Origin: Tubulanus polymorphus
Lineage: Eukaryota > Animalia > Nemertea
Assembly: GCF_964204645.1 (NCBI RefSeq)
Contig: NC_134030.1
Span: 19,490,210-19,554,209 of the forward strand
DNA length: 64,000 bases
Direction: 5' to 3'
A program made the position numbers and the translations under genes. The notes beneath the pieces were generated by a model. It had not been told where the DNA came from. It worked only from the letters and a program-made list of their open reading frames with translations, and did no database searches. The number at the start of each line of letters is the position of its first letter. The first letter of the stretch is position 1. Positions 1 through 64,000 of the stretch are shown one piece after another.

Positions 1-56
1 ACCAAATATACGATTTATTCACTTTTCCACCCATATCGGTACTGCAATGTAGAAAA

Positions 57-530
57 ATCGAACGCGGTGACATAATAGCGACACCTGGCGGATCTCCGCT
101 TGCCATACGTGGAATCCTTGATTGCCACAGAAGCGGTGTGGGTAGCCCGTTATCAGGCATGCATTCCCGAGAGCTTTGAAATATAAAAAAAAACGTTAGT
201 CATTGCGCCAGATGGCGTGGCGAGCACTCAGTCTCATGTTGTCCGATTTATTTTATGTTTAATGATCTTTGAACTGAACTTTGAGTCATCGATATCTTCA
301 TTATCAAAGGACCCGCCAAATACACGTTAAATTATTTTGCTACTCAGTAATTAGTAAGAGTTTTCACCAGTAAATTGAATTTTTCGAGAGAAAATGTCAC
401 TTCCGTTTTTAACGGAAACGTAAAATGAAATCGAACGCGGAAGACCGAGTAACTACTAGCGACGTCTGGTGGATCCAAACCAGCCATAAGAGGAATCCTC
501 GAATGCCACAGTAGCGTTGGCAGCCCCGTT
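57..530. repeat. Dispersed repeat (AATCGAACGCGG...CTAGCGA..CTGGCGGATCC..GCCATA), two tandem units here
   Basis: Same motif at 57-150 and 430-530. Related copies at ~2620-2660 (reverse), 43690-43770 and 56330-56600. Confidence 0.55.
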
Positions 531-1489
531 TTTCAGTGAGGAGCTTAACAGTAGAAGTGTTGACGAATCCCCGCCGCAAGAGCACAAGCGACCGCTCATT
601 ACAAAGTCATCGCGTCCGTTACGAAAATCATATCGACTCCGAGACAAAACGTATTAGCGATTCGTCCCCGCCATCCAGGGCAGCGTCCGCGCTGACGCTT
701 TTAGAAACGAAGGTCTTCTCCAATCTAGCTATCGACCGCGGCACTTAGTAATCCGCATGTCTGCCAGATTACGACCTGTTCGGTAGCGACTTTCCACCTT
801 CCTGTTATCATTATGAATATACGGCGCATTATTGATCACATCCAGCGACGCTATTGTTATTTATGAATTCGGATATATCCGAAAATTCGCCGAGTCTCGA
901 GTCTATCTAATCCGCATTCGAATTTTTCAATAATTTGTGTAGTTGAGTTGCGGCGATTTTATGGTTCGAATTACGTCGTAGATTTCAATGGAAAAACATC
1001 TTCAGATAGTTTTATCGATGCAAATAGTAAAAATTGGTTTTCTAACGAGACAGGTATAAATATGTATTTTCGATATCATAGATGCGAACCGTGTATAAAA
1101 CAATTCAGTCTACTTATCAAGATCCGCGCTGTACATTGCGTTCTTCGGTAAACTACTGGTTTTCTTTAAGGATTTTTAAAAAGGTGTTCACAATCAATAC
1201 AAGTGGAACTTTACCCCATATTTGGCGCCGTATCCACCGAGCGTCGAAAGCAAACGAACAATTTTGAATCCTTGAAATCGCTCGGATTTTCTTGAAATTG
1301 TTCTACGTACGTTTGAGATTCGAAGCTTGATCGGGTCATTATTTTCTGGTCCTTTTAATGCGAAATATTTATGAAATTTCCGGATATTGATAAACAAGAT
1401 TCTGAACACTAACCCCCGCTGTTGTCGCCCAAATGTTTGTTTTCATTTACGTCTTGGTTTTCAAAGACTAACCCTATTTGCTTTTTTCA

Positions 1490-1625
1490 TTCGACCTCAC
1501 GACGGGATCACGGCCTCTAAGCATTTTTCACGGATTCTAAGCATTTAGCAGGACTCGAACCCGCTTGTCACATGGCAGCGCTGATGCGCGATGCGTCACA
1601 CCTTATCCCGCTAAGCTACCGAAAC
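1490..1625 (-). mobile_element. tRNA-derived SINE (family 1)
   Basis: Reverse strand reads GGTAGCTTAGCGGGATAAGG (A-box-like)...GGGTTCGAGTCC (B box)...GATCCCGTCGTGAGG. Same family at ~14780-14870, 31260-31365, 39545-39630, 52848-53420 and 55630-55690. Confidence 0.7.
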
Positions 1626-4600
1626 AATGCGCGCTCTCGACTGGTGTTAATCGCGCGGAGGATCGAGGGATTGTATCCAAACTGAAAATTAGGAATTTCG
1701 AAATTCAATCCGCCAAAGAATGACCTTCGCGGATGTTGTTTACATCAAGTTCGGAGCTTAACCCACGCAAGGTCATCGAATAAACGACGATTAAAACTGA
1801 CTCAAAATAAAAACAGCAAATATAGGTCGACAAATAGGTCGACAACTTTTTTCCCAAATTTGAAATGATTTCTAATCGGATGAAAGTTAAACCGCGTAAC
1901 GGGAAGGTAACGAATTTCGACGTAATTCGCTTTATGAATATTTCACACAGTTTCACGGAAGCCATTCAGTTATAGGTTTAACGTGGTCTCTGTAAGCCGA
2001 TTATGTGGCGGATATAATATACGTTGTACGAGACGCTCACTCGCGAGTCGGTTTTTGTTCTTGGTAAAAGGTTTCAACGCCACCACTCGCTATTGTCAGC
2101 CGAGTTTTAGATGAAATCGTATAAATATATATATGACGTTCCGAACGTATCATATTCAGATATTTCCAGACGCAAATGTCAACGATTGCTTGGTTATATC
2201 CCCCCCCCCCCAAAAAAAAAAAAAATTGTCTAGTTAAAAAAAACGTGATGGTTCTTTCGGAAAAGTAGCGACAACAATTTCTTTTTCGGTCGGTAAAAAA
2301 ATTGACAAAACTTTTCGCAAGCACAACGCCGCGCCGATTGGTCTTTGCTGAATACATGACATATCCGATTCAGTTCCTGAGAACGGCTCAGTCAAAAATT
2401 GCAGCACCGCAGAGGCACCACATAAGGGTCTATCGGACTATCTCGGGAAATCTTGAAATAATATCAACGCCCCAAATGCAATGAGAGCGTTTGTCGGTGC
2501 ACGTAAAGAAATGTAGGTACTCAATTTATGCTTAAGTTTCGTTAAGTTTAAGAGTTCCGAGACCCCGAGGAATTTGGCATCTCTACGAGGACTCTACGTT
2601 TGAGAGTGGCAATCGAGGATTTCGCTTATGGCAGGTGAGGATCCACCAAGCGTCGCTAGTGTTTATTCAGACGAAAACTCCCGGATTTCGTCTTTTCGGG
2701 TTCAATTAAAATCTATCCGCAATTTCTTAAATTTTGAGAATCAAACGGTGAACAAGCGAAGTACTATGAATCCAAACGGTCAAACAGTTTATCAAGACGA
2801 GTGATTTACCTAATTTCTGATGAGGGAGGCTAAAAATGTAGATGGAAATAAGATGAAAATTAACTAGATTTTGACGGGTTGTCTCAGCGATACGCACGCC
2901 ATCTAGCGGGAAAGCTGGCGGCACGGGGTCCTCATTGCCCTGACGCTGAAACCGAATTGCAACTCAATATTGATATATAAGAAGAAAAGTTCACAGATTT
3001 TCAAACGTGGCTCCTGCTAGTTGCTAAATACACTCAGCACCTGCTGTGCGCGAGGTGTCTTTTTTTCGGTAATCGATTTTAAGAAAAGTTGATTCGAAAC
3101 GTAGGATACGACGAAACACGTGGAGCGCAGCTGCTGCAATCCCACGCAATACTCACTTGCCACAGCTACGCGTGATGCCATCCTATTCACAAAACTAAAT
3201 AGGTATTTTGTTATAGCGACAATCGTAGAATCGCAACTCTCAATTTTACTCACAAGTAGTTTTTTATTTTAAATTGAGTGACCCTCATCAGGCTCCAGGT
3301 AGCGCTGAGGTAGATATTGCCAGTCATGCCGTCACCGCACACCAGATGGCATTGACCAATTACGTATTTAAATTTTTTCTAAATCCAATTTTAAACTGGC
3401 TAAATTTATCAAATTAGGTCTAGATGTAATAGATCCACCCGGTAGTGTGTGTAAATAGTATGTTGTAAATAACGTTTGTTATGTTTTGAAATACTTTTTC
3501 CCTGTTTTTGTAAATAATAGTGAATACTGTTTTACCATGGAAATGGTTGGAGTGTAATAAATATTCGTATTCGTTTTCGTATTTGTAAAATCGGTTAAAA
3601 CATTTTGAACTCTTTCGGCAATATTGACATTCAAAATAATACTACAATTTGCTATGTTTATAGATCCATCTAATAGCCAGTATATCGTATATAGTGTATG
3701 TTAGTAACGTTGTTATTTGTAAGACAAGTTTAGATTTTCATTTTCTGTTGATTGTAAATTTATATACTTTAATAAAATATGGAATTGGTGACGAGTTTGA
3801 CACAATTTAATTCATACCGCCGAGTACGATTTAGACAGGACCTGGTATAGGTTTCTCTCCAAACATAGATTTAGTCCGCCGCAAACCTGATTCGCTCTTT
3901 TAGGTCAGTCTAAATAGGTGCGTTGACGCAATATTAATTAGATAGGTCTAAATTTGGTCCAATTTGGACCAGACACAATATATAAGCTTTCAGCTTGGAT
4001 AATTGACCCCTAAAACTTAGGTAACCCTAAAATTCCCTAAAAAAACCTTAAATTATGGAAAGTCCAATCTGTAGGAATCCAGAGGTAACACTATAAATCA
4101 TAGTCTTCCCTCCGTGTACCATAGAAAGGGTTGGAATGTTAATAGAATCCCAAGCCTAATCCAAACTAGCGAGATACTTCGCTCAAGAGAATAAGACAAT
4201 GAAAAAACTATTGAAAATTTCACATCAGCGCCATCTATTGAGCGTGAATGTAGAAAATACCACTGAAAGTGCCACCTGGTAGGTGATTAACGCATCAGGC
4301 GTCTAACTCCTTCCTCGTGTGTATCGTCGTGGGCGTGTTGATTATCACGCATGAAAAACGCCGTGATTGTTATTCTGCCTTGTAATTTGGCGCAGACACG
4401 AGACAATCAAAAATCATAACTAGTAATTGCAGCGTCTTCTGATGTCTACTACGACAGCTTGTGTAAAACGTTATTTGCAGAAAGAAACCTGAAGAAAAAC
4501 CTATTATCACGATTTCCTGAGAATTTGATTCTGGATCCAGTTCCACCGTTAACCGAGTCTAATACGACTGTGGCATCCGAGCTTGTCAAAGGTCCGGTAT

Positions 4601-4912
4601 CGCTCCCGAACTCGCTTCCACCAGCCCCCTGGCCTCACGAAGCGTGGTTTCATTACTGGCGCTGTTGCGCATGACGTCATATATCAACACGCGACAATAC
4701 TTCCGCATTCGCTACGTGTTCGCTGATTGGTCCATTTACCGGGAAATTCCATAGATGCCTAATGTCGTTTGTAACAAGCTTTGTGATTGCCCCGACCTGA
4801 TTCTGGTCGGCTGGTAACGACTCCAACGACTCGTGAGGTCAAGGGGTTCGGGGAACGGCTTTAGCAGAGTGGGTTCGAATCCCTTGACGGGTGAAGATAC
4901 GACTGTGGTGAC

Positions 4913-5372
4913 ATTTCCACAGTTGTGTGTGGATTTCAACCCAGTTCCACAGCTGTGTGAGTAATATTTTGCTCAGCGCCGAGTGGTTTTAATTTGAGTG
5001 TAAACCCAGTTCCACAGTTGTCTTGTTTTAATTTCACTGTGAACCCAGTTCCACAGTTGTCTTGTTTTAATTCGACTCTGAACCCAGTTCCACAGTTGTC
5101 TTGTTTTAATTCGACTCTGAACCCAGTTCCACAGTTGTCTTGTTTTAATTCGACTCTGAACCCAGTTCCACAGTTGTCTTGTTTTAATTCGACTCTGAAC
5201 CCAGTTCCACAGTTTCGTGGGTACAATTTCAATATGGACCCAGTTCCACAGTTTCGTGGGTACAATTTCAATATGAACCCAGTTCCACAGTTATGGAGCG
5301 TTTAATTTTGGCTCAGCGCCCAGTTCCACAATTGCGTGGTTTAATTTGAATGTGAACCCAGTTCCACTGTGG
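4913..5372 (+). repeat. 39-bp minisatellite (AACCCAGTTCCACAGTTGTCTTGTTTTAATTCGACTCTG), ~11 units
   Basis: Directly visible tandem units. Produces the 13-aa periodic ORFs 4936..5271 and 4994..5305. Confidence 0.95.
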
Positions 5373-5889
5373 TGCGGGCTTAACTAAAATAGACTCTGAG
5401 AACCAACCCCACTAGGTTTATCTGACCCCTTGTATCCTAGTAATATGTACACGCGCAAGTCGGCCTCAGTTCCCGGAAAGTTTGCGTAGTACTATTAACA
5501 TAACAGTACACAGGTAACCACTTATTAAGCACGATCATTAATCAAAGTACCCGGTAGATGCGCCGCGAGCCGAGCGCCGAGCACCGCCAGTTTATTTCCT
5601 GAATTCTGTATCAAATATCAATATCATCAGTGGCTATCAGTAAGGTGCGTGGATGGAACTGCCGCGACACTCCCTGACGATATGAGTCAGGTCACCTCGG
5701 ACATTATGCGTTTAATTTCGAGTATTTTTCGAAATGGGTTTCGGCTAATTTGGTTCCATTTCGAATTCTATTTGCTCGTAACGGTCATAACTGGTCGAAA
5801 ATGCCAATATTTGTTCATTTGGGTGCTTGGAAACCGGTTTTGAACTGTTAATTTGGTCAAATTGAAGACGTGATGAGAAGGGGTTGAAC

Positions 5890-6553
5890 TAAAAATTAAA
5901 CGCCTACTCAACTGGATTTAGAGACAAATTTAACCCATGCAAATGTGGACCTGGATTCAGAGTCACATAAAACCCACAAAACTGTGGAACTGGATTCAGA
6001 GTCACATAAAACCCACAAAACTGTGGAACTGGATTCAGAGACGAACTAAACCATTAACACAACTGTGGAACTGGATTCAGAATCAAATTAAACCCACACA
6101 ACTGTGGAACTGGTTTCAGAGTCACATAAAACCCACAAAACTGTGGAACTGGATTCAGAGACAAACTAAACCATTAACACAACTGTGGAACTGGATTCAA
6201 AATCAAATTAAACCCACAAAACTGTGGAACTGGATTCAGAGACAAACTAAACCATTAACACAACTGTGGAACTGGATTCAAAATCAAAATTAAACCCACG
6301 CAACTGTGGAACTGGTTTCAGAGTCACATAAAACCCACAAAACTGTGGAACTGGATTCAGAGACAAACTAAACCATTAACACAACTGTGGAACTGGATTC
6401 AAAATCAAATTAAACCCACACAACTGTGGAACTGGTTTCAGAGTCACGTAAAACCCACAAAACTGTGGAACTGGATTCAGAGACAAATTAAACCATTAAC
6501 ACAGTGTGGATCTGGATTTAGAGTTATATTAAACCTACACAACTGTGGAACTA
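5890..6553 (-). repeat. 39-42-bp minisatellite, reverse-complement relative of the 4913-5372 array, ~16 units with alternating variants
   Basis: Units start ACTGTGGAACTGGATTCAGAGTC, the reverse complement of GACTCTGAA(T/C)CCAGTTCCACAGT. Three spacer variants recur. Confidence 0.95.
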
Positions 6554-7435
6554 GATATACGCAGAGCCAAATGAAAAATGAAAGGGATATTTTGGCTTGA
6601 AAAGTCAGTATTTGCCTTTTTCTTTATTTCTAAAAAGCCGATTTACACTTCAAACGTCATTTCAAACGAAACTCGATGATTGGCCACAATCCACCGACCG
6701 ATCAACCGTCAAACAATTCAAATAACCAGGTCAATCGGTTGTTTTCGGTACTTTCCAGAAACGATCGCGTTCGGGATTGTCGGAAATCATCGGCGAAACG
6801 CCCGAGGAACCGACGGAAAGAAACGCCTTTCAGTCCGACAAAAACGGAACAGTCGCGCACCGGAAGTACGCTTGAAGTGCCTCGTTATGGAAACTGATAA
6901 ACGGATACTTTACATCAAAGATCGCTGCGGTATGTTTTGTGCGCGCCGTCGGAAGACGCACCGGCCCAGTCCTCGAATTACCGCCGTCTAAAGGAAAATA
7001 GCTATTCATTTACTCGACGTTTCCCAAGTAAGCGCTTTCAAAACGCAAACACCGAGGAGCCTTCAAACGCCTAATAGACCGTTCCTCTGTTCAGAACTGT
7101 GGAGCGTACGTTTTGACGGGTTATCAATAGCTCAACGGGTTTCACACTCGCAAAATGCCGAACGTGGAATAAAGTAATGAGGATATCGTTTCCGTTTTTT
7201 TTTCTTCTCATTTTTGTCGGCCTTTTCAATGCATCTACAATAATTAACTTGCCGTAAAGCCGGTGACGGCTACAATTTGTAAAAGGCCTATGTAAGTTAA
7301 ACTTGCTACGATTCGGTGAAATTATGATTAGAAATGTCTCGTTGACGATCACTACTTGAATTACCGCGTTGAAAAATACCGCGTGGGGACAAATAATTTC
7401 GGGAAATTAGGAATTTTGCTGTGTAGTTGACCAGG

Positions 7436-8167
7436 GTGGTTTGATTTTTACCAGAGAATGAAATGTTAAAATCATCGATGGTTTGATTTTCACCTGTGAT
7501 CGAAATCTTAAAATCATCCGTGGTTTGATTTTCACCTGTGATCGAAATCTTAAAATCATCCGTTGTTTGATTTTCACCTGTGATCGAAATCTAAAAATCA
7601 TCAATGGTTTGATTTTCACCTGGGATTAAAATCTAAAAATCATCAATGGTTTGATTTTCACCTGTGATTGAAATCTAAAAATCATCAATGGTTTGATTTT
7701 CGCCTGGGATTAAAATCTAAAAATCATCAGTTGTTTGATTTTCACCTGTGATCGAAATCTTAAAATCATCCGTGGTTTGATTTTCACCTGGGATTAAAAT
7801 CTAAAAATCATCAGTTGTTTGATTTTCACCTGTGATTGAAATGTTAAAATCATCCGTGGTTTGATTTTCACCTGGGATTAAAATCTAAAAATCATCAGTT
7901 GTTTGATTTTCACCTGTGATCGAAATCTTAAAATCATCCGTGGTTTGATTTTCACCTGTGATTAAAATCTTAAAATCATCCGTGGTTTGATTTTCACCTG
8001 GGATTAAAATCTAAAAATCATCGATGGTTTGATTTTCACCTGGGATTAAAATCTTAAAATCATCCGTGGTTTGATTTTCACCTGGGATTAAAATCTTAAA
8101 ATCATCATCGGTGGTTTGATTTTGACCTGTGTGACTGAAATCTCAAAATCATCGATGGCTTGATTTC
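7436..8167 (+). repeat. 42-bp minisatellite (GGTTTGATTTTCACCTGTGATCGAAATCTTAAAATCATCCGT), ~17 units
   Basis: Directly visible tandem units. 14-aa periodicity in ORF 7407..7619. Confidence 0.95.
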
Positions 8168-9830
8168 CATCGATTCCCAATTCACACGTAGATCTACCGG
8201 CGATAACTTTTCATCAAGTTGTGCCGATATAATAATTTCTATGTGCCTGAATATCTGGTGTCCATAGATCAATTTCGATGAAATTATGTCTCACGTGAGT
8301 TCTCCGAACTCTATCTCGAAGATAATATCTTTCGTTTGAGTTGTGACGCTAGGGTAAAGGTTATTCGTATTAACAGTTTAGTGCTAATTAGTTGGAATAC
8401 TTGTTAATCATTCATGGTTTAGACTCTCGGAGGATGCGATCCTTCAGCCGATGCCGACCACGCAGACGGTTTCGACGTCGAGACGCGGCTAGAAATCGAG
8501 AATCATCGCACTTCGGTGGCGTTTTCAACAAAGATTTCGAAACGGTTTCGACGAAAAAGTCTCGCCTAGAAATCCAATTTGAAAAATAATTTCGCAACGG
8601 CGCGCCCGAGAAAATAACTCTGTTTCAAGATTTTTTCTATAAAGTTAGAATTCGGGATTGACAAATTCTGGGGAAAGATTGGCTCATTTTCATGCTCGAA
8701 TTCGAGTCCCGCATTCAGGTTTGTCTATAGGACTTACTTATTGAAAATAAACTTTTTTTTATACATAATTCATAAAGGCATAATTCGGAATAATCGTGAA
8801 CAGTTAAATCGATATGACGAATTTCTCATTATCGAAGACTTCAGCGATTCTATGAAATTATGATTAGTAACCCGAGCTTATTTTCACACTTTTAAGAAGG
8901 TATCGCGTATCTAAGCTAAGCGATTTACATCGTTGAAATTCAGTCGTTCCCCGAATATTGTCATATATTAAAGCTAAATGCATTTTACATAAAATGAGAC
9001 ACATTTAAAAAAAAAGATGCTACAACCCTCATCCGTATATTTAGTACACATGAAATCACCGATTTGCTCTTAGAAGAAACTAATGGAAATAAGTTCGTTG
9101 AAAAATAAAATTTTTCAGTTTTAATTCAAATGATTTTAAGTAAACCTATACACTGATATAACTAGGCAGAACACGTATACTTCAATGCGGGTACCGCGGA
9201 TTTTAAACCCCTCTCGGCAAATTTCATTTTGCCGTTTGTTCGATTAAGAACCGGCTGTAATCGAAATCCGGGATTAAATCCGAAATGAATTCGTTCCCAA
9301 TCGCTTTCGGAAATACAAAACCGATTCAAAGTAACATATCGGAATTAAGAAAAAAAAACTCGGAAAGTCAGGGCTGAACCCGGGATAGCTGCCGTGAAAA
9401 GTAACGTTTTTATTTTCAAATCCTACCTGTTTTTCTTTGCAGAATTTTATCCTCGACGATAACTTGTTTTCGGCGAAGTTTTATTCCTCGTAGCGAGCGC
9501 GCGAAGACGTTTGGAGATCGTTATCGATATCTGACGACAGAGCGGGAAAATGATGTCGAGTAAGAGAAGTTTTTAGTGGCGTACGCGTTGCAGGGTTGGT
9601 GGTCGAGTGACGAGTTTGCGCGGTGAGTCAACGAGCTCTCCAGGTATCGGCGATGTGGAAACGTATGAAACGCGTCGTACGAACTTGCGCGCATTCGACA
9701 TCCGTTTGCTACTATAACACGTGCGTGCTAACTCGCTTTGCTCGCGTAAGATTCAGAAGAGATATTTCTAAACGATTGAGTTTAAGGTACTTTGGTTTCC
9801 ATAGACAAGTGGCTGTCCAATATCAATATT

Positions 9831-9989
9831 AGACAAAAACCCACAATAAAAAAGAAAAACTATCTGGCAGCTTAACGTTTCAACTCAATTCTATGAGCCA
9901 TTTTCAAAAACTATTGAAAATGGCTCATAGAATTGAGTTGAAACTTTAAGCTACCAGATAGTTTTTCTTTTTATCGTGGGTTTTTGTCT
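9831..9989. mobile_element. Palindromic Penelope-like remnant with degenerate hammerhead core
   Basis: ~75-bp inverted arms. Each arm has TGAAAA-T-GGCTCA..TGAGTT-GAAAC(G/T)TT. Flanked by direct repeat AAGGTACTTTG (9784-9794, 9996-10006). Confidence 0.6.
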
Positions 9990-10805
9990 GCTATAAAGGT
10001 ACTTTGTTTTAATGTAAAATTGAAAATATATTTTCATTCAAAGAGACTTCCGCGTGATATAAATGCATCTTCATTTTTCATTATTTCATCCCTTTTCATT
10101 TGTTTTTTTTTTCTTATCATGTTTATGTCACGGTGTCTGAACATCTTCTTGAATATACAGCCTTTATCGCTCTGCTCAGCTCCTGTAGCCTTATTGTCTG
10201 TAAGCTATTTTGTTATCTATTATTTTATATTGATGGTGACAAATAAACCACTATATATACCTCGCTGATCGCTCGATCATGACTCTTCTGAACTCATTCT
10301 CCTGAACTTTATAGCTTACTCATATGAGCTCCCCTGAAATTTACGAAATTTACTAACTCTCAGTTCCTTTCCCTAAGTTTCTTCATTCTCCTTTCGTTTT
10401 TACTGGGTGCTCGCGACAGCGGGCTTTGCATGGCCCACGTAGAAAGCTACCATTATAATTGTGTTTGTTCAAAAATTGTAAATCTATTGTTTGTTTGCTT
10501 ATTCGCTCAATCTCTGTACATAGCCTGTAAAACTTTCCGTGAAATAAATTTGACATTCAATGACAACTTCAACTTGAACACTGAGAGCAACACCTTTTCA
10601 TGGGAGGGGCTTGTTGGAAATAACGTCATTATGATGATAATGATATAATAATAGTTATAATAGTATCAATAATCTATTTGTTCGAATAGCGCTATATAAG
10701 ATAATCATAGCGTATTACAATAGTAATAGATTCAAATAACCGAATAACCATAGAAGCGATAACATTAAAAACCTCATTTTCTAATGAGTAAATACAGTTT
10801 ATTAA

Positions 10806-10842
10806 CACGAACGTTTTCGGGATCATATCCCCTCATCAGGTG
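10806..10842 (-). ncRNA. Minimal type I hammerhead ribozyme (PLE-type)
   Basis: CAC-CUGAUGA-G-GGGAU-AUG-AUCCC-GAA-AACGUU-C-GUG: core boxes, stem II, palindromic stem III, stem I CAC/GUG. Confidence 0.7.
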
Positions 10843-10924
10843 AAATACAAGTGAATCAAATGATTAAACTACAGGTTTATATAACCTAACGTATAACGTA
10901 TAATCATTTGATTCACTTGTATTT

Positions 10925-10961
10925 CACCTGATGAGGGGATATGATCCCGAAAACGTTTGTG
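10925..10961 (+). ncRNA. Minimal type I hammerhead ribozyme (mirror copy)
   Basis: CAC-CTGATGA-G-GGGAT-ATG-ATCCC-GAA-AACGTT-T-GTG. Confidence 0.65.
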
Positions 10962-11078
10962 TTAATAAACTGTATTTACTCATTAGAAAATGAGGTTTTT
11001 AATGTTATCGCTTCTATGGTTATTCGGATATTTGAACTCTCTTCCTAAGATCTAGTAATAGATTCAATCATGAAATTA

Positions 11079-11356
11079 TTAAAATGTCATTTTGTAAGTA
11101 GCAAGAGACATTGTACGTGGTAAAAGCTTTTCTAAATAGATATGTTTTCGGTTTTCGTCTAAAGCGTCGACAGATGGGTATTCCCGAATACTGAACGGTA
11201 AACACTTTATAGTGCTGGAGGAGTAAACTGCCAAATGACATTTTGGAGACAGGTTTGACCAGACGTGTGAACCGAGTGCCCTTGTGGGTATATTAACTGT
11301 TAAAACCGACCTTATACTATTCAGATGCAAGATGCAGATGTTTAACCCCTCAAAAA
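11079..11356 (-). pseudogene. Degenerate PAN/Apple-domain-like exon
   Basis: Phase-1 acceptor (CCTAG) then FEGLNICIL...VNIPTRAL-G-SHV-W-SNLSPK-C-HLAVYSSSTIK-C-LPF...Y. The spacing fits PAN CxxxC-x6-C-x11-C if GGT and TGG were Cys codons (one substitution each). Possible signal-like exon MGTLLPLLVFQASSR|gtaagt at ~11810-11854, but its phase does not match. Confidence 0.4.
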
Positions 11357-12562
11357 CTAGGTGTAAAAATTTGTATTCAATTTACAAATATGGGGCGGCG
11401 TGTTAAACAGTTTTTTTACAGATAGGTTCAAAGGGAGACTTATCTCAAGAATATATTGCTTAACAACACGTTGGAATTTCACACTAGAAAAAATATCGGG
11501 CAACCTGTGAAAACAGGACAGCAGTGAAGTTGGACGATTATCTTAAAGTAATGCTTTATCTAACTAGAACTGTAATACGATCGACATATCATTGACAGTG
11601 TCGTCGTATATGGGACAGTTTATGGAGGATCTCTTATTCATTCTAGGTACTATTTTTGGGGTCCGGCTCTACGCATCTTGGAGCTACTAACCTAGTGTGA
11701 TCTCTAAGCCTCCTCGATTGGCTGAGTAGCGTCGGTAACCGCCCGTCAGTTTGCCTACTAGAAAATTAACTATTTCATGTTTATAGATAATGTATGATTT
11801 CAAACTTACGCGGCTGGATGCTTGGAAAACCAATAAAGGCAATAAAGTGCCCATTAGGAATCCAAGCACCCAGGATTATTATGCAAATTATGCCAAATCT
11901 GTCAAAATCGATTCACCAAAACACCTGATCTGGTAGGGCAGACATTTTCCAACATAAGAAAATGGTTGAGTTGATTAAAAACTTATTTCTTAGAAACCTA
12001 GATGTTTAAGCCCACGGTGTTATCATCATCGACAAGAGGCTTGCGGAATCTAATTTCCCTTTTCCAATGAGTACGAAAAAGCGAACTCAGAGAACGCCAC
12101 ATTGTCTGAAAAACATTTCAAATTTTTAATCAAAGTTATCGAAAATAAAAAACGAGAATGGTCCGAGAAAGCGGCCCGAAAACTAGTTCAGATTTCGTGA
12201 TTAAGCGACGTGGTTGAAAAAAAAGAACTTAATTACGATAAAACGTTGCATAAATGCAAGCTAAAGGTCACCTAATCTATGATCAATGATTCTCGGTTCT
12301 TGCAGATAGGTGAAGTGCGATTAATCGCCATCGCTACGAGTTTGATATTTGATATTCCAACGCGACTTAAGACACATTTTTCTGACACGTAAGCGGGTCA
12401 CACCTGAAAACTGACGTAACCACGCATTTCACCGTACGTTCGGGAAGCTGAGAAAATCCGTGCAGCCGCAGTAGCAGTAGCAGCACTGATGTTGCCGGTA
12501 CTTTTAAAATCTACACATCGCCAAATACGACCTCTTCGAAATACACTCAACCACTCCCCAAC

Positions 12563-12838
12563 TAGAACTGTAACTCAACCCACGGTGAATTTCGGTTATC
12601 TGAGTTAGTCGACTATAGTCGAACTAAACGAAACCGAATGTCAGTTAGTCGGAACTATGGTCCAGAATTGGTCGACCACACGATTGACCACGGTCGCTGT
12701 AGTTCGGATACAGTTCCAAGATGGCCGACACTGTGAAATACGTTCTGACCGAACTATACTGCGTTCGGTTATTAGTTCCGACCTCTCAAGTCGACTAGCT
12801 ACGAAAACCGAAGTTCACCCGGCTTGAATTAGTTTTCT
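12563..12838. mobile_element. Degenerate MITE-like inverted repeat
   Basis: GGTGAATTTCGGTT..AGTTAGTCGACT pairs with AGTCGACTAGCT..AACCGAAGTTCACC. Confidence 0.5.
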
Positions 12839-12864
12839 TCCGTATGTTCGACGGGAACCAGTCT

Positions 12865-14604
12865 AATAAACCATTTTACAGTTGCTAGCCGCCATTTTGT
12901 TAGGGTACTTTTGTCCCATATTGTTGGGTCATTTTTTTCTCTTTTTCAAAAACTATCCGTGATGTGTATTGTATCATATTTCATCTGTCGATGGATGGAT
13001 TTTGACAACTTCAGCAACATTCAAACCGCGTGAATCTCTAGTTTTCAGTTATGTTAAAATCATTTCTCAAATTTACAACAATGCGACATGAGAGCGATAT
13101 AAAAATCGGTGGTCAGTTTTTGCCGTGCGCATAGAAATCCAGGGTACTGAACTTTGAAGTTCGTTATTTTCAGAAATAATTTTCTAAAAAATCCAAACAT
13201 TTCAAGCACTGTGCGCATAAACGCCCCCTTTCAGGTGAACTTTGAAATTTTAAGATATCTTGCCTAGTTTTTTTCCTATGGCTCTTTAACTGCAGCGCGT
13301 GTATTGTCATTCCGAGATTTGGCGCTGTTTTCTTTGCGTGTATTTCAGTATATGGGTGTTATTTCTTCATTTTCACTACACTTGTCTCTACGGAAAATGG
13401 TTTTAATTGTTGGTACGAGTATCAGGTTTAAATATTACGGCATTAATACTGTATTCCGTTCTCCGGCGCTAGTTCGTAATGGCTGTAATGGTAACCGCTT
13501 TTACGGCAGGCAGAGGCTTACGTACATGCACCCAAGAAAACCCAAAATATCACTCTTTTGTTGTAAATGCAATCCACACACTTCTTGCGTTTTTGGTGAT
13601 GGTAGATGTCACTTTTTACTTTTTATCACCTGCGTCTGACATTCGAAAAAAAGAAAACGTTTTCCTATATTTTCTTCCCAATCTAATCAATCTTGAGTGT
13701 ACTTAATAGAAAGTATTCATAGAAAGAAGCTGAATATTTGCCCCACCCCATTTGTCCAGCTTTTTGACCACTTCTCCATCCATCTAATTTCAGTAGATTT
13801 TTATGTAAATTTATTGATAGACTACTGATTTAAATGGTCATCATACTCGATTTTGAGTGCTATATTTCCTTTCTTCTTCCATCTCAATATAGGCCCATAT
13901 ATTCTCTTCCCGCGCGCAACTTCGAATGCGTGATCAAAATGCCGCTCAGTCTCGCTGCTAAAACTGGTCAGAAAAATCCCTTAAACCCCAACATCTCTAA
14001 TGTCTCCGATCTATTATATTGCATAAACGACGTGATATTTAAACCTGATACTCGTACCAACAATTAAAACCATTTTCCGTAGAGACAAGTGTAGTGAAAA
14101 TGAAGAAATAACTCCCATATACTGAAATACACGCAAAGAAAACAGCGCCGAATCTCGGAATGACAATACACGCGCTGCAGTTAAAGAGCCATAGGAAAAA
14201 AACTAGGCAAGATATCTTAAAATTTCAAAGTTCACCTAAAAGGGGGCATTTATGCGCACAGTGCTTGAAATGTTTGGATTTTTTAGAAAATTATTTCTGA
14301 AAATAACGAACTTCAAATTCAGTACCCTGGATTTCTATGCGCACGGCAAAAACTGACCACCGATTTTTATATCGCTCTCATGTCGCATTGTTGTAAATTT
14401 GAGGAATGATTTTAACATAACTGAAAACTAGAGATTCACGCGGTTTGAATGTTGCTGAAGTTGTCAAAATCCATCCATCGACAGATGAAATATGATACAA
14501 TACACATCACGGATAGTTTTTAAAAAAGAGAAAAAAATGACCCAACAATACGGGACAAAAGTACCCTAACAAAATGGCGGCTAGCAACTGTAAAATGGTT
14601 TATT
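12865..14604. mobile_element. Non-autonomous DNA transposon with ~575-bp near-perfect terminal inverted repeats
   Basis: Arms 12865-13439 and 14031-14604 (AATAAACCATTTTACAGTTGCTAGCCGCC...). No transposase inside. A diverged partial copy lies at ~40286-40445. Confidence 0.9.
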
Positions 14605-15265
14605 CAACCGACACGACAAAGCGGCAGATTGTACCACCCAAATTACAACCACAGTCTAGAAAATCTATTGTTTATCCCGACCCATGAGGGCGCTTAGTAA
14701 GACATAATTCGGTGCCTAGCAGATTTTTCGGGAGTCGGCTTTCCCCGTTCGCTTATAGTTCGCTGGCTCCTACATTGACTGACTATATTGGATCATTTAA
14801 CCCCACGATGACCTTTGAAGTGTTGCCCGCTCATTGTAAGTAGCCTGCAGCCAGATTCGAACCCGCTTACTGCCATCAAAACCAGGGCCGATTAATGCTG
14901 TTTTCATTAAGTCAATTTTCTATGTTGCTTTTACTTCATTCGGATCTTGGTTTCCTAAAGTAAACCATGTTTCATTGTTCATTTTAACTTCACAGTCGCT
15001 TTCGACTGTCTCGACTGGGTCTAAGATCAATGTATGAATGAACAGAGAAAATATAGAAGAAAAATCAAAACTGATTTTTCAATTCTTATTTATTCATGCA
15101 ATTTGGAAATAAATGATCTGTTCAGTGGAATATTACGTAGTTTTATAGAATCGTTTAAGCGAACGCGTTATGGTCGATCGGGAATCCCCGTCACCGTGTG
15201 ACATCACGGCTGAGATGATTTTCGGGACGATACTTTCGATTTTCCAAATTCGGTCAAAAAACTTC

Positions 15266-16277
15266 TCAATCCATAGTGTGATTATTGCAGCCGTTCTCAC
15301 CGCAACAGTGGTATCTTTCTAGTCTAAACCCGTCGTGGAGTCTTTCTATAATCGGCCGGAATCGAGCTTCGCTCATACAGCCGATAGGTGCCATGCAAAC
15401 TCGTTCGTACATTTTGACATCGCGCCAACTAGTCAACGCCTCCTGGTGAGTAAAACACGATCCAATATGGCCGCTACCCTTGGAATGTAGTGACAATGCG
15501 ATTGTTAAGTGAAATTTCGCGCGTATCCTTAGCGACATCTTTGAATTCACGCGCAGATTATTTCGAGCTTTTCGAGTAGAATTCAAGGTATATAAGCTAC
15601 TATGCAACTTACGGCACATCTAAAGCCAGTGGGGCACGTCCGCAAGAAGTGCTTTTGAGGTGTCAGACAATCAGCAGTTACCGGACTCACAGTCCACAGA
15701 TGAGCCAAATTTTCAGGCATTCTTGTATAATAGCCACAATGGTAACATTGCAAACCGGTCGTAGTACCTGGAAACAGTATTCAGATCACGGAATACAGGT
15801 ATATAGGCCCTATCAGACCCCGAACTTGAGTTCTGCAGTCCAGGGGGCGCTTCGCGGATGATTTGAAGCTCCCTTAGGCCCGAGTGAACTTCAATTCATT
15901 TGTGAAGCGACCACCAGGTGTCTCTTGACTGCGCAGCGTCGACCCATGGTTTAGAATGTTTATGTAAGATATCAATACTTTTTTTCACAGATGATTTAAA
16001 GCTCACATAAACCCGAGTGAACTTGAATTCATTTGTGAAGCGACCGCCAGGTGTCTCTTGACTGCGCAGCGTGGACTCATGGTTTAGAATATTTATGTAA
16101 GATATCACTACTTTTTGCACAGATGATTTAAAGCTCACTTAGGCCCGAGTGAACTTCAAGTCATTTGTGAAACGACCACCAGGTGTCTCTTGACTGGTTT
16201 AGAATGTTTATGTAAGACATGAACACTTTTTTCTCACCGGTTAACGTCAAAAACAGGAACATCTGAAGACGAAACAT
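15266..16277 (-). CDS. Secreted Ly6/uPAR (three-finger fold) protein, ~135 aa, 3 exons
   Basis: Exons 16277-16238 (MFRLQMFLFLTLT, G|gtgaga), 15767-15613 (GTTTGLQCYHCGYY...DCLTP...TCPTGFRCA|gtaagt) and 15478-15266 (GSGHIGSC...VC...GC...YHCCGENGCNNHTMD*). Phases 1/0 are consistent. Has the LxCYxC start and CCxxxxCN end. TATA-like TATATA ~50 nt upstream; AATAAA on - strand at ~15088-15093. Confidence 0.88.
15873..16236 (+). repeat. ~133-bp tandem repeat (2.7 units) in intron 1 of the three-finger gene
   Basis: CCCGAGTGAACTT recurs at 15879, 16012 and 16144. Confidence 0.9.
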
Positions 16278-17673
16278 TTTCCGGAGTGCTCCAAAAACTG
16301 GTGCCGTTACCTACGAGTTATAGGACTATATAAACCTACAAGTCATTATTATACGATGTTTGATTGAGCGCATAATAATTAGTAATTTCCCGTCAAATAC
16401 ACTAGCAAAAAACACTTGTATTTCTATCATAATCCAATTAATTTCTAGTTATCAAAAACAAAAATGAGACACTCCAGTAAATTACGATATATGTTTTTAG
16501 GAGCCTGTAAATGGTTGTGTTATGTAATACATCATTTTGGTCATTAAAAGTACAAATACCAGCCACAGACATCACCCGTACGCGCTGGGGTATCTGCGTC
16601 AATTACGAAACCAGAATTAACTGACAACTTCACATTGTATTTAACCTCATCACTGAATACGTTTAGAAAATGAGATTTATATTGTAACCGCTTGTATGGG
16701 TTATCGTTCTGTTACCTGAGCTTTACGAAACGTGTACACATTTGAAACATCTTTGGCCCGAATTTGGCCCAGAGCCATTGCTCACACGGGTGCCAAATTT
16801 GGCCCGACCAAAATCTTCGGAGCAGGACCGAACCGAATCTTAACACGGGTCAAATTATTGCGTTTGAAACTGGTACCGGAAATGACTCACTTCGCTTTGT
16901 TTGAGCATTGTTTAGTATCGAGTGAGTGGTTCACGTGTGAACGCGCTCTCTAATTAGGCACGGGCCGAATTTGACCAGGGCTAAATTTTCACCGCATGAA
17001 CGATCAAAGGGCATCAACGGTTTCGACGCAAACAGTTTAAAAGTCATGTACTATTGCTATTGGTATCACTACTATAACTTTTACTATTTCTATTACTATT
17101 GCTACAACTATTGCTATAGCTCAACGCTAATTGCTAATTACTAGATTGTTAATTGCTTGTAAACTCATTACTATGACTACCATACTATCGTTCTTATTAG
17201 AATTCTAATCATGATGGTTATCAAATATAATTCATTCAGTTGCATTTAGCCTGTCATCTGTTTCAAATTTATGAATCCACACACTATGGCATAATTGGCT
17301 ACTAAATTAATCATAACACTGATGAGATATTGTCTGGTTTATAAACAAGATCTGCGTATAATAATAATCTATCAGTTTCTAGATGTTCAGTGAAGATGGT
17401 ATTGTTTGCGATCACGCCCTTCTTTAGTTATCAGCTTGATATTGATTTCTCATATTTTCAAATAATTGGTTTTACGGAGGAATCGTATGTAATATGTCGT
17501 AATGAAATACCGTTAAGAATAACAAGGTCTAGGGTGACCTTTCGATTTTGCGAGCATATTAATCGCGTACGTGATTCTGTAAAAAAAACTTAACGGCGAG
17601 TGCTTAAAGATAACACCCACTCTTATGAGGTGTAGTATTTCAACAATTGCCCACTTCAAACCATCTTCACCTT

Positions 17674-18280
17674 AGAAATGTCTCAGACGAAGCACTGAAC
17701 ACATCTGAAGTGTGGACGATCAGTTTTTGAAAGTGTGCCAATAAAATGTCTAATATCTGGTGTTTGTAGTTCATTTTCAATCAAAATATCTCAGGTGAAG
17801 CACTGAACACGTGAAGTGTGGATGATCAGTTTTTGAAAGTGAGCTGATAAAATGTCTAATGTCTGGTGTTTGTAGCTCAATTTCAATTAGAAATGTCTCA
17901 GGTGAAGTAATGAATACATGTGAAGTGTGGACGATCAGTTTTTGAAAGTGTGCTGATAAAATGTCTAATGTCTGGTGTTTGTAGCTCAATTTCAATTAGA
18001 AATGTCTCAGGTGAAGTAATGAATACATGTGAAGTGTGGAAGATCAGTTTTTGAAAGTGTGCTGATAAAATGTCTAAAGTCTGGTGTTTGTAGTTCATTT
18101 TCAATTAAAATTGTCTCAGGTGAAGCACTGAACACATGTGAAGTGTGGACGATCAGTTTATTTGAAAGTGTGCTGATGAAATTCCTAATATCTGGTGCGT
18201 AGATAATTATCAACTGAAAATGTTTCACGGAAAGTTCTGAACACCTGGTGATGTACGTTCGATCAAGTTTTGAGAGTCGG
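17674..18280 (+). repeat. 109-bp satellite-like tandem repeat (~5.5 units)
   Basis: AGAAATGTCTCAGGTGAAG...GTGTTTGTAGTTCATTTTCAATT units at 17674, 17783, 17889, 17998 and 18107. Confidence 0.92.
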
Positions 18281-18849
18281 CTCAAAAAAATCTCTCATGA
18301 ATTTCGCACGATCAAAAGCGGAAGAAATGCGATTTAATAGTAATTTAATTCCTATTACGGCCCTTTCGCTGTAACACAATTTTCAAAATACTTTTCCATT
18401 AGATCGATGTCATCAGATTGTGAACTTTGTGCCTTTTTATCCGAAAGCTATAAACGGATAAAAAACAGTTTTTAGAACAGTTCCTCTTGTGTATTTAGAT
18501 CATCTAAAGTCAATAACGATTACGTGTGACGATTTAAAGATATCCGACAACATTCGTTACGAAATCGATTGCATTCTAGTGTTTGTATTCGGAATACTTT
18601 CATGGTCACACGAGAATACATTCTAAACTATTAAATTTCGCTATGTAGCGCCAGCGGCAAAAACGTAATTTGTCAAAATCGAAGGGTGTGGTGTAAGTTT
18701 AATTAGCATGCGATCGAGCGAAATATTATTTTGAAGTGACTCGTATTTCGATTTTGTAATCGCTGAACTGGATTTGGCCTTTTAAAGACCTTCGACAATC
18801 ATGCACATGATGCGTATTTCATAACTTTCGTTATTGCATCGAATAAGTG

Positions 18850-19370
18850 ATGTGCGTGTTCAGCACTTCACCAGAGGCAATTTCATTGAAAATGAATTGA
18901 CAAACACCTGCCATTTGACATTTGATTAGCATACTATCATAAACTGATCGTCGACACTTGACATTGTGTTCAGAGCTTCATCTGACTCGACATTTTAAAA
19001 TGAAAATGAATTATACAGACATTAGAAACTTTATCAGCGCACACAGAATTATCGCCCCCCCTTCCAGTGACTTAGACCAGCACTTCATCTGAGGCATTCT
19101 AAATTGAAAATGAACTACAGACACCAGACATTAGACATTTTATCAGCATACTTTCAAAAACTGATCGTCCACACTTCACATGTGTTCAGTGCTTCACGTG
19201 AGACATTTCTAATTGAAAATGAACTAACACCAGACAGACATTAGACATTTTATCAGCACACTTTCAAAAACTGATCGTCCACAGTTCACATGTGTTCGGT
19301 GTTTCACCTGAGACATTTTTAGTTGGAAATGAACTACAAACACCAGACATTAGAGATTTCATCAGCACAC
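18850..19370 (-). repeat. Same 109-bp repeat, inverted orientation (~4.5 units)
   Basis: CACCAGACATTAGACATTTTATCAGCAC..TTCAAAAACTGATCGTCCACACTTCAC is the reverse complement of the unit. Confidence 0.9.
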
Positions 19371-21292
19371 GTCGTTAATATCTATTAACACCCTGCGCTG
19401 TAACATCTATAATCGAAAATTGAAATCATATATTGTCAACTGGGTATACCTGAAATACCTAGGTAAAGAGGGTAAACGTATTAAATAAACGTATTTTGCT
19501 AATTACCTCATGGACATGTATTAAATCGTATGTATTTGAATTTTCATCGATGAAAAATATTGTTGATGCTTTTAAAATGATGCACTGTTTTAAATGCACT
19601 GTGCACTAATTTGTATTCGCGATAGAAAACAAAAATTTTCAGTTTTCAGTACAGCCCGCCTCCCCCTGTACCACCTTTGTACCAAATTCACTGACCCCCC
19701 CCCCCCCCTCTTAGCTACGTACCATGGCACCCATGACCACCCCCCACCCCTAATTATATTGATGCAAAGAATAAAAATCATAACAAAATATAAATACCTG
19801 ATTCCATTAAAGCACACACGGAACAAAAGTCCGATATGAAATAAATGACACAACATAAGAATAAGTATTGTTGTTTTTTTTTATTTTATATACTCGGTAC
19901 TAAAAGCCGACAAAACACCAGTATCGGCTATTTTCATTTGAGTTTGGTGCATAAAGTACGTACCAAGATTGATTAATACCCCCTCCCTCAAAGTACGTAC
20001 CTCTTTTGCTGACCCTTACTCCCTATGTACTACTTGTAACAAAATTCAGTAACCCCTCCCCCCCCCAGGTACGTAATTTGTGAACGTTCCCTAAGTGATT
20101 TCACAAAACACCGGCTTGTATAATATAGACTGATAACCCAAATTTCTTCGCAGCGAAAACTGTTTGCAGGCTTGGTCCGAACACGAACATAAACTGGCGC
20201 TTGTGTTTTAGATCAGCTCGGTCGTGTTTCGAAACTACTTTCATTCGCGCTCATATACAAAATACGAACGATTTAATCGCATTACTGTCCATTCATCGAA
20301 AACTGAATCAATTGTTACCCGAAGAATGAACGAATCATATTTTCCGGTGCTTTCCGCGTGGTACAAACGCGACTAACATAATTACGGACGCGGACTAATC
20401 TAATAGAGTCGTTGATAAACAGATTGTCTGCGTCTTCTTTCGTAGTCATCGAATATCCGAGCGCCGGGGAAATGGCGGCGAACTATACGGATGTCTTGTC
20501 GTACGCCGTCGACCCCGATCGGCCGCGGCCGCTTCGCCATGTTGCTTCGAACTAACGATTCTATCGTATTTAAGCGTGACCAACCCAGGAAGAAAGACAC
20601 TAAATATTTGGATGGATATATGAAAGCTGTGGGTACTGGAGTGTGTAATGGGTATTGTAGTGTGATCTGTGTGCATTTGTGGCCAGCGCACAGATCACAT
20701 TGTTCATTGGGGTTTGATCTAGGACTCGCGAGATTTTCAACAACACGGAAGTAACGTGTAATAAATGATGACTTGAATTGCATGACTACCTACCACCCCT
20801 CATTATTGTTGGAAAACTAAACGTTCCGCACTGACTAAAAATTAGTAATAACATTTTAGAAATGGCCAGAATTTTTAACTTAGGCTCTATCTAATTTTTA
20901 TTTTACAATTGCGATTGGTATAATGTTTTTTAAACGGCCGTTAAGGCTTCATGTTTCGTCTGCAATTCAATGCAAATAGTTACGCAACTACGCACATTTC
21001 AGTGTTTTTGGCCGCTGTACACTCAATCGGCACCGTTCGTGACTAGCTTCACTGCGGAATTATCATTAATTAACATCGCCATATCACATCATGAACTTAT
21101 ATTGTGCCTTAAAACCCTAACAGCCGAAATAATTGAAATGCACACACGATTTCTATCATTGAAAATTGAGAGAGTGGCCATGTTTGTGTTTGCTGCTTCG
21201 CGTAAATCCCGCGCGGTGGCGCAACCGCGCGGAGTGGGGCCGATACGTCCAGAAAACCATCCGCAGTGAATGAACAGATTTTGACATTTGAA

Positions 21293-21560
21293 ATCGATCG
21301 GTTTTTGAAACTGTGCTGATAAAATGTCTAATATCTGGTGTTTGTAGTTCATTTTCAATTAGAAATGTCTCAGGTGAAGCACTGAACACATGTGAAGTGT
21401 GGACGATCAGTTTTTGAAACTGTGCTGATAAAATGTCTAATGTCTGGTGTTTGTAGTTCAATTTTTGAAATAATAAGAACGTCTCAAGCGAAGTCCTGCG
21501 AAATGTGGGTGCGCCGTTTCGAAAAGCGTGACGATAAAAAATCCAATGTTGTCAGCTCAT
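21293..21560 (+). repeat. Third block of the 109-bp repeat
   Basis: One full and flanking partial units nearly identical to 17889-18106. Confidence 0.88.
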
Positions 21561-22664
21561 TTACAATTGGAAATATATCGTGTGAAGTTAGTGAAGACAC
21601 GGTTAAATGTAGGTATTCCGACAGGGCACTGGCTGAGTATTCATGACATTGCATTCGTTCGTAAAGGACAGAACGCGGTTAGTTTTCTGACGGCGATCCT
21701 CGAAAAATCTCGCGCATTTTCTTCCCCTTGCTATGCGTTCTTTTTTCTCTCTAATGAGGTTATATCGGTTATATGGAAGTCTGATAACTACGCGGGCATT
21801 TTCACGGGCATTACTACGGTATCTGGATAGCGCTTATCTCTGCGCGGAGCCATTTTTTCCTTACCCGAATGTCTATTCAACGTCGAGGAGTTAGTACGTT
21901 TCTTTTTCATCGGCAACTTGGTATATCCTTTAAAGGCTTTGGGATGCACTATCAATCATGCGGGACACGCGTTGGCAATTTCAGAATCATAACATATTGT
22001 ACATATATCGATGAATAAGATTATCTGACATTCCACTGATACGGGCCGTAGCCAGAGTTTTTTCGGGGGTGTTCTACAAGCCCAGTTTTGCGCGTGGATA
22101 AGCCAATAAAAGTAAAAAAACATATTGCTAAAAAAGTGATACACTGTTTCTTCTTACTGCTGAGCTTAAAAGTTGACCCGGCCGGCCACCTATCTACCTT
22201 GTAAAATATTGCTTTTTTAACTGTGATCAATTTGACAATAACATAACCGGCAGCTACTGAAATGAACTGATTACTGATTTTATCGCGGTTTGCAAAATGA
22301 CTCGCTCGATTAGGAGGAACACGGAATCATGTTTAAGCCTAATTTTCACGAAAACGTGAACGCCCCTTTCGACGAGAAGTTACGCCGTTTTCTGTGTGCC
22401 CCCGCTGCGGCCATGTCAAAGTGGATCCCTGTTGCCACAGCAGGTACGTACGTGATGCGCGCACCTTCTGTTGCGCGGTGGTTGATTTCACATAGCACGC
22501 CACTCTAAACTGTCTTACAGTCGCTTTTAGTAGAAAGTCGGCAAACCCAACCTACTTGAACAATCAACTACAACGGCGGAGTGTCAAACACTTGCCTTCT
22601 TATGAATTTTATCGATTCCGTATATAGTGCGTTTGAATTTACTAATCATTTTGTGTCCTCCGCG

Positions 22665-22930
22665 TCTGAGCGTACGGGCTATTCTACCGTATGACTCATT
22701 TTTGATAAATTTAGATACTCTAAAGTATCCTAATGTTTCCATTAGGAAGTTGATCTTTTAACTTATTCCCATTTTAATATTTTAATCACTTACTCTGTTT
22801 ATATTGTTTTGGTCTTGTATGAATATATTGTAATATTCTCCTGTTCTCAGTACGCCTGGTGATGGCTAATAGTCTTCAGCCGAAACGTTGCGCAAATATA
22901 TGTATACTCTTCTTTTCAAGTTTCTCGTTT
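22665..22930 (+). mobile_element. Penelope-like element 3' fragment (GIY-YIG tail + degenerate hammerhead)
   Basis: Decayed DSFLINLDTLKYPN(G)F..EVDL resembles the PLE GIY-YIG C-terminus (ESFWIxKLxTLxPxGLNxE). Followed by CGC-CTGGTGA-T-GGCT..AGCC-GAA-ACGT-T-GCG at 22853-22893. Confidence 0.65.
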
Positions 22931-23766
22931 TGGCTTAATTTCTTGTGGGATTTCTCTCGTTATCATTTTACACGGATATTGTGTATCTTCCCGTCTCATC
23001 CTTTGAAGTTATCGTTATTTGGCTCCAAACAAAAATGTCCGAAAGTGTCACCAAAATGTCAAAATGTCACCGCAGTTCTTGTGAGCTTCTGCAATATAGC
23101 GTTTGCATTGAGTTGAAAGGTGTTATGAATATGTTATTGATACCTGTCCAGTTTCTATTGCGTTAATTTCAATTTAACCCCTCATTGTGCCCTCCAGGAT
23201 GTCTTAAGTAATTTATATAGGTTTTTGTTGATGCTATGGAATAATCTGTATGGGCTGTGAGAAGCTCTATAAATATTGTATCGATACCTGTCCAGGTTGT
23301 ATAGTGTTGTTTGCGAGAAGATATCGATCTAAAAGGTCATTGAATTAGTATATCTCACCGCCAGGAGTTCTACAACTTAACGATGTACGAGGAGATGTCT
23401 GAAGACGTCATAAACTAAAGGCTTGTTTTACATTCTAAGACTCTGGCATGCGAGGGTGAATTTGTAAAACCACATAAAACAGCTCTCTCGAGATATTCGC
23501 ATAGAAATAACGTGCATGTGGTCTATATATACTAAACAGTAACGGAGAATGCGCTCAACGACACGGCGGTGACGCCTCTGAAGGAACCGATGATATTTAA
23601 CTTTATTTGCGGCGCGGTTCCGGATTTTCCGAGCATGCGCCCGCACACTACTCACTAAACTGCGACCCGGCACCGGACGACGTATCGGACGTAGAATACA
23701 CACGCTTAGCTCGTTGGAAACTGAGCCTGCTACCGTTTGATTGTCGCAACGGTAATGCCTCAAAGA

Positions 23767-23842
23767 TAGGTGTAAATAATTTAGGCTAGTCCTGGATTAT
23801 TGAGTCGATGTGTCTTTGCTCGCTCGCAAGCGAAAGGACAAC
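23767..23842 (+). promoter_or_regulatory. Conserved proximal promoter/5' block of the PAN-gene paralogs
   Basis: GTAAATAATTT (forkhead-like) followed by CTAGT(C/T)CTGGAT.ATTGA.TC(G/A)A. Seen 50-90 nt upstream of the ATG in all four paralogs (also ~27880, ~37116, ~53632). Confidence 0.5.
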
Positions 23843-26735
23843 ATGTTCGTTACCATCGTACTAGTGACAATATCAACAAGTAAGTCGTTAAGTGATGTAT
23901 AATTGATTTCAGCTGTATGGATACCCTTTGCTTTTTCAAGCTTTATTTTTGCTATCTCCTTCTTGGGAATAAAACATTAATAACAAATTAATACGCCGAA
24001 TAGAACATTCACTGCGGCATCTACACAACATGCAAACGCAATGCCCGAACTGGTCTGAGCACAAGCTGCCACATTCAGAATTTGAATTCATGTTTTCCAG
24101 GAGTTGTCGCTCAAAAAGTAGTTAATACCAGTCGATAAAACTCGGTTGTTTCATGAATAAACTGATAACATATTCTACAGCTGTTCACGCAAAATGTCCC
24201 GACAAGGTATATATAAATTTTTAACCTAATCATAAAACGGTTCATTTAGATGTATATGCCAGTGGATTCGTTAAGGTTGGCGATCCCCCACAAGATATTG
24301 GTGATGAGGGGCGACTGCAAGCAAATTTGATGTATAACGTGACATTTCCTGCTGATGGTACAGTATACGGTTGGGAGTTCTACGTAAAACGTGTCGCCCC
24401 CTGTCGGACGTGGATAACGATTTGGAGAAAATCTGATGTCAGTGAACTGAACGTGACACTTGTCGCAAAAACACGTTTACAATACGCGGATCAAGGAGTA
24501 AAGACTTTGTTATACAACTCTGTTGACAGAATACAGGTAATCTAGATAGAAATAAGCTTTACTTTCACTATACCTAGTAGTAAAAACTTGATTTTATTAA
24601 GTGTTTGCACACTTCCGGCGATGCGGGAAAGCCTGTCATAGTTTAAAACTGTCAAAGACTGATCATTTTCCCATTCTTCCCCAGCAGGGATTCGAACCTG
24701 ATGGCATCGAGATTGTCACAGTATACGAAACCACGCCACACTAGACCGAGTACGCTGCTTAGACGATGTCGTTATCAACCAATCAGATATTCTACTTTGT
24801 TTTAGTCCGGGTTTTCCTATTTGTAGTTCTTCGGTGAAATTTACCTCCGCGATGCAACGAGCAATCTGATTGTTGCGGCAAACCTGCGCATGTACCTGCA
24901 CACTCGGTCTAGTGTGGCAGGGGTTCGTGCCGTGGCTGAGTTGGCGATGCCATCAGGTTCGAATCCCTGCCGAGGGAGGATGATCATTTCCTCATTCATA
25001 GAAACACATCATTAATTAGCTTATCGCTAAAGGCTAATTCATTGATTCAGGTAAAAGCCGGCGATTTCTTGGGAATTGGCCACAAGATCCCCGACGGTAA
25101 GAACGAAGGACACTGCATTTCGAACAAAAGATACCACACGAATCCATGCACGCACGTTGTGAATACTGGGAATTTTGGTGTATATTCAAAATCGATTGGA
25201 TGGACGACCACGGTGTCACAAAACGAATTTGGATGTCGACAATATTCAATAGCTGCATTATATATACCGAGTGATGGTAGGTCAAACATCGTTTATTGCC
25301 TATTAAAACTTACCTTTTCAGGGGCTATGCTGTATGACACGTTTTGACGCCGCAAAAGCTGTTCCTGTTATTGCATTTGATAATTAGGTGGAAGGGAGTT
25401 TGTGAGTTTTGCCCTACACGTCATCTATATCGGGAGCATTCATACACAACTGCCTATTATTCAATCGAAGAAATGCATTCGCGTGTGTCTCATCGATCGA
25501 TAGCCGCTAGCAAAGATATTTTCAATTTTTTTCGAATACAGGTTCGTCTCTGGTTGAATGTTAAGCGCAATACTTGGTCCCAATAAGTCTTTAAAAAACC
25601 TTTCCACCGGTCAATAGGAAAACAAATTCATAGAGATTCCGGGGAATCGTTTTGCGATTTTTCGAAATAAAAATTCAAAATGTCTCGCATTCTATCAGTG
25701 TATTGGCATTTCAACGACTGTAAGACAGCTCTAAAGCATGCCATAGTGCAGTTAGAGCAGCCACCTCCGACTAGTTCGCCATCTAACGGACAATTAGGTC
25801 AGAGTAGGTCAGTCATTTGTGAGGTGACCTTGCCCATACCTCGAGGTTTTCATTGTCACTCCTACGCGACATCGCCACGGGGTGTACTCATTTATCAGAT
25901 CGGAGAATCCGTTTGCCTCCAATCATACTTTATTATTGGTCACGTGACCTTTTGGAGAGTCCACGACCTCCTTTCTGTCGAGGTGGTGCGATTCGGATTT
26001 TGTGTGGAGCCTTCGTAGGTCATAAACGAGTGGAGTGGAATTGGCACCTGTTTCAATTGCTCCGACCCTCTAAACGTCGTCATCAGGACGAAGAGTTTGT
26101 CGGTCCGGTGACTCACCACAATGCGCGTACACGAATACGACGTAGAGAAATTCGCTGAATGACCGGCGGGTTCGGTCCAGCTTGCTGCTTGCAGTAACAC
26201 CTGCATTAATGTGGTCCGGCTGTAAGGGTTAAATGACGAGTTGTAGTTGGGAATTCAAGATCGGAAAACAAAACAAAGAAATATTTCAAGTAACGAAATT
26301 TAGTCTTCGTTTCCGCAAGCTGCGATGGGCAATTGCACTACCTAGCTATTATCCGAACCCTGTCATAACGCTCCTAACCTATAAACCCTGTTGCCCCTCA
26401 ACCCTGATTTTCCACGATTGAAAAAGCCGCCATTTTTTCAAATTATGACCATGTGTAGTTTGAATGATATTGCAATATAAAATGAAACACTTTCAGATTA
26501 TCGATCACCAGCGCTGTATACCGAATATGAATACACTACGGCTTCAAACGATGTGATTGAATCGGCTGCTGGACACAGTTTGTTGACGTGCGCCGCCTGG
26601 TGTGCCAGATCGCAGCTGTGTATGTCGTATCAACATTTCGACGCGCAGAAGATATGTCAACTGATCAACAGAAAAACACCGCGAGCTCAACGAGCATCAA
26701 GCGATTCCCGATGGAAGGCTTATGGGTTGAATTGA
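23843..26735 (+). CDS. Secreted protein, unnamed beta-rich domain + C-terminal PAN/Apple domain; paralog 1 (~262 aa)
   Basis: Exons 23843-23879 (MFVTIVLVTIST), 24250-24536 (..VKVGDPP..MYNVTFPADGTVYGWEFY..WITIWRK..), 25051-25276 (VKAGDFLG..CRQYSIAALY) and 26497-26735 (SLLTCAAWCARSQLC..QKICQL). All introns GT-AG, phases 1,0,1. Confidence 0.9.
24672..24982. mobile_element. Palindromic MITE with tRNA-like terminal inverted repeats
   Basis: Each arm carries CTCGGTCTAGTGTGGC (A-box-like) and GGTTCGAATCCCTGC (B box). Imperfect ~9-bp flanking duplication ATCATTT(T)CC. Other copies at 29056-29944 and 41666-41994. Confidence 0.8.
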
Positions 26736-27971
26736 TATCGAAACATACGCGTTCATCTTAGAGGCGTAGAGTTGAAGTAACCAAATATCCAAAGAAGCAT
26801 GAATGAAGGAAATATATTTCTCCATCTGAATTATCATTGCAGACACATAGATCATCAGGACACTCACGCATAGCACCAAAATGTCCTTGCGAGTTAGTTT
26901 GCAAAAGTAGCTTTAAATCACCTATAGATTTCACTAACTTCCCAAGTTTCCCTAATAAAGAAAAACTAGTAACCTATAAAACACATGTACAGCTGTCGAT
27001 TTGTTTTTTTTTTACCAGCGGTGGATCCAGTGGCAGATTTCGACTGGCAGGAGCATAAAGACATGAAAAGGCAATATATACGTAAAAAGGGCAAGATAGG
27101 ATCCAAGTAGCCCAAACAAGGGTCTGGATGGTTTTTTAGATTTCAGTGCATTTTCTCACAATTTCTAGGCACATGGTGGACGTTTAAGAGAATATAAGCT
27201 AACCCATGTGCTGCTGACTGTTATCCTATTAGGTTGGAAAATGTTCCCTGAAAAACACTGCCATCGTATTTCCAAAAGGGCGTGGGAAAACTACGACAAG
27301 AGCGCCTGCTCTGTGTGCACCCGTCTGGATCCGCTACCCCCCCCCCCCGCTTACATTTTACCGAATCCCGTGTTCAAGGCCACACACAAAAACACGCTTG
27401 TTTTCAATCGGTTTTATTATCCGCGTGCGTCAAAAAAGTTCGTCTCTGAAAATTAAACAAAATGTGTATCCTGCAATTTAATTCAAACTTAATTTAATTT
27501 TAATTAAAACTTTCCCTCTTGCATCCCGAATAAAAACCTGATAACACTTTTTTATGTGTTTGTTTCACGGTCGCTACCCGATTCTTACTGTGGTAAGTGA
27601 GTATTTCCATCCTGATTGAAGTCGATGACGCCTAAATCTATCCATTCGAACCCCAGGGGCTCGTGTCTGAAGTTGGGGGGGGGGGCGAATTGCATACTTG
27701 ATGATCTAAACTACAGTTCACCCCAAAACTTCAAATACGAGCCCCTGTGATTGGAACTAGCCTGTCGTTGCTATACGTAATAAGACAAAATAAAATAGAT
27801 ACAATTAACTTGTACTAGAACTGGAGAAAACTCGAGGCACGAATGTCACATGATCGTTTTGACTTTTAGCGATAAACATAGGTGTAAATTATTCAAACAA
27901 AAATACCGTTCAGTCCGGATAATGAATCGACAGTGCTCGGTGTCTCTGCTGACTCGTAAAAAAACGATAAC

Positions 27972-30900
27972 ATGCTCGCTACTGTCGTACTCTTGTCGCT
28001 ATTGTTGACCGGTAAGTCTTATTTAGTTATTATACGATTTCGTTTTTCGTTAAGTTAGAGGAATCAAACGTTTATCTTTTGTTATCTCAATGTTGGGAAT
28101 GTACTATCAAAACCTGGTTAATCGGTCAATTAGATCATTCGCTGCAAATATGCAAAACATACAAAAACGCAATTCCGAAGAACTGGCTTCATCGCGTTAT
28201 CTGAAACAGATTTCAAATTCGATTATTTCCAAGCTGAAACGCGGTTATATACGCCTACAATCAATACCATCTCAGAAGTATAATGGTAGCAAAATTTGCA
28301 AACGGGTGGTTTTCGAAATTCAGAAATAACACTATGGCCGATCTAAGGAACGGGGCAGGTTTTAGTCATACGTAGCAATTGGCGCACACTAATGTTTTCT
28401 TTTCTTATTTGATTCAACTATTCGATGCCAACATCCTCCGAAATCAATCAATTTAGTGGAAACTAATACCTTGTTTCTAATGTCTGCAAAGCTTAAAAGT
28501 TCACCATAGCCGGTCGCCCGCGATTTACTTGTAAATCACGATCAAGCTTACAATAACATACCCAGTGGTTGTAGAAACTAAACTGATTAAATATTAAATA
28601 TTGCGGGTTTTGAAAAATTACATTGTGGATAATGAGAAACAAACCTTTTTTTCCCAAAAAATGAAATAATTCATCAAGATACATATTTAGGTTTACATTT
28701 TTAACATGGAAATAAAATGATGACTCATTTAGGTGTATATGCCAGTGGATTGGTTAAGGTTGGCGATCCCCCACAAGATATTGGTGATGAGGGGCATCTG
28801 CAAGCAACTTTGATGTATAACGTGACATTTCCTGCTGATGGTACAGTATACGGTTGGGAGTTCTACGTAAAACGTGTCGCCCCCTGTCGGACGTGGATAA
28901 CGATTTGGAGAAAATCTACCACCGATGAACTTAAAGTGACACTTGTCGCAAAAAAACGTTTACAATACGCGGATCAAGGAGTAAAGACTTTGTTATACAA
29001 CTCTGCTGACAGAATACAGGTAATCTATATAGAAATAATCCTTTTGACACCATTTTCCCTTGGCATCCAGACTTGCCACGGTACGAAACACTGCCACACT
29101 AGACCGAGTGCGCAGCTTAAAATAATGTCATCATTACCCAATCATAGCTCTCGTTTTATTTTAGGCCAAAAAAAAGATGTCTTGTTTCTCATGATTTTGA
29201 AATCCCGCCCGCATCGGAAAAATCATCGGCAAATTAGCGATAAAAATAAAGTCCGCCCTCCCGCATCATAGCTCGAAAATAAATTTGTTTTTTATAAAAA
29301 TTAAAATCCGCCCGCCCGCATTGATATAATACGCATATCGTCATCTTCTTATCATTTTATTTCTCTATGAACGTATCGAGAAAAGTTGATCGTATAAATA
29401 TCATCGGCACCGCACTGGTGACTCGAACCCATATCAAGTTTACACTTTTTTTATTTGAGGTGTTGCAATGGATTTTCAGGATTCACCAATCATTTTCAGG
29501 ATTAAGCAGTGATTTTCCAGTTAAATAAAAATAAAAAACTACCTCCCGCATCTGAAGAAAATATGTCAGAGGGATATTTTTATTGATATAATAAAAATAA
29601 AAAGACACCTCCCGCATCTCCAAAAAAAATTCAAACAGTTCTTTTTATTTCTACTTTCTTTTTTAAAAAAGTACATAAAAATAAAAACCGCCCGCCCTCG
29701 TCATGGTAAAAAACAAAAGTGTGATGAGAAACAAGGCATCTTTTTTTGGCCTTAGGCCGGGTTTATATTTCTTCCGTGAAATTTACCTTAGCGATTATAC
29801 ATCGAGCGATCTGATTGGTGTCGCAAGTTTTCGTGCGGCAAACCTGCGCATGTACCTGCGCACCCGGTCTAGTGTGGCAGGGTTTCGTGCCGTGGCTGAG
29901 TGTAGCGATGCCATCGGGTTCGAATCCCTGCCGACGGTGGATGTATTTTCACTACCAATTCATCCGTGAAAAAATGAAAATTCTATATAACTAAGCGTTT
30001 GTTTTCCCAGTAATGCGAGAGAAAACGCTTAAGTTGCAACAGATCACCAATCGCTAGGTAATTCCTTGATTCAGGTAAAAGCCGGCGATTTCTTGGGATT
30101 GGGCCACAAGATCCCCGACGGTAAGAACCAAGGACACTGTATTTCGAACAAAGAATATTTTACGAATCCATGCACGCACGTTGTGAATACTGGGAACTTT
30201 GGTGTATATTCAAAAAAGATTGGATGGACGACCACGGTGTCACAAAACGAATTTGGATGTCGACAATATTCAATAGCTGCATTATATATACCGAGTAATG
30301 GTAGGTCAAACATCGTTTATTACCTATTCACGTCTCCGAAACTTTACTTTTTTTGGCGCCGTAAAAACCGTTTCATAAGCTCAAAAACGCTCTTTTCATA
30401 TCATATTCATAATTGTTGTAAGCTGGTAATGCGTGCGGTATCCATACGTCATCGATATAGGGGGCGTTTATTTCGTAATCTACTCATAAATAAATACGAT
30501 TTCGTAATTTTGAGAGGCGCAGTGGCCGAGAGTGGTTTAAGCCGCCAGACACTGGTCTCGTCAATCCAGGGTTTATTGGTTCAAACCTTGGTGGCGACAG
30601 AGTTTCTTGGTCGAGGGTTCTTCTCTGGTCCCCCCCCCCCTTAGGAAAAAGAAACATCGAACCCGCTTATAATGACCTGCGAGTCGCTTAGCGGGTTGGG
30701 GTATCCAAAAAATCGTAGTTAACTGAATTTCGCTTCCCTCCTTTTCTGTTCGGCGAATATTTTCATGCATTTTAGGATAACAGATTCCAATGGCAATCAA
30801 GCAGAGCATTCATCCACTAGTGTCATTTATTCAATTCAACTTTCGATGTGAACTTGTCATCGAAAATATATGTGGCCAGCGAGATCAAAATGTCTGGTGT

Positions 30901-31949
30901 TTTACAGTGGTACGTCCGCCCTGTAACGACAATAATGGCGTTAATAAACTGTCAAGGTTTTTACTTGTCGATAGTTTTAAAGAAATATGCGTGCAACAAT
31001 ATTCATCGAAAATGCATCCTAATAGCGTTCAGTGATATTTGCTTGCAGAAACAATATTCCGTTTTTTTTTTCAAATACAGGTTGCATTACATTTCGATAT
31101 TGTTATATCGAATAATTGTCGTGTTTTTCTCAATAGTCCCATCCTTGAATATGCCATTTCGATGATGAATTATGTATTCTGTTGTGGTCGTCATCGGTTC
31201 CATCATGAATTGTCGATTGCCCCATGCACGAGCGCGAGTACGATATAGAAAAATTCCCTGAGTGTCAAGCGGGTTCGAGTCCTGCTGGCTGCTTTCAGTG
31301 TGCGGGCAACACATTTAAAGACTTCGGTCCCATCGTGAGGTTAAATGGACAATCCAATAGGGTATAGCAATACAAACAAACAACCAAAAAACCAATAAAC
31401 TAACTCGACCCTATCATAACGCTCCTACTCCTAAACCCTTCCCTCTAGTCCCCGAACCCTAATTTCATTTCTAAGGTTGGAAATGCCACCATTTTGATTT
31501 ATGTTGTTTCGGCCAATTCGACTTGGAACTGGATTACGAAATGCCTGCGGTTGAAAAGGCCGCCATATCTATGTATCGATAAACTAGTCTCGCAATGAAT
31601 TATGACCACGTATCAGTTTGAAAGTCAATGTAATTAAGTTTTAAATCTTTCAGATAATCGATCACCAGCGCTGTATGCCGAATACGAATACCCTACGGCT
31701 TCAAACGATGTGATTGAATCGGCTGCTGGACACAGTTTGTTGACGTGCGCCGCCTGGTGTGCCAGATCGCAGCTCTGTATATCGTATCAACATTTCGACG
31801 CGCAGAAAATATGTCAACTGATCAACAGAAAAGCACCGCGACCTCAACGAGCTCCAAGCGATTCCAAGGGATGGAAGGCTTATGGATATAGTGAGATTTC
31901 AACATTCAAAACAAGAAATGTGGCTATCCTGGTACTAGATGGCCACTGA
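27972..31949 (+). CDS. Secreted unnamed-domain + PAN protein; paralog 2
   Basis: Exons 27972-28011 (MLATVVLLSLLLT), 28733-29019, 30075-30300 and 31654-31949. Same phases and internal exon sizes (287, 226 nt) as paralog 1, with a C-terminal extension. Confidence 0.9.
29056..29944. mobile_element. Second tRNA-TIR MITE copy, interrupted by a nested MITE
   Basis: Left-arm remnant 29056-29163. Right part 29755-29944 ends GGTTCGAATCCCTGCCGACGGTGGATG. Confidence 0.75.
29164..29751. mobile_element. PIF/Harbinger-type MITE
   Basis: TIR GGCCAAAAAAAAGATGTCTTGTTTCTCAT / ATGAGAAACAAGGCATCTTTTTTTGGCC with 3-bp TTA target duplication. Confidence 0.85.
30515..30720 (+). mobile_element. tRNA-derived SINE
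   Basis: GGCGCAGTGGCCGAGAGTGGTTTAAG (A box)...GGTTCAAACC (B box), followed by non-tRNA body. Confidence 0.6.
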
Positions 31950-31954
31950 ATACC

Positions 31955-32200
31955 TGGTAAAAATCGTTTATGTTGCAGAAATGTACCGTTTGTTTGCACT
32001 GCTTGAAAAAATCGGTCGGGTTCCCGAAAAAAATACTGGATTAACCCTTGCAAAAACATACTTGACAAGATTTTTCCGTTCAAACTATCAAAAATTACCA
32101 GCAGAAAAATTATCATCAAACTCAGATAGATATATTCGAATCCTGGACCCCGTCGGACAATCGGGTTTGAATACTAAATACTTTGAATAGTTTGAATACT
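31955..32200 (-). pseudogene. Decayed coding fragment of unknown gene, copy 1
   Basis: SKYLVFKPDCPTG...GNF**FE..KYVFARVNPV..SGT..SSSANKRYISAT* aligns with the - strand of 57760-58010, with mostly third-position differences. Contains stops. Confidence 0.45.
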
Positions 32201-32403
32201 CTAGACCAAGGAACAGCTTATAGTTATATAGCAAAAAAACAGCTTACAGTTAGTCTAAAGCTTCAAGACAACTTTGAACTGCAGTCACAACAGTAATCAT
32301 CTAGATCTTGGACTGAGATGGATTAGATCGGTAACCATTGGAGAAACACTATTCCGTGTTGAAACGATTTAAAGAAAATACTACTCTAGTAACACGAGAC
32401 AGA

Positions 32404-32596
32404 TGAAGTCCGAAAAGTTCCCTTCAAGTTCATGACTTATGGATCTAACGTTTCGACTATAACCTAAAACTCATATTCAGGAAGATTAGTCGTCTTTTCA
32501 TGATGATTCAGTCATCTTTTCCTAAAAATGACTGGGGTTATAGTCGAAACGTTGAATAATTCAGTAGCATAAGTCAGGTGACTTATCGGACTTCAC
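32404..32596. mobile_element. Decayed palindromic Penelope-like remnant
   Basis: TGAAGTCCGA...AACGTTTCGACTATAACC pairs with GGTTATAGTCGAAACGTT...TCGGACTTCA. Eroded CTGAxxA..GAAACGTT hammerhead motif. Confidence 0.5.
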
Positions 32597-32660
32597 CCAA
32601 ACGTTTTATTGGTGTGCGATTTTCGATACATGGGTTGATACATGTGGTTTTAAAGATCAG

Positions 32661-33365
32661 GGGCCGGTTTCATAGACATGGAATAAGGTTATTCCCTGGT
32701 ATCAAATCACTAATCCCAGGGATCAAATTTAGTACTAGGGAAATTTCTGTTTCATAGACGCGGATTTTTTTATTCCCTAGCAATAAGTAGTTTATTCCTA
32801 GCGGAAAATTTGATACCTAGCTACAGCTAGGTATCAAATTATATTCCTTAGCATCAAAATTAACAAAATGACCGATGAAATGTTCATTCGTCAACGAAAA
32901 ATAAAAGAATATCGCCGCTTGGACCATCCTTTTGATGTTTATGAGGCTAATGAAATCCTTGAACGATTCCGTTTCACACCAGAGGCTATTTTGGTAATTA
33001 CACGACTTATAGCTAGAAAACTTACAAAAATAACGGAAAGAGGAATGCCAATATCACCTATTTGGCAGGTTATGATCGCTTTGCGATTCTATGCGACTGG
33101 TTGTTGTTTCTATTGTCTCATAGCAACGAAATGAATTATGGGATGAATTTTGTGAGGATCTGAGTTTCCATGACATTGAACCTAATTAGCATATCTTATT
33201 GCTAGGATCAAATATATTCCCTTGGAATAGTTATTGCTAGCAACAAAGTTTGTCTATGAAACAGAAATTTGGTGCTAGCACTAACTATTCCCAGGGAATA
33301 TATTTGATACCAGAATAACCCTTATTGCTAGCACCAAATTATTCCATGTCCTATGAAACCGGCCC
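32661..33365 (+). mobile_element. PIF/Harbinger deletion derivative with transposase N-terminal remnant
   Basis: TIR GGGCCGGTTTCATAGACATGGAATAA / TTATTCCATGTCCTATGAAACCGGCCC. ORF 32868-33134 (ERFRF..I..I...L......R...ISP..QV.IALRFYATG) is the HARBI1/Harbinger transposase N-terminal motif; the DDE domain is missing. Confidence 0.9.
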
Positions 33366-35029
33366 CTGTTCTTTACTTAACTTTACTTTACTTTACTTTA
33401 CTTTATTTCCGATTAACTTACATATGACAATAAGAGCTTAATACAATTACAAAGCAAAATAGGAAAATAGTACATGTATGATTGCAGCTAGCAGAAACTT
33501 TAAGCGAATGTTTTCATAACGGTTGATACAAACATACATAACTCTTTTTATACATATTCATTTTTCTGTTGCATCAAAGCTCTGAATTTGAAAGTATTTG
33601 GATCAATCACAAAAATATTGGGGGATAAGGCGCATTCTCACATCGCTAAAATAATTGCAATAAAAAAGATAATGATATTCGTCTCCGACACAATATTGTT
33701 ACAAATACGTTCCTCTCTATTTGTCTTTTCCCATCTCCCAGTTTCTACCGGAAACTTGTGGTTGCATGTTCTGAATTAAGTCAGGTTTATAATAAGTTTA
33801 TCTGGTATATTACTTATATTAGGATATATTGGCAATATCAATGATAAACAACCTGAGTTTGATTTTTCTATCTTAATGAACTCGATAAGGTTGAGTTCTA
33901 TCTGAATCCAGGCATTTTAACCTGTAGTAATATTAGTCTATGAACCTTTTATAAATTGATATCCTGTTCTCGGGACATTCCGCGATGTCAAGTAACATTG
34001 TCTCTAACATCGCTTCTGCGTGTAATGTGTTTCCAATAAACATATATACATATTTTAAACATCGACCACTTAGTCTAGGCTTCAGTAAATTACATATTGG
34101 AATTTCTGGTCGTATTCGCGTATTTCGACTCCTGTGGCACCTATTTTCACAAAAAGACGATTTTGGTGATGATTGGATCATTAATTTATGCGCTTTGCGC
34201 AGTGGCGTTACCATAGCCAATGAGGTTTATCCGAGGCGTGGTTATTGCTTTAAATTCCCTTACTGCCCAGGCACGTATTCCGTGGAAGTAATGCAATTTC
34301 ATATGTCCAGTAATTTTTACCGATTTACCGATAGGCTCGCATGCATTTCCTATTTGGTCTATTTTGATATAAACCAAACGGGCTAGTGCTATCGCCACCA
34401 GGCCCAGTCATTGATGATATGTAAGTAACGCAGTTCCTACCCTTAACAGCCGCTGAAGCTGCTTTATCACTCATAACCCACGAACAAGATGTTCTTACTT
34501 ACCAATCTCAATTCGTCAGACTGTTTGGCGAAATGAAATGACTCGCAAACACTCTCACTGCGTCGACCTGAGGATTTTGATTGGCTGATAGAAGTTTCTG
34601 ACAGAATGACCCGATCTACTAGCAAGATCGAAGCGCCCCTAGGACCAGGACCCCTCGATGATATTAACAGGTTTGACAGTTATGTAGAAGTCACCTCGCG
34701 CCTTCATATTCCTTAATTACATCAATTGTTTAACGCTCGAAAAAGCGTAACAATTATGATTTATACAGTAATAACTACTAAATGTTATTTATCTAGGGTG
34801 TATTGTCTGAGTTGATGTGCGCTACGCATTCAATATTGGCTTTGCAAAGTAGTGTATTTGGCGTTTATTCCGCAATAGAATACGATATTTCAACACAGTA
34901 AATCTCATTGTGACTTCGATAAATTTCCATGTATAATGGGTTCGTTTTTAGGATATCATCGGTCATCGATATACCTTGAAATAAGGTCGAGTGTTATATT
35001 TACATGTTTTCATTGAATAGTCAGATTAT

Positions 35030-35277
35030 TATGGTGGCTGATTCGGGCCATACTAAAAAAAAATTTCTGTACGGCTAGAGCAACGATGAAAAAATTTTCA
35101 CAGTGGCCCTTTTTTGGTTTTCTCGCGCGAGAATTCAAAAAGTTTGGTTTTCTATTTTGAATAATGTTTTGAATCCTCGCGCGAGAAAACCAAAAAAACG
35201 GGCCAATGTGAAAAACTTGTTATCGGTGCTTTAGCCGTACAGAAAAGTTTTCAGTATGGCCCGAATCAGCCACCATA
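35030..35277. mobile_element. Fully palindromic MITE
   Basis: TATGGTGGCTGATTCGGGCCATACT...AGTATGGCCCGAATCAGCCACCATA, with arms of ~115 bp. Confidence 0.85.
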
Positions 35278-37209
35278 GATTATCGATAATATAATGAACA
35301 AAAAAACATGTATATGAATGAATTTATTAGTTTTTTTGAACGGGATTGAGACGACTATCGCCGACTAGCAGCAAATTGTGACCGCTAGTTAGCGTCATTA
35401 GTAATTAGTCATAAACTTTCAAATCAAAAATTCATTTTTTAAACGCATAAAAAATCCAAGCATGGTAGATAAGTGGACAGAAGATTATCGCGAATCGCAA
35501 TTGGTAGAACTATGATATGTTCAGAGCTGACACACGCCTTTCTTTTCAGTTGGTTGTTCCTGATTAAAAAGAAGGGACCAGGCCGAAAGTTTTGATTCAT
35601 CTCTAGCGGAATCTCTTCTGGCGCGTTCGTTTCGAATACACTCTACCTATAATTCTGCAATTATAGCATCACCGTGTAGAAGAGGCTGGTAGACAAAAAT
35701 GGCTCGTTGTTAGAAGACGGGGCTGATAATTTTCAACAAAAAAGCACACCATTCTTTAGGATTTCATCTCTATTGCCTGGAAACTACATCTCAGTGCGGT
35801 TTATTTTCTAGAAAACTCTTTGCACCAGGACTTCATTTATATACCGCTTGGAAAGAGCACGAAAAGCAGTAAATTTTAAAATCGTTCCGGGGGAGATCTC
35901 CAGACTTCCACCGTTTGTCGTGGATTTTACCCTTTTTTAGTTGCACTACCCTCGTCAGTAGTCACTGGACGCGCTCCTGGTAACCCGGCCCCATTTACAA
36001 TTCTCGGAATCAACCGTTTTCCTTAGCACAGCATCATCTCGAATGCACAGTATGGTAGCTACGTAGATTCTTGACTGGCTTATACGAAACACAATCAGAT
36101 CATTACCGCGTTTAACTTTAAATTACTAACTGCCACAGTAAACTTGTCTCTTTCTTGTCAACGTTCAAAAATACCATGCATATTCCGGTTTGTAAAATGG
36201 CTCTTGAAATCTTGGCTGTCAGTAGCTAACAAAATGCCTTGGAATGAAGGCAACCTGGGTTTACTGAATGAAACATGTCAACATTTATATACTGTATACT
36301 TTGTCATGGATATAGCAAAATCAATCAAAATGAACACTTTGGCGTGTTCTTTATCTTCGAAATAAATACCACCGCCGTCAAATATCTCCTCGAATTATTC
36401 TTTCATTTTTCTGGAAAAAAAAGATCACTTGCCTCCGATGACATCCTAAAAACAAGAAAACAATAATTGAAATCTAAACCGAAATCCGATCTCACCTTCG
36501 CCCACAATGATAACCTCAACTTTCTACCATACTCGCGGTGTCGTCATTTCGCGGAATCACGGAATCGCGAAATTACCCAAAGCCACGGAATTTTCACTAG
36601 TAACCGGGTTTTCCCGCGGAGATGCCCGCTGTCTGACCAGGCACCGGACCAATAGATGAGTTAGCTTCGAATCCCATTATTTGCACGTAACTTTATCTAA
36701 AATTATTGATGTCAACACCGCCTTACTCATGCACCCTCTTTGCTAAATTTATACATTTTCATCTTTACTTCTGTTCCTTCATTTTCCTTTCGGTTAATTT
36801 ATTGGGTGCTGGTGACAATGGCCATTTAATATGCTGTAAGTGCTTTGGAGCATGTATTTTTAGTTTGTACAAAGCACTAAATATAGTTATAATAACGATG
36901 ATAATAATTTTTCTCTTTTCATATAATTGTGTGCTTGTTTAGAAATTGTAGGCTTAATTTTTTCTCCCAGTTGAACTGTGAGTTTAGCCTGTCGTGCTTT
37001 CCGCGAAATGGATATCAACTTGAACTGGTACTAATAGAACTAAGAACATTGCTCGCGTTGGCTTTCGACTCTTTTCAATTTTACGCTATCGTTCTGACGT
37101 TTTTGCGATAAAATTGGTAAATAATTTACGCAAAACTAGCGCTAGTTCTGGAATATCGATTCGACAGTGTTCATTATTTTACCTAGCTCGTATTTGAAAA
37201 CAGGATAAA

Positions 37210-40184
37210 ATGCTCGCGAAAATCGTTCTCTTGTTGGTAATATTAAACAGTAAGTATTGAATATGTGATATTTGATTTCGTACAGTGATAGTAAAAGCGT
37301 AAGTGTTTTTTCAGATCAAAGGTCGAAAGGTCGAGCCCACTCTCCCTTTCAACCTTTAATCTGAAAAAACACTTAACATATTACTCTAATAATTTCATAT
37401 AAATGAACATTATTTATATGGAAATCATTGATTTCGAATAAAAGTATGAGTAAAGTGTGAGATTCATATGATATTCATATAAATGAACATTATTTATATA
37501 GATTTCGAATAAAAAAAATATGTAAAATAAATGGACAATTAAAAAGTAACGAGTTTATTAACGAGTTGAAGAAAATATAAATTTTAATGAAAGAAGTATT
37601 GATAAATGAATGAACAGATACTACCGTTCAAAGATATCGATTTACATGACTTAGAAAAATATTTTACAATTAACAATTTTATTCCTATTCGAAATTTGAT
37701 TAAAACTACACGTTTTCATTTTCAAGTGAATAACATGATTGAATTAATATTTGAAAATCATTATCTAATAATAGAGTTATCTAATGAAAAAGATAAAATC
37801 TTATTCAATATAATAATTCCAAATTCACAACATTTGATGAAATACATAAACATTTAATAATTACAGATAAAATACAATCACTTTTTAATAATGAAAATTC
37901 ACATAAAACATTATTTTTACACTTACGTTATCGTCCGTTGAGGGAATGCTATGTAATGTTTTTCAGAGTAGAAGAAAAAAGGTTCATCCTTGACAATCCA
38001 AATGAAAAATCTTTCAAAGATGATTTTTCGCTCGACGTTTCGACCTTTGATCTGAAAAAAACACTTACCCTATTGTAACTAGTGTTGTACCAATGCTTTA
38101 TTTTTGTTATGGTTTTGCGAATATGCGATGTAAAACTGGTTAATACGATTAAAACATTTACTGCATCTGTAAGACAAATAAAAGCACAACGAAGAGAATT
38201 TAGCAAAAAAAGTGTAAATTGATGGATTTAAAAAAAATAAATGACAACCCAACGACCGATTGAAGTCTGCTGCTCATTGGTGCTCGAAAGTATCTTTGAA
38301 GTTCAATCCAGCTTTCATTCGGTGTCGACATCGTGAAATAATCATATTAGGACAAAAAGAATAGTTAAACTTATTTCTTATTTTTTTGCTGACCGTAAAG
38401 GTTGATGCGACTGGCCGCCTTTATACTGTACATCACTTTCTAAAACTATGATTAAGCTAACAATAACCGGTCCATCAGTTATAGAAATGTTATTTGATTA
38501 CGAGTTCCATTGCAACGCAAGTGACCGCAAAACGATGAATAATATCTAGCCTAAAATAGAATATTTCATTTAGATATACATGCCAGTAGATTCGTTAAGG
38601 TTGGCGATCCCACAGAAGATATTGGAACTGGAGGTGGACTGGGAGCAAATTTGATGTATAATGTGACATTTCCTGCTGATGGTACAGTATACGGTTGGGA
38701 GTTCTACGTAACACGTGTCGCCCCCTGTCGGACGTGGATAACGATTTGGAGAAAATCAGATATAGATGAGCTGAACGTGACACTTGTCGCTAAAACACGT
38801 TTACAACACGCTGATCGAGGTTTACAAACTTTAATATACAACGCTACTGACAGAATAAAGGTATCTAAGATAGGGCTTTCTTTTCGCTACCGATAGATCA
38901 TTGAAAACGTAGGCGTGGCAATTTGATACTGTTAAGAGTTTGTGAGAAAATAACTTTAGAAAACCATTCAAAACTCGCTATTGATCCTTATTTATAGGAA
39001 ACATGATCATCAATTTTCAGGTAAAAGCCGGCGATTTCTTGGGAATCGCCCACAAGGTGCCCGACCCTGAGAATCAAGGACACTGCATTGCAAACAAAGC
39101 TTTCGGAAATCTTTCGAATCCATGCACCCACGTTGTGAATTGCGAAACTTTTGATATTTATTCACAGTCGATTGGATGGACGAAGACGGTGTTACGAAAC
39201 CGATTTTTGTGTCGACAATATTCAATAGCTGCATTGTATATACCGATCGATGGTAAGTCAGATGATTATTAAGAGATATAGGAAATTTTAGGAAATTACA
39301 AACTGTTGAAATTGAGGAATTAAACTCAATTTTAATGATTATCAATATCTTCCAAATTTTCAAATACAGGATGCACTACGGAACACGTTTGACATATATG
39401 ATCATATTGGTTTGTGTTTATGATTCTCAATAGCGCTACAACATGTAAATTCGTTTTCGATAATAAATTATGCATTATGAAGTGGCTGTCATCTGTACTC
39501 GATGGTCACCGTGCGCCTACGCGAGTCCGATGTTGAAATTTCACCGAGTGGGTTCGAGTTCGGCTGCTGGTTGCGAGCAACACTTCAAAGGCCGTACTCT
39601 CGTTGTTAGGTTATGAACAATCCTGTGATCCAAATGAACGCATGCAAATTAAAACCAACATACAATCCCGGACGAACGCGAAATGTAGGATTCGACCCCA
39701 AAAGCAGTGCTGGAAACCCTTTTTACCCCTGAGCCATCGCTGTCGGATACTACAGCTTCCCTTTATACTACTTAAAGCCTCACTCTTATCCCAACCCTCA
39801 TAACGTTCCTGAACCCTATACTATTCTCCCTAAATCATAATTTGTAAGGTTCAAAAGCCTTCATTTCTATTGTTCTTGTTGAAAACTATTCTTTGGCCTT
39901 AATCCTGACCATGTGATGTTGTTTGAATGATATTGGAATCACTTTCAGATTATCGATCACCAGCGCTGTATGCCGAATATGAATACACTACGGCTTCAAA
40001 CGATGTGATTGAAACGGCTGCTGGACACAGTTTGTTGACGTGCGCCGCCTGGTGTGCCAGATCGCAGCTGTGTATGTGGTATCAACATTTCGACGCGCAG
40101 AAAATATGTCAACTGTTCAACAGAAAAGCACCGCGACCTGAACGAGCATCATGCGATTCCAAGGGATGGAAGGCTTATGGATGA
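37210..40184 (+). CDS. Secreted unnamed-domain + PAN protein; paralog 3
   Basis: Exons 37210-37249 (MLAKIVLLLVILN), 38574-38860, 39021-39252 and 39949-40184. GT-AG, phases 1,0,1. Confidence 0.9.
37291..38077 (+). mobile_element. Unclassified hairpin-ended AT-rich insertion (element A) in intron 1 of paralog 3
   Basis: Left hairpin 37291-37385. Right end 38030-38075 is the reverse complement of the left arm. Internal ORF 37606-37857 is homologous to ORF 46679. Absent from the corresponding intron of the other paralogs. Confidence 0.75.
37606..37857 (+). CDS. Unknown element-encoded protein (probably truncated)
   Basis: YFTINNFIPIRNL...IELIFENHYLIIELSNEKDKILFN aligns with LFNIKNYISATNL...INQILSNEAYLIIELIDNGIKNPNIFN of ORF 46679. 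Confidence 0.5.
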   Translation: MNEQILPFKDIDLHDLEKYFTINNFIPIRNLIKTTRFHFQVNNMIELIFENHYLIIELSNEKDKILFNIIIPNSQHLMKYINI

Positions 40185-40639
40185 AATGATAGCTTACAAA
40201 CACTTATGTTAACGGAACCCCGGAGGTGGCATGGTGAAAAATAGATGATATTTTATGTTCTTTTATCGTGGGGAGGAATCTTTTTCTAGCCGCCATCTTG
40301 TTAGGGAACTTTTTTTGTCATTTTTTGGATAATTTTTCCAACCATTTTTAATGCATGTTTTATCATATTTCATCGATCCATATACATTGATGTTTAACAA
40401 ATTTAGCAACATTTAAACCATATCATTCGCTATTTTTCATATTTCTCGCGGAATCCGGCTAAAGCCGACGGGATTTTTGAAAAAATTTTGGGGAGAAAAA
40501 TCGCAAAAAAAATTCGGCGCAATTTCGAGAATTATTTTCTTTATTTCAATGTACACCGAAATGTTTTTTAAAGAGTAAAATCAACGGCGCTTTCAATCAA
40601 AACCCGCGGGTCTTTACCACGCGTCTTTAACAATGTAAT

Positions 40640-40805
40640 ACCCATACCTGTATTAAGGAAGTGCATTGCCCCACGATCTGAAGGAGGCATCGATCCAATC
40701 TATGTCGAAGGTAACACTGTCTGATCCTGGCCCACGAGGTGACAGTAAACCGGGGGATCGAACCCGGGTCCCGTACGTATAGAAAGCAAGCTTGTTAACC
40801 GGTTG
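40640..40805 (-). mobile_element. tRNA-derived SINE (family 3)
   Basis: Reverse strand GGTTAACAAGCTTGCTTTC..GACCCGGGTTCGATCCCCCGG. Related head at 42027-42075 (+). Confidence 0.55.
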
Positions 40806-41665
40806 CGAGTTTGTATGTATGCATAGAGACATATTGTTAAACTTACCGACTGAATTACGAGTTCATGTCTACTTCAACATGACTTCGGAGCACGTCAAGT
40901 GGCCTAGCTCGGTCAGTTTTGGTGGTACATCCCTGATAAAAGTGTTATTAGGAGCAGAAAGCGCTGGCAGTTGACTTAAAACATCGTTTTTTAATCCATT
41001 TTACACAGTATGAAAGGACAGCAAAAAAGCCTTCATTGAAAAACGATGTTTAAGTTCAATTTCGTTTGCATCACCAAAATAACATTATGACCTCAATAAA
41101 AACAAACCGCCCAGCTGTGATTAAATGATTATTATAGATACTATCCGAACCCATCGATTAATTACAGGCATTTTCGATACGGTTATTTAAACCAAATAAA
41201 AGAAAAAGAAATAGATTTTGGGGCTCACTTTTCAGTCCGATTTCATTTCGGAGGAAATTTTTCTGGGTATCCCGATCAAATTGAACACTTATTCTTTCAT
41301 TCAAGCGACCGAAGCGATTATCCCCCGTACACAAATCTAAATTCAGATACCCGTGATTATTGTCATGATACGTTGTAGTTCGTTTAGTGTTCAGTTAAAC
41401 CTATCAGCTTGAAACTTTTTATGTACTCCGTCGTGCTCTTTCTCTAGCAGATAAACACTGGCAAAAACTGTAACACGTCGATAATCATTCATTATTAAGC
41501 AGCGTTTTCGTCTATTTTCCTGCTGTTATGACATTTTCGATATTGAGGAAAAACCTCGTCAAAAATCGTCTATCCACGAATCGTTACAATTTGTTCCCAT
41601 TGTGACTTTGCGTGCGTGTGTTCCGCGTACAGGACAAGCTGTGTAACAACTGGCCCAGTGAACTA

Positions 41666-41994
41666 CTCTCTCTCCGGCAGGGATTCTAACCCGATGGCAT
41701 CGAGATTGCCACGGTACGAAACCCTGCCACACTAGACCGAGTGCGCAGCTTAGATGATGTCATTATCAGCCAATCAGAAATCCCGTTTTATTTTAGCCCG
41801 GGTTTTCCCATTGATAGTTCTCCCGTGAAATCTACCTCGGCGATCATACAACAAACAATTTGATTGGTGCCGCAAGTTTTCGTGCGGCAAAGCTGAGCAT
41901 GTGTACCTGCGCACCCGGTCTACTGTGACAGGGGTTCGTACCGTGGCTGAGTGTAGCGATGTCATCAGGTTCGAATCCCTGCCGAGGGAGGATG
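41666..41994. mobile_element. Third tRNA-TIR MITE copy with 8-9-bp TSD
   Basis: Same arms as 24672-24982. Flanked by AGTGAACT(A/T) at 41657-41665 and 41995-42003. Confidence 0.85.
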
Positions 41995-42790
41995 AGTGAA
42001 CTTGTTTTTAAGTTTTTACATTGTTTTGGTCTACTGGTTAGCGCGCTTGCTTTCTTGTACATGCGAGACCCAGTCTCCTATATGATATTATATCTTATTA
42101 CTATAATTATTATAATACAAATTGATATTATTATATGATATTATATAATGTAATGTAATGTACGGTACAATATAATATAAAGTTGTATTACCACAATTGT
42201 TTTCTTTGATAGCAAAGTGTGATTTTCGGTTATGGTCGTGGCTAAGACTTAAAACCGGATTAAGATCATTTCAGTTCTATAGTCAATCTAAAAACTTAAA
42301 ACCGATCTTAACATTTAAGACCATTTTTGGGAGTTAAGACTCGACGATGCGACCGGCCCCAGTTTTAATTGTTGGTGAAATGCTGAATCCCTGATGAATC
42401 CCTGATTCGGTTTTGAAATGAAGAATAAATGCCATTGAATCCGGTTTTATAGATCAATTAGTTTCAGACTCGTCTTCACGTTTCGTCTGATTTTGATTCT
42501 ACGGTTTATTACGATCCCCGTGTTAAAGTTGATACCAGTCAACAAAACTGGGCCCGAGTCATTTTGATTCACCGATGCGCGAGCTGTTAACTATATATAG
42601 CTTTAGGTAGGCCTACCAATAAATTTGTTTTCACCGGACGACGCATCAGGTTCGCTGAGGTTCATAAGCTAAAACTGATAGCTCTAATTAAGATTAATTA
42701 GCATATGACGGTTGTGTGATGAATTGAATCCTGAAATAGAGACCGGGAATTCCAGTTTAAAAAAAAGATATTTTTTCATCTATATATATA

Positions 42791-42964
42791 CAGTCAACCC
42801 CGGGTATACCGCCCACATTGGCGGAGAACGATTTGGCGGTATAGAGAGTATGGCGGTATATCGGGGGTGTTTTACTATGTATTTGTATAGAGATGTACAT
42901 TGAGAGAGACTGGCGGTAGGCGGGGTGCCAGTTTATGGGAGTGCGGTATATCGAGGGTTGACTG
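42791..42964. mobile_element. Tc1/mariner(pogo)-type MITE
   Basis: TA|CAGTCAACCCC...GAGGGTTGACTG|TA, i.e. TIRs with TA duplication. Confidence 0.85.
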
Positions 42965-43220
42965 TAGTTGTACATTAGGTAAATTTGATGTCAATGATCT
43001 TTTCGTTGCTGATCTATTTCGTATATACGAACGCTGAATTCCAGTATCACGAAAAAAATATCCGATTCAATTTGTTAACTAACTAACGTTTTTAATGTTT
43101 TATTCAGTGAACAATACCGCAGTCATTGGTTACGAAAAAAAACTGAATATTGATTAGGAAGAATATGTAAGCGGAGAGAGCTCTGAACCAGTCGCTATTC
43201 GTACTGTTTTTAGTGACACG

Positions 43221-46042
43221 ATGAAAAGAAAATTGGTGTGGATATTCTGTGTATTTTTCTCGTTGTATCATTTCGGATCCAGTAAGTAACGATATATCGA
43301 TTGATCGATACGTATAGTGTCGTGTAATTGATTAATCTTCGTAACACAATGACGTGGCAAAAAGGTAACGCGTATTTATTTATGTCGAATCCGACATTAG
43401 TAATTAGAATATCAAATGATCGACTAGATGCAAGTAGTCATCCTCGGGGTTTGTTGACTCAATGTGGTACCCGCAAAACCAGCTATCCCGTCAGATGGCG
43501 TGACGAGCATTAGGTCGTCCGTTGACAAATAGTTCACTTTCACTGAACTCTGAACATGATTTTTAGACTCCCAAATCCATGTATTATAACAACACCCCCA
43601 AATTGGATTTCGGTTTAGTTTTCTTAAGTTATTGATTCTTTTAAGAGAAAAGTTCATTTAGATTTAATTGAAATTGAATGCAGACGACCAACTATCTACT
43701 AGCGAACCTGGCGGATCCTCGCCTGCCATACGTGGAATCCTCGATTTCCACATTAGCACTGCGTATACCTAATTGTAAATGAATTAAGTTAGCCCCTGGG
43801 TTAAAGTTAATACCGGTCTTTAAAGCCGGTTTCTGGTGTTTTATCGAACCTGATGTGGCCCTCTGAGCCAATTTCTCCAAATATGTTTCAATTCAGAGGA
43901 AAAACCGCATTTGCACCGTAATCATTGACCAGCTATTGTATGCTAAGTGTTTTGTGTTTTTGTGTATAAATTGTTTGTGTGTAATTATATAATACAGTAA
44001 ACTTCGGGTAATAACTTCGTCGGATTTTAGCGTAGATTCGTATCATTTCTTAAGTCCCGATATTTAGGATATATGAACAACAAAAATTAGATTTGATGTC
44101 GAGTTATTATCTCGACATTAATTTAGATTTTTTTTTTGCTTTTTTGTGTTTATGTTGCGATGATTACTCGACATACAATCGGGAAAACTATCAATCATAA
44201 ATGAATTGATTATGTCGAGATAATAACTCGACATAAAATCACACTTTTATTTTCATTAATGATGTCCCCAGGACTCATTCGTTGGCATCGTCACATGGGG
44301 CGTGGTGCCGAGATCCTATGGATTTGGGCGTGGTCACCGCATGGGTGACTGGCCCACTCACCACATTTATCGCTAGATGGCGAACTAGTCGAACGTGGTT
44401 GCTCAAACTTCACTGGCATTTAAACGAGCTGTCTAACAGTCGTTGAAATGTCCAAACACTAATAGGTCGCGAATTATTTGGAAGTTAGTTTTTCTTTAAA
44501 AAAAATTATTTTTCTCTCCCTCCAAATAGGATGCTTACATTCGTATACGGCAAATTCCTCATTAAAGACATCTTTCAACCGTATTTTGGATATAACGTAT
44601 ATTTCATCTGGTCGCGAGTGTACTTAATACTGGAATTTAGTTCAAGTCATTGGTCAATGCAAATTTCAAAATTAATTGTCAAATTGTATATTGTTATTCT
44701 CTAGCGCGCAGTGATTCGTGCGCATGGCCGTGAATAAATTAATTCACATAATTATTTTCGTTTGAGGGGAAATTGATCAAATATCATTCATCACTTTCAC
44801 GTTCAAAGAAAAAGTAACATTCTATAGATATCTTCTATCGAGTCAGATTAGAACATTAGACATCTTATTTTCATACTAACTGTGTAGACTAAAAAATGAT
44901 ACAATTTCATAGTTAGGTAATTGTGCAATATTTGTGTCAATGAATCATCGTCGACTAATCATTTATCTTCTGCATTAAGATGAAGTTAAAGTGACCATGT
45001 ATTGCGGTTCTGTCGGATACGACAAAACATCGGATGCAATATTCACGGTCGTAAAAGGAACAACTCAAGATTGTCCGGAATTCAAATTGTTCTCATCGGT
45101 ACCGGGAAACAGGTATATATACAGATACTACGGTTTCGAGATATCTTATCCTTTCCTGGACTAGTTGGGTTAAATTGATATTTTCAGGGCTAGTACGGCT
45201 ACAATACCAAACTGTAACCCGGGACGTCTTCGTTATGTTGAGTTCTACAATAAAGTGATAGACGGTTCTAACTATGTGAAGGTACAGTTCAAATATTATT
45301 AGACCAGAAAACAGATTTCTGTCAAGGCCTTTTTTTATTTACTTGGAGTCGAGTACGGATACGCCTCCCGGGAAAAAATAACATCACACTAAGAATTCAC
45401 TCTTAAGTCGTTCTTTTTTCTGAGATTCCATATCAGATTTATTTGAATATTAAATATTCGTCGTATAAAACTTTTTTAGAGATGAACCATTGTTTTCATT
45501 TTCAAATTTTCCTTTGATCTGTTCTACCTTCAATAAAGGATAAACAAAGTATATATACTGTTACAGGTAGTTATCGTTGCGGATGGCATCGAGTATGTGT
45601 TCAACAGTATTTCAGGAAAGTTTGGTATCGATGATTGGCTTATCCTGAGATTAGGATCAGACTTCACTCATTCATGTAAGTATAGAACCGATTAATTTAT
45701 GCTAATTTGTAAATCTAAGACATTTTTCATTCAGATTGTCTTTTCTTTTTGATACGTTTATTGATAACAGATTATAGTGTTGCCGATGCGAGCTTCGAGA
45801 AGGTGACCGATGCTGCACTCGGACCGCTTGTGAACTCTGTAAAGTCTAGAAGTGTATTGAAATGTTCCAATCACTGCCTTAATGAAATACAATGCGAAGC
45901 TTACATTGAAAATAAATTCAATCAAGTGTGCAATATGTATAAATTGCTGCATACAAGCAGCTCAACTGTTAATTCTACATACTACAAACTCACGCAAGTC
46001 AAAGCTAATGTCTTATCTAACTATTTGTATAAGTACAATTGA
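43221..46042 (+). CDS. Secreted PLAT/LH2-like + PAN/Apple protein (~222 aa), 5 exons
   Basis: Exons 43221-43281 (MKRKLVWIFCVFFSLYHFGS), 44980-45112 (EVKVTMYCGSVGYDKTSDAIFTVVKGTT..), 45188-45281 (..NPGRLRYVEFYNK..), 45567-45675 (VVIVADGIEYVF..DDW..) and 45771-46042 (SRSVLKCSNHCLNEIQC..QVCNMY). Phases 1,2,0,1 are all consistent. The PLAT assignment is by motif resemblance only. Confidence 0.85.
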
Positions 46043-46061
46043 ATCTCCATAATTGAAAATA

Positions 46062-46200
46062 CAGTCAACCCCCGATGTACCGCCCTCCCATTTACCGCCA
46101 CCCTCGCCTACTGCTCGGTTTTCTCAATATACATCTCTATACAAATACATAGTAAAACACCCCCGATATACCACCCTCCCATTTACCGCCATCCCCGCCA
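46062..46200 (-). mobile_element. Truncated second copy of the 42791-42964 MITE, cut by element B
   Basis: TA|CAGTCAACCCCCGATGTACC...CATCTCTATACAAATACATAGTAAAACACCCCCGATATACC is the reverse complement of the first copy. Ends abruptly at the hairpin. Confidence 0.8.
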
Positions 46201-46430
46201 GTAATAGGGATAATAGGGGTTCAGGCCAAAGGTCGAAGGGTCGAGCTCGTAAAAAATGAAAAATAAATTCTCGCACGCTCTAATTTATTTTTCATTTTTT
46301 ACTCACTCGCCCCTTCAACCTTTAACCTGAACCCCTATTATCCCTATTACTCTTAAAACATTCATATATATGAATCACATATACATGAATAACTTCTAAA
46401 ATCAATTTTAATAAAAAAATTAATATCAAA

Positions 46431-47245
46431 ATGGGAGCAAATAAGAAGTACTACTGTCAAACATGTAGAATTAATATAGATAAATCCCAAAAAGCAAGAC
46501 ACGATAAAACTAGAACACATTTAGAAAATAAATTAAATATAAAGATGATATATAAGAAACTAAATTAGATGAATTAAAGAATGATAAAGAAACATACAAA
46601 TGTGATACACGTAATCAATCATTCGGTGATAAAATATATTATAAAGAACATTTAAAATCTAAACGTCGTATTAGAAATATGAATAATGATAACTTATTTT
46701 CATTATTTAACATTAAAAATTATATCTCAGCAACAAATTTAGTGTATGGAAGACAATATAAAATTGATATTATTTCTATAATCAATCAAATATTATCAAA
46801 TGAAGCATATTTAATTATTGAACTGATAGATAATGGAATCAAAAATCCTAACATATTTAATACAGTTTTAAATCTTAAAGAAACTTTAGATGAAAAAATT
46901 ATAAATATTCTTGAAACTCCTTTCAATGAAAGAAATGATGATTTAATACTTTCTAGAGGTTACAATAATTTGATTAACTTAAGAATTGAAAAAAGACAAT
47001 TATATTATTTAAATTTTGATGATAAACCAATTATCTATAATGAAAATTCATCAAATATTGGTATTCAATGTGAATTAGATGATGAAAAATCATTTAAAGA
47101 TGTTGGAACTCAATGTAACTTAGATAATGAATTAGAAAATTCAATCCTAATGAGAAAGTGTATTGTTATTGTGGAGGCAAATATTTAAGATCACATAAAT
47201 CAAAACATTATCAAACAGTTGAACATATCGAATATGAAAATCATG
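46431..47245 (+). pseudogene. Frameshifted multi-zinc-finger ORF of element B
   Basis: YYCQTC..ARHDKTRTH; (frameshift) YKCDT[R]NQSF..KEHLKSK; the shared YLIIEL domain (ORF 46679-47188); (frameshift) EKVYCYCGGKYLRSHKSKHYQT. Confidence 0.65.
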
Positions 47246-47267
47246 AGAAATATATATTGATTTCATT

Positions 47268-49310
47268 ATGTCGCATTTAAATTTAATCATAAATAATGTA
47301 TCCCCACTAATAGAAGTTAAGAAGAAAGTTCATATTTACGAACCATGGATGTCTAAATCAATTTCAAAATGCTCTAAGAAATGCGATCAACTTTATAAAA
47401 AAGTATTGAATCTGGACAAATCTGACCAACGTTATAAAAACTATATTCTTTACAGAAATAATTTAAATTACATTAAAAGGCGTCAAAAGAAATCGTACTA
47501 TGCAAACAAAATTGTATTATTTTCCAATAATAGTCGCAAATTATGGCAATTTTTGAAGCAATCCACAGGTAAATTAAATGACAAATCGGGGATCCCTAAT
47601 AAATTCATCATCGATAATAAACTTGTTGAGGAACCTAAATCAATAAGCCAACAATTTTGTAACTTCTTTTCTTCGATTGGTAGCTCTTATGCAAACAAAT
47701 GTCCAAGTTCTAAAAACAATTTTACAACTTACATGGGGGCAAGGAATGCCCACTCAATCTTTTTAAATCCAACCAACAAGGAGGAAATCTTGAGGATTAT
47801 CAACAACCTAGCCCCAAAAAAGACCACTGGTGGTAATGACTTACTGAATAATAGAATGCTTAAACTAATTATATCCAATATTATCGATCCTCTGACAATT
47901 CTCTGCAATAAATCCCTTCAGGATGGTATATTTCCAGATAGTATGAAAATTTCTCAGGTAATTCCTATATATAAAAATGGAAACAAACAGCTCCTTAATA
48001 ACTACCGACCAATATCTTTACTTCCGGTCATGTCGAAAATACTAGAAAAATTAGTTCACAATAGACTTTATAAATTTCTATGCAAACATAACATACTGAA
48101 TAACAGCCAATATGGATTTAGACCAAAACACTCTACTACTCACGCAATCACAGAATTTACAGGCTCTATACTACAAAATCTTGAAAAGGGGGATCACTCC
48201 CTTGGCCTCTTTCTGGACTTATCTAAGGCTTTTGACTCCCTCGATATCAACAAATTATTATTTAAATTATCCCACTATGGTATTCGAGGTCATGCCTATA
48301 ATTGGTTCAAATCATATTTATGCAATCGTAAAATATTTGTTAAATTCAATAATGCCTACTCTTCCTATAATACCGTTTCATTTGGTGTCCCACAGGGATC
48401 GGTCCTTGGGCCCTTACTTTTTCTTATTTATGTCAATGATCTTAATCACAACCTCTGCTACACTAAAGCTGTTTCCTTTGCAGATGATACTAACTTACTT
48501 ATTTCCAACAAACATATGAATTTACTATTGCATAATGCTAAAATTGATCTCAATATTATCATTGACTGGTTTAACTCAAATAAACTCACTCTTAACATAG
48601 ATAAGACTAAGTGCTTACTTTTTTCAAAAGATAAAACCATTGACAAATCATTATACAAAATAGTATTTGGAAAACACTCTCTTGAAATAGTAAACTCTAC
48701 TAAATTTCTTGGTTTGCTAATTGATGATCGTCTAAATTGGGAACCTCATGTAAAACAATTAATTAACAAATTAAACAAAAATTTATATCTTTTAAGAAGC
48801 TTAAAAAATCTCATTCCCTGCTGGACTAAAAAACTGTTATATATAAGCTATATCCAAAGTCACCTAACGTATGCACTTATTGCGTGGGGGCCAATGTTAT
48901 CATCTAGTCAATCCAAAAGTCTCTTTACTATTCAGAAAAAAGCACTAAGACTCATCGAAAACTCAGCTTATAACGCCCCAACAGGTCCTATTTTCAAAAA
49001 ATATAAAATACTCAAATTCCATGATCTGATTCAACTGGAAATTATCAAATTAGGATTTCAATACACTCATAACTCCCTCCCAACTCCACTGCTAAATTTA
49101 TTTCATCATAATTTTAACTTCCACTCCCACAATACCAGACAGTTTAACTATGCGAGAGCTGCTTTCCATAAATCCAAATTATACAGTAAATCCTTCTTAG
49201 CTCAGATGCCTAGTATTTGGCGAAATACTCCGAATGTTATCCGTTCATCCACCAGCATAAATTCACTATCATTCCAATTTAAAAAACAAATATTACTGAA
49301 ATACGCGTAA
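47268..49310 (+). CDS. LINE ORF2 reverse transcriptase (endonuclease domain missing)
   Basis: NYRPISLL, QYGFR, FLDLSKAFD, GVPQGSVLGPLLFLIYVND, FADDT and KFLG motifs. 680 aa uninterrupted. Confidence 0.95.
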   Translation: MSHLNLIINNVSPLIEVKKKVHIYEPWMSKSISKCSKKCDQLYKKVLNLDKSDQRYKNYILYRNNLNYIKRRQKKSYYANKIVLFSNNSRKLWQFLKQSTGKLNDKSGIPNKFIIDNKLVEEPKSISQQFCNFFSSIGSSYANKCPSSKNNFTTYMGARNAHSIFLNPTNKEEILRIINNLAPKKTTGGNDLLNNRMLKLIISNIIDPLTILCNKSLQDGIFPDSMKISQVIPIYKNGNKQLLNNYRPISLLPVMSKILEKLVHNRLYKFLCKHNILNNSQYGFRPKHSTTHAITEFTGSILQNLEKGDHSLGLFLDLSKAFDSLDINKLLFKLSHYGIRGHAYNWFKSYLCNRKIFVKFNNAYSSYNTVSFGVPQGSVLGPLLFLIYVNDLNHNLCYTKAVSFADDTNLLISNKHMNLLLHNAKIDLNIIIDWFNSNKLTLNIDKTKCLLFSKDKTIDKSLYKIVFGKHSLEIVNSTKFLGLLIDDRLNWEPHVKQLINKLNKNLYLLRSLKNLIPCWTKKLLYISYIQSHLTYALIAWGPMLSSSQSKSLFTIQKKALRLIENSAYNAPTGPIFKKYKILKFHDLIQLEIIKLGFQYTHNSLPTPLLNLFHHNFNFHSHNTRQFNYARAAFHKSKLYSKSFLAQMPSIWRNTPNVIRSSTSINSLSFQFKKQILLKYA

Positions 49311-49445
49311 TTATTCATCTCCCGTTGAGGAAAAACTTGGTATGTGTTTAGTCTTAACTAAACTTGACTAGACTGCTATACTAGACTATCTATCTTTGTA
49401 ATCATTATTATCTGTGGCATTTGCTTCCTCCATATTTGTAATCAA

Positions 49446-49446
<1 letters not shown>

Positions 49447-49489
<43 letters not shown>

Positions 49490-49731
49490 CAATCATTATT
49501 ATTATTATTATTACTATTATTATTATTATTATTATCATTATTATTATTATTATCACTTTTATTATTATCATTATGAGTATCTTTACCTAAATTACTGAAA
49601 TATTAATGGTTATGGTATATTGCCGTAATTATGATTATCATTGTATTTGTATTTGTATAAGTTATTGTTGTCATCATTATTAGAATTGTTATTATCATTA
49701 TTAGTATTAGTATTATTATTATTAGAATTTG

Positions 49732-49789
<58 letters not shown>

Positions 49790-49920
49790 GATTAGCATTA
49801 CATGTATTATTATTGTTAGCATTATTATTATTATAATTATCATTATTATTATTATTATTATTATTATTGATTAGCATAATTATTATTGTTAGCATTAAGA
49901 TTATTAATAGCATTATTTAT
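49447..49920. repeat. (ATT)n-rich microsatellite in LINE 3' UTR
   Basis: Directly visible. Confidence 0.95.
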
Positions 49921-50179
49921 AAGTATCACTGCACATTCCCCTGCACTCTGCACAAGGTTCCAGCGCCTTAATTTTATGTACAGCCTGTTGGCTTGCACTG
50001 GATACCTCGTAACTGGTTTACGAAAATAAATTATTATTATTATTATTAAAAAAGATTAAGCTGTATGAGTAATCGGAAAATTTCAAATATCATAACTCAA
50101 AAATAATAATTAAACTCTAAATATTCATATTCAAAATAAGATATTTCAAATTACTTTGAATTTTTTTTTCTTAAAATAA

Positions 50180-50401
50180 ATGGATGATTTCGGCATTCCA
50201 ACTGGGAAAAAAGATTTGAAACATTATTTAGTTGCTGGAGGTTTAATATTGGCAGCACTTTTGTTTTACTATGAGAACATTAGTAAAGATTTGATGAATG
50301 AAAATATAAAATTGAGTAAAAAGTTAAAGAAGTTAAATGGAAACAATCACAGAAAAAATAACAATAAAAAGGTTAATGATTTAAATGATATTGAGGATTA
50401 A
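50180..50401 (+). CDS. Small single-TM protein of element B
   Basis: ATG-started 73 aa with hydrophobic YLVAGGLILAALLFYY followed by a basic, coiled-coil-like tail. Confidence 0.45.
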   Translation: MDDFGIPTGKKDLKHYLVAGGLILAALLFYYENISKDLMNENIKLSKKLKKLNGNNHRKNNNKKVNDLNDIED

Positions 50402-50448
50402 AACAACATCTTTTCATTTAATTTATTTCATATATTTTGACCATAAAA

Positions 50449-50754
50449 ATGAGTGAAAATAAGGTATTAGAAATATTACATCTAATATATAAAAATCAAC
50501 AGAATATTAAATCAATTATTATGATTTCAGGTTTATTTTCTTTCTCAGTTTATACTATAAAACAGTTGTTAGAATTTTAGGATAGCTGTAAAATTAGAGA
50601 CGCTGAATTGAAAGATAACATAAATTATATTCTAGATAGATTGAATTATATTAAATGCTGTGAAATTTGTAATAAAAGATATACAAATTTAAAGAGTTTA
50701 AAAACTCATAGATATATTCATGAATTAGATGATAGGTTACATAATTCAAATTAA
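50449..50754 (+). pseudogene. TM + C2H2 zinc-finger ORF with one in-frame stop
   Basis: MSENKVLEIL..SIIMISGLFSFSVY..F*DSC..CEICNKRYTNLKSLKTHRYIH. Confidence 0.55.
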
Positions 50755-51585
50755 GATAAATGATATTTCAAATAATGCCCCCTTATGTCTTTATTGTCTT
50801 TAGTAGGCTTAGTACTTTTAGTACATAAAGAATAAATCTTTATTTTATTAGTAGTTGAAAAATAAAATAGAACTACTAAACTACTAAGGAGATAAAGACC
50901 CAGTTTCAATAATAATATTTATTTATCACAGAGATTTATTATATATTACTGTTTTAAAATAATAATTATCATAGATTTATTAAATATTACTGTTTCAGTA
51001 ATGATAAATATATGTCTTTATTTTCTTTAGTAGTTTTAGTACTTTTTGAAAATAATTTAAATCAGTAAGAATAATATAAAGATTTATTCTTTATGTACTA
51101 AAAGTACTAAAACTACTAATGACAATAAAGATACAACCAACCATTAAGGGTAAAAGAATATTTTAAAGCGTAAGGTTTCAGCTAACTCTAACTCTTTTTC
51201 AATTTTTAATTTATTTTAATAAAAATTTGATATATAAATGTACCCCAAATAATGAACAATACATTGAATCTTCATTAAGTGGTTGAAAAATTATATAATT
51301 CAAATTGAGAATAAGACTGTTAAATTGGTTGAAAATATAAAATATTGGCTGAAATATTAGTTAATTGAAAAAAAGGGGTTGGGGTATTAATGTATTAAAT
51401 ACGTATCTAATACGTATTGATGTAATAAATACGTATTAATGGTATTAAATACGTATTAATGTATTAAATACATATTATGCTTTATTTCTGAAAATGAAGT
51501 CACAGAAGTAATTTATGTTTTAATTCATTCAAATATGATATTGTAATTCTTTACATTTGACTAGGATAATACAAGAGTGATATTA

Positions 51586-51906
51586 GTTAGTTGGCTTATT
51601 CAATTAGAGAAACAATAAAATAAAATTAACAGTTAAAATTATTTAATTTCTTTTTAAATCTTGGTAAATTCTATTCAGTCTATTGTTCAACAAGAATTGA
51701 CTAGAATTCAAGTAGATTCAACAAGAAATTAAATGATTTTAACTGTTAGTAGTTTCTATTTAATTTCTTATTGAATCTATTTGAATTCTAGTCAATTCTT
51801 GTTAAACAATAGACTGAATAGAATTTAACAAGATTTAAAAAGAAATTAAATAATTTTAACTGTTGATATTATTTTATTGTTTCTCTAATTGAATAAGCCA
51901 ACTAAC
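51586..51906. repeat. Long AT-rich hairpin (~150-bp arms)
   Basis: GTTAGTTGGCTTATTCAATTAGAGAAAC... pairs with ...GTTTCTCTAATTGAATAAGCCAACTAAC. Confidence 0.9.
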
Positions 51907-52847
51907 ATTGAGCAGTGATTAGTTTTAATTTATTGTGTCCGGTGGATTCCTTTTACAAAAAAAAGATTAAATCATAAAAATCGTGTTGTTTTGCCTGAAA
52001 TTATTGGACACATGCACGAAGACATGTCTGCCATGGCCCTCCGTGTCAATTAACCAATGTATTCAAGGCGTTTTGAAGACTACAACATAAATCTTTCGAC
52101 AATGTTATCAATTGGAACTGAACTGATTTCTCGGTGGTGGTGTTCACGCGTGAATAGTGCCCACAAACCTCTTTTTGACGTATTTTACTCGTAAAACCGA
52201 TGTCTCAGCTAAAATGACATAGTTTGCATCCATATTATATCTTTATCAAAAATAAAAACACTGCTACCTGCTCAATATTTTAAAACTGTGTTTTGCTAGA
52301 TCAGAATCAACCGCCGGCCAGGTGGTCATTTTCAGAGATCCTTAAACTCAGAAGTAAGGTATCTTTTTGTGTTGATATTTTAACGAATTAGCTTTCTCAC
52401 GCACGCACGGTCCGTGTTTTCGTGTCGTCGGTATCGGTTATAGGTCTTTGATGTAAGATATATGTTCCACCGTTCTTGTTCTTTGGTGGTAAAATAAAAC
52501 GGCTAGTTGTTTTTGAGTTCCGTGTGTTCTTGTCTGTGAGTGGAAATCGGCCCACAACAAAATCGTCGGATCGTGAATCTTAAGGGCCTGTCAAAAATCT
52601 TCAGCTGAGTTGTAACGTTAACCTAGTTATGGCTTCAGTTTTAGGACGCTCTAGGCCGCCTAGAACCGTCCAGAACCCCAGGACAAGAAAAAAGGAGAAG
52701 TGAACGAAAAGTAATGCAGGTACGATTCGGCGCTGGTAAGTCGCATGTGCCGAGAGTTGAGAGTTTGAAACAAACTCCCTTTACCCGTCTATGTCCTTCA
52801 CGTATGCATGGGAATTCAACGAAAGAATACCCCCGTTCTTTAAATTA

Positions 52848-53420
52848 GCCACAGTAGCTCATTGGGATAAGGCGTGATGCTGTCGCAGCGCTATCAGTGC
52901 TGAGATGACAAGTGGGTTCGAGTCCTGCTGGCTGCTTACAGTGTGCGGACAACACTTCAATGGCTGAGATCACAGGCACTTGAATATGGGCTTTGACCTT
53001 GTTGGTGTGTTAAAGATGATAAAATTTATCGTAATCTACGATAAAAACACCAACAGGGTTGCCATCTTAATTATCCATGATGCAACTGTTTTACCCATGA
53101 TCCAATGCGCATCCCTCGTCTAACTATACTATACAGAAAGGCTGGAAACGATCCTGTCTGTCGGTGTTCGGCTGTCCCGATAATTGCGGGTAGATTTAAG
53201 CATTACGGAGATAGGATCGTTTCCAGCCTTTCTGTATAGTATAGTTAAACGACGGGCGCGCGTTGCATCATGGGTAAAATATTATAAAAAAATGGCGGAT
53301 TATCGAAGTAGGAACAACGTATCGCTGGTAAATTGTTAAATATTTATCCATTATCAAAGCCCATATTCAAGCGCCTGTGCTGTGATCCCGTCGTGAGGTT
53401 AATTGAATAATCCAATAGTG
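52848..53420 (+). mobile_element. tRNA-derived SINE (family 1) split by a nested MITE
   Basis: GCCACAGTAGCTCATTGGGATAAGGC..GGGTTCGAGTCCTGC. Body resumes GATCCCGTCGTGAGG after 53386. Confidence 0.75.
52971..53379. mobile_element. Palindromic MITE, P-element-like ends
   Basis: TIR CACAGGCACTTGAATATGGGCTTTGA / TCAAAGCCCATATTCAAGCGCCTGTG. 7-bp TSD CTG(A/T)GAT. Internal long palindrome. Confidence 0.85.
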
Positions 53421-53721
53421 TTAGTCTTGGAAAACCAGGATCCAAGTGACGTTACGCCAGAACAAAGAAACAAAGAATAAAGTGTATCTGTGTTCAAGCG
53501 GCCCGTGGAATAAGTTTGAACTTGAACTTCAACCAGAATATGGAAAAATCGTTCGCGTTTGTATCGGTAAACTTAACGCCTCAATGCCACACGTTTGTTT
53601 TTTTTTTTTACATTTTGCGACAACAAAAACAAGTTAATAATTTACACAAACGAACGCTAGTTCTGGATAATTGATTCAACAGTGTTCAGTGTCTCGGCAG
53701 ACTAGCATGATATCGGATAAA

Positions 53722-56270
53722 ATGCTCGCTTCAGTCGTACTCTTTTTGGTAATATTAAACCGTAAGTCTTTATTACGTACATCGTTCAGCTTTCGTCTGA
53801 TTTCATTGTCCTGCTTTTCCGCGGAATACATATTAAATTGAATTGAATTCAGATTTCGCTCGGTTATAAATGTTTTTCCAGCCTTATTTTTGCTATCGCT
53901 TTGTTGGGACGATATAATGCGACATAGGTCAATTCGCCGATTAAGAAATTTACTTGCAATACGATCAAAAGCAATGCCGAACTGACCTCATCACAATATC
54001 GACGAGATTCAGATTATCATGTCTTCCACGCTGAAGTTCAGGCTGCCATCACGTATGAAATTGTAGCATAAAGTCGTAAAAGGTGGATTCCGAAAAACCG
54101 AAGGGTGGGGACCGATCGATGTGCTGCTTGTTGCAGCTCAAAGGTCTCTTCGAAATTCAATTCAACTTTCATTCGGTGCCGACTTCATGAAATTAATTAA
54201 TCCGACATGAACAAACAATGATACCTTGTTTTTAATTCTGCTGATCTTAAAACTTTATCCGGCTAGCCGCCTATACCTCTACATCATTGTAATTCATTTA
54301 GATGTACATGCAAGTGGATTCGTTAAGGTTGGCGATCCGCCAGAAAATATTCGAGGAGGAGGGACGCTGGGAGCGAATTTGATGTATAACGTGACATTTC
54401 CTGCTGATGGTACAGTATACGGTTGGGAGTTCTACGTGATACGTGTCGCCCCCTGTCGGATATGGATAACGATTTGGAGAAAATCTGATGTTAATGAACT
54501 GAACGTGACACTAATCGCAAAAACACGTTTACAATACGCGGATCTGGGAGTACAAACTTTGTTATACAACGCTACTGACAGAATAAAGGTATTTAGAATA
54601 AAAGGCTTTACTTTCACTAACGGTATCAATGAAAATTTAGATGCGAAAATACGTTGCGCTTGGACTCCCAGTATTGCGATAGAACGCTTGTTACAACTAA
54701 CATTCATCCTCATTCATAGAAACATGATCACTTTTCAGGTGAAAGCCGGTGATTTTTTGGGCATCGCCCACAAGGTCCCCGACCCCGGGAATCAAGGGCA
54801 CTGCATTTCGAACAAAGGTTTCGGAACTCTTACAAATCTTTGCACGCGCGTTGTGAATACTGCAAAGTTTGATATATATTCACAATCGATTGGATCGACC
54901 AAAACGATGCCACAAAACAGATTTAAGTGTCGGCAATATTCAATAGCTGCTTTATTTTTACCGATTGATGGTAAGTCATGAAATTGATTAAAAACGTTCC
55001 GGTAACCTAATGCTTTTACTTCTTACAGTGTTTTGGCGTTGAATTGGTGTTTTAAGCAATGAGTCTTTAAGAAAATAGCGCCATATAAAACGATACTTAA
55101 ATACCATTATTATTATGATAATGATTACAATCATTTTCATAAGTATTATTATTATTTTCATTAGTTTTATTGTTATTATTCCCATAAGTATTATTATATA
55201 TCGTTGATTTCCTATCTATCTAAGTCTATACTGTGTAGCACTTTTTGGCGCCAGTAAAACCGTTTCAAAATTGCAAAACGATTTTCTTCTATTATATTGA
55301 TGCATTTTTTAGTCGTGAGTGTGTAAGTTTACGCTATGCGTCCTCGATGTTTCGACAACAGTAAAACGTACCAATATCGAAAATGCATCGCGTGTGTCTC
55401 ATCTTATCATCGATATCAAAAGTGCCTTTAAAAATATTTTTCAAATAAAGGTTGTAACATCTACCGTGCAGAGAAGAACCGTTTTGACCTATATCGTGAT
55501 ATTAATGTTTGTCATGTGCTTCCCGGGCTTGCGAATGCCTTCTTAATAATGAATTAAGTATCATGAAGTGGTTGTAATCGGTTCCATAAGTTTTTCGATG
55601 GCCTCAATGCACGTATGATGTTGAAAATTGACAAGCCGGTTTGAGTGCTTACGCTGGCTGCAATTCAAAGGCCGTGATCCCGTCGTGAGGTCGTCAGTCC
55701 ACGATCCAAACGACGCAAATCAAAACAAGCCAGCAAAAAATTCCAGGAAATGTAGGGTTCGACCCCGAAAGCAGTGTCAGAGTGCCAGCGCTTATTACCG
55801 GAGCCATCAAGGCCACGAGCTGATTGAAGTTTACATTACTTAAAGCCTAACTCCAATCCTAACCCTCTCATAATGATCGTTACCCCTAAACTCTACCCCT
55901 TATTCCTATAATCACGATTCCTATAATCACGGTTGAAAGAGCCGCCATCTTTATGCATCGATAAACTAGTCTGTGAAATAGATGATGAGCATGTGCAGTT
56001 TGAGTGATATTGTAATCAAATGAAACACTTTCAGATTATCGCTCACCAGCGCTGTATGCCGAATATAAATACACTACGGCTTCAAACGATGTGATTGAAT
56101 CGGCTGCTGGACACAGTTTGTTGACGTGCGCCGCCTGGTGTGCCAGATCGAAGCTCTGTATGTCGTATCAACATTTCGACGCGCAGAAAATATGTCAACT
56201 GATCAACAGAAAAGCACCACGAGCTCAACGAGCATCAAGCGATTCCAAGGGATGGAAGGCTTATGGATAA
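53722..56270 (+). CDS. Secreted unnamed-domain + PAN protein; paralog 4
   Basis: Exons 53722-53761 (MLASVVLFLVILN), 54302-54588, 54739-54970 and 56035-56270. GT-AG, phases 1,0,1. Confidence 0.9.
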
Positions 56271-57148
56271 AATGACATTTAAACGCTAAAATATATCTTA
56301 GGAGATTAGGGAACCAAATGGGGAGGTGCAACGCCAGGATTTCCCGCCAGATGGCGCGACGAATGCTCAGTCTTTCGTTCTCAAAATCATTCGAACTGAA
56401 TTTTTAGGCTCCCGAATTATGATTTGACGCAACAGATTCATTTTCTACTTAGCTATTGGTGTAGTTTCCATAGTATTTGATCTACGTGTTGAAGAGGAAA
56501 GTTCATTCGGTTTTCATTGAAACGTAGAAGGAATTCAACGCGAAAGACCGAGTAACTACTAGCGAACCTGGCGGATCCTTGCTTGCCACAGGAGCGTTTC
56601 GTAGTTCCCCATATCCATAGAACCGATAACAATACAAACATTTTTCTTATAAGTAAGACTAGTTTATTGACGACGCGAACGTTTTTTGCATCATGGCTTG
56701 TATAGTATACGTCATCCTCACCAGGGGAAATGCAAATGAATTGAATGAATGAACCTACAGATGTATATATGTAAAATAAGGTCGTTGTATGGCGAGTGCA
56801 CAAAACTCTTAGCTCTTTACGCTCCGTGCTAGCGAGAGTTTGATTACTTGTATGACTGCTTTTGACACTTCAACTTTTGGACAGCGAGCTTTCTCATGCC
56901 TAGCACCAAGATTTGTGCCATCTAAATCTGGATCAGTTTGACAGACATCTCAAAACCACCTTGTTCTGTGAATATTACGATAAGATTTTCCCAGAGGGCG
57001 CAATTGAACCGTATATTATCGGATCCCTTATTATTGGATCGACGTATAAGAACAATTCATTATTATTATTATTAATTCACAGGAGCCTTGTTAACTAGGT
57101 GTTCAATAAGTAAAACGAGACCGAGAGACGTTACCAGACTTTACTGGT

Positions 57149-57518
57149 CAGGCCCGTAGCCAGGAGGGGTTCGTCCGTTCTAACGAACCCCCTGTTTAGA
57201 AAGTGCCCTTTATAATTTCATTAGAATAATATCTTTGATTCAAATTGCGACGCGTTCAGGGAGCATCTAAAAACGAATTTCCTACCAGTATTAGTAAGAG
57301 GAAATGTAACACGTCACGATGACGATGACCCAAGTTCGATAGCGAGTAAAATATTCGCTAGATGCTCGGGGAATAGTTTTCGAAAGATTTTCTGCGGGTA
57401 GGCCCTCGGACTGGGCGTTGCAACAGCGGTGCTTGCTTTTCGAAGATACCGAACATGTCAATTAGTCCCATTTTTGTGATCTAAGAACGCCCCTTACAAA
57501 ATCCTAGCTACGGGCTTG
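57149..57518. mobile_element. hAT-like MITE
   Basis: CAGGCCCGTAGCCAGGA ... TCCTAGCTACGGGCTTG inverted ends. Confidence 0.6.
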
Positions 57519-57759
57519 AATAGTTAATTCATTTATTTGTGGTGCGAGTTGTCGCTACTTGCGCAGTCGCATCATCAGGTAAATGGGAGATTTTAAGTGT
57601 TAATTAGTTTTATTTGAGATATTTTGAGTATTTCAAGTGTTGTCTATGTACATTTAAGATAATGGACGTGCCGCTTCAGAATTGTTGTCGGTTTGTGCTC
57701 TCATATTTGCTATATTCTATTACTACTCTCTGCCACGCGTCACTATGGCGACAATTTTA

Positions 57760-58010
57760 ATGAAAATTCATTAAAAAATCGGAGGCTCGCTGACGATATC
57801 TGCGTTGCAGAAATAAACCGATTGTTTGCACTGCTTGAATTGACTGCTCCTGTCCCCGAAATAACTGGATTAATCTTTGCAAAAATACACCTTCCCCTCG
57901 TACTTATCCCTTCAAACCATCTAAATATACCAAAAGGAGTATTTATCATTGATAAACGGGAGGCCAGTTGGACATTCACGGCTTGAATTCAAGATATGTC
58001 TATGAACAAT
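57760..58010 (-). pseudogene. Decayed coding fragment of unknown gene, copy 2
   Basis: YLEFKP/ECPTGL...GIFRWFEG..CIFAKINPVISGT..SSSANNRFISATQ with frameshifts. Homologous to 31955-32200. Confidence 0.45.
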
Positions 58011-59356
58011 TTATAGTTCTTTAGTAAATAACGATGGAAGATTCAAAACCACTACGGAATTCAGACCAAACGACTGAACTACATCATCGAGATCTGGGAC
58101 TCCGGTTCGTTCGATCGATCTGAACTGATCCGTTCTCGCAATCGTAATGATAAATATTCCGCCTTTAGATAAGGATGATTTTAAATGTTTTATCGATTGA
58201 TCTTCGGGTCTAGTAAACACTCAGTTCATTTCGTGTTTTCGAGTATCGCCTCTGTAATATGTGTTGTCAGTATATCAAGTACTTCGTATGAAGCCAACAG
58301 GTTACATGATATTGGATTTTTCGGCGCATTCGAGTGTTTCGCCTTCAAACATTTGGTGAGAATTGTTTGCTAACTATCTTCAAAAAGTCGATTTTAATTA
58401 TACGAATAAATTAATGAATAATTGATAAATAGTGTTCACGATGTCGATGCATACGCTCCACAAGATCACTGTTGTTTTCATTGAACAACCATCGAGAATC
58501 CAATTATATTTCAAGTCTATGTTGAAATCATCAAAACGACGGTGAAAAACAAATTGAATTGGAGTGTTTGTTACTGCCTGTTCCTCTCTGTGTGACTATG
58601 AATACGATTATGCAGCGTTAGGGCATATCAGTTTTAAACAGAAAAGTGGTGCATCAAACAAACAGATTGCATGGTTCCGTGAAAAGCGAATGCTACCTGC
58701 TGGCCGCGGTGCACCTACGGTTGTTTAACTGAATCACTGATTCGTCCGTTATATGAGATAATGAAGATTCAAATTCCTAGCGACCTATGGCCGAAATAGA
58801 TCTTTGGAACGTGAGAACATTAATGAAACTATAAGACGTATATCATAGGCCAAAAGACGACCGTATAGACGTTATACAGAATAGTTTTTATTTTCCATAC
58901 CGAAGAAAATGCGAATAGGTGAAAAAAATTGGTAGCCGTTTGATTTGAACATTAACGAATACGCAAGCTTTGAGAAAACTCAACAGCGCATTTACTTGAA
59001 ATCCAGAAGTCAATGTGCTATACTAATTACTTGTTCATGATGCGTAGCACGTTGCAGCACAACGAGGGCAGGAATCGATCCCGTATCATTGTTATAGGTA
59101 GGACTGTCTCTGTTCCGTATGACTTCCCCTATGCCTCTATTTGACCAGGGGTCAGTTGCTCAAAAGTTGGTTGAAGATAACCGGCAGGTAAATACCATAG
59201 TGACAAGGACGTTCTAATTGCCACTATGTCAACTATCCACTGGTTAACTGTAACCTACTTGCTGCAGTTCCACAGTTTTGAGTTAAGATTTGACTCTTAA
59301 GTTAACTCATCGTAAATGAACTAAGGTTAACTCCAACGCACAACACTGTGGAACTG

Positions 59357-59594
59357 GATAAATGAAGAAATCCCACACTTCGAATTTGAAATTATACTAT
59401 CAAATTTATTATTACGAAACCACAACGTTTCGGCTGTTGACTAACAGCCATCATCAGGTGGAATGATGATGGCTGTTAGTCAACAGCCGAAACGTCGTGG
59501 TTTCGTAACAATAAATTTGATAGTATAATTTCAAATTCGAAGTGTGGGATTTCTTCATTTATCTACAGTTTACACGGATTATAGTGTTTATTCG
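59357..59594. mobile_element. Palindromic Penelope-like remnant
   Basis: ~100-bp inverted arms 59357-59563, a ~30-nt unpaired tail, flanking direct repeat, and a hammerhead at the centre. Confidence 0.8.
59420..59461 (-). ncRNA. Minimal type I hammerhead ribozyme
   Basis: CCAC-CUGAUGA-U-GGCUGUU-AGUC-AACAGCC-GAA-ACGU-U-GUGG. The mirror arm has a GUC triplet but lacks the 5' stem I strand. Confidence 0.75.
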
Positions 59595-60132
59595 ACAACT
59601 ACTGTGGAACTGGGTCCTTGTGAGTAACAGGCACCAGGTTAGAAGTTCCCTGTCGTGCGGAAACACTATGGCGGCGAGTTTTTGAAAAAAGACCGTGTAT
59701 TTTCAACGTTCAAATCTAACTTATAATTTGGATCATAAACTCAGCTGAGATGATTTCAATCCGCATTGGGCTACCGGCACAGACTAGATGGCGCAACGAT
59801 ACGTTCTGCAGTAATAATTGGTTCAATCATTTTGATGAAATTGTAAATGGACTTTTACGCTTCCAAATCATAAAATAATCAAATTTAATCCATAAAAAAC
59901 ATACGATTCACTTTCTCACTCAAGTATGCGGGATAAGTTTTACTGAAAATTGATTTACGTAATATTAGAAGAATCGATTCTAATTAGTGAAAATCGAGTA
60001 ACCACTTGCGACACCTAGCCGACCCCACACAGTCCTCACTGACAACACAGTAAGCGTTGCTAGTACCCCAAATCGGTGAAAAATTAAAGAAAAGCAACTT
60101 CCATGTCGTCCTTGTTCATTTGACACGTGTCA

Positions 60133-62140
60133 TTAAAGACATGGTCTCGAACAAATAGCCGGCATTCTTTTGTCGCACTCAACATCGTTCCATTTACCAG
60201 TCGATTTATTCATTTCAACGCAAGGTTCATAAGTATTGAGTTTTTCAGCATGTCCATTCGGTTCTTCAGAAGCCCATAGTGTGAAAGGCTGCGGTAATAT
60301 GAATAAATCAAATCGAATTATTGATAAAAGCGTACAATTGGAACGATACAATTCCAATTGGTACGATAAACGACAACACGCAAACTATGCGCTATTTTTG
60401 TTTAGTTAACTCTTAGCTCTACCATATGTCGAGGCAGAATTTCGATTGAACGTATTACCGTTTATGGAATCTGCGTCTGGAATTACTCTCTACCAGCCCC
60501 TTCTATGAGGTTGATAGATGCTTTTACGGAATTAGGAATAGGGTCTACTCTATAGTCGAAACAAAAGCGCCAGAAGAGAATTCCAGAATCGACGGAGACT
60601 GATCTAGACGAATGCATTTTCCCGGGCTACACGTGTTTTTCATTTGTTTTTCTACACGTGTTTTTCAATTGATGGGTCGAAAAGGGTTGACCAAATCAGT
60701 TTTCCCCATACCTTGACTTCTTCCACTCTGCTTCTCCTTCGATCCCTGGGTATTAGGGTGGGTGAACGGAAAGAATGGCCAAGGAGGGAGTGGCCAAGGT
60801 ATTTGCCTTTGAAAAAATGGCCAAGGAAGATTACATATAAAACTAACCATCATTTCATTGACAAGAAATCAAATGCATTGCTATTTCGACATGTCACTTT
60901 TGGGGATTATTAGACCTATTCCTGGGTTAGTTTACTAGGTAAAATTACGATGAGCATATCTCACTTCGATGTTATCAGACACTACACCAGTTTGCTATAT
61001 AAATTACCACATAATTTCAATGCACTTACCTTTGAGCTTACTTAGATGTTTTGAAATATTAGTTTAGTTAATTTGTTAAGTTTAAGTTTATCACTATTAA
61101 GTTTATCCATTGCCCACTTGCATGATAGTTCTTTCATAATAGTTCTTTATATATTCATTATATGTAATGAATATTCATATGTATATTCATTATATGTAAT
61201 GAAATTAAATGTAAGTTCATCAAATTTCTGAACTCATTATACCGATTTTAATTGTTTTCAGCCCCATGAAAAATAACTGATGTCACTAAATCGAAAGCCT
61301 AATGTTTATTAACATTGTCAGTAGTTCTCATAAATTTTCCTTGGCCTTTTTTCCTTGGCCATTCTTTCCTTGACCATTTTTTCCTGGCCATTTTTTCCTT
61401 GGCCATTTTTTCCTACATTCATTAGGGGTGCTCGTATTTAGGACGATTGACTACAAAGACAAAGTCGGAAACAAAGTTTGAGCTGAATTAAACTGGCAAA
61501 GTGGACACTGTCTATTCGTTTACCGGCTATCACATTTGTTATGCACATAACTAATTCAAATGTCAATCGCAGGGGCAGATCCCGGAAAATTGGAAGGCTG
61601 GGATCCAGATGAAAAGAGGCTTTTCTCGGATTAAGGAGCCATGTTATTGGCCACTAGTAGGGTTACATTGACGGTATTAGATCTTTTTGAAGAAACGAAC
61701 CAAAAAGATACAATTTCCGAAGGGTGAATGTCAAAGTTGTCTTGACGCAACTTCAATGAAAAGGCACGTGTCCGGACCCCCTAAATCCGACCCTGAATCG
61801 ATCATGGGAATTTTTCCTACTATCTAGAATTACCATTTTGAATTTCCCCGATTTGATATTTCTCCGAAACCCAAGCCAAACAGTTTGAACGTCTTCAGGT
61901 ATTAGACCTGAAATGATGACAGTTTTGTGTTAGCTGCTTTTTTAAAACACAGCATGTTCAGACATAATAGTACGTTTTAACAGCACGTAAATTTACTTCG
62001 AGCAACTTTGTTTTCCACCTTGCTACGGATCTTGGCCACTTTTGTATCTTTGCAATGTTGGTTTTGCTTGTATAATGGCATAGAAAACATAAAGCATTTT
62101 GATCTTCCAGCTTTCGTCCAACCGGCATCACAAACACACG
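60133..62140 (-). CDS. C-type lectin (long-form CTLD, EPN/WND); 5' exons not resolved
   Basis: Exons 62140-61997 (CVCDAGW..KCFMF..HC..VAKIRSKVEN), 61907-61834 (..TVWLGFRR..GKFKM) and 60288-60133 (PFTLWASEEPN..CVEM..GKWNDVEC..AICSRPCL*). Phases consistent. A micro-exon between the last two cannot be excluded. Confidence 0.88.
60765..61420. mobile_element. MITE with internally repetitive TIRs (AAAAATGGCCAAGG)n
   Basis: TGGCCAAGG repeats at the left end, CCTTGGCCA repeats at the right end. Lies in the lectin intron. Confidence 0.65.
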
Positions 62141-62734
62141 CTGAAACTATATACATAGCAACAAAGTTTAGCGAACATGTCTCACATTTGGTTTACCTGG
62201 GTTTACGGGCCTACTGTGCTTAGTGTTTCTTTCTAAAAGTCAAAGCCTAACCACCGATTGGCCATTATTTGCTCCTGATTCACTAAATTAAATTCTAGTC
62301 TCTTCCATGTGAGTTTTACTATTCAGACTAATTTTGAATTACTGTAACCGGCTGGTTGTTGTTGTATCGGCAGGCTGGCTGGGGAACTAGCACTTACACC
62401 AGCGGTACAGAATTCCATCCACCAGGCACAACAAGGCAGTTAAACCTTATATGTACAATCTTTATTGCATTCCGGAATGAGAATGATTATTATAACTTTA
62501 CATAGGCCTTATATGCAGAATCATGAGTATTATATGAGAACTAGGTGGCAGACAAGTTGTAGACATCAGGACTCACAAACTAACACCTAGTGACATGTTT
62601 GAGAGACATTGATTAATTATTGATGAGCACTGACTATAGCTAATTATTATAACATGTTGATTGCGATTAAAGCACATATCGATACTATATTCATAAGTTA
62701 TTCACATTATTAATATTATTAACAGCCTTAACAG

Positions 62735-63530
62735 AAGTACCTGTTTTAACTTATGGCTGCCAAATATGGGGTTTCAATGAACAAAGAAATCTGGAGAGAA
62801 TCCCTCTCAAATTTTATAAATACCTCCTGGGAGTTAAAAACTCAACACCAGATAATTTTGTATTTAGTGAAATTGGTCAATATCCCATATACATCCAGCA
62901 AAGAATGTTAATTGTGAAATACTGGCTTAATATACTTAAAATACAACCCGAGAAACTAACTAAGCTGATTTACAATCAAATGCTAGATGATATCATACGC
63001 GATCACCGTGTAACTAACTGGGCTTCTTCGGTTAGAGATCTATTGAATGGCCAATTCTGGTTAGACCAGCAAGTTGACAATGAAAAGTGGTTCCTGCACT
63101 CAATCGAAGTTAGAATGCTTGATCAGTTCAAACAGCTATGGCATACTTTTTTCGAAAACTCATCTAAAGCCAAATACTTTCGTGAATTTAAGAAGGGAGT
63201 AATCTATGAATCATATCTAGATTTACCTAAGGAGGTACGCACTAGGATTGCAAGGTTTAGATGTTCTAGTCTTGATCTGTTAGTCGAAACTGGACGTTGG
63301 GCCAGACCTAAGATACCTCATAATAATCGTATTTGCCGATGTTGTAATCGGAATGAAATTGAGGATGAGTACCATTTTGCTTTAATATGTCCTGCATACT
63401 CTGGCTTAAGATTAAGTTAGTATGCATCGAGAACTTACTGGACAAATCCGAACAAAGAAAAATTCATACACTTAATTTCCAGTACCTAGTAAATTATACA
63501 ATCTTTCCACTTTTCTTAGGAAAGCCTTTA
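62735..63530 (+). mobile_element. 3' fragment of non-LTR retrotransposon (RTEX-like) ORF2
   Basis: LTYGCQIWG..KFYKYLLGVK..SEIGQYP..KYW..RFRCSS..L.VETGRW..RICRCC..EIEDEYHFALICPAY C-terminal zinc-knuckle region. RT core absent. Confidence 0.85.
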
Positions 63531-63770
63531 TCATCCGTCTTCAACGGTACGAAGGGTAAATTGATTCAATGATTATAAGAAACGAGTGTATCAAAACTTA
63601 TAAACTATTCATTGTATTGTTGCTTTGATGTTATGAATTACAGCCAACTAAATCGTCGAAAACGTTTTGATTTTAATTATCATACCAATTATCATACCTA
63701 GAAATATGATTGAACTGTGCATTCAATATGAAACCTCTGAGCATTCATTTGTTAATATTCATTAATTTAG

Positions 63771-63872
<102 letters not shown>

Positions 63873-64000
63873 CTACACTATGTGCGCCTTTTGAAATTAA
63901 TTATATAAGAATATGTGCATTATTTTCTTCATTTCCAATGATCTGAAAATATGTTGTATCTCAATACATGTATCACCTTGTGCAAATAAGAATATCTATA

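What the first reader, a model, noticed from the sequence alone, without database searches (positions are those of the whole stretch)
46201..51906. Element B: virus-like AT-rich insertion with terminal hairpin, zinc-finger and membrane ORFs, homologous to element A
Seen: it starts abruptly inside a MITE with a 150-nt hairpin sharing core and downstream TATTACTCT..TTCATATA.ATGAA with element A. It carries tightly packed intronless ORFs (matrin-like C2H2 fingers, a KVYCYCGGKY..H..H finger, a YLIIEL domain shared with A, a small TM protein, TM+C2H2). It ends in nested inverted repeats (50785-51135), short tandem repeats (~51385-51475) and a 320-nt hairpin. No transposase, integrase, Rep or capsid is visible. 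Known: CxCG..H..H fingers and such ORF packing are common in Polinton-like and large DNA viruses. Inference: two diverged members of an undescribed endogenous virus-like/mobile family; best candidate for a novel element system here.
Basis: partly seen in the sequence, partly recalled or inferred. Interest (0 to 1): 0.8.

Follow-up and report, generated by a model that had tools for sequence, protein, structure and literature searches.

The report
Hairpin-ended Maverick-like satellite transposon relic
This is a real, many-copy, decayed mobile DNA element in an invertebrate genome; its ends resemble those of virus-like Maverick/Polinton transposons but it carries only small orphan genes, so it likely moves with a helper's enzymes, and its left end folds into a conserved hairpin that likely serves as its copying origin.

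Summary
The anatomy is real. B (46200-51906 minus a young LINE, 2.9 kb, 21% GC) and A (37290-38080) are two subfamilies of one repeated element. Contigs of three runs cover both far deeper than their flanks, and other A copies continue into B-like sequence. The family starts at AGT. A ends at ACT with a ~50-bp inverted end and a 5/6 match to a 6-bp target duplication: Maverick/Polinton-type ends. No polymerase, integrase or capsid gene is present, and no protein relatives were found. B's right border is a scar, not a clean end: no target duplication, and half the host MITE is missing. The 321-nt hairpin is therefore best read as the centre of a ~5.5-kb foldback element that lost one arm (inferred). 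The distinctive feature is the left hairpin: A and B differ by 10 compensatory pairs yet share 3 identical mismatches, and the minus strand folds better. Best reading (0.55): a non-autonomous, probably foldback Polinton-like satellite moved by an unseen helper. This scan noted similar elements in other invertebrates. New variant of a known kind; interest 0.5.

The parts
46059..46199 (+). Host MITE, left part only (TACAGTCAACC end), interrupted by B
   Evidence: 83% to the intact copy at 42789-42966; its last 62 nt have no match downstream of B
46200..46351 (.). Left terminus of B: AGT...ACT hairpin with 70-nt arms; outer arm = TIR-like end, inner arm = imperfect inverted copy
   Evidence: z -17; 10 compensatory pairs and 3 identical mismatches versus A; minus strand folds better
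46361..46374 (.). Palindrome TTCATATATATGAA; TTCATAT also precedes ORF2 and ORF3 and occurs three times in A; possible promoter element (inferred)
46431..46568 (+). ORF1 piece a: U1/matrin-like C2H2 finger; separated from piece b by a frameshift
   Evidence: zf-U1 E 0.0017, below cut-off
46556..47188 (+). ORF1 piece b (210 aa): degenerate finger, YLIIEL domain shared with A, two IQC/TQC motifs resembling LC8-binding motifs (label recalled)
   Evidence: no relatives
47131..47258 (+). ORF1 piece c: CxCG..H..H finger in another frame, cut by the LINE
   Evidence: no viral or phage relative
47259..50047 (+). Secondary insertion: 5'-truncated young LINE (RT frame open to 49310, (ATT)n-rich tail)
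   Evidence: RVT_1 E 8e-35; run contigs start matching at 47259, extend 216-402 nt further 5' and differ at 4 of 1072 nt
50180..50401 (+). ORF2: intact 73 aa, one hydrophobic segment followed by a charged tail
   Evidence: no relative
50449..50754 (+). ORF3: hydrophobic segment plus C2H2 finger, broken by an in-frame stop at 50578-50580
   Evidence: no relative
50783..51136 (.). Nested inverted repeats (one ~45-67-nt unit twice direct, once inverted)
51384..51477 (.). Short tandem/palindromic GTATTAAATAC repeats
51586..51906 (.). 321-nt hairpin (149-nt arms, 6 mismatches, centre 51746); the repeated sequence stops at its outer edge; likely the centre of a foldback element with the stub of the lost mirror arm (inferred)
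37290..38080 (+). Element A: sister subfamily; AGT start with hairpin 37290-37385, YLIIEL ORF pieces 37606-38021, internal deletion at 38022, inverted left end 38030-38080 ending ACT; flanks AGTGAT / AGTGTT
   Evidence: absent from three paralogous host units

Best explanation
B is a decayed copy of a many-copy mobile element that is likely a non-autonomous satellite of Maverick/Polinton virus-like transposons, likely copied and inserted by a helper's protein-primed polymerase and integrase. Shown: one family with two subfamilies (A, B); a sharp AGT left terminus; an inverted ACT right terminus in A; small same-strand orphan ORFs; no core genes; a later LINE insertion; a scarred right border in B. 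Inferred step 1: the helper's integrase recognises the ~50-bp AGT/ACT ends and makes a 6-bp duplication. Inferred step 2: the inverted copy next to the left end lets the displaced minus strand fold its own 3' end into a duplex. This local version of the 'racket' intermediate proposed for Polintons would re-create the origin without needing the far end, and the three conserved mismatches would be part of the recognition site. Inferred step 3: synthesis folds back at the 321-nt palindrome, giving a mirror-symmetric molecule of about 5.5 kb with a left end on both sides. B would be one arm plus ~160 nt of the other, after a deletion that also removed the second half of the host MITE. A would be a copy that kept both ends and lost the middle. 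The finger and membrane proteins would be accessory cargo; their function is untested.
For: Repetition: in run X1, summed contig depth is 2,657-112,028 over non-LINE B from 46302 to 51683 and 947 in the last bin, against 43-63 in the flanks. Over A it is 1,324-15,426 in most bins (604 in one) against 31-32 in the flanks. Runs X2 and X3 show the same shape. One family: protein score 75, 0 of 5000 shuffles; at 38022, seven contigs from the three runs continue into sequence that matches B from 47103 (28 of 30 letters, compared by eye). True left end: four X2 contigs leave at 37290 into mutually unlike sequence (median 140 nt, agreement 0.52), and B starts at the same AGT. A is a clean insertion: three paralogous host units have 26-27 nt (24k, 28k) or ~75 nt (53k) between the flanking anchors, and no A. 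Ends: TIR 37293-37336/38030-38074 at 91%; flanks AGTGAT/AGTGTT, chance of at least 5/6 = 0.006 for one fixed position. PMC8097293 gives (AGT)2//(ACT)2 ends, 6-bp duplications, TIRs of 46-1,447 bp and flanking accessory ORF regions. Hairpin: of 43 pairs, 24 are the same, 10 compensatory, 3 unpaired with identical letters in A and B, and 6 unpaired in one copy. One compensatory pair lies between two retained mismatches. Ten changes against 1-3 when partners are slid. Minus strand -64.9 vs -57.7 (B) and -30.3 vs -26.5 kcal/mol (A). Foldback: repeat depth ends with the palindrome; no TSD, right TIR or MITE half follows; at 51719 both arms of this copy agree with each other while most contigs differ; one contig joins 46458 to 50755 on opposite strands.
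Against: No helper Polinton was seen: no genome is held and the window has no core-gene hit. The end motif is AGTAAT (B) or AGTAAA (A), not the exact (AGT)2. A's right end has three extra bases relative to the left, so its boundary involved a choice and the 0.006 is optimistic. The TSD rests on one copy with one mismatch, and the paralogous empty sites are too diverged (~70%) to confirm it. None of the proteins links to Polintons. 'Hairpin' has 0 occurrences in the two Maverick papers checked. No contig spans the palindrome's centre and continues into a mirror arm; the opposite-strand joint is one contig with 36 letters on its short side. Covariation rests on two sequences and may reflect few events. 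Depth is not a copy number, and the three runs are one study (at most two samples), possibly the assembly's own source.
Confidence: 0.55

Rival explanations
1. B is the left end (TIR plus accessory-gene region) of an ordinary full-length Polinton/Maverick, cut off at an internal palindrome; A and the many short copies are deletion products.
For: Same ends as above. Most intact vertebrate Mavericks have accessory ORF regions outside the core modules, and 96% of loci are degraded (PMC8097293). Depth falls from the left end inward.
Against: 2.9 kb from the end without reaching any core gene. The repeat stops exactly at the outer edge of a 96% palindrome, which a plain truncation does not explain well. 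The left part is covered up to ~2,000 times the flank depth, whereas Polintons generally take a low fraction of a genome (bioRxiv 10.1101/2023.08.22.554363, passage).
Confidence: 0.2
2. A new kind of small linear replicon with two different hairpin ends (152 and 321 nt) that self-primes from the folded 3' end of its minus strand, like parvoviral rolling-hairpin replication, and becomes integrated.
For: The stem ends exactly at the terminal base in both A and B. The minus strand carries the G-T wobbles and folds better. Conserved mismatches and a longer, branched right hairpin recall parvovirus ends (recalled; AAV rolling-hairpin initiation seen only in an abstract, PMC11575299). Total 2.9 kb.
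Against: No Rep/NS1 or capsid hit. A ends in an inverted left end with a likely TSD, which points to an integrase. B's right border lacks the host MITE's second half.
Confidence: 0.12
3. A non-autonomous Helentron/Helitron2 (HINE, DINE-1-like) that captured small ORFs and moves by rolling circle.
For: The topology of A (5' TIR, adjacent inverted repeat, 3' TIR) matches DINE-1 (PMC4067079, passages). Depth falls from one end.
Against: HLE2 TIRs are 11-18 nt and subterminal, insert between T and T, make no TSD and are followed by a 3' stem-loop. Here the TIR is ~50 nt and terminal, B follows C and A lies between T and A, a likely TSD is present, and no stem-loop follows A's right TIR.
Confidence: 0.08
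4. A chance mosaic: independent foldback MITEs (152-nt, 354-nt, 321-nt) piled into AT-rich decayed DNA.
For: The window has other unrelated foldbacks (10731-11036, 59357-59563). No listed contig bridges 51585 (table cut).
Against: The left hairpin is linked to the same ORF in two subfamilies. Depth is high and continuous across all non-LINE parts. The 321-nt hairpin has no TSD and a depth similar to its neighbours. At most the last hairpin could be a separate insert.
Confidence: 0.05

Closest known systems
Maverick/Polinton elements (vertebrate Mavericks, PMC8097293, 7 passages and section 7; nematode Polintons, bioRxiv 10.1101/2023.08.22.554363, 6 passages)
   Same: AGT...ACT ends, TIR within the 46-1,447 bp range (A), likely 6-bp TSD (A), intronless ORFs next to the end, mostly decayed copies with secondary insertions
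   Different: No pPolB, integrase, ATPase, protease or capsid; 0.8-2.9 kb (perhaps 5.5 kb) instead of 13-25 kb; end motif not exactly (AGT)2; a conserved hairpin at the terminus, which those passages do not mention
Foldback non-autonomous mini-Polintons noted by this scan in a sea urchin (5.6 kb) and an annelid (5.9 kb) (AI notes e1-9924924, e1-7276049; unchecked)
   Same: Maverick-type ends, small zinc-finger or unknown cargo, similar size if B is mirrored (5,516 nt)
   Different: B keeps only one arm; it has three cargo ORFs and a separate covarying terminal hairpin; no sequence look-alike was found among earlier findings
Helentron/HLE2 non-autonomous elements (DINE-1, HINE; PMC4067079, PMC11417382, 12 passages each)
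   Same: 5' TIR with an adjacent inverted repeat and a 3' TIR; very high copy number
   Different: TIR length, insertion site, likely TSD and missing 3' stem-loop all differ
Parvovirus-type hairpin-ended genomes (features recalled)
   Same: 3' end of the minus strand would be base-paired in a hairpin with fixed mismatches; a longer hairpin at the other side
   Different: No Rep/NS1 or capsid; TIR and likely TSD in A; the right hairpin is not shown to be terminal

Membership tests
Maverick/Polinton | TIRs (46-1,447 bp) with AG...CT ends | tested here: met
   A: 37293-37336/38030-38074, 91%; starts AGT, ends ACT. B has only the left end.
Maverick/Polinton | Exact (AGT)2//(ACT)2 or (AG)3//(CT)3 end motif | tested here: inconclusive
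   B AGTAAT (5 of 6); A AGTAAA left, GTAACT right; only two decayed copies
Maverick/Polinton | 6-bp target-site duplication | tested here: inconclusive
   A: AGTGAT/AGTGTT, 5 of 6, p about 0.006 at a fixed position; B: none
Maverick/Polinton (autonomous) | pPolB and retroviral-like integrase | tested here: not met
   No Pfam hit in any B or A ORF scanned; longest non-LINE frame 210 aa
Maverick/Polinton (autonomous) | ATPase, protease, major and minor capsid genes; 13-25 kb | tested here: not met
   2.9 kb of non-LINE sequence, no such hits
Non-autonomous Polinton derivative | An autonomous Polinton in the same genome shares the termini | not testable with these tools
   No genome held; read contigs give at most 30 letters beyond the laid stretch
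Foldback (palindromic) mini-Polinton | Whole element is a mirror repeat around a central hairpin | tested here: inconclusive
   Only 149-nt arms survive; indirect support
Helentron/HLE2 | 11-18-nt subterminal inverted repeats | tested here: not met
   TIR about 45-50 nt and terminal (vs 79, 80)
Helentron/HLE2 | Insertion between T and T, no TSD, 3' stem-loop | tested here: not met
   B follows C; A lies between T and A with a likely TSD; no stem-loop after A's right TIR
Helentron/HLE2 | Inverted repeat next to the 5' TIR | tested here: met
   Left hairpins of A and B
Parvovirus-like endogenous element | Rep/NS1 and capsid genes | tested here: not met
   No Pfam or PHROGs hit
Parvovirus-like endogenous element | Hairpins at both true termini | tested here: inconclusive
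   Left shown; right border is a scar

The most novel reading that the evidence does not exclude
A family of animal satellite replicons whose left end is a selected single-strand hairpin origin (compensatory stem, three fixed mismatches, minus-strand fold). The hairpin lets a one-ended or snap-back molecule be copied by a Polinton-type polymerase, or by self-priming, without the far end, and the family spread to hundreds or thousands of copies carrying orphan zinc-finger and membrane genes. This would be the animal counterpart of defective-interfering or transpoviron-like parasites of Polintons, and would give a concrete sequence handle on the untested 'racket' replication intermediate.
Probability: 0.2. 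Interest if true: 0.75.

Novelty: new variant of a known kind. Interest (0 to 1): 0.5.

Why it matters
Polinton replication through a folded single-stranded intermediate is a proposal from sequence analysis (PMC4196379, passages). A terminal hairpin that keeps its pairing through 10 compensatory changes while holding three mismatches fixed is the kind of natural experiment that can define such an origin, and it names the strand involved. Non-autonomous Polinton satellites are barely covered in the searchable papers: one paper held any of six phrasings, and there it referred to Tlr1. An abundant family with orphan cargo would therefore add to what is known of how these virus-like elements are parasitised and how they fill invertebrate genomes. 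If the family proves to be only broken ends of ordinary Polintons, it is routine repeat annotation.

Tried and rejected
Protein searches without result: ORF1b against 5.8 billion proteins (188 candidates, none); A/B alignment at longer and near lengths (1212 and 25 candidates, none); HMMER against 1.84 billion representatives (2 hits, both tandem-repeat artefacts); ESM Atlas (no usable hit, and best 0.82 on unnamed ~50-aa clusters); PHROGs, NCBIfam and Pfam (nothing convincing); PDB sequences; phage tblastn; viral contigs; metagenome contigs. These collections hold little animal repeat DNA, so the blanks show neither novelty nor absence. DNA patterns of the hairpin core found nothing in viral, metagenome or prokaryote contigs; Rfam found nothing. 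AlphaFold2 models were unusable (pLDDT 37.6 and 45.8). Fold searches gave no E <= 0.001 and a best Z of 3.4. The top four rows were PD-(D/E)XK-type nuclease folds, which is a lead only. An OB-fold idea for the YLIIEL domain was recalled and found no support. No RNA holder was listed, which says nothing on expression. The contig joint 47227-50213 skips the LINE plus ~196 nt, so it is not a clean LINE-free site. No paralogous empty site exists for B in the window. Paper searches for a description of this family or of hairpin-ended/foldback Polintons gave none. PMC11251423 (4 passages) and PMC2836005 (8 passages) were not informative, PMC5718144 (7 passages) gave general features, and Kapitonov and Jurka 2006 was not held. 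No supplements were read; repeat libraries such as Repbase or Dfam, which may already hold this family, could not be searched.

Full report
Observation. The described features are at the stated places. B starts at 46200, inside a MITE whose intact copy lies at 42789-42966. Its non-LINE parts are 21% GC against 35-40% in the flanks. The three folded regions are far beyond shuffles: z -17.0 (46200-46351), -13.8 (50783-51136) and -29.2 (51586-51906). The 210-aa frame of ORF1 beats 1000 of 1000 shuffles, while the 73-aa ORF2 does not stand out by length (99 of 1000). ORF1 is broken by two frameshifts and by a 5'-truncated young LINE at 47259-50047 (RVT_1 E 8e-35; 4 differences in 1072 nt to a run contig). 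ORF3 has an in-frame stop. Finger matches are below Pfam's curated cut-offs. No transposase, integrase, polymerase, Rep or capsid family was hit in 13 + 50 ORFs scanned.

A multi-copy family. No assembly was available, so I laid contigs of three public runs (one study, at most two samples, possibly the assembly's source). On B, 3090, 815 and 604 contigs were laid, most at 90-95% identity. In X1 the summed depth is 112,028 and 83,837 over the first ORF, about 18,000-19,000 to the LINE, 7,400-12,300 over ORF2/3, 2,700-3,900 over the repeat region and 947 in the last bin, against 43-63 in the flanks. The tool warns that this is no copy number, but repetition by one to three orders of magnitude is clear, and it stops with the outer edge of the 321-nt hairpin. 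A is repeated as well. A and B are one family. Their YLIIEL domains align with score 75 (0 of 5000 shuffles; best of 864 window ORFs), and their hairpin DNA with 69 (maximum 43 in 2000 shuffles). Where the window's A breaks off at 38022, 1, 3 and 3 contigs of X1, X2 and X3 continue into sequence matching B from 47103 (28 of 30 letters by eye).

The ends. A supplies what B lacks. Four X2 contigs leave A at 37290 into mutually unlike sequence (agreement 0.52), so the AGT there is the true terminus, and B starts at the same AGT. A closes with an inverted copy of its left end (91% over 45 nt) ending in ACT at 38080. That stretch has single-copy depth, so this junction is peculiar to the copy. The flanks are AGTGAT and AGTGTT. 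A match of at least 5 of 6 has chance 0.006 at a fixed position, but the right end carries three extra bases, so the boundary involved a choice. Three paralogous host units lack A at this intron position; they are too diverged to confirm the duplication. Vertebrate Mavericks have (AGT)2//(ACT)2 ends, 6-bp duplications, TIRs of 46-1,447 bp and accessory ORF regions beside the core (PMC8097293, 7 passages and section 7). Helentron-type elements share the 'TIR plus adjacent inverted repeat' layout but have 11-18-nt subterminal repeats, TT targets, no duplication and a 3' stem-loop (PMC4067079 and PMC11417382, 12 passages each), which do not fit.

B's right border. After 51906 there is no copy of the left flank hexamer, no copy of the left end and no trace of the MITE's last 62 nt on either strand. 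The border is therefore a deletion or rearrangement scar. Its coincidence with the edge of a 96% palindrome is most simply explained if the palindrome is the centre of a mirror-symmetric element and the deletion took most of the second arm together with the MITE half. The arm without the LINE is 2,758 nt, giving 5,516 nt in all. Weak support: both arms of this copy agree at 51719 where most contigs differ, and one contig joins 46458 to 50755 on opposite strands (36 letters on the short side). Against: no listed contig crosses the centre into a longer mirror arm, and the tables are cut. This reading was prompted by earlier AI notes on 5.6- and 5.9-kb foldback mini-Polintons in a sea urchin and an annelid. 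Those notes are unchecked and count as leads only; no sequence look-alike was found among them. Other notes call this genome a ribbon worm (not tested).

The left hairpin. Over 43 ungapped pairs, A and B share 24 identical pairs, differ by 10 compensatory pairs, share 3 unpaired positions with identical letters, and have 6 positions unpaired in one copy only. Sliding the partners gives 1-3 double changes instead of 10. One compensatory pair sits between two retained mismatches, which block copying of one arm onto the other would not readily give. Two of the three shared mismatches are G-T wobbles on the minus strand, which folds more stably in both copies. That is the strand whose 3' end lies at this terminus. 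With only two sequences this is suggestive, not proof. The core AAAGGT(C/T)GAA(A/G)GG occurs five times in the window, all in A and B ends (0.05 expected). 'Hairpin' does not occur in the two Maverick papers checked.

Mechanism. Shown: the family, its termini, its cargo and its decay. Inferred: (1) integration by a helper Polinton's integrase; (2) copying by the helper's protein-primed polymerase, with the hairpin giving the displaced minus strand a local duplex origin, in place of the end-to-end 'racket' proposed for Polintons (PMC4196379, 3 passages); (3) fold-back at the central palindrome, giving left ends on both sides; (4) frequent deletion, giving copies like A and the fall in depth from the end inward. 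The cargo proteins have no detectable relatives, and their models are unusable. Because only broken pieces were used as queries, sensitivity was limited.

Verdict. Real, repeated, and not an autonomous Polinton: the core genes were tested and are absent. It most likely works as a Polinton-dependent satellite (0.55). The rivals are the broken left end of a full Polinton (0.2), a self-priming hairpin-ended replicon (0.12), a Helentron derivative (0.08) and a mosaic (0.05). Ten paper searches found no description of the family, but repeat databases and supplements were not available. New variant of a known kind; interest 0.5, owed mostly to the covarying terminal hairpin.

Noticed in passing
window 23800-56300: Tandem array of diverged host gene units (repeated exons at 24242, 28725, 38566, 54294 and at 26490, 31647, 39942, 56028; weak PAN-domain hits at 31638 and 45719). 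A sits in the intron after a signal-peptide-like first exon of one unit.
   Followed up: partly
window 47259-50047: Young LINE family: 687-aa open RT frame, contigs 99% identical, depth about 5-10 times the flanks, 470-nt (ATT)n-rich 3' region.
   Followed up: partly
window 12865-14604: 1.7-kb non-coding element with ~590-bp TIRs at 98% identity; not related to A or B.
   Followed up: no
window 10731-11036 and 59357-59563: Two further foldback elements (139- and 100-nt arms, 98%), unrelated to B; the first is flanked by a repeated AGTAATAGATTCAA.
   Followed up: no
window 46059-46199 and 42789-42966: MITE family with TACAGTCAACC ends and an internal ~91-nt repeat that varies in number among contigs.
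   Followed up: partly
window 50714-50756 and 51268-51310: The 3' end of ORF3 is repeated at 77% 554 nt downstream, perhaps the remnant of a fourth small ORF.
   Followed up: no
window 62671-63420: 249-aa open frame that looks like the C-terminal end of another LINE (no Pfam hit at E 0.5).
   Followed up: no
window 4947-6542 and 7352-8239: 39-nt repeats in inverted blocks and a 42-nt tandem array.
   Followed up: no
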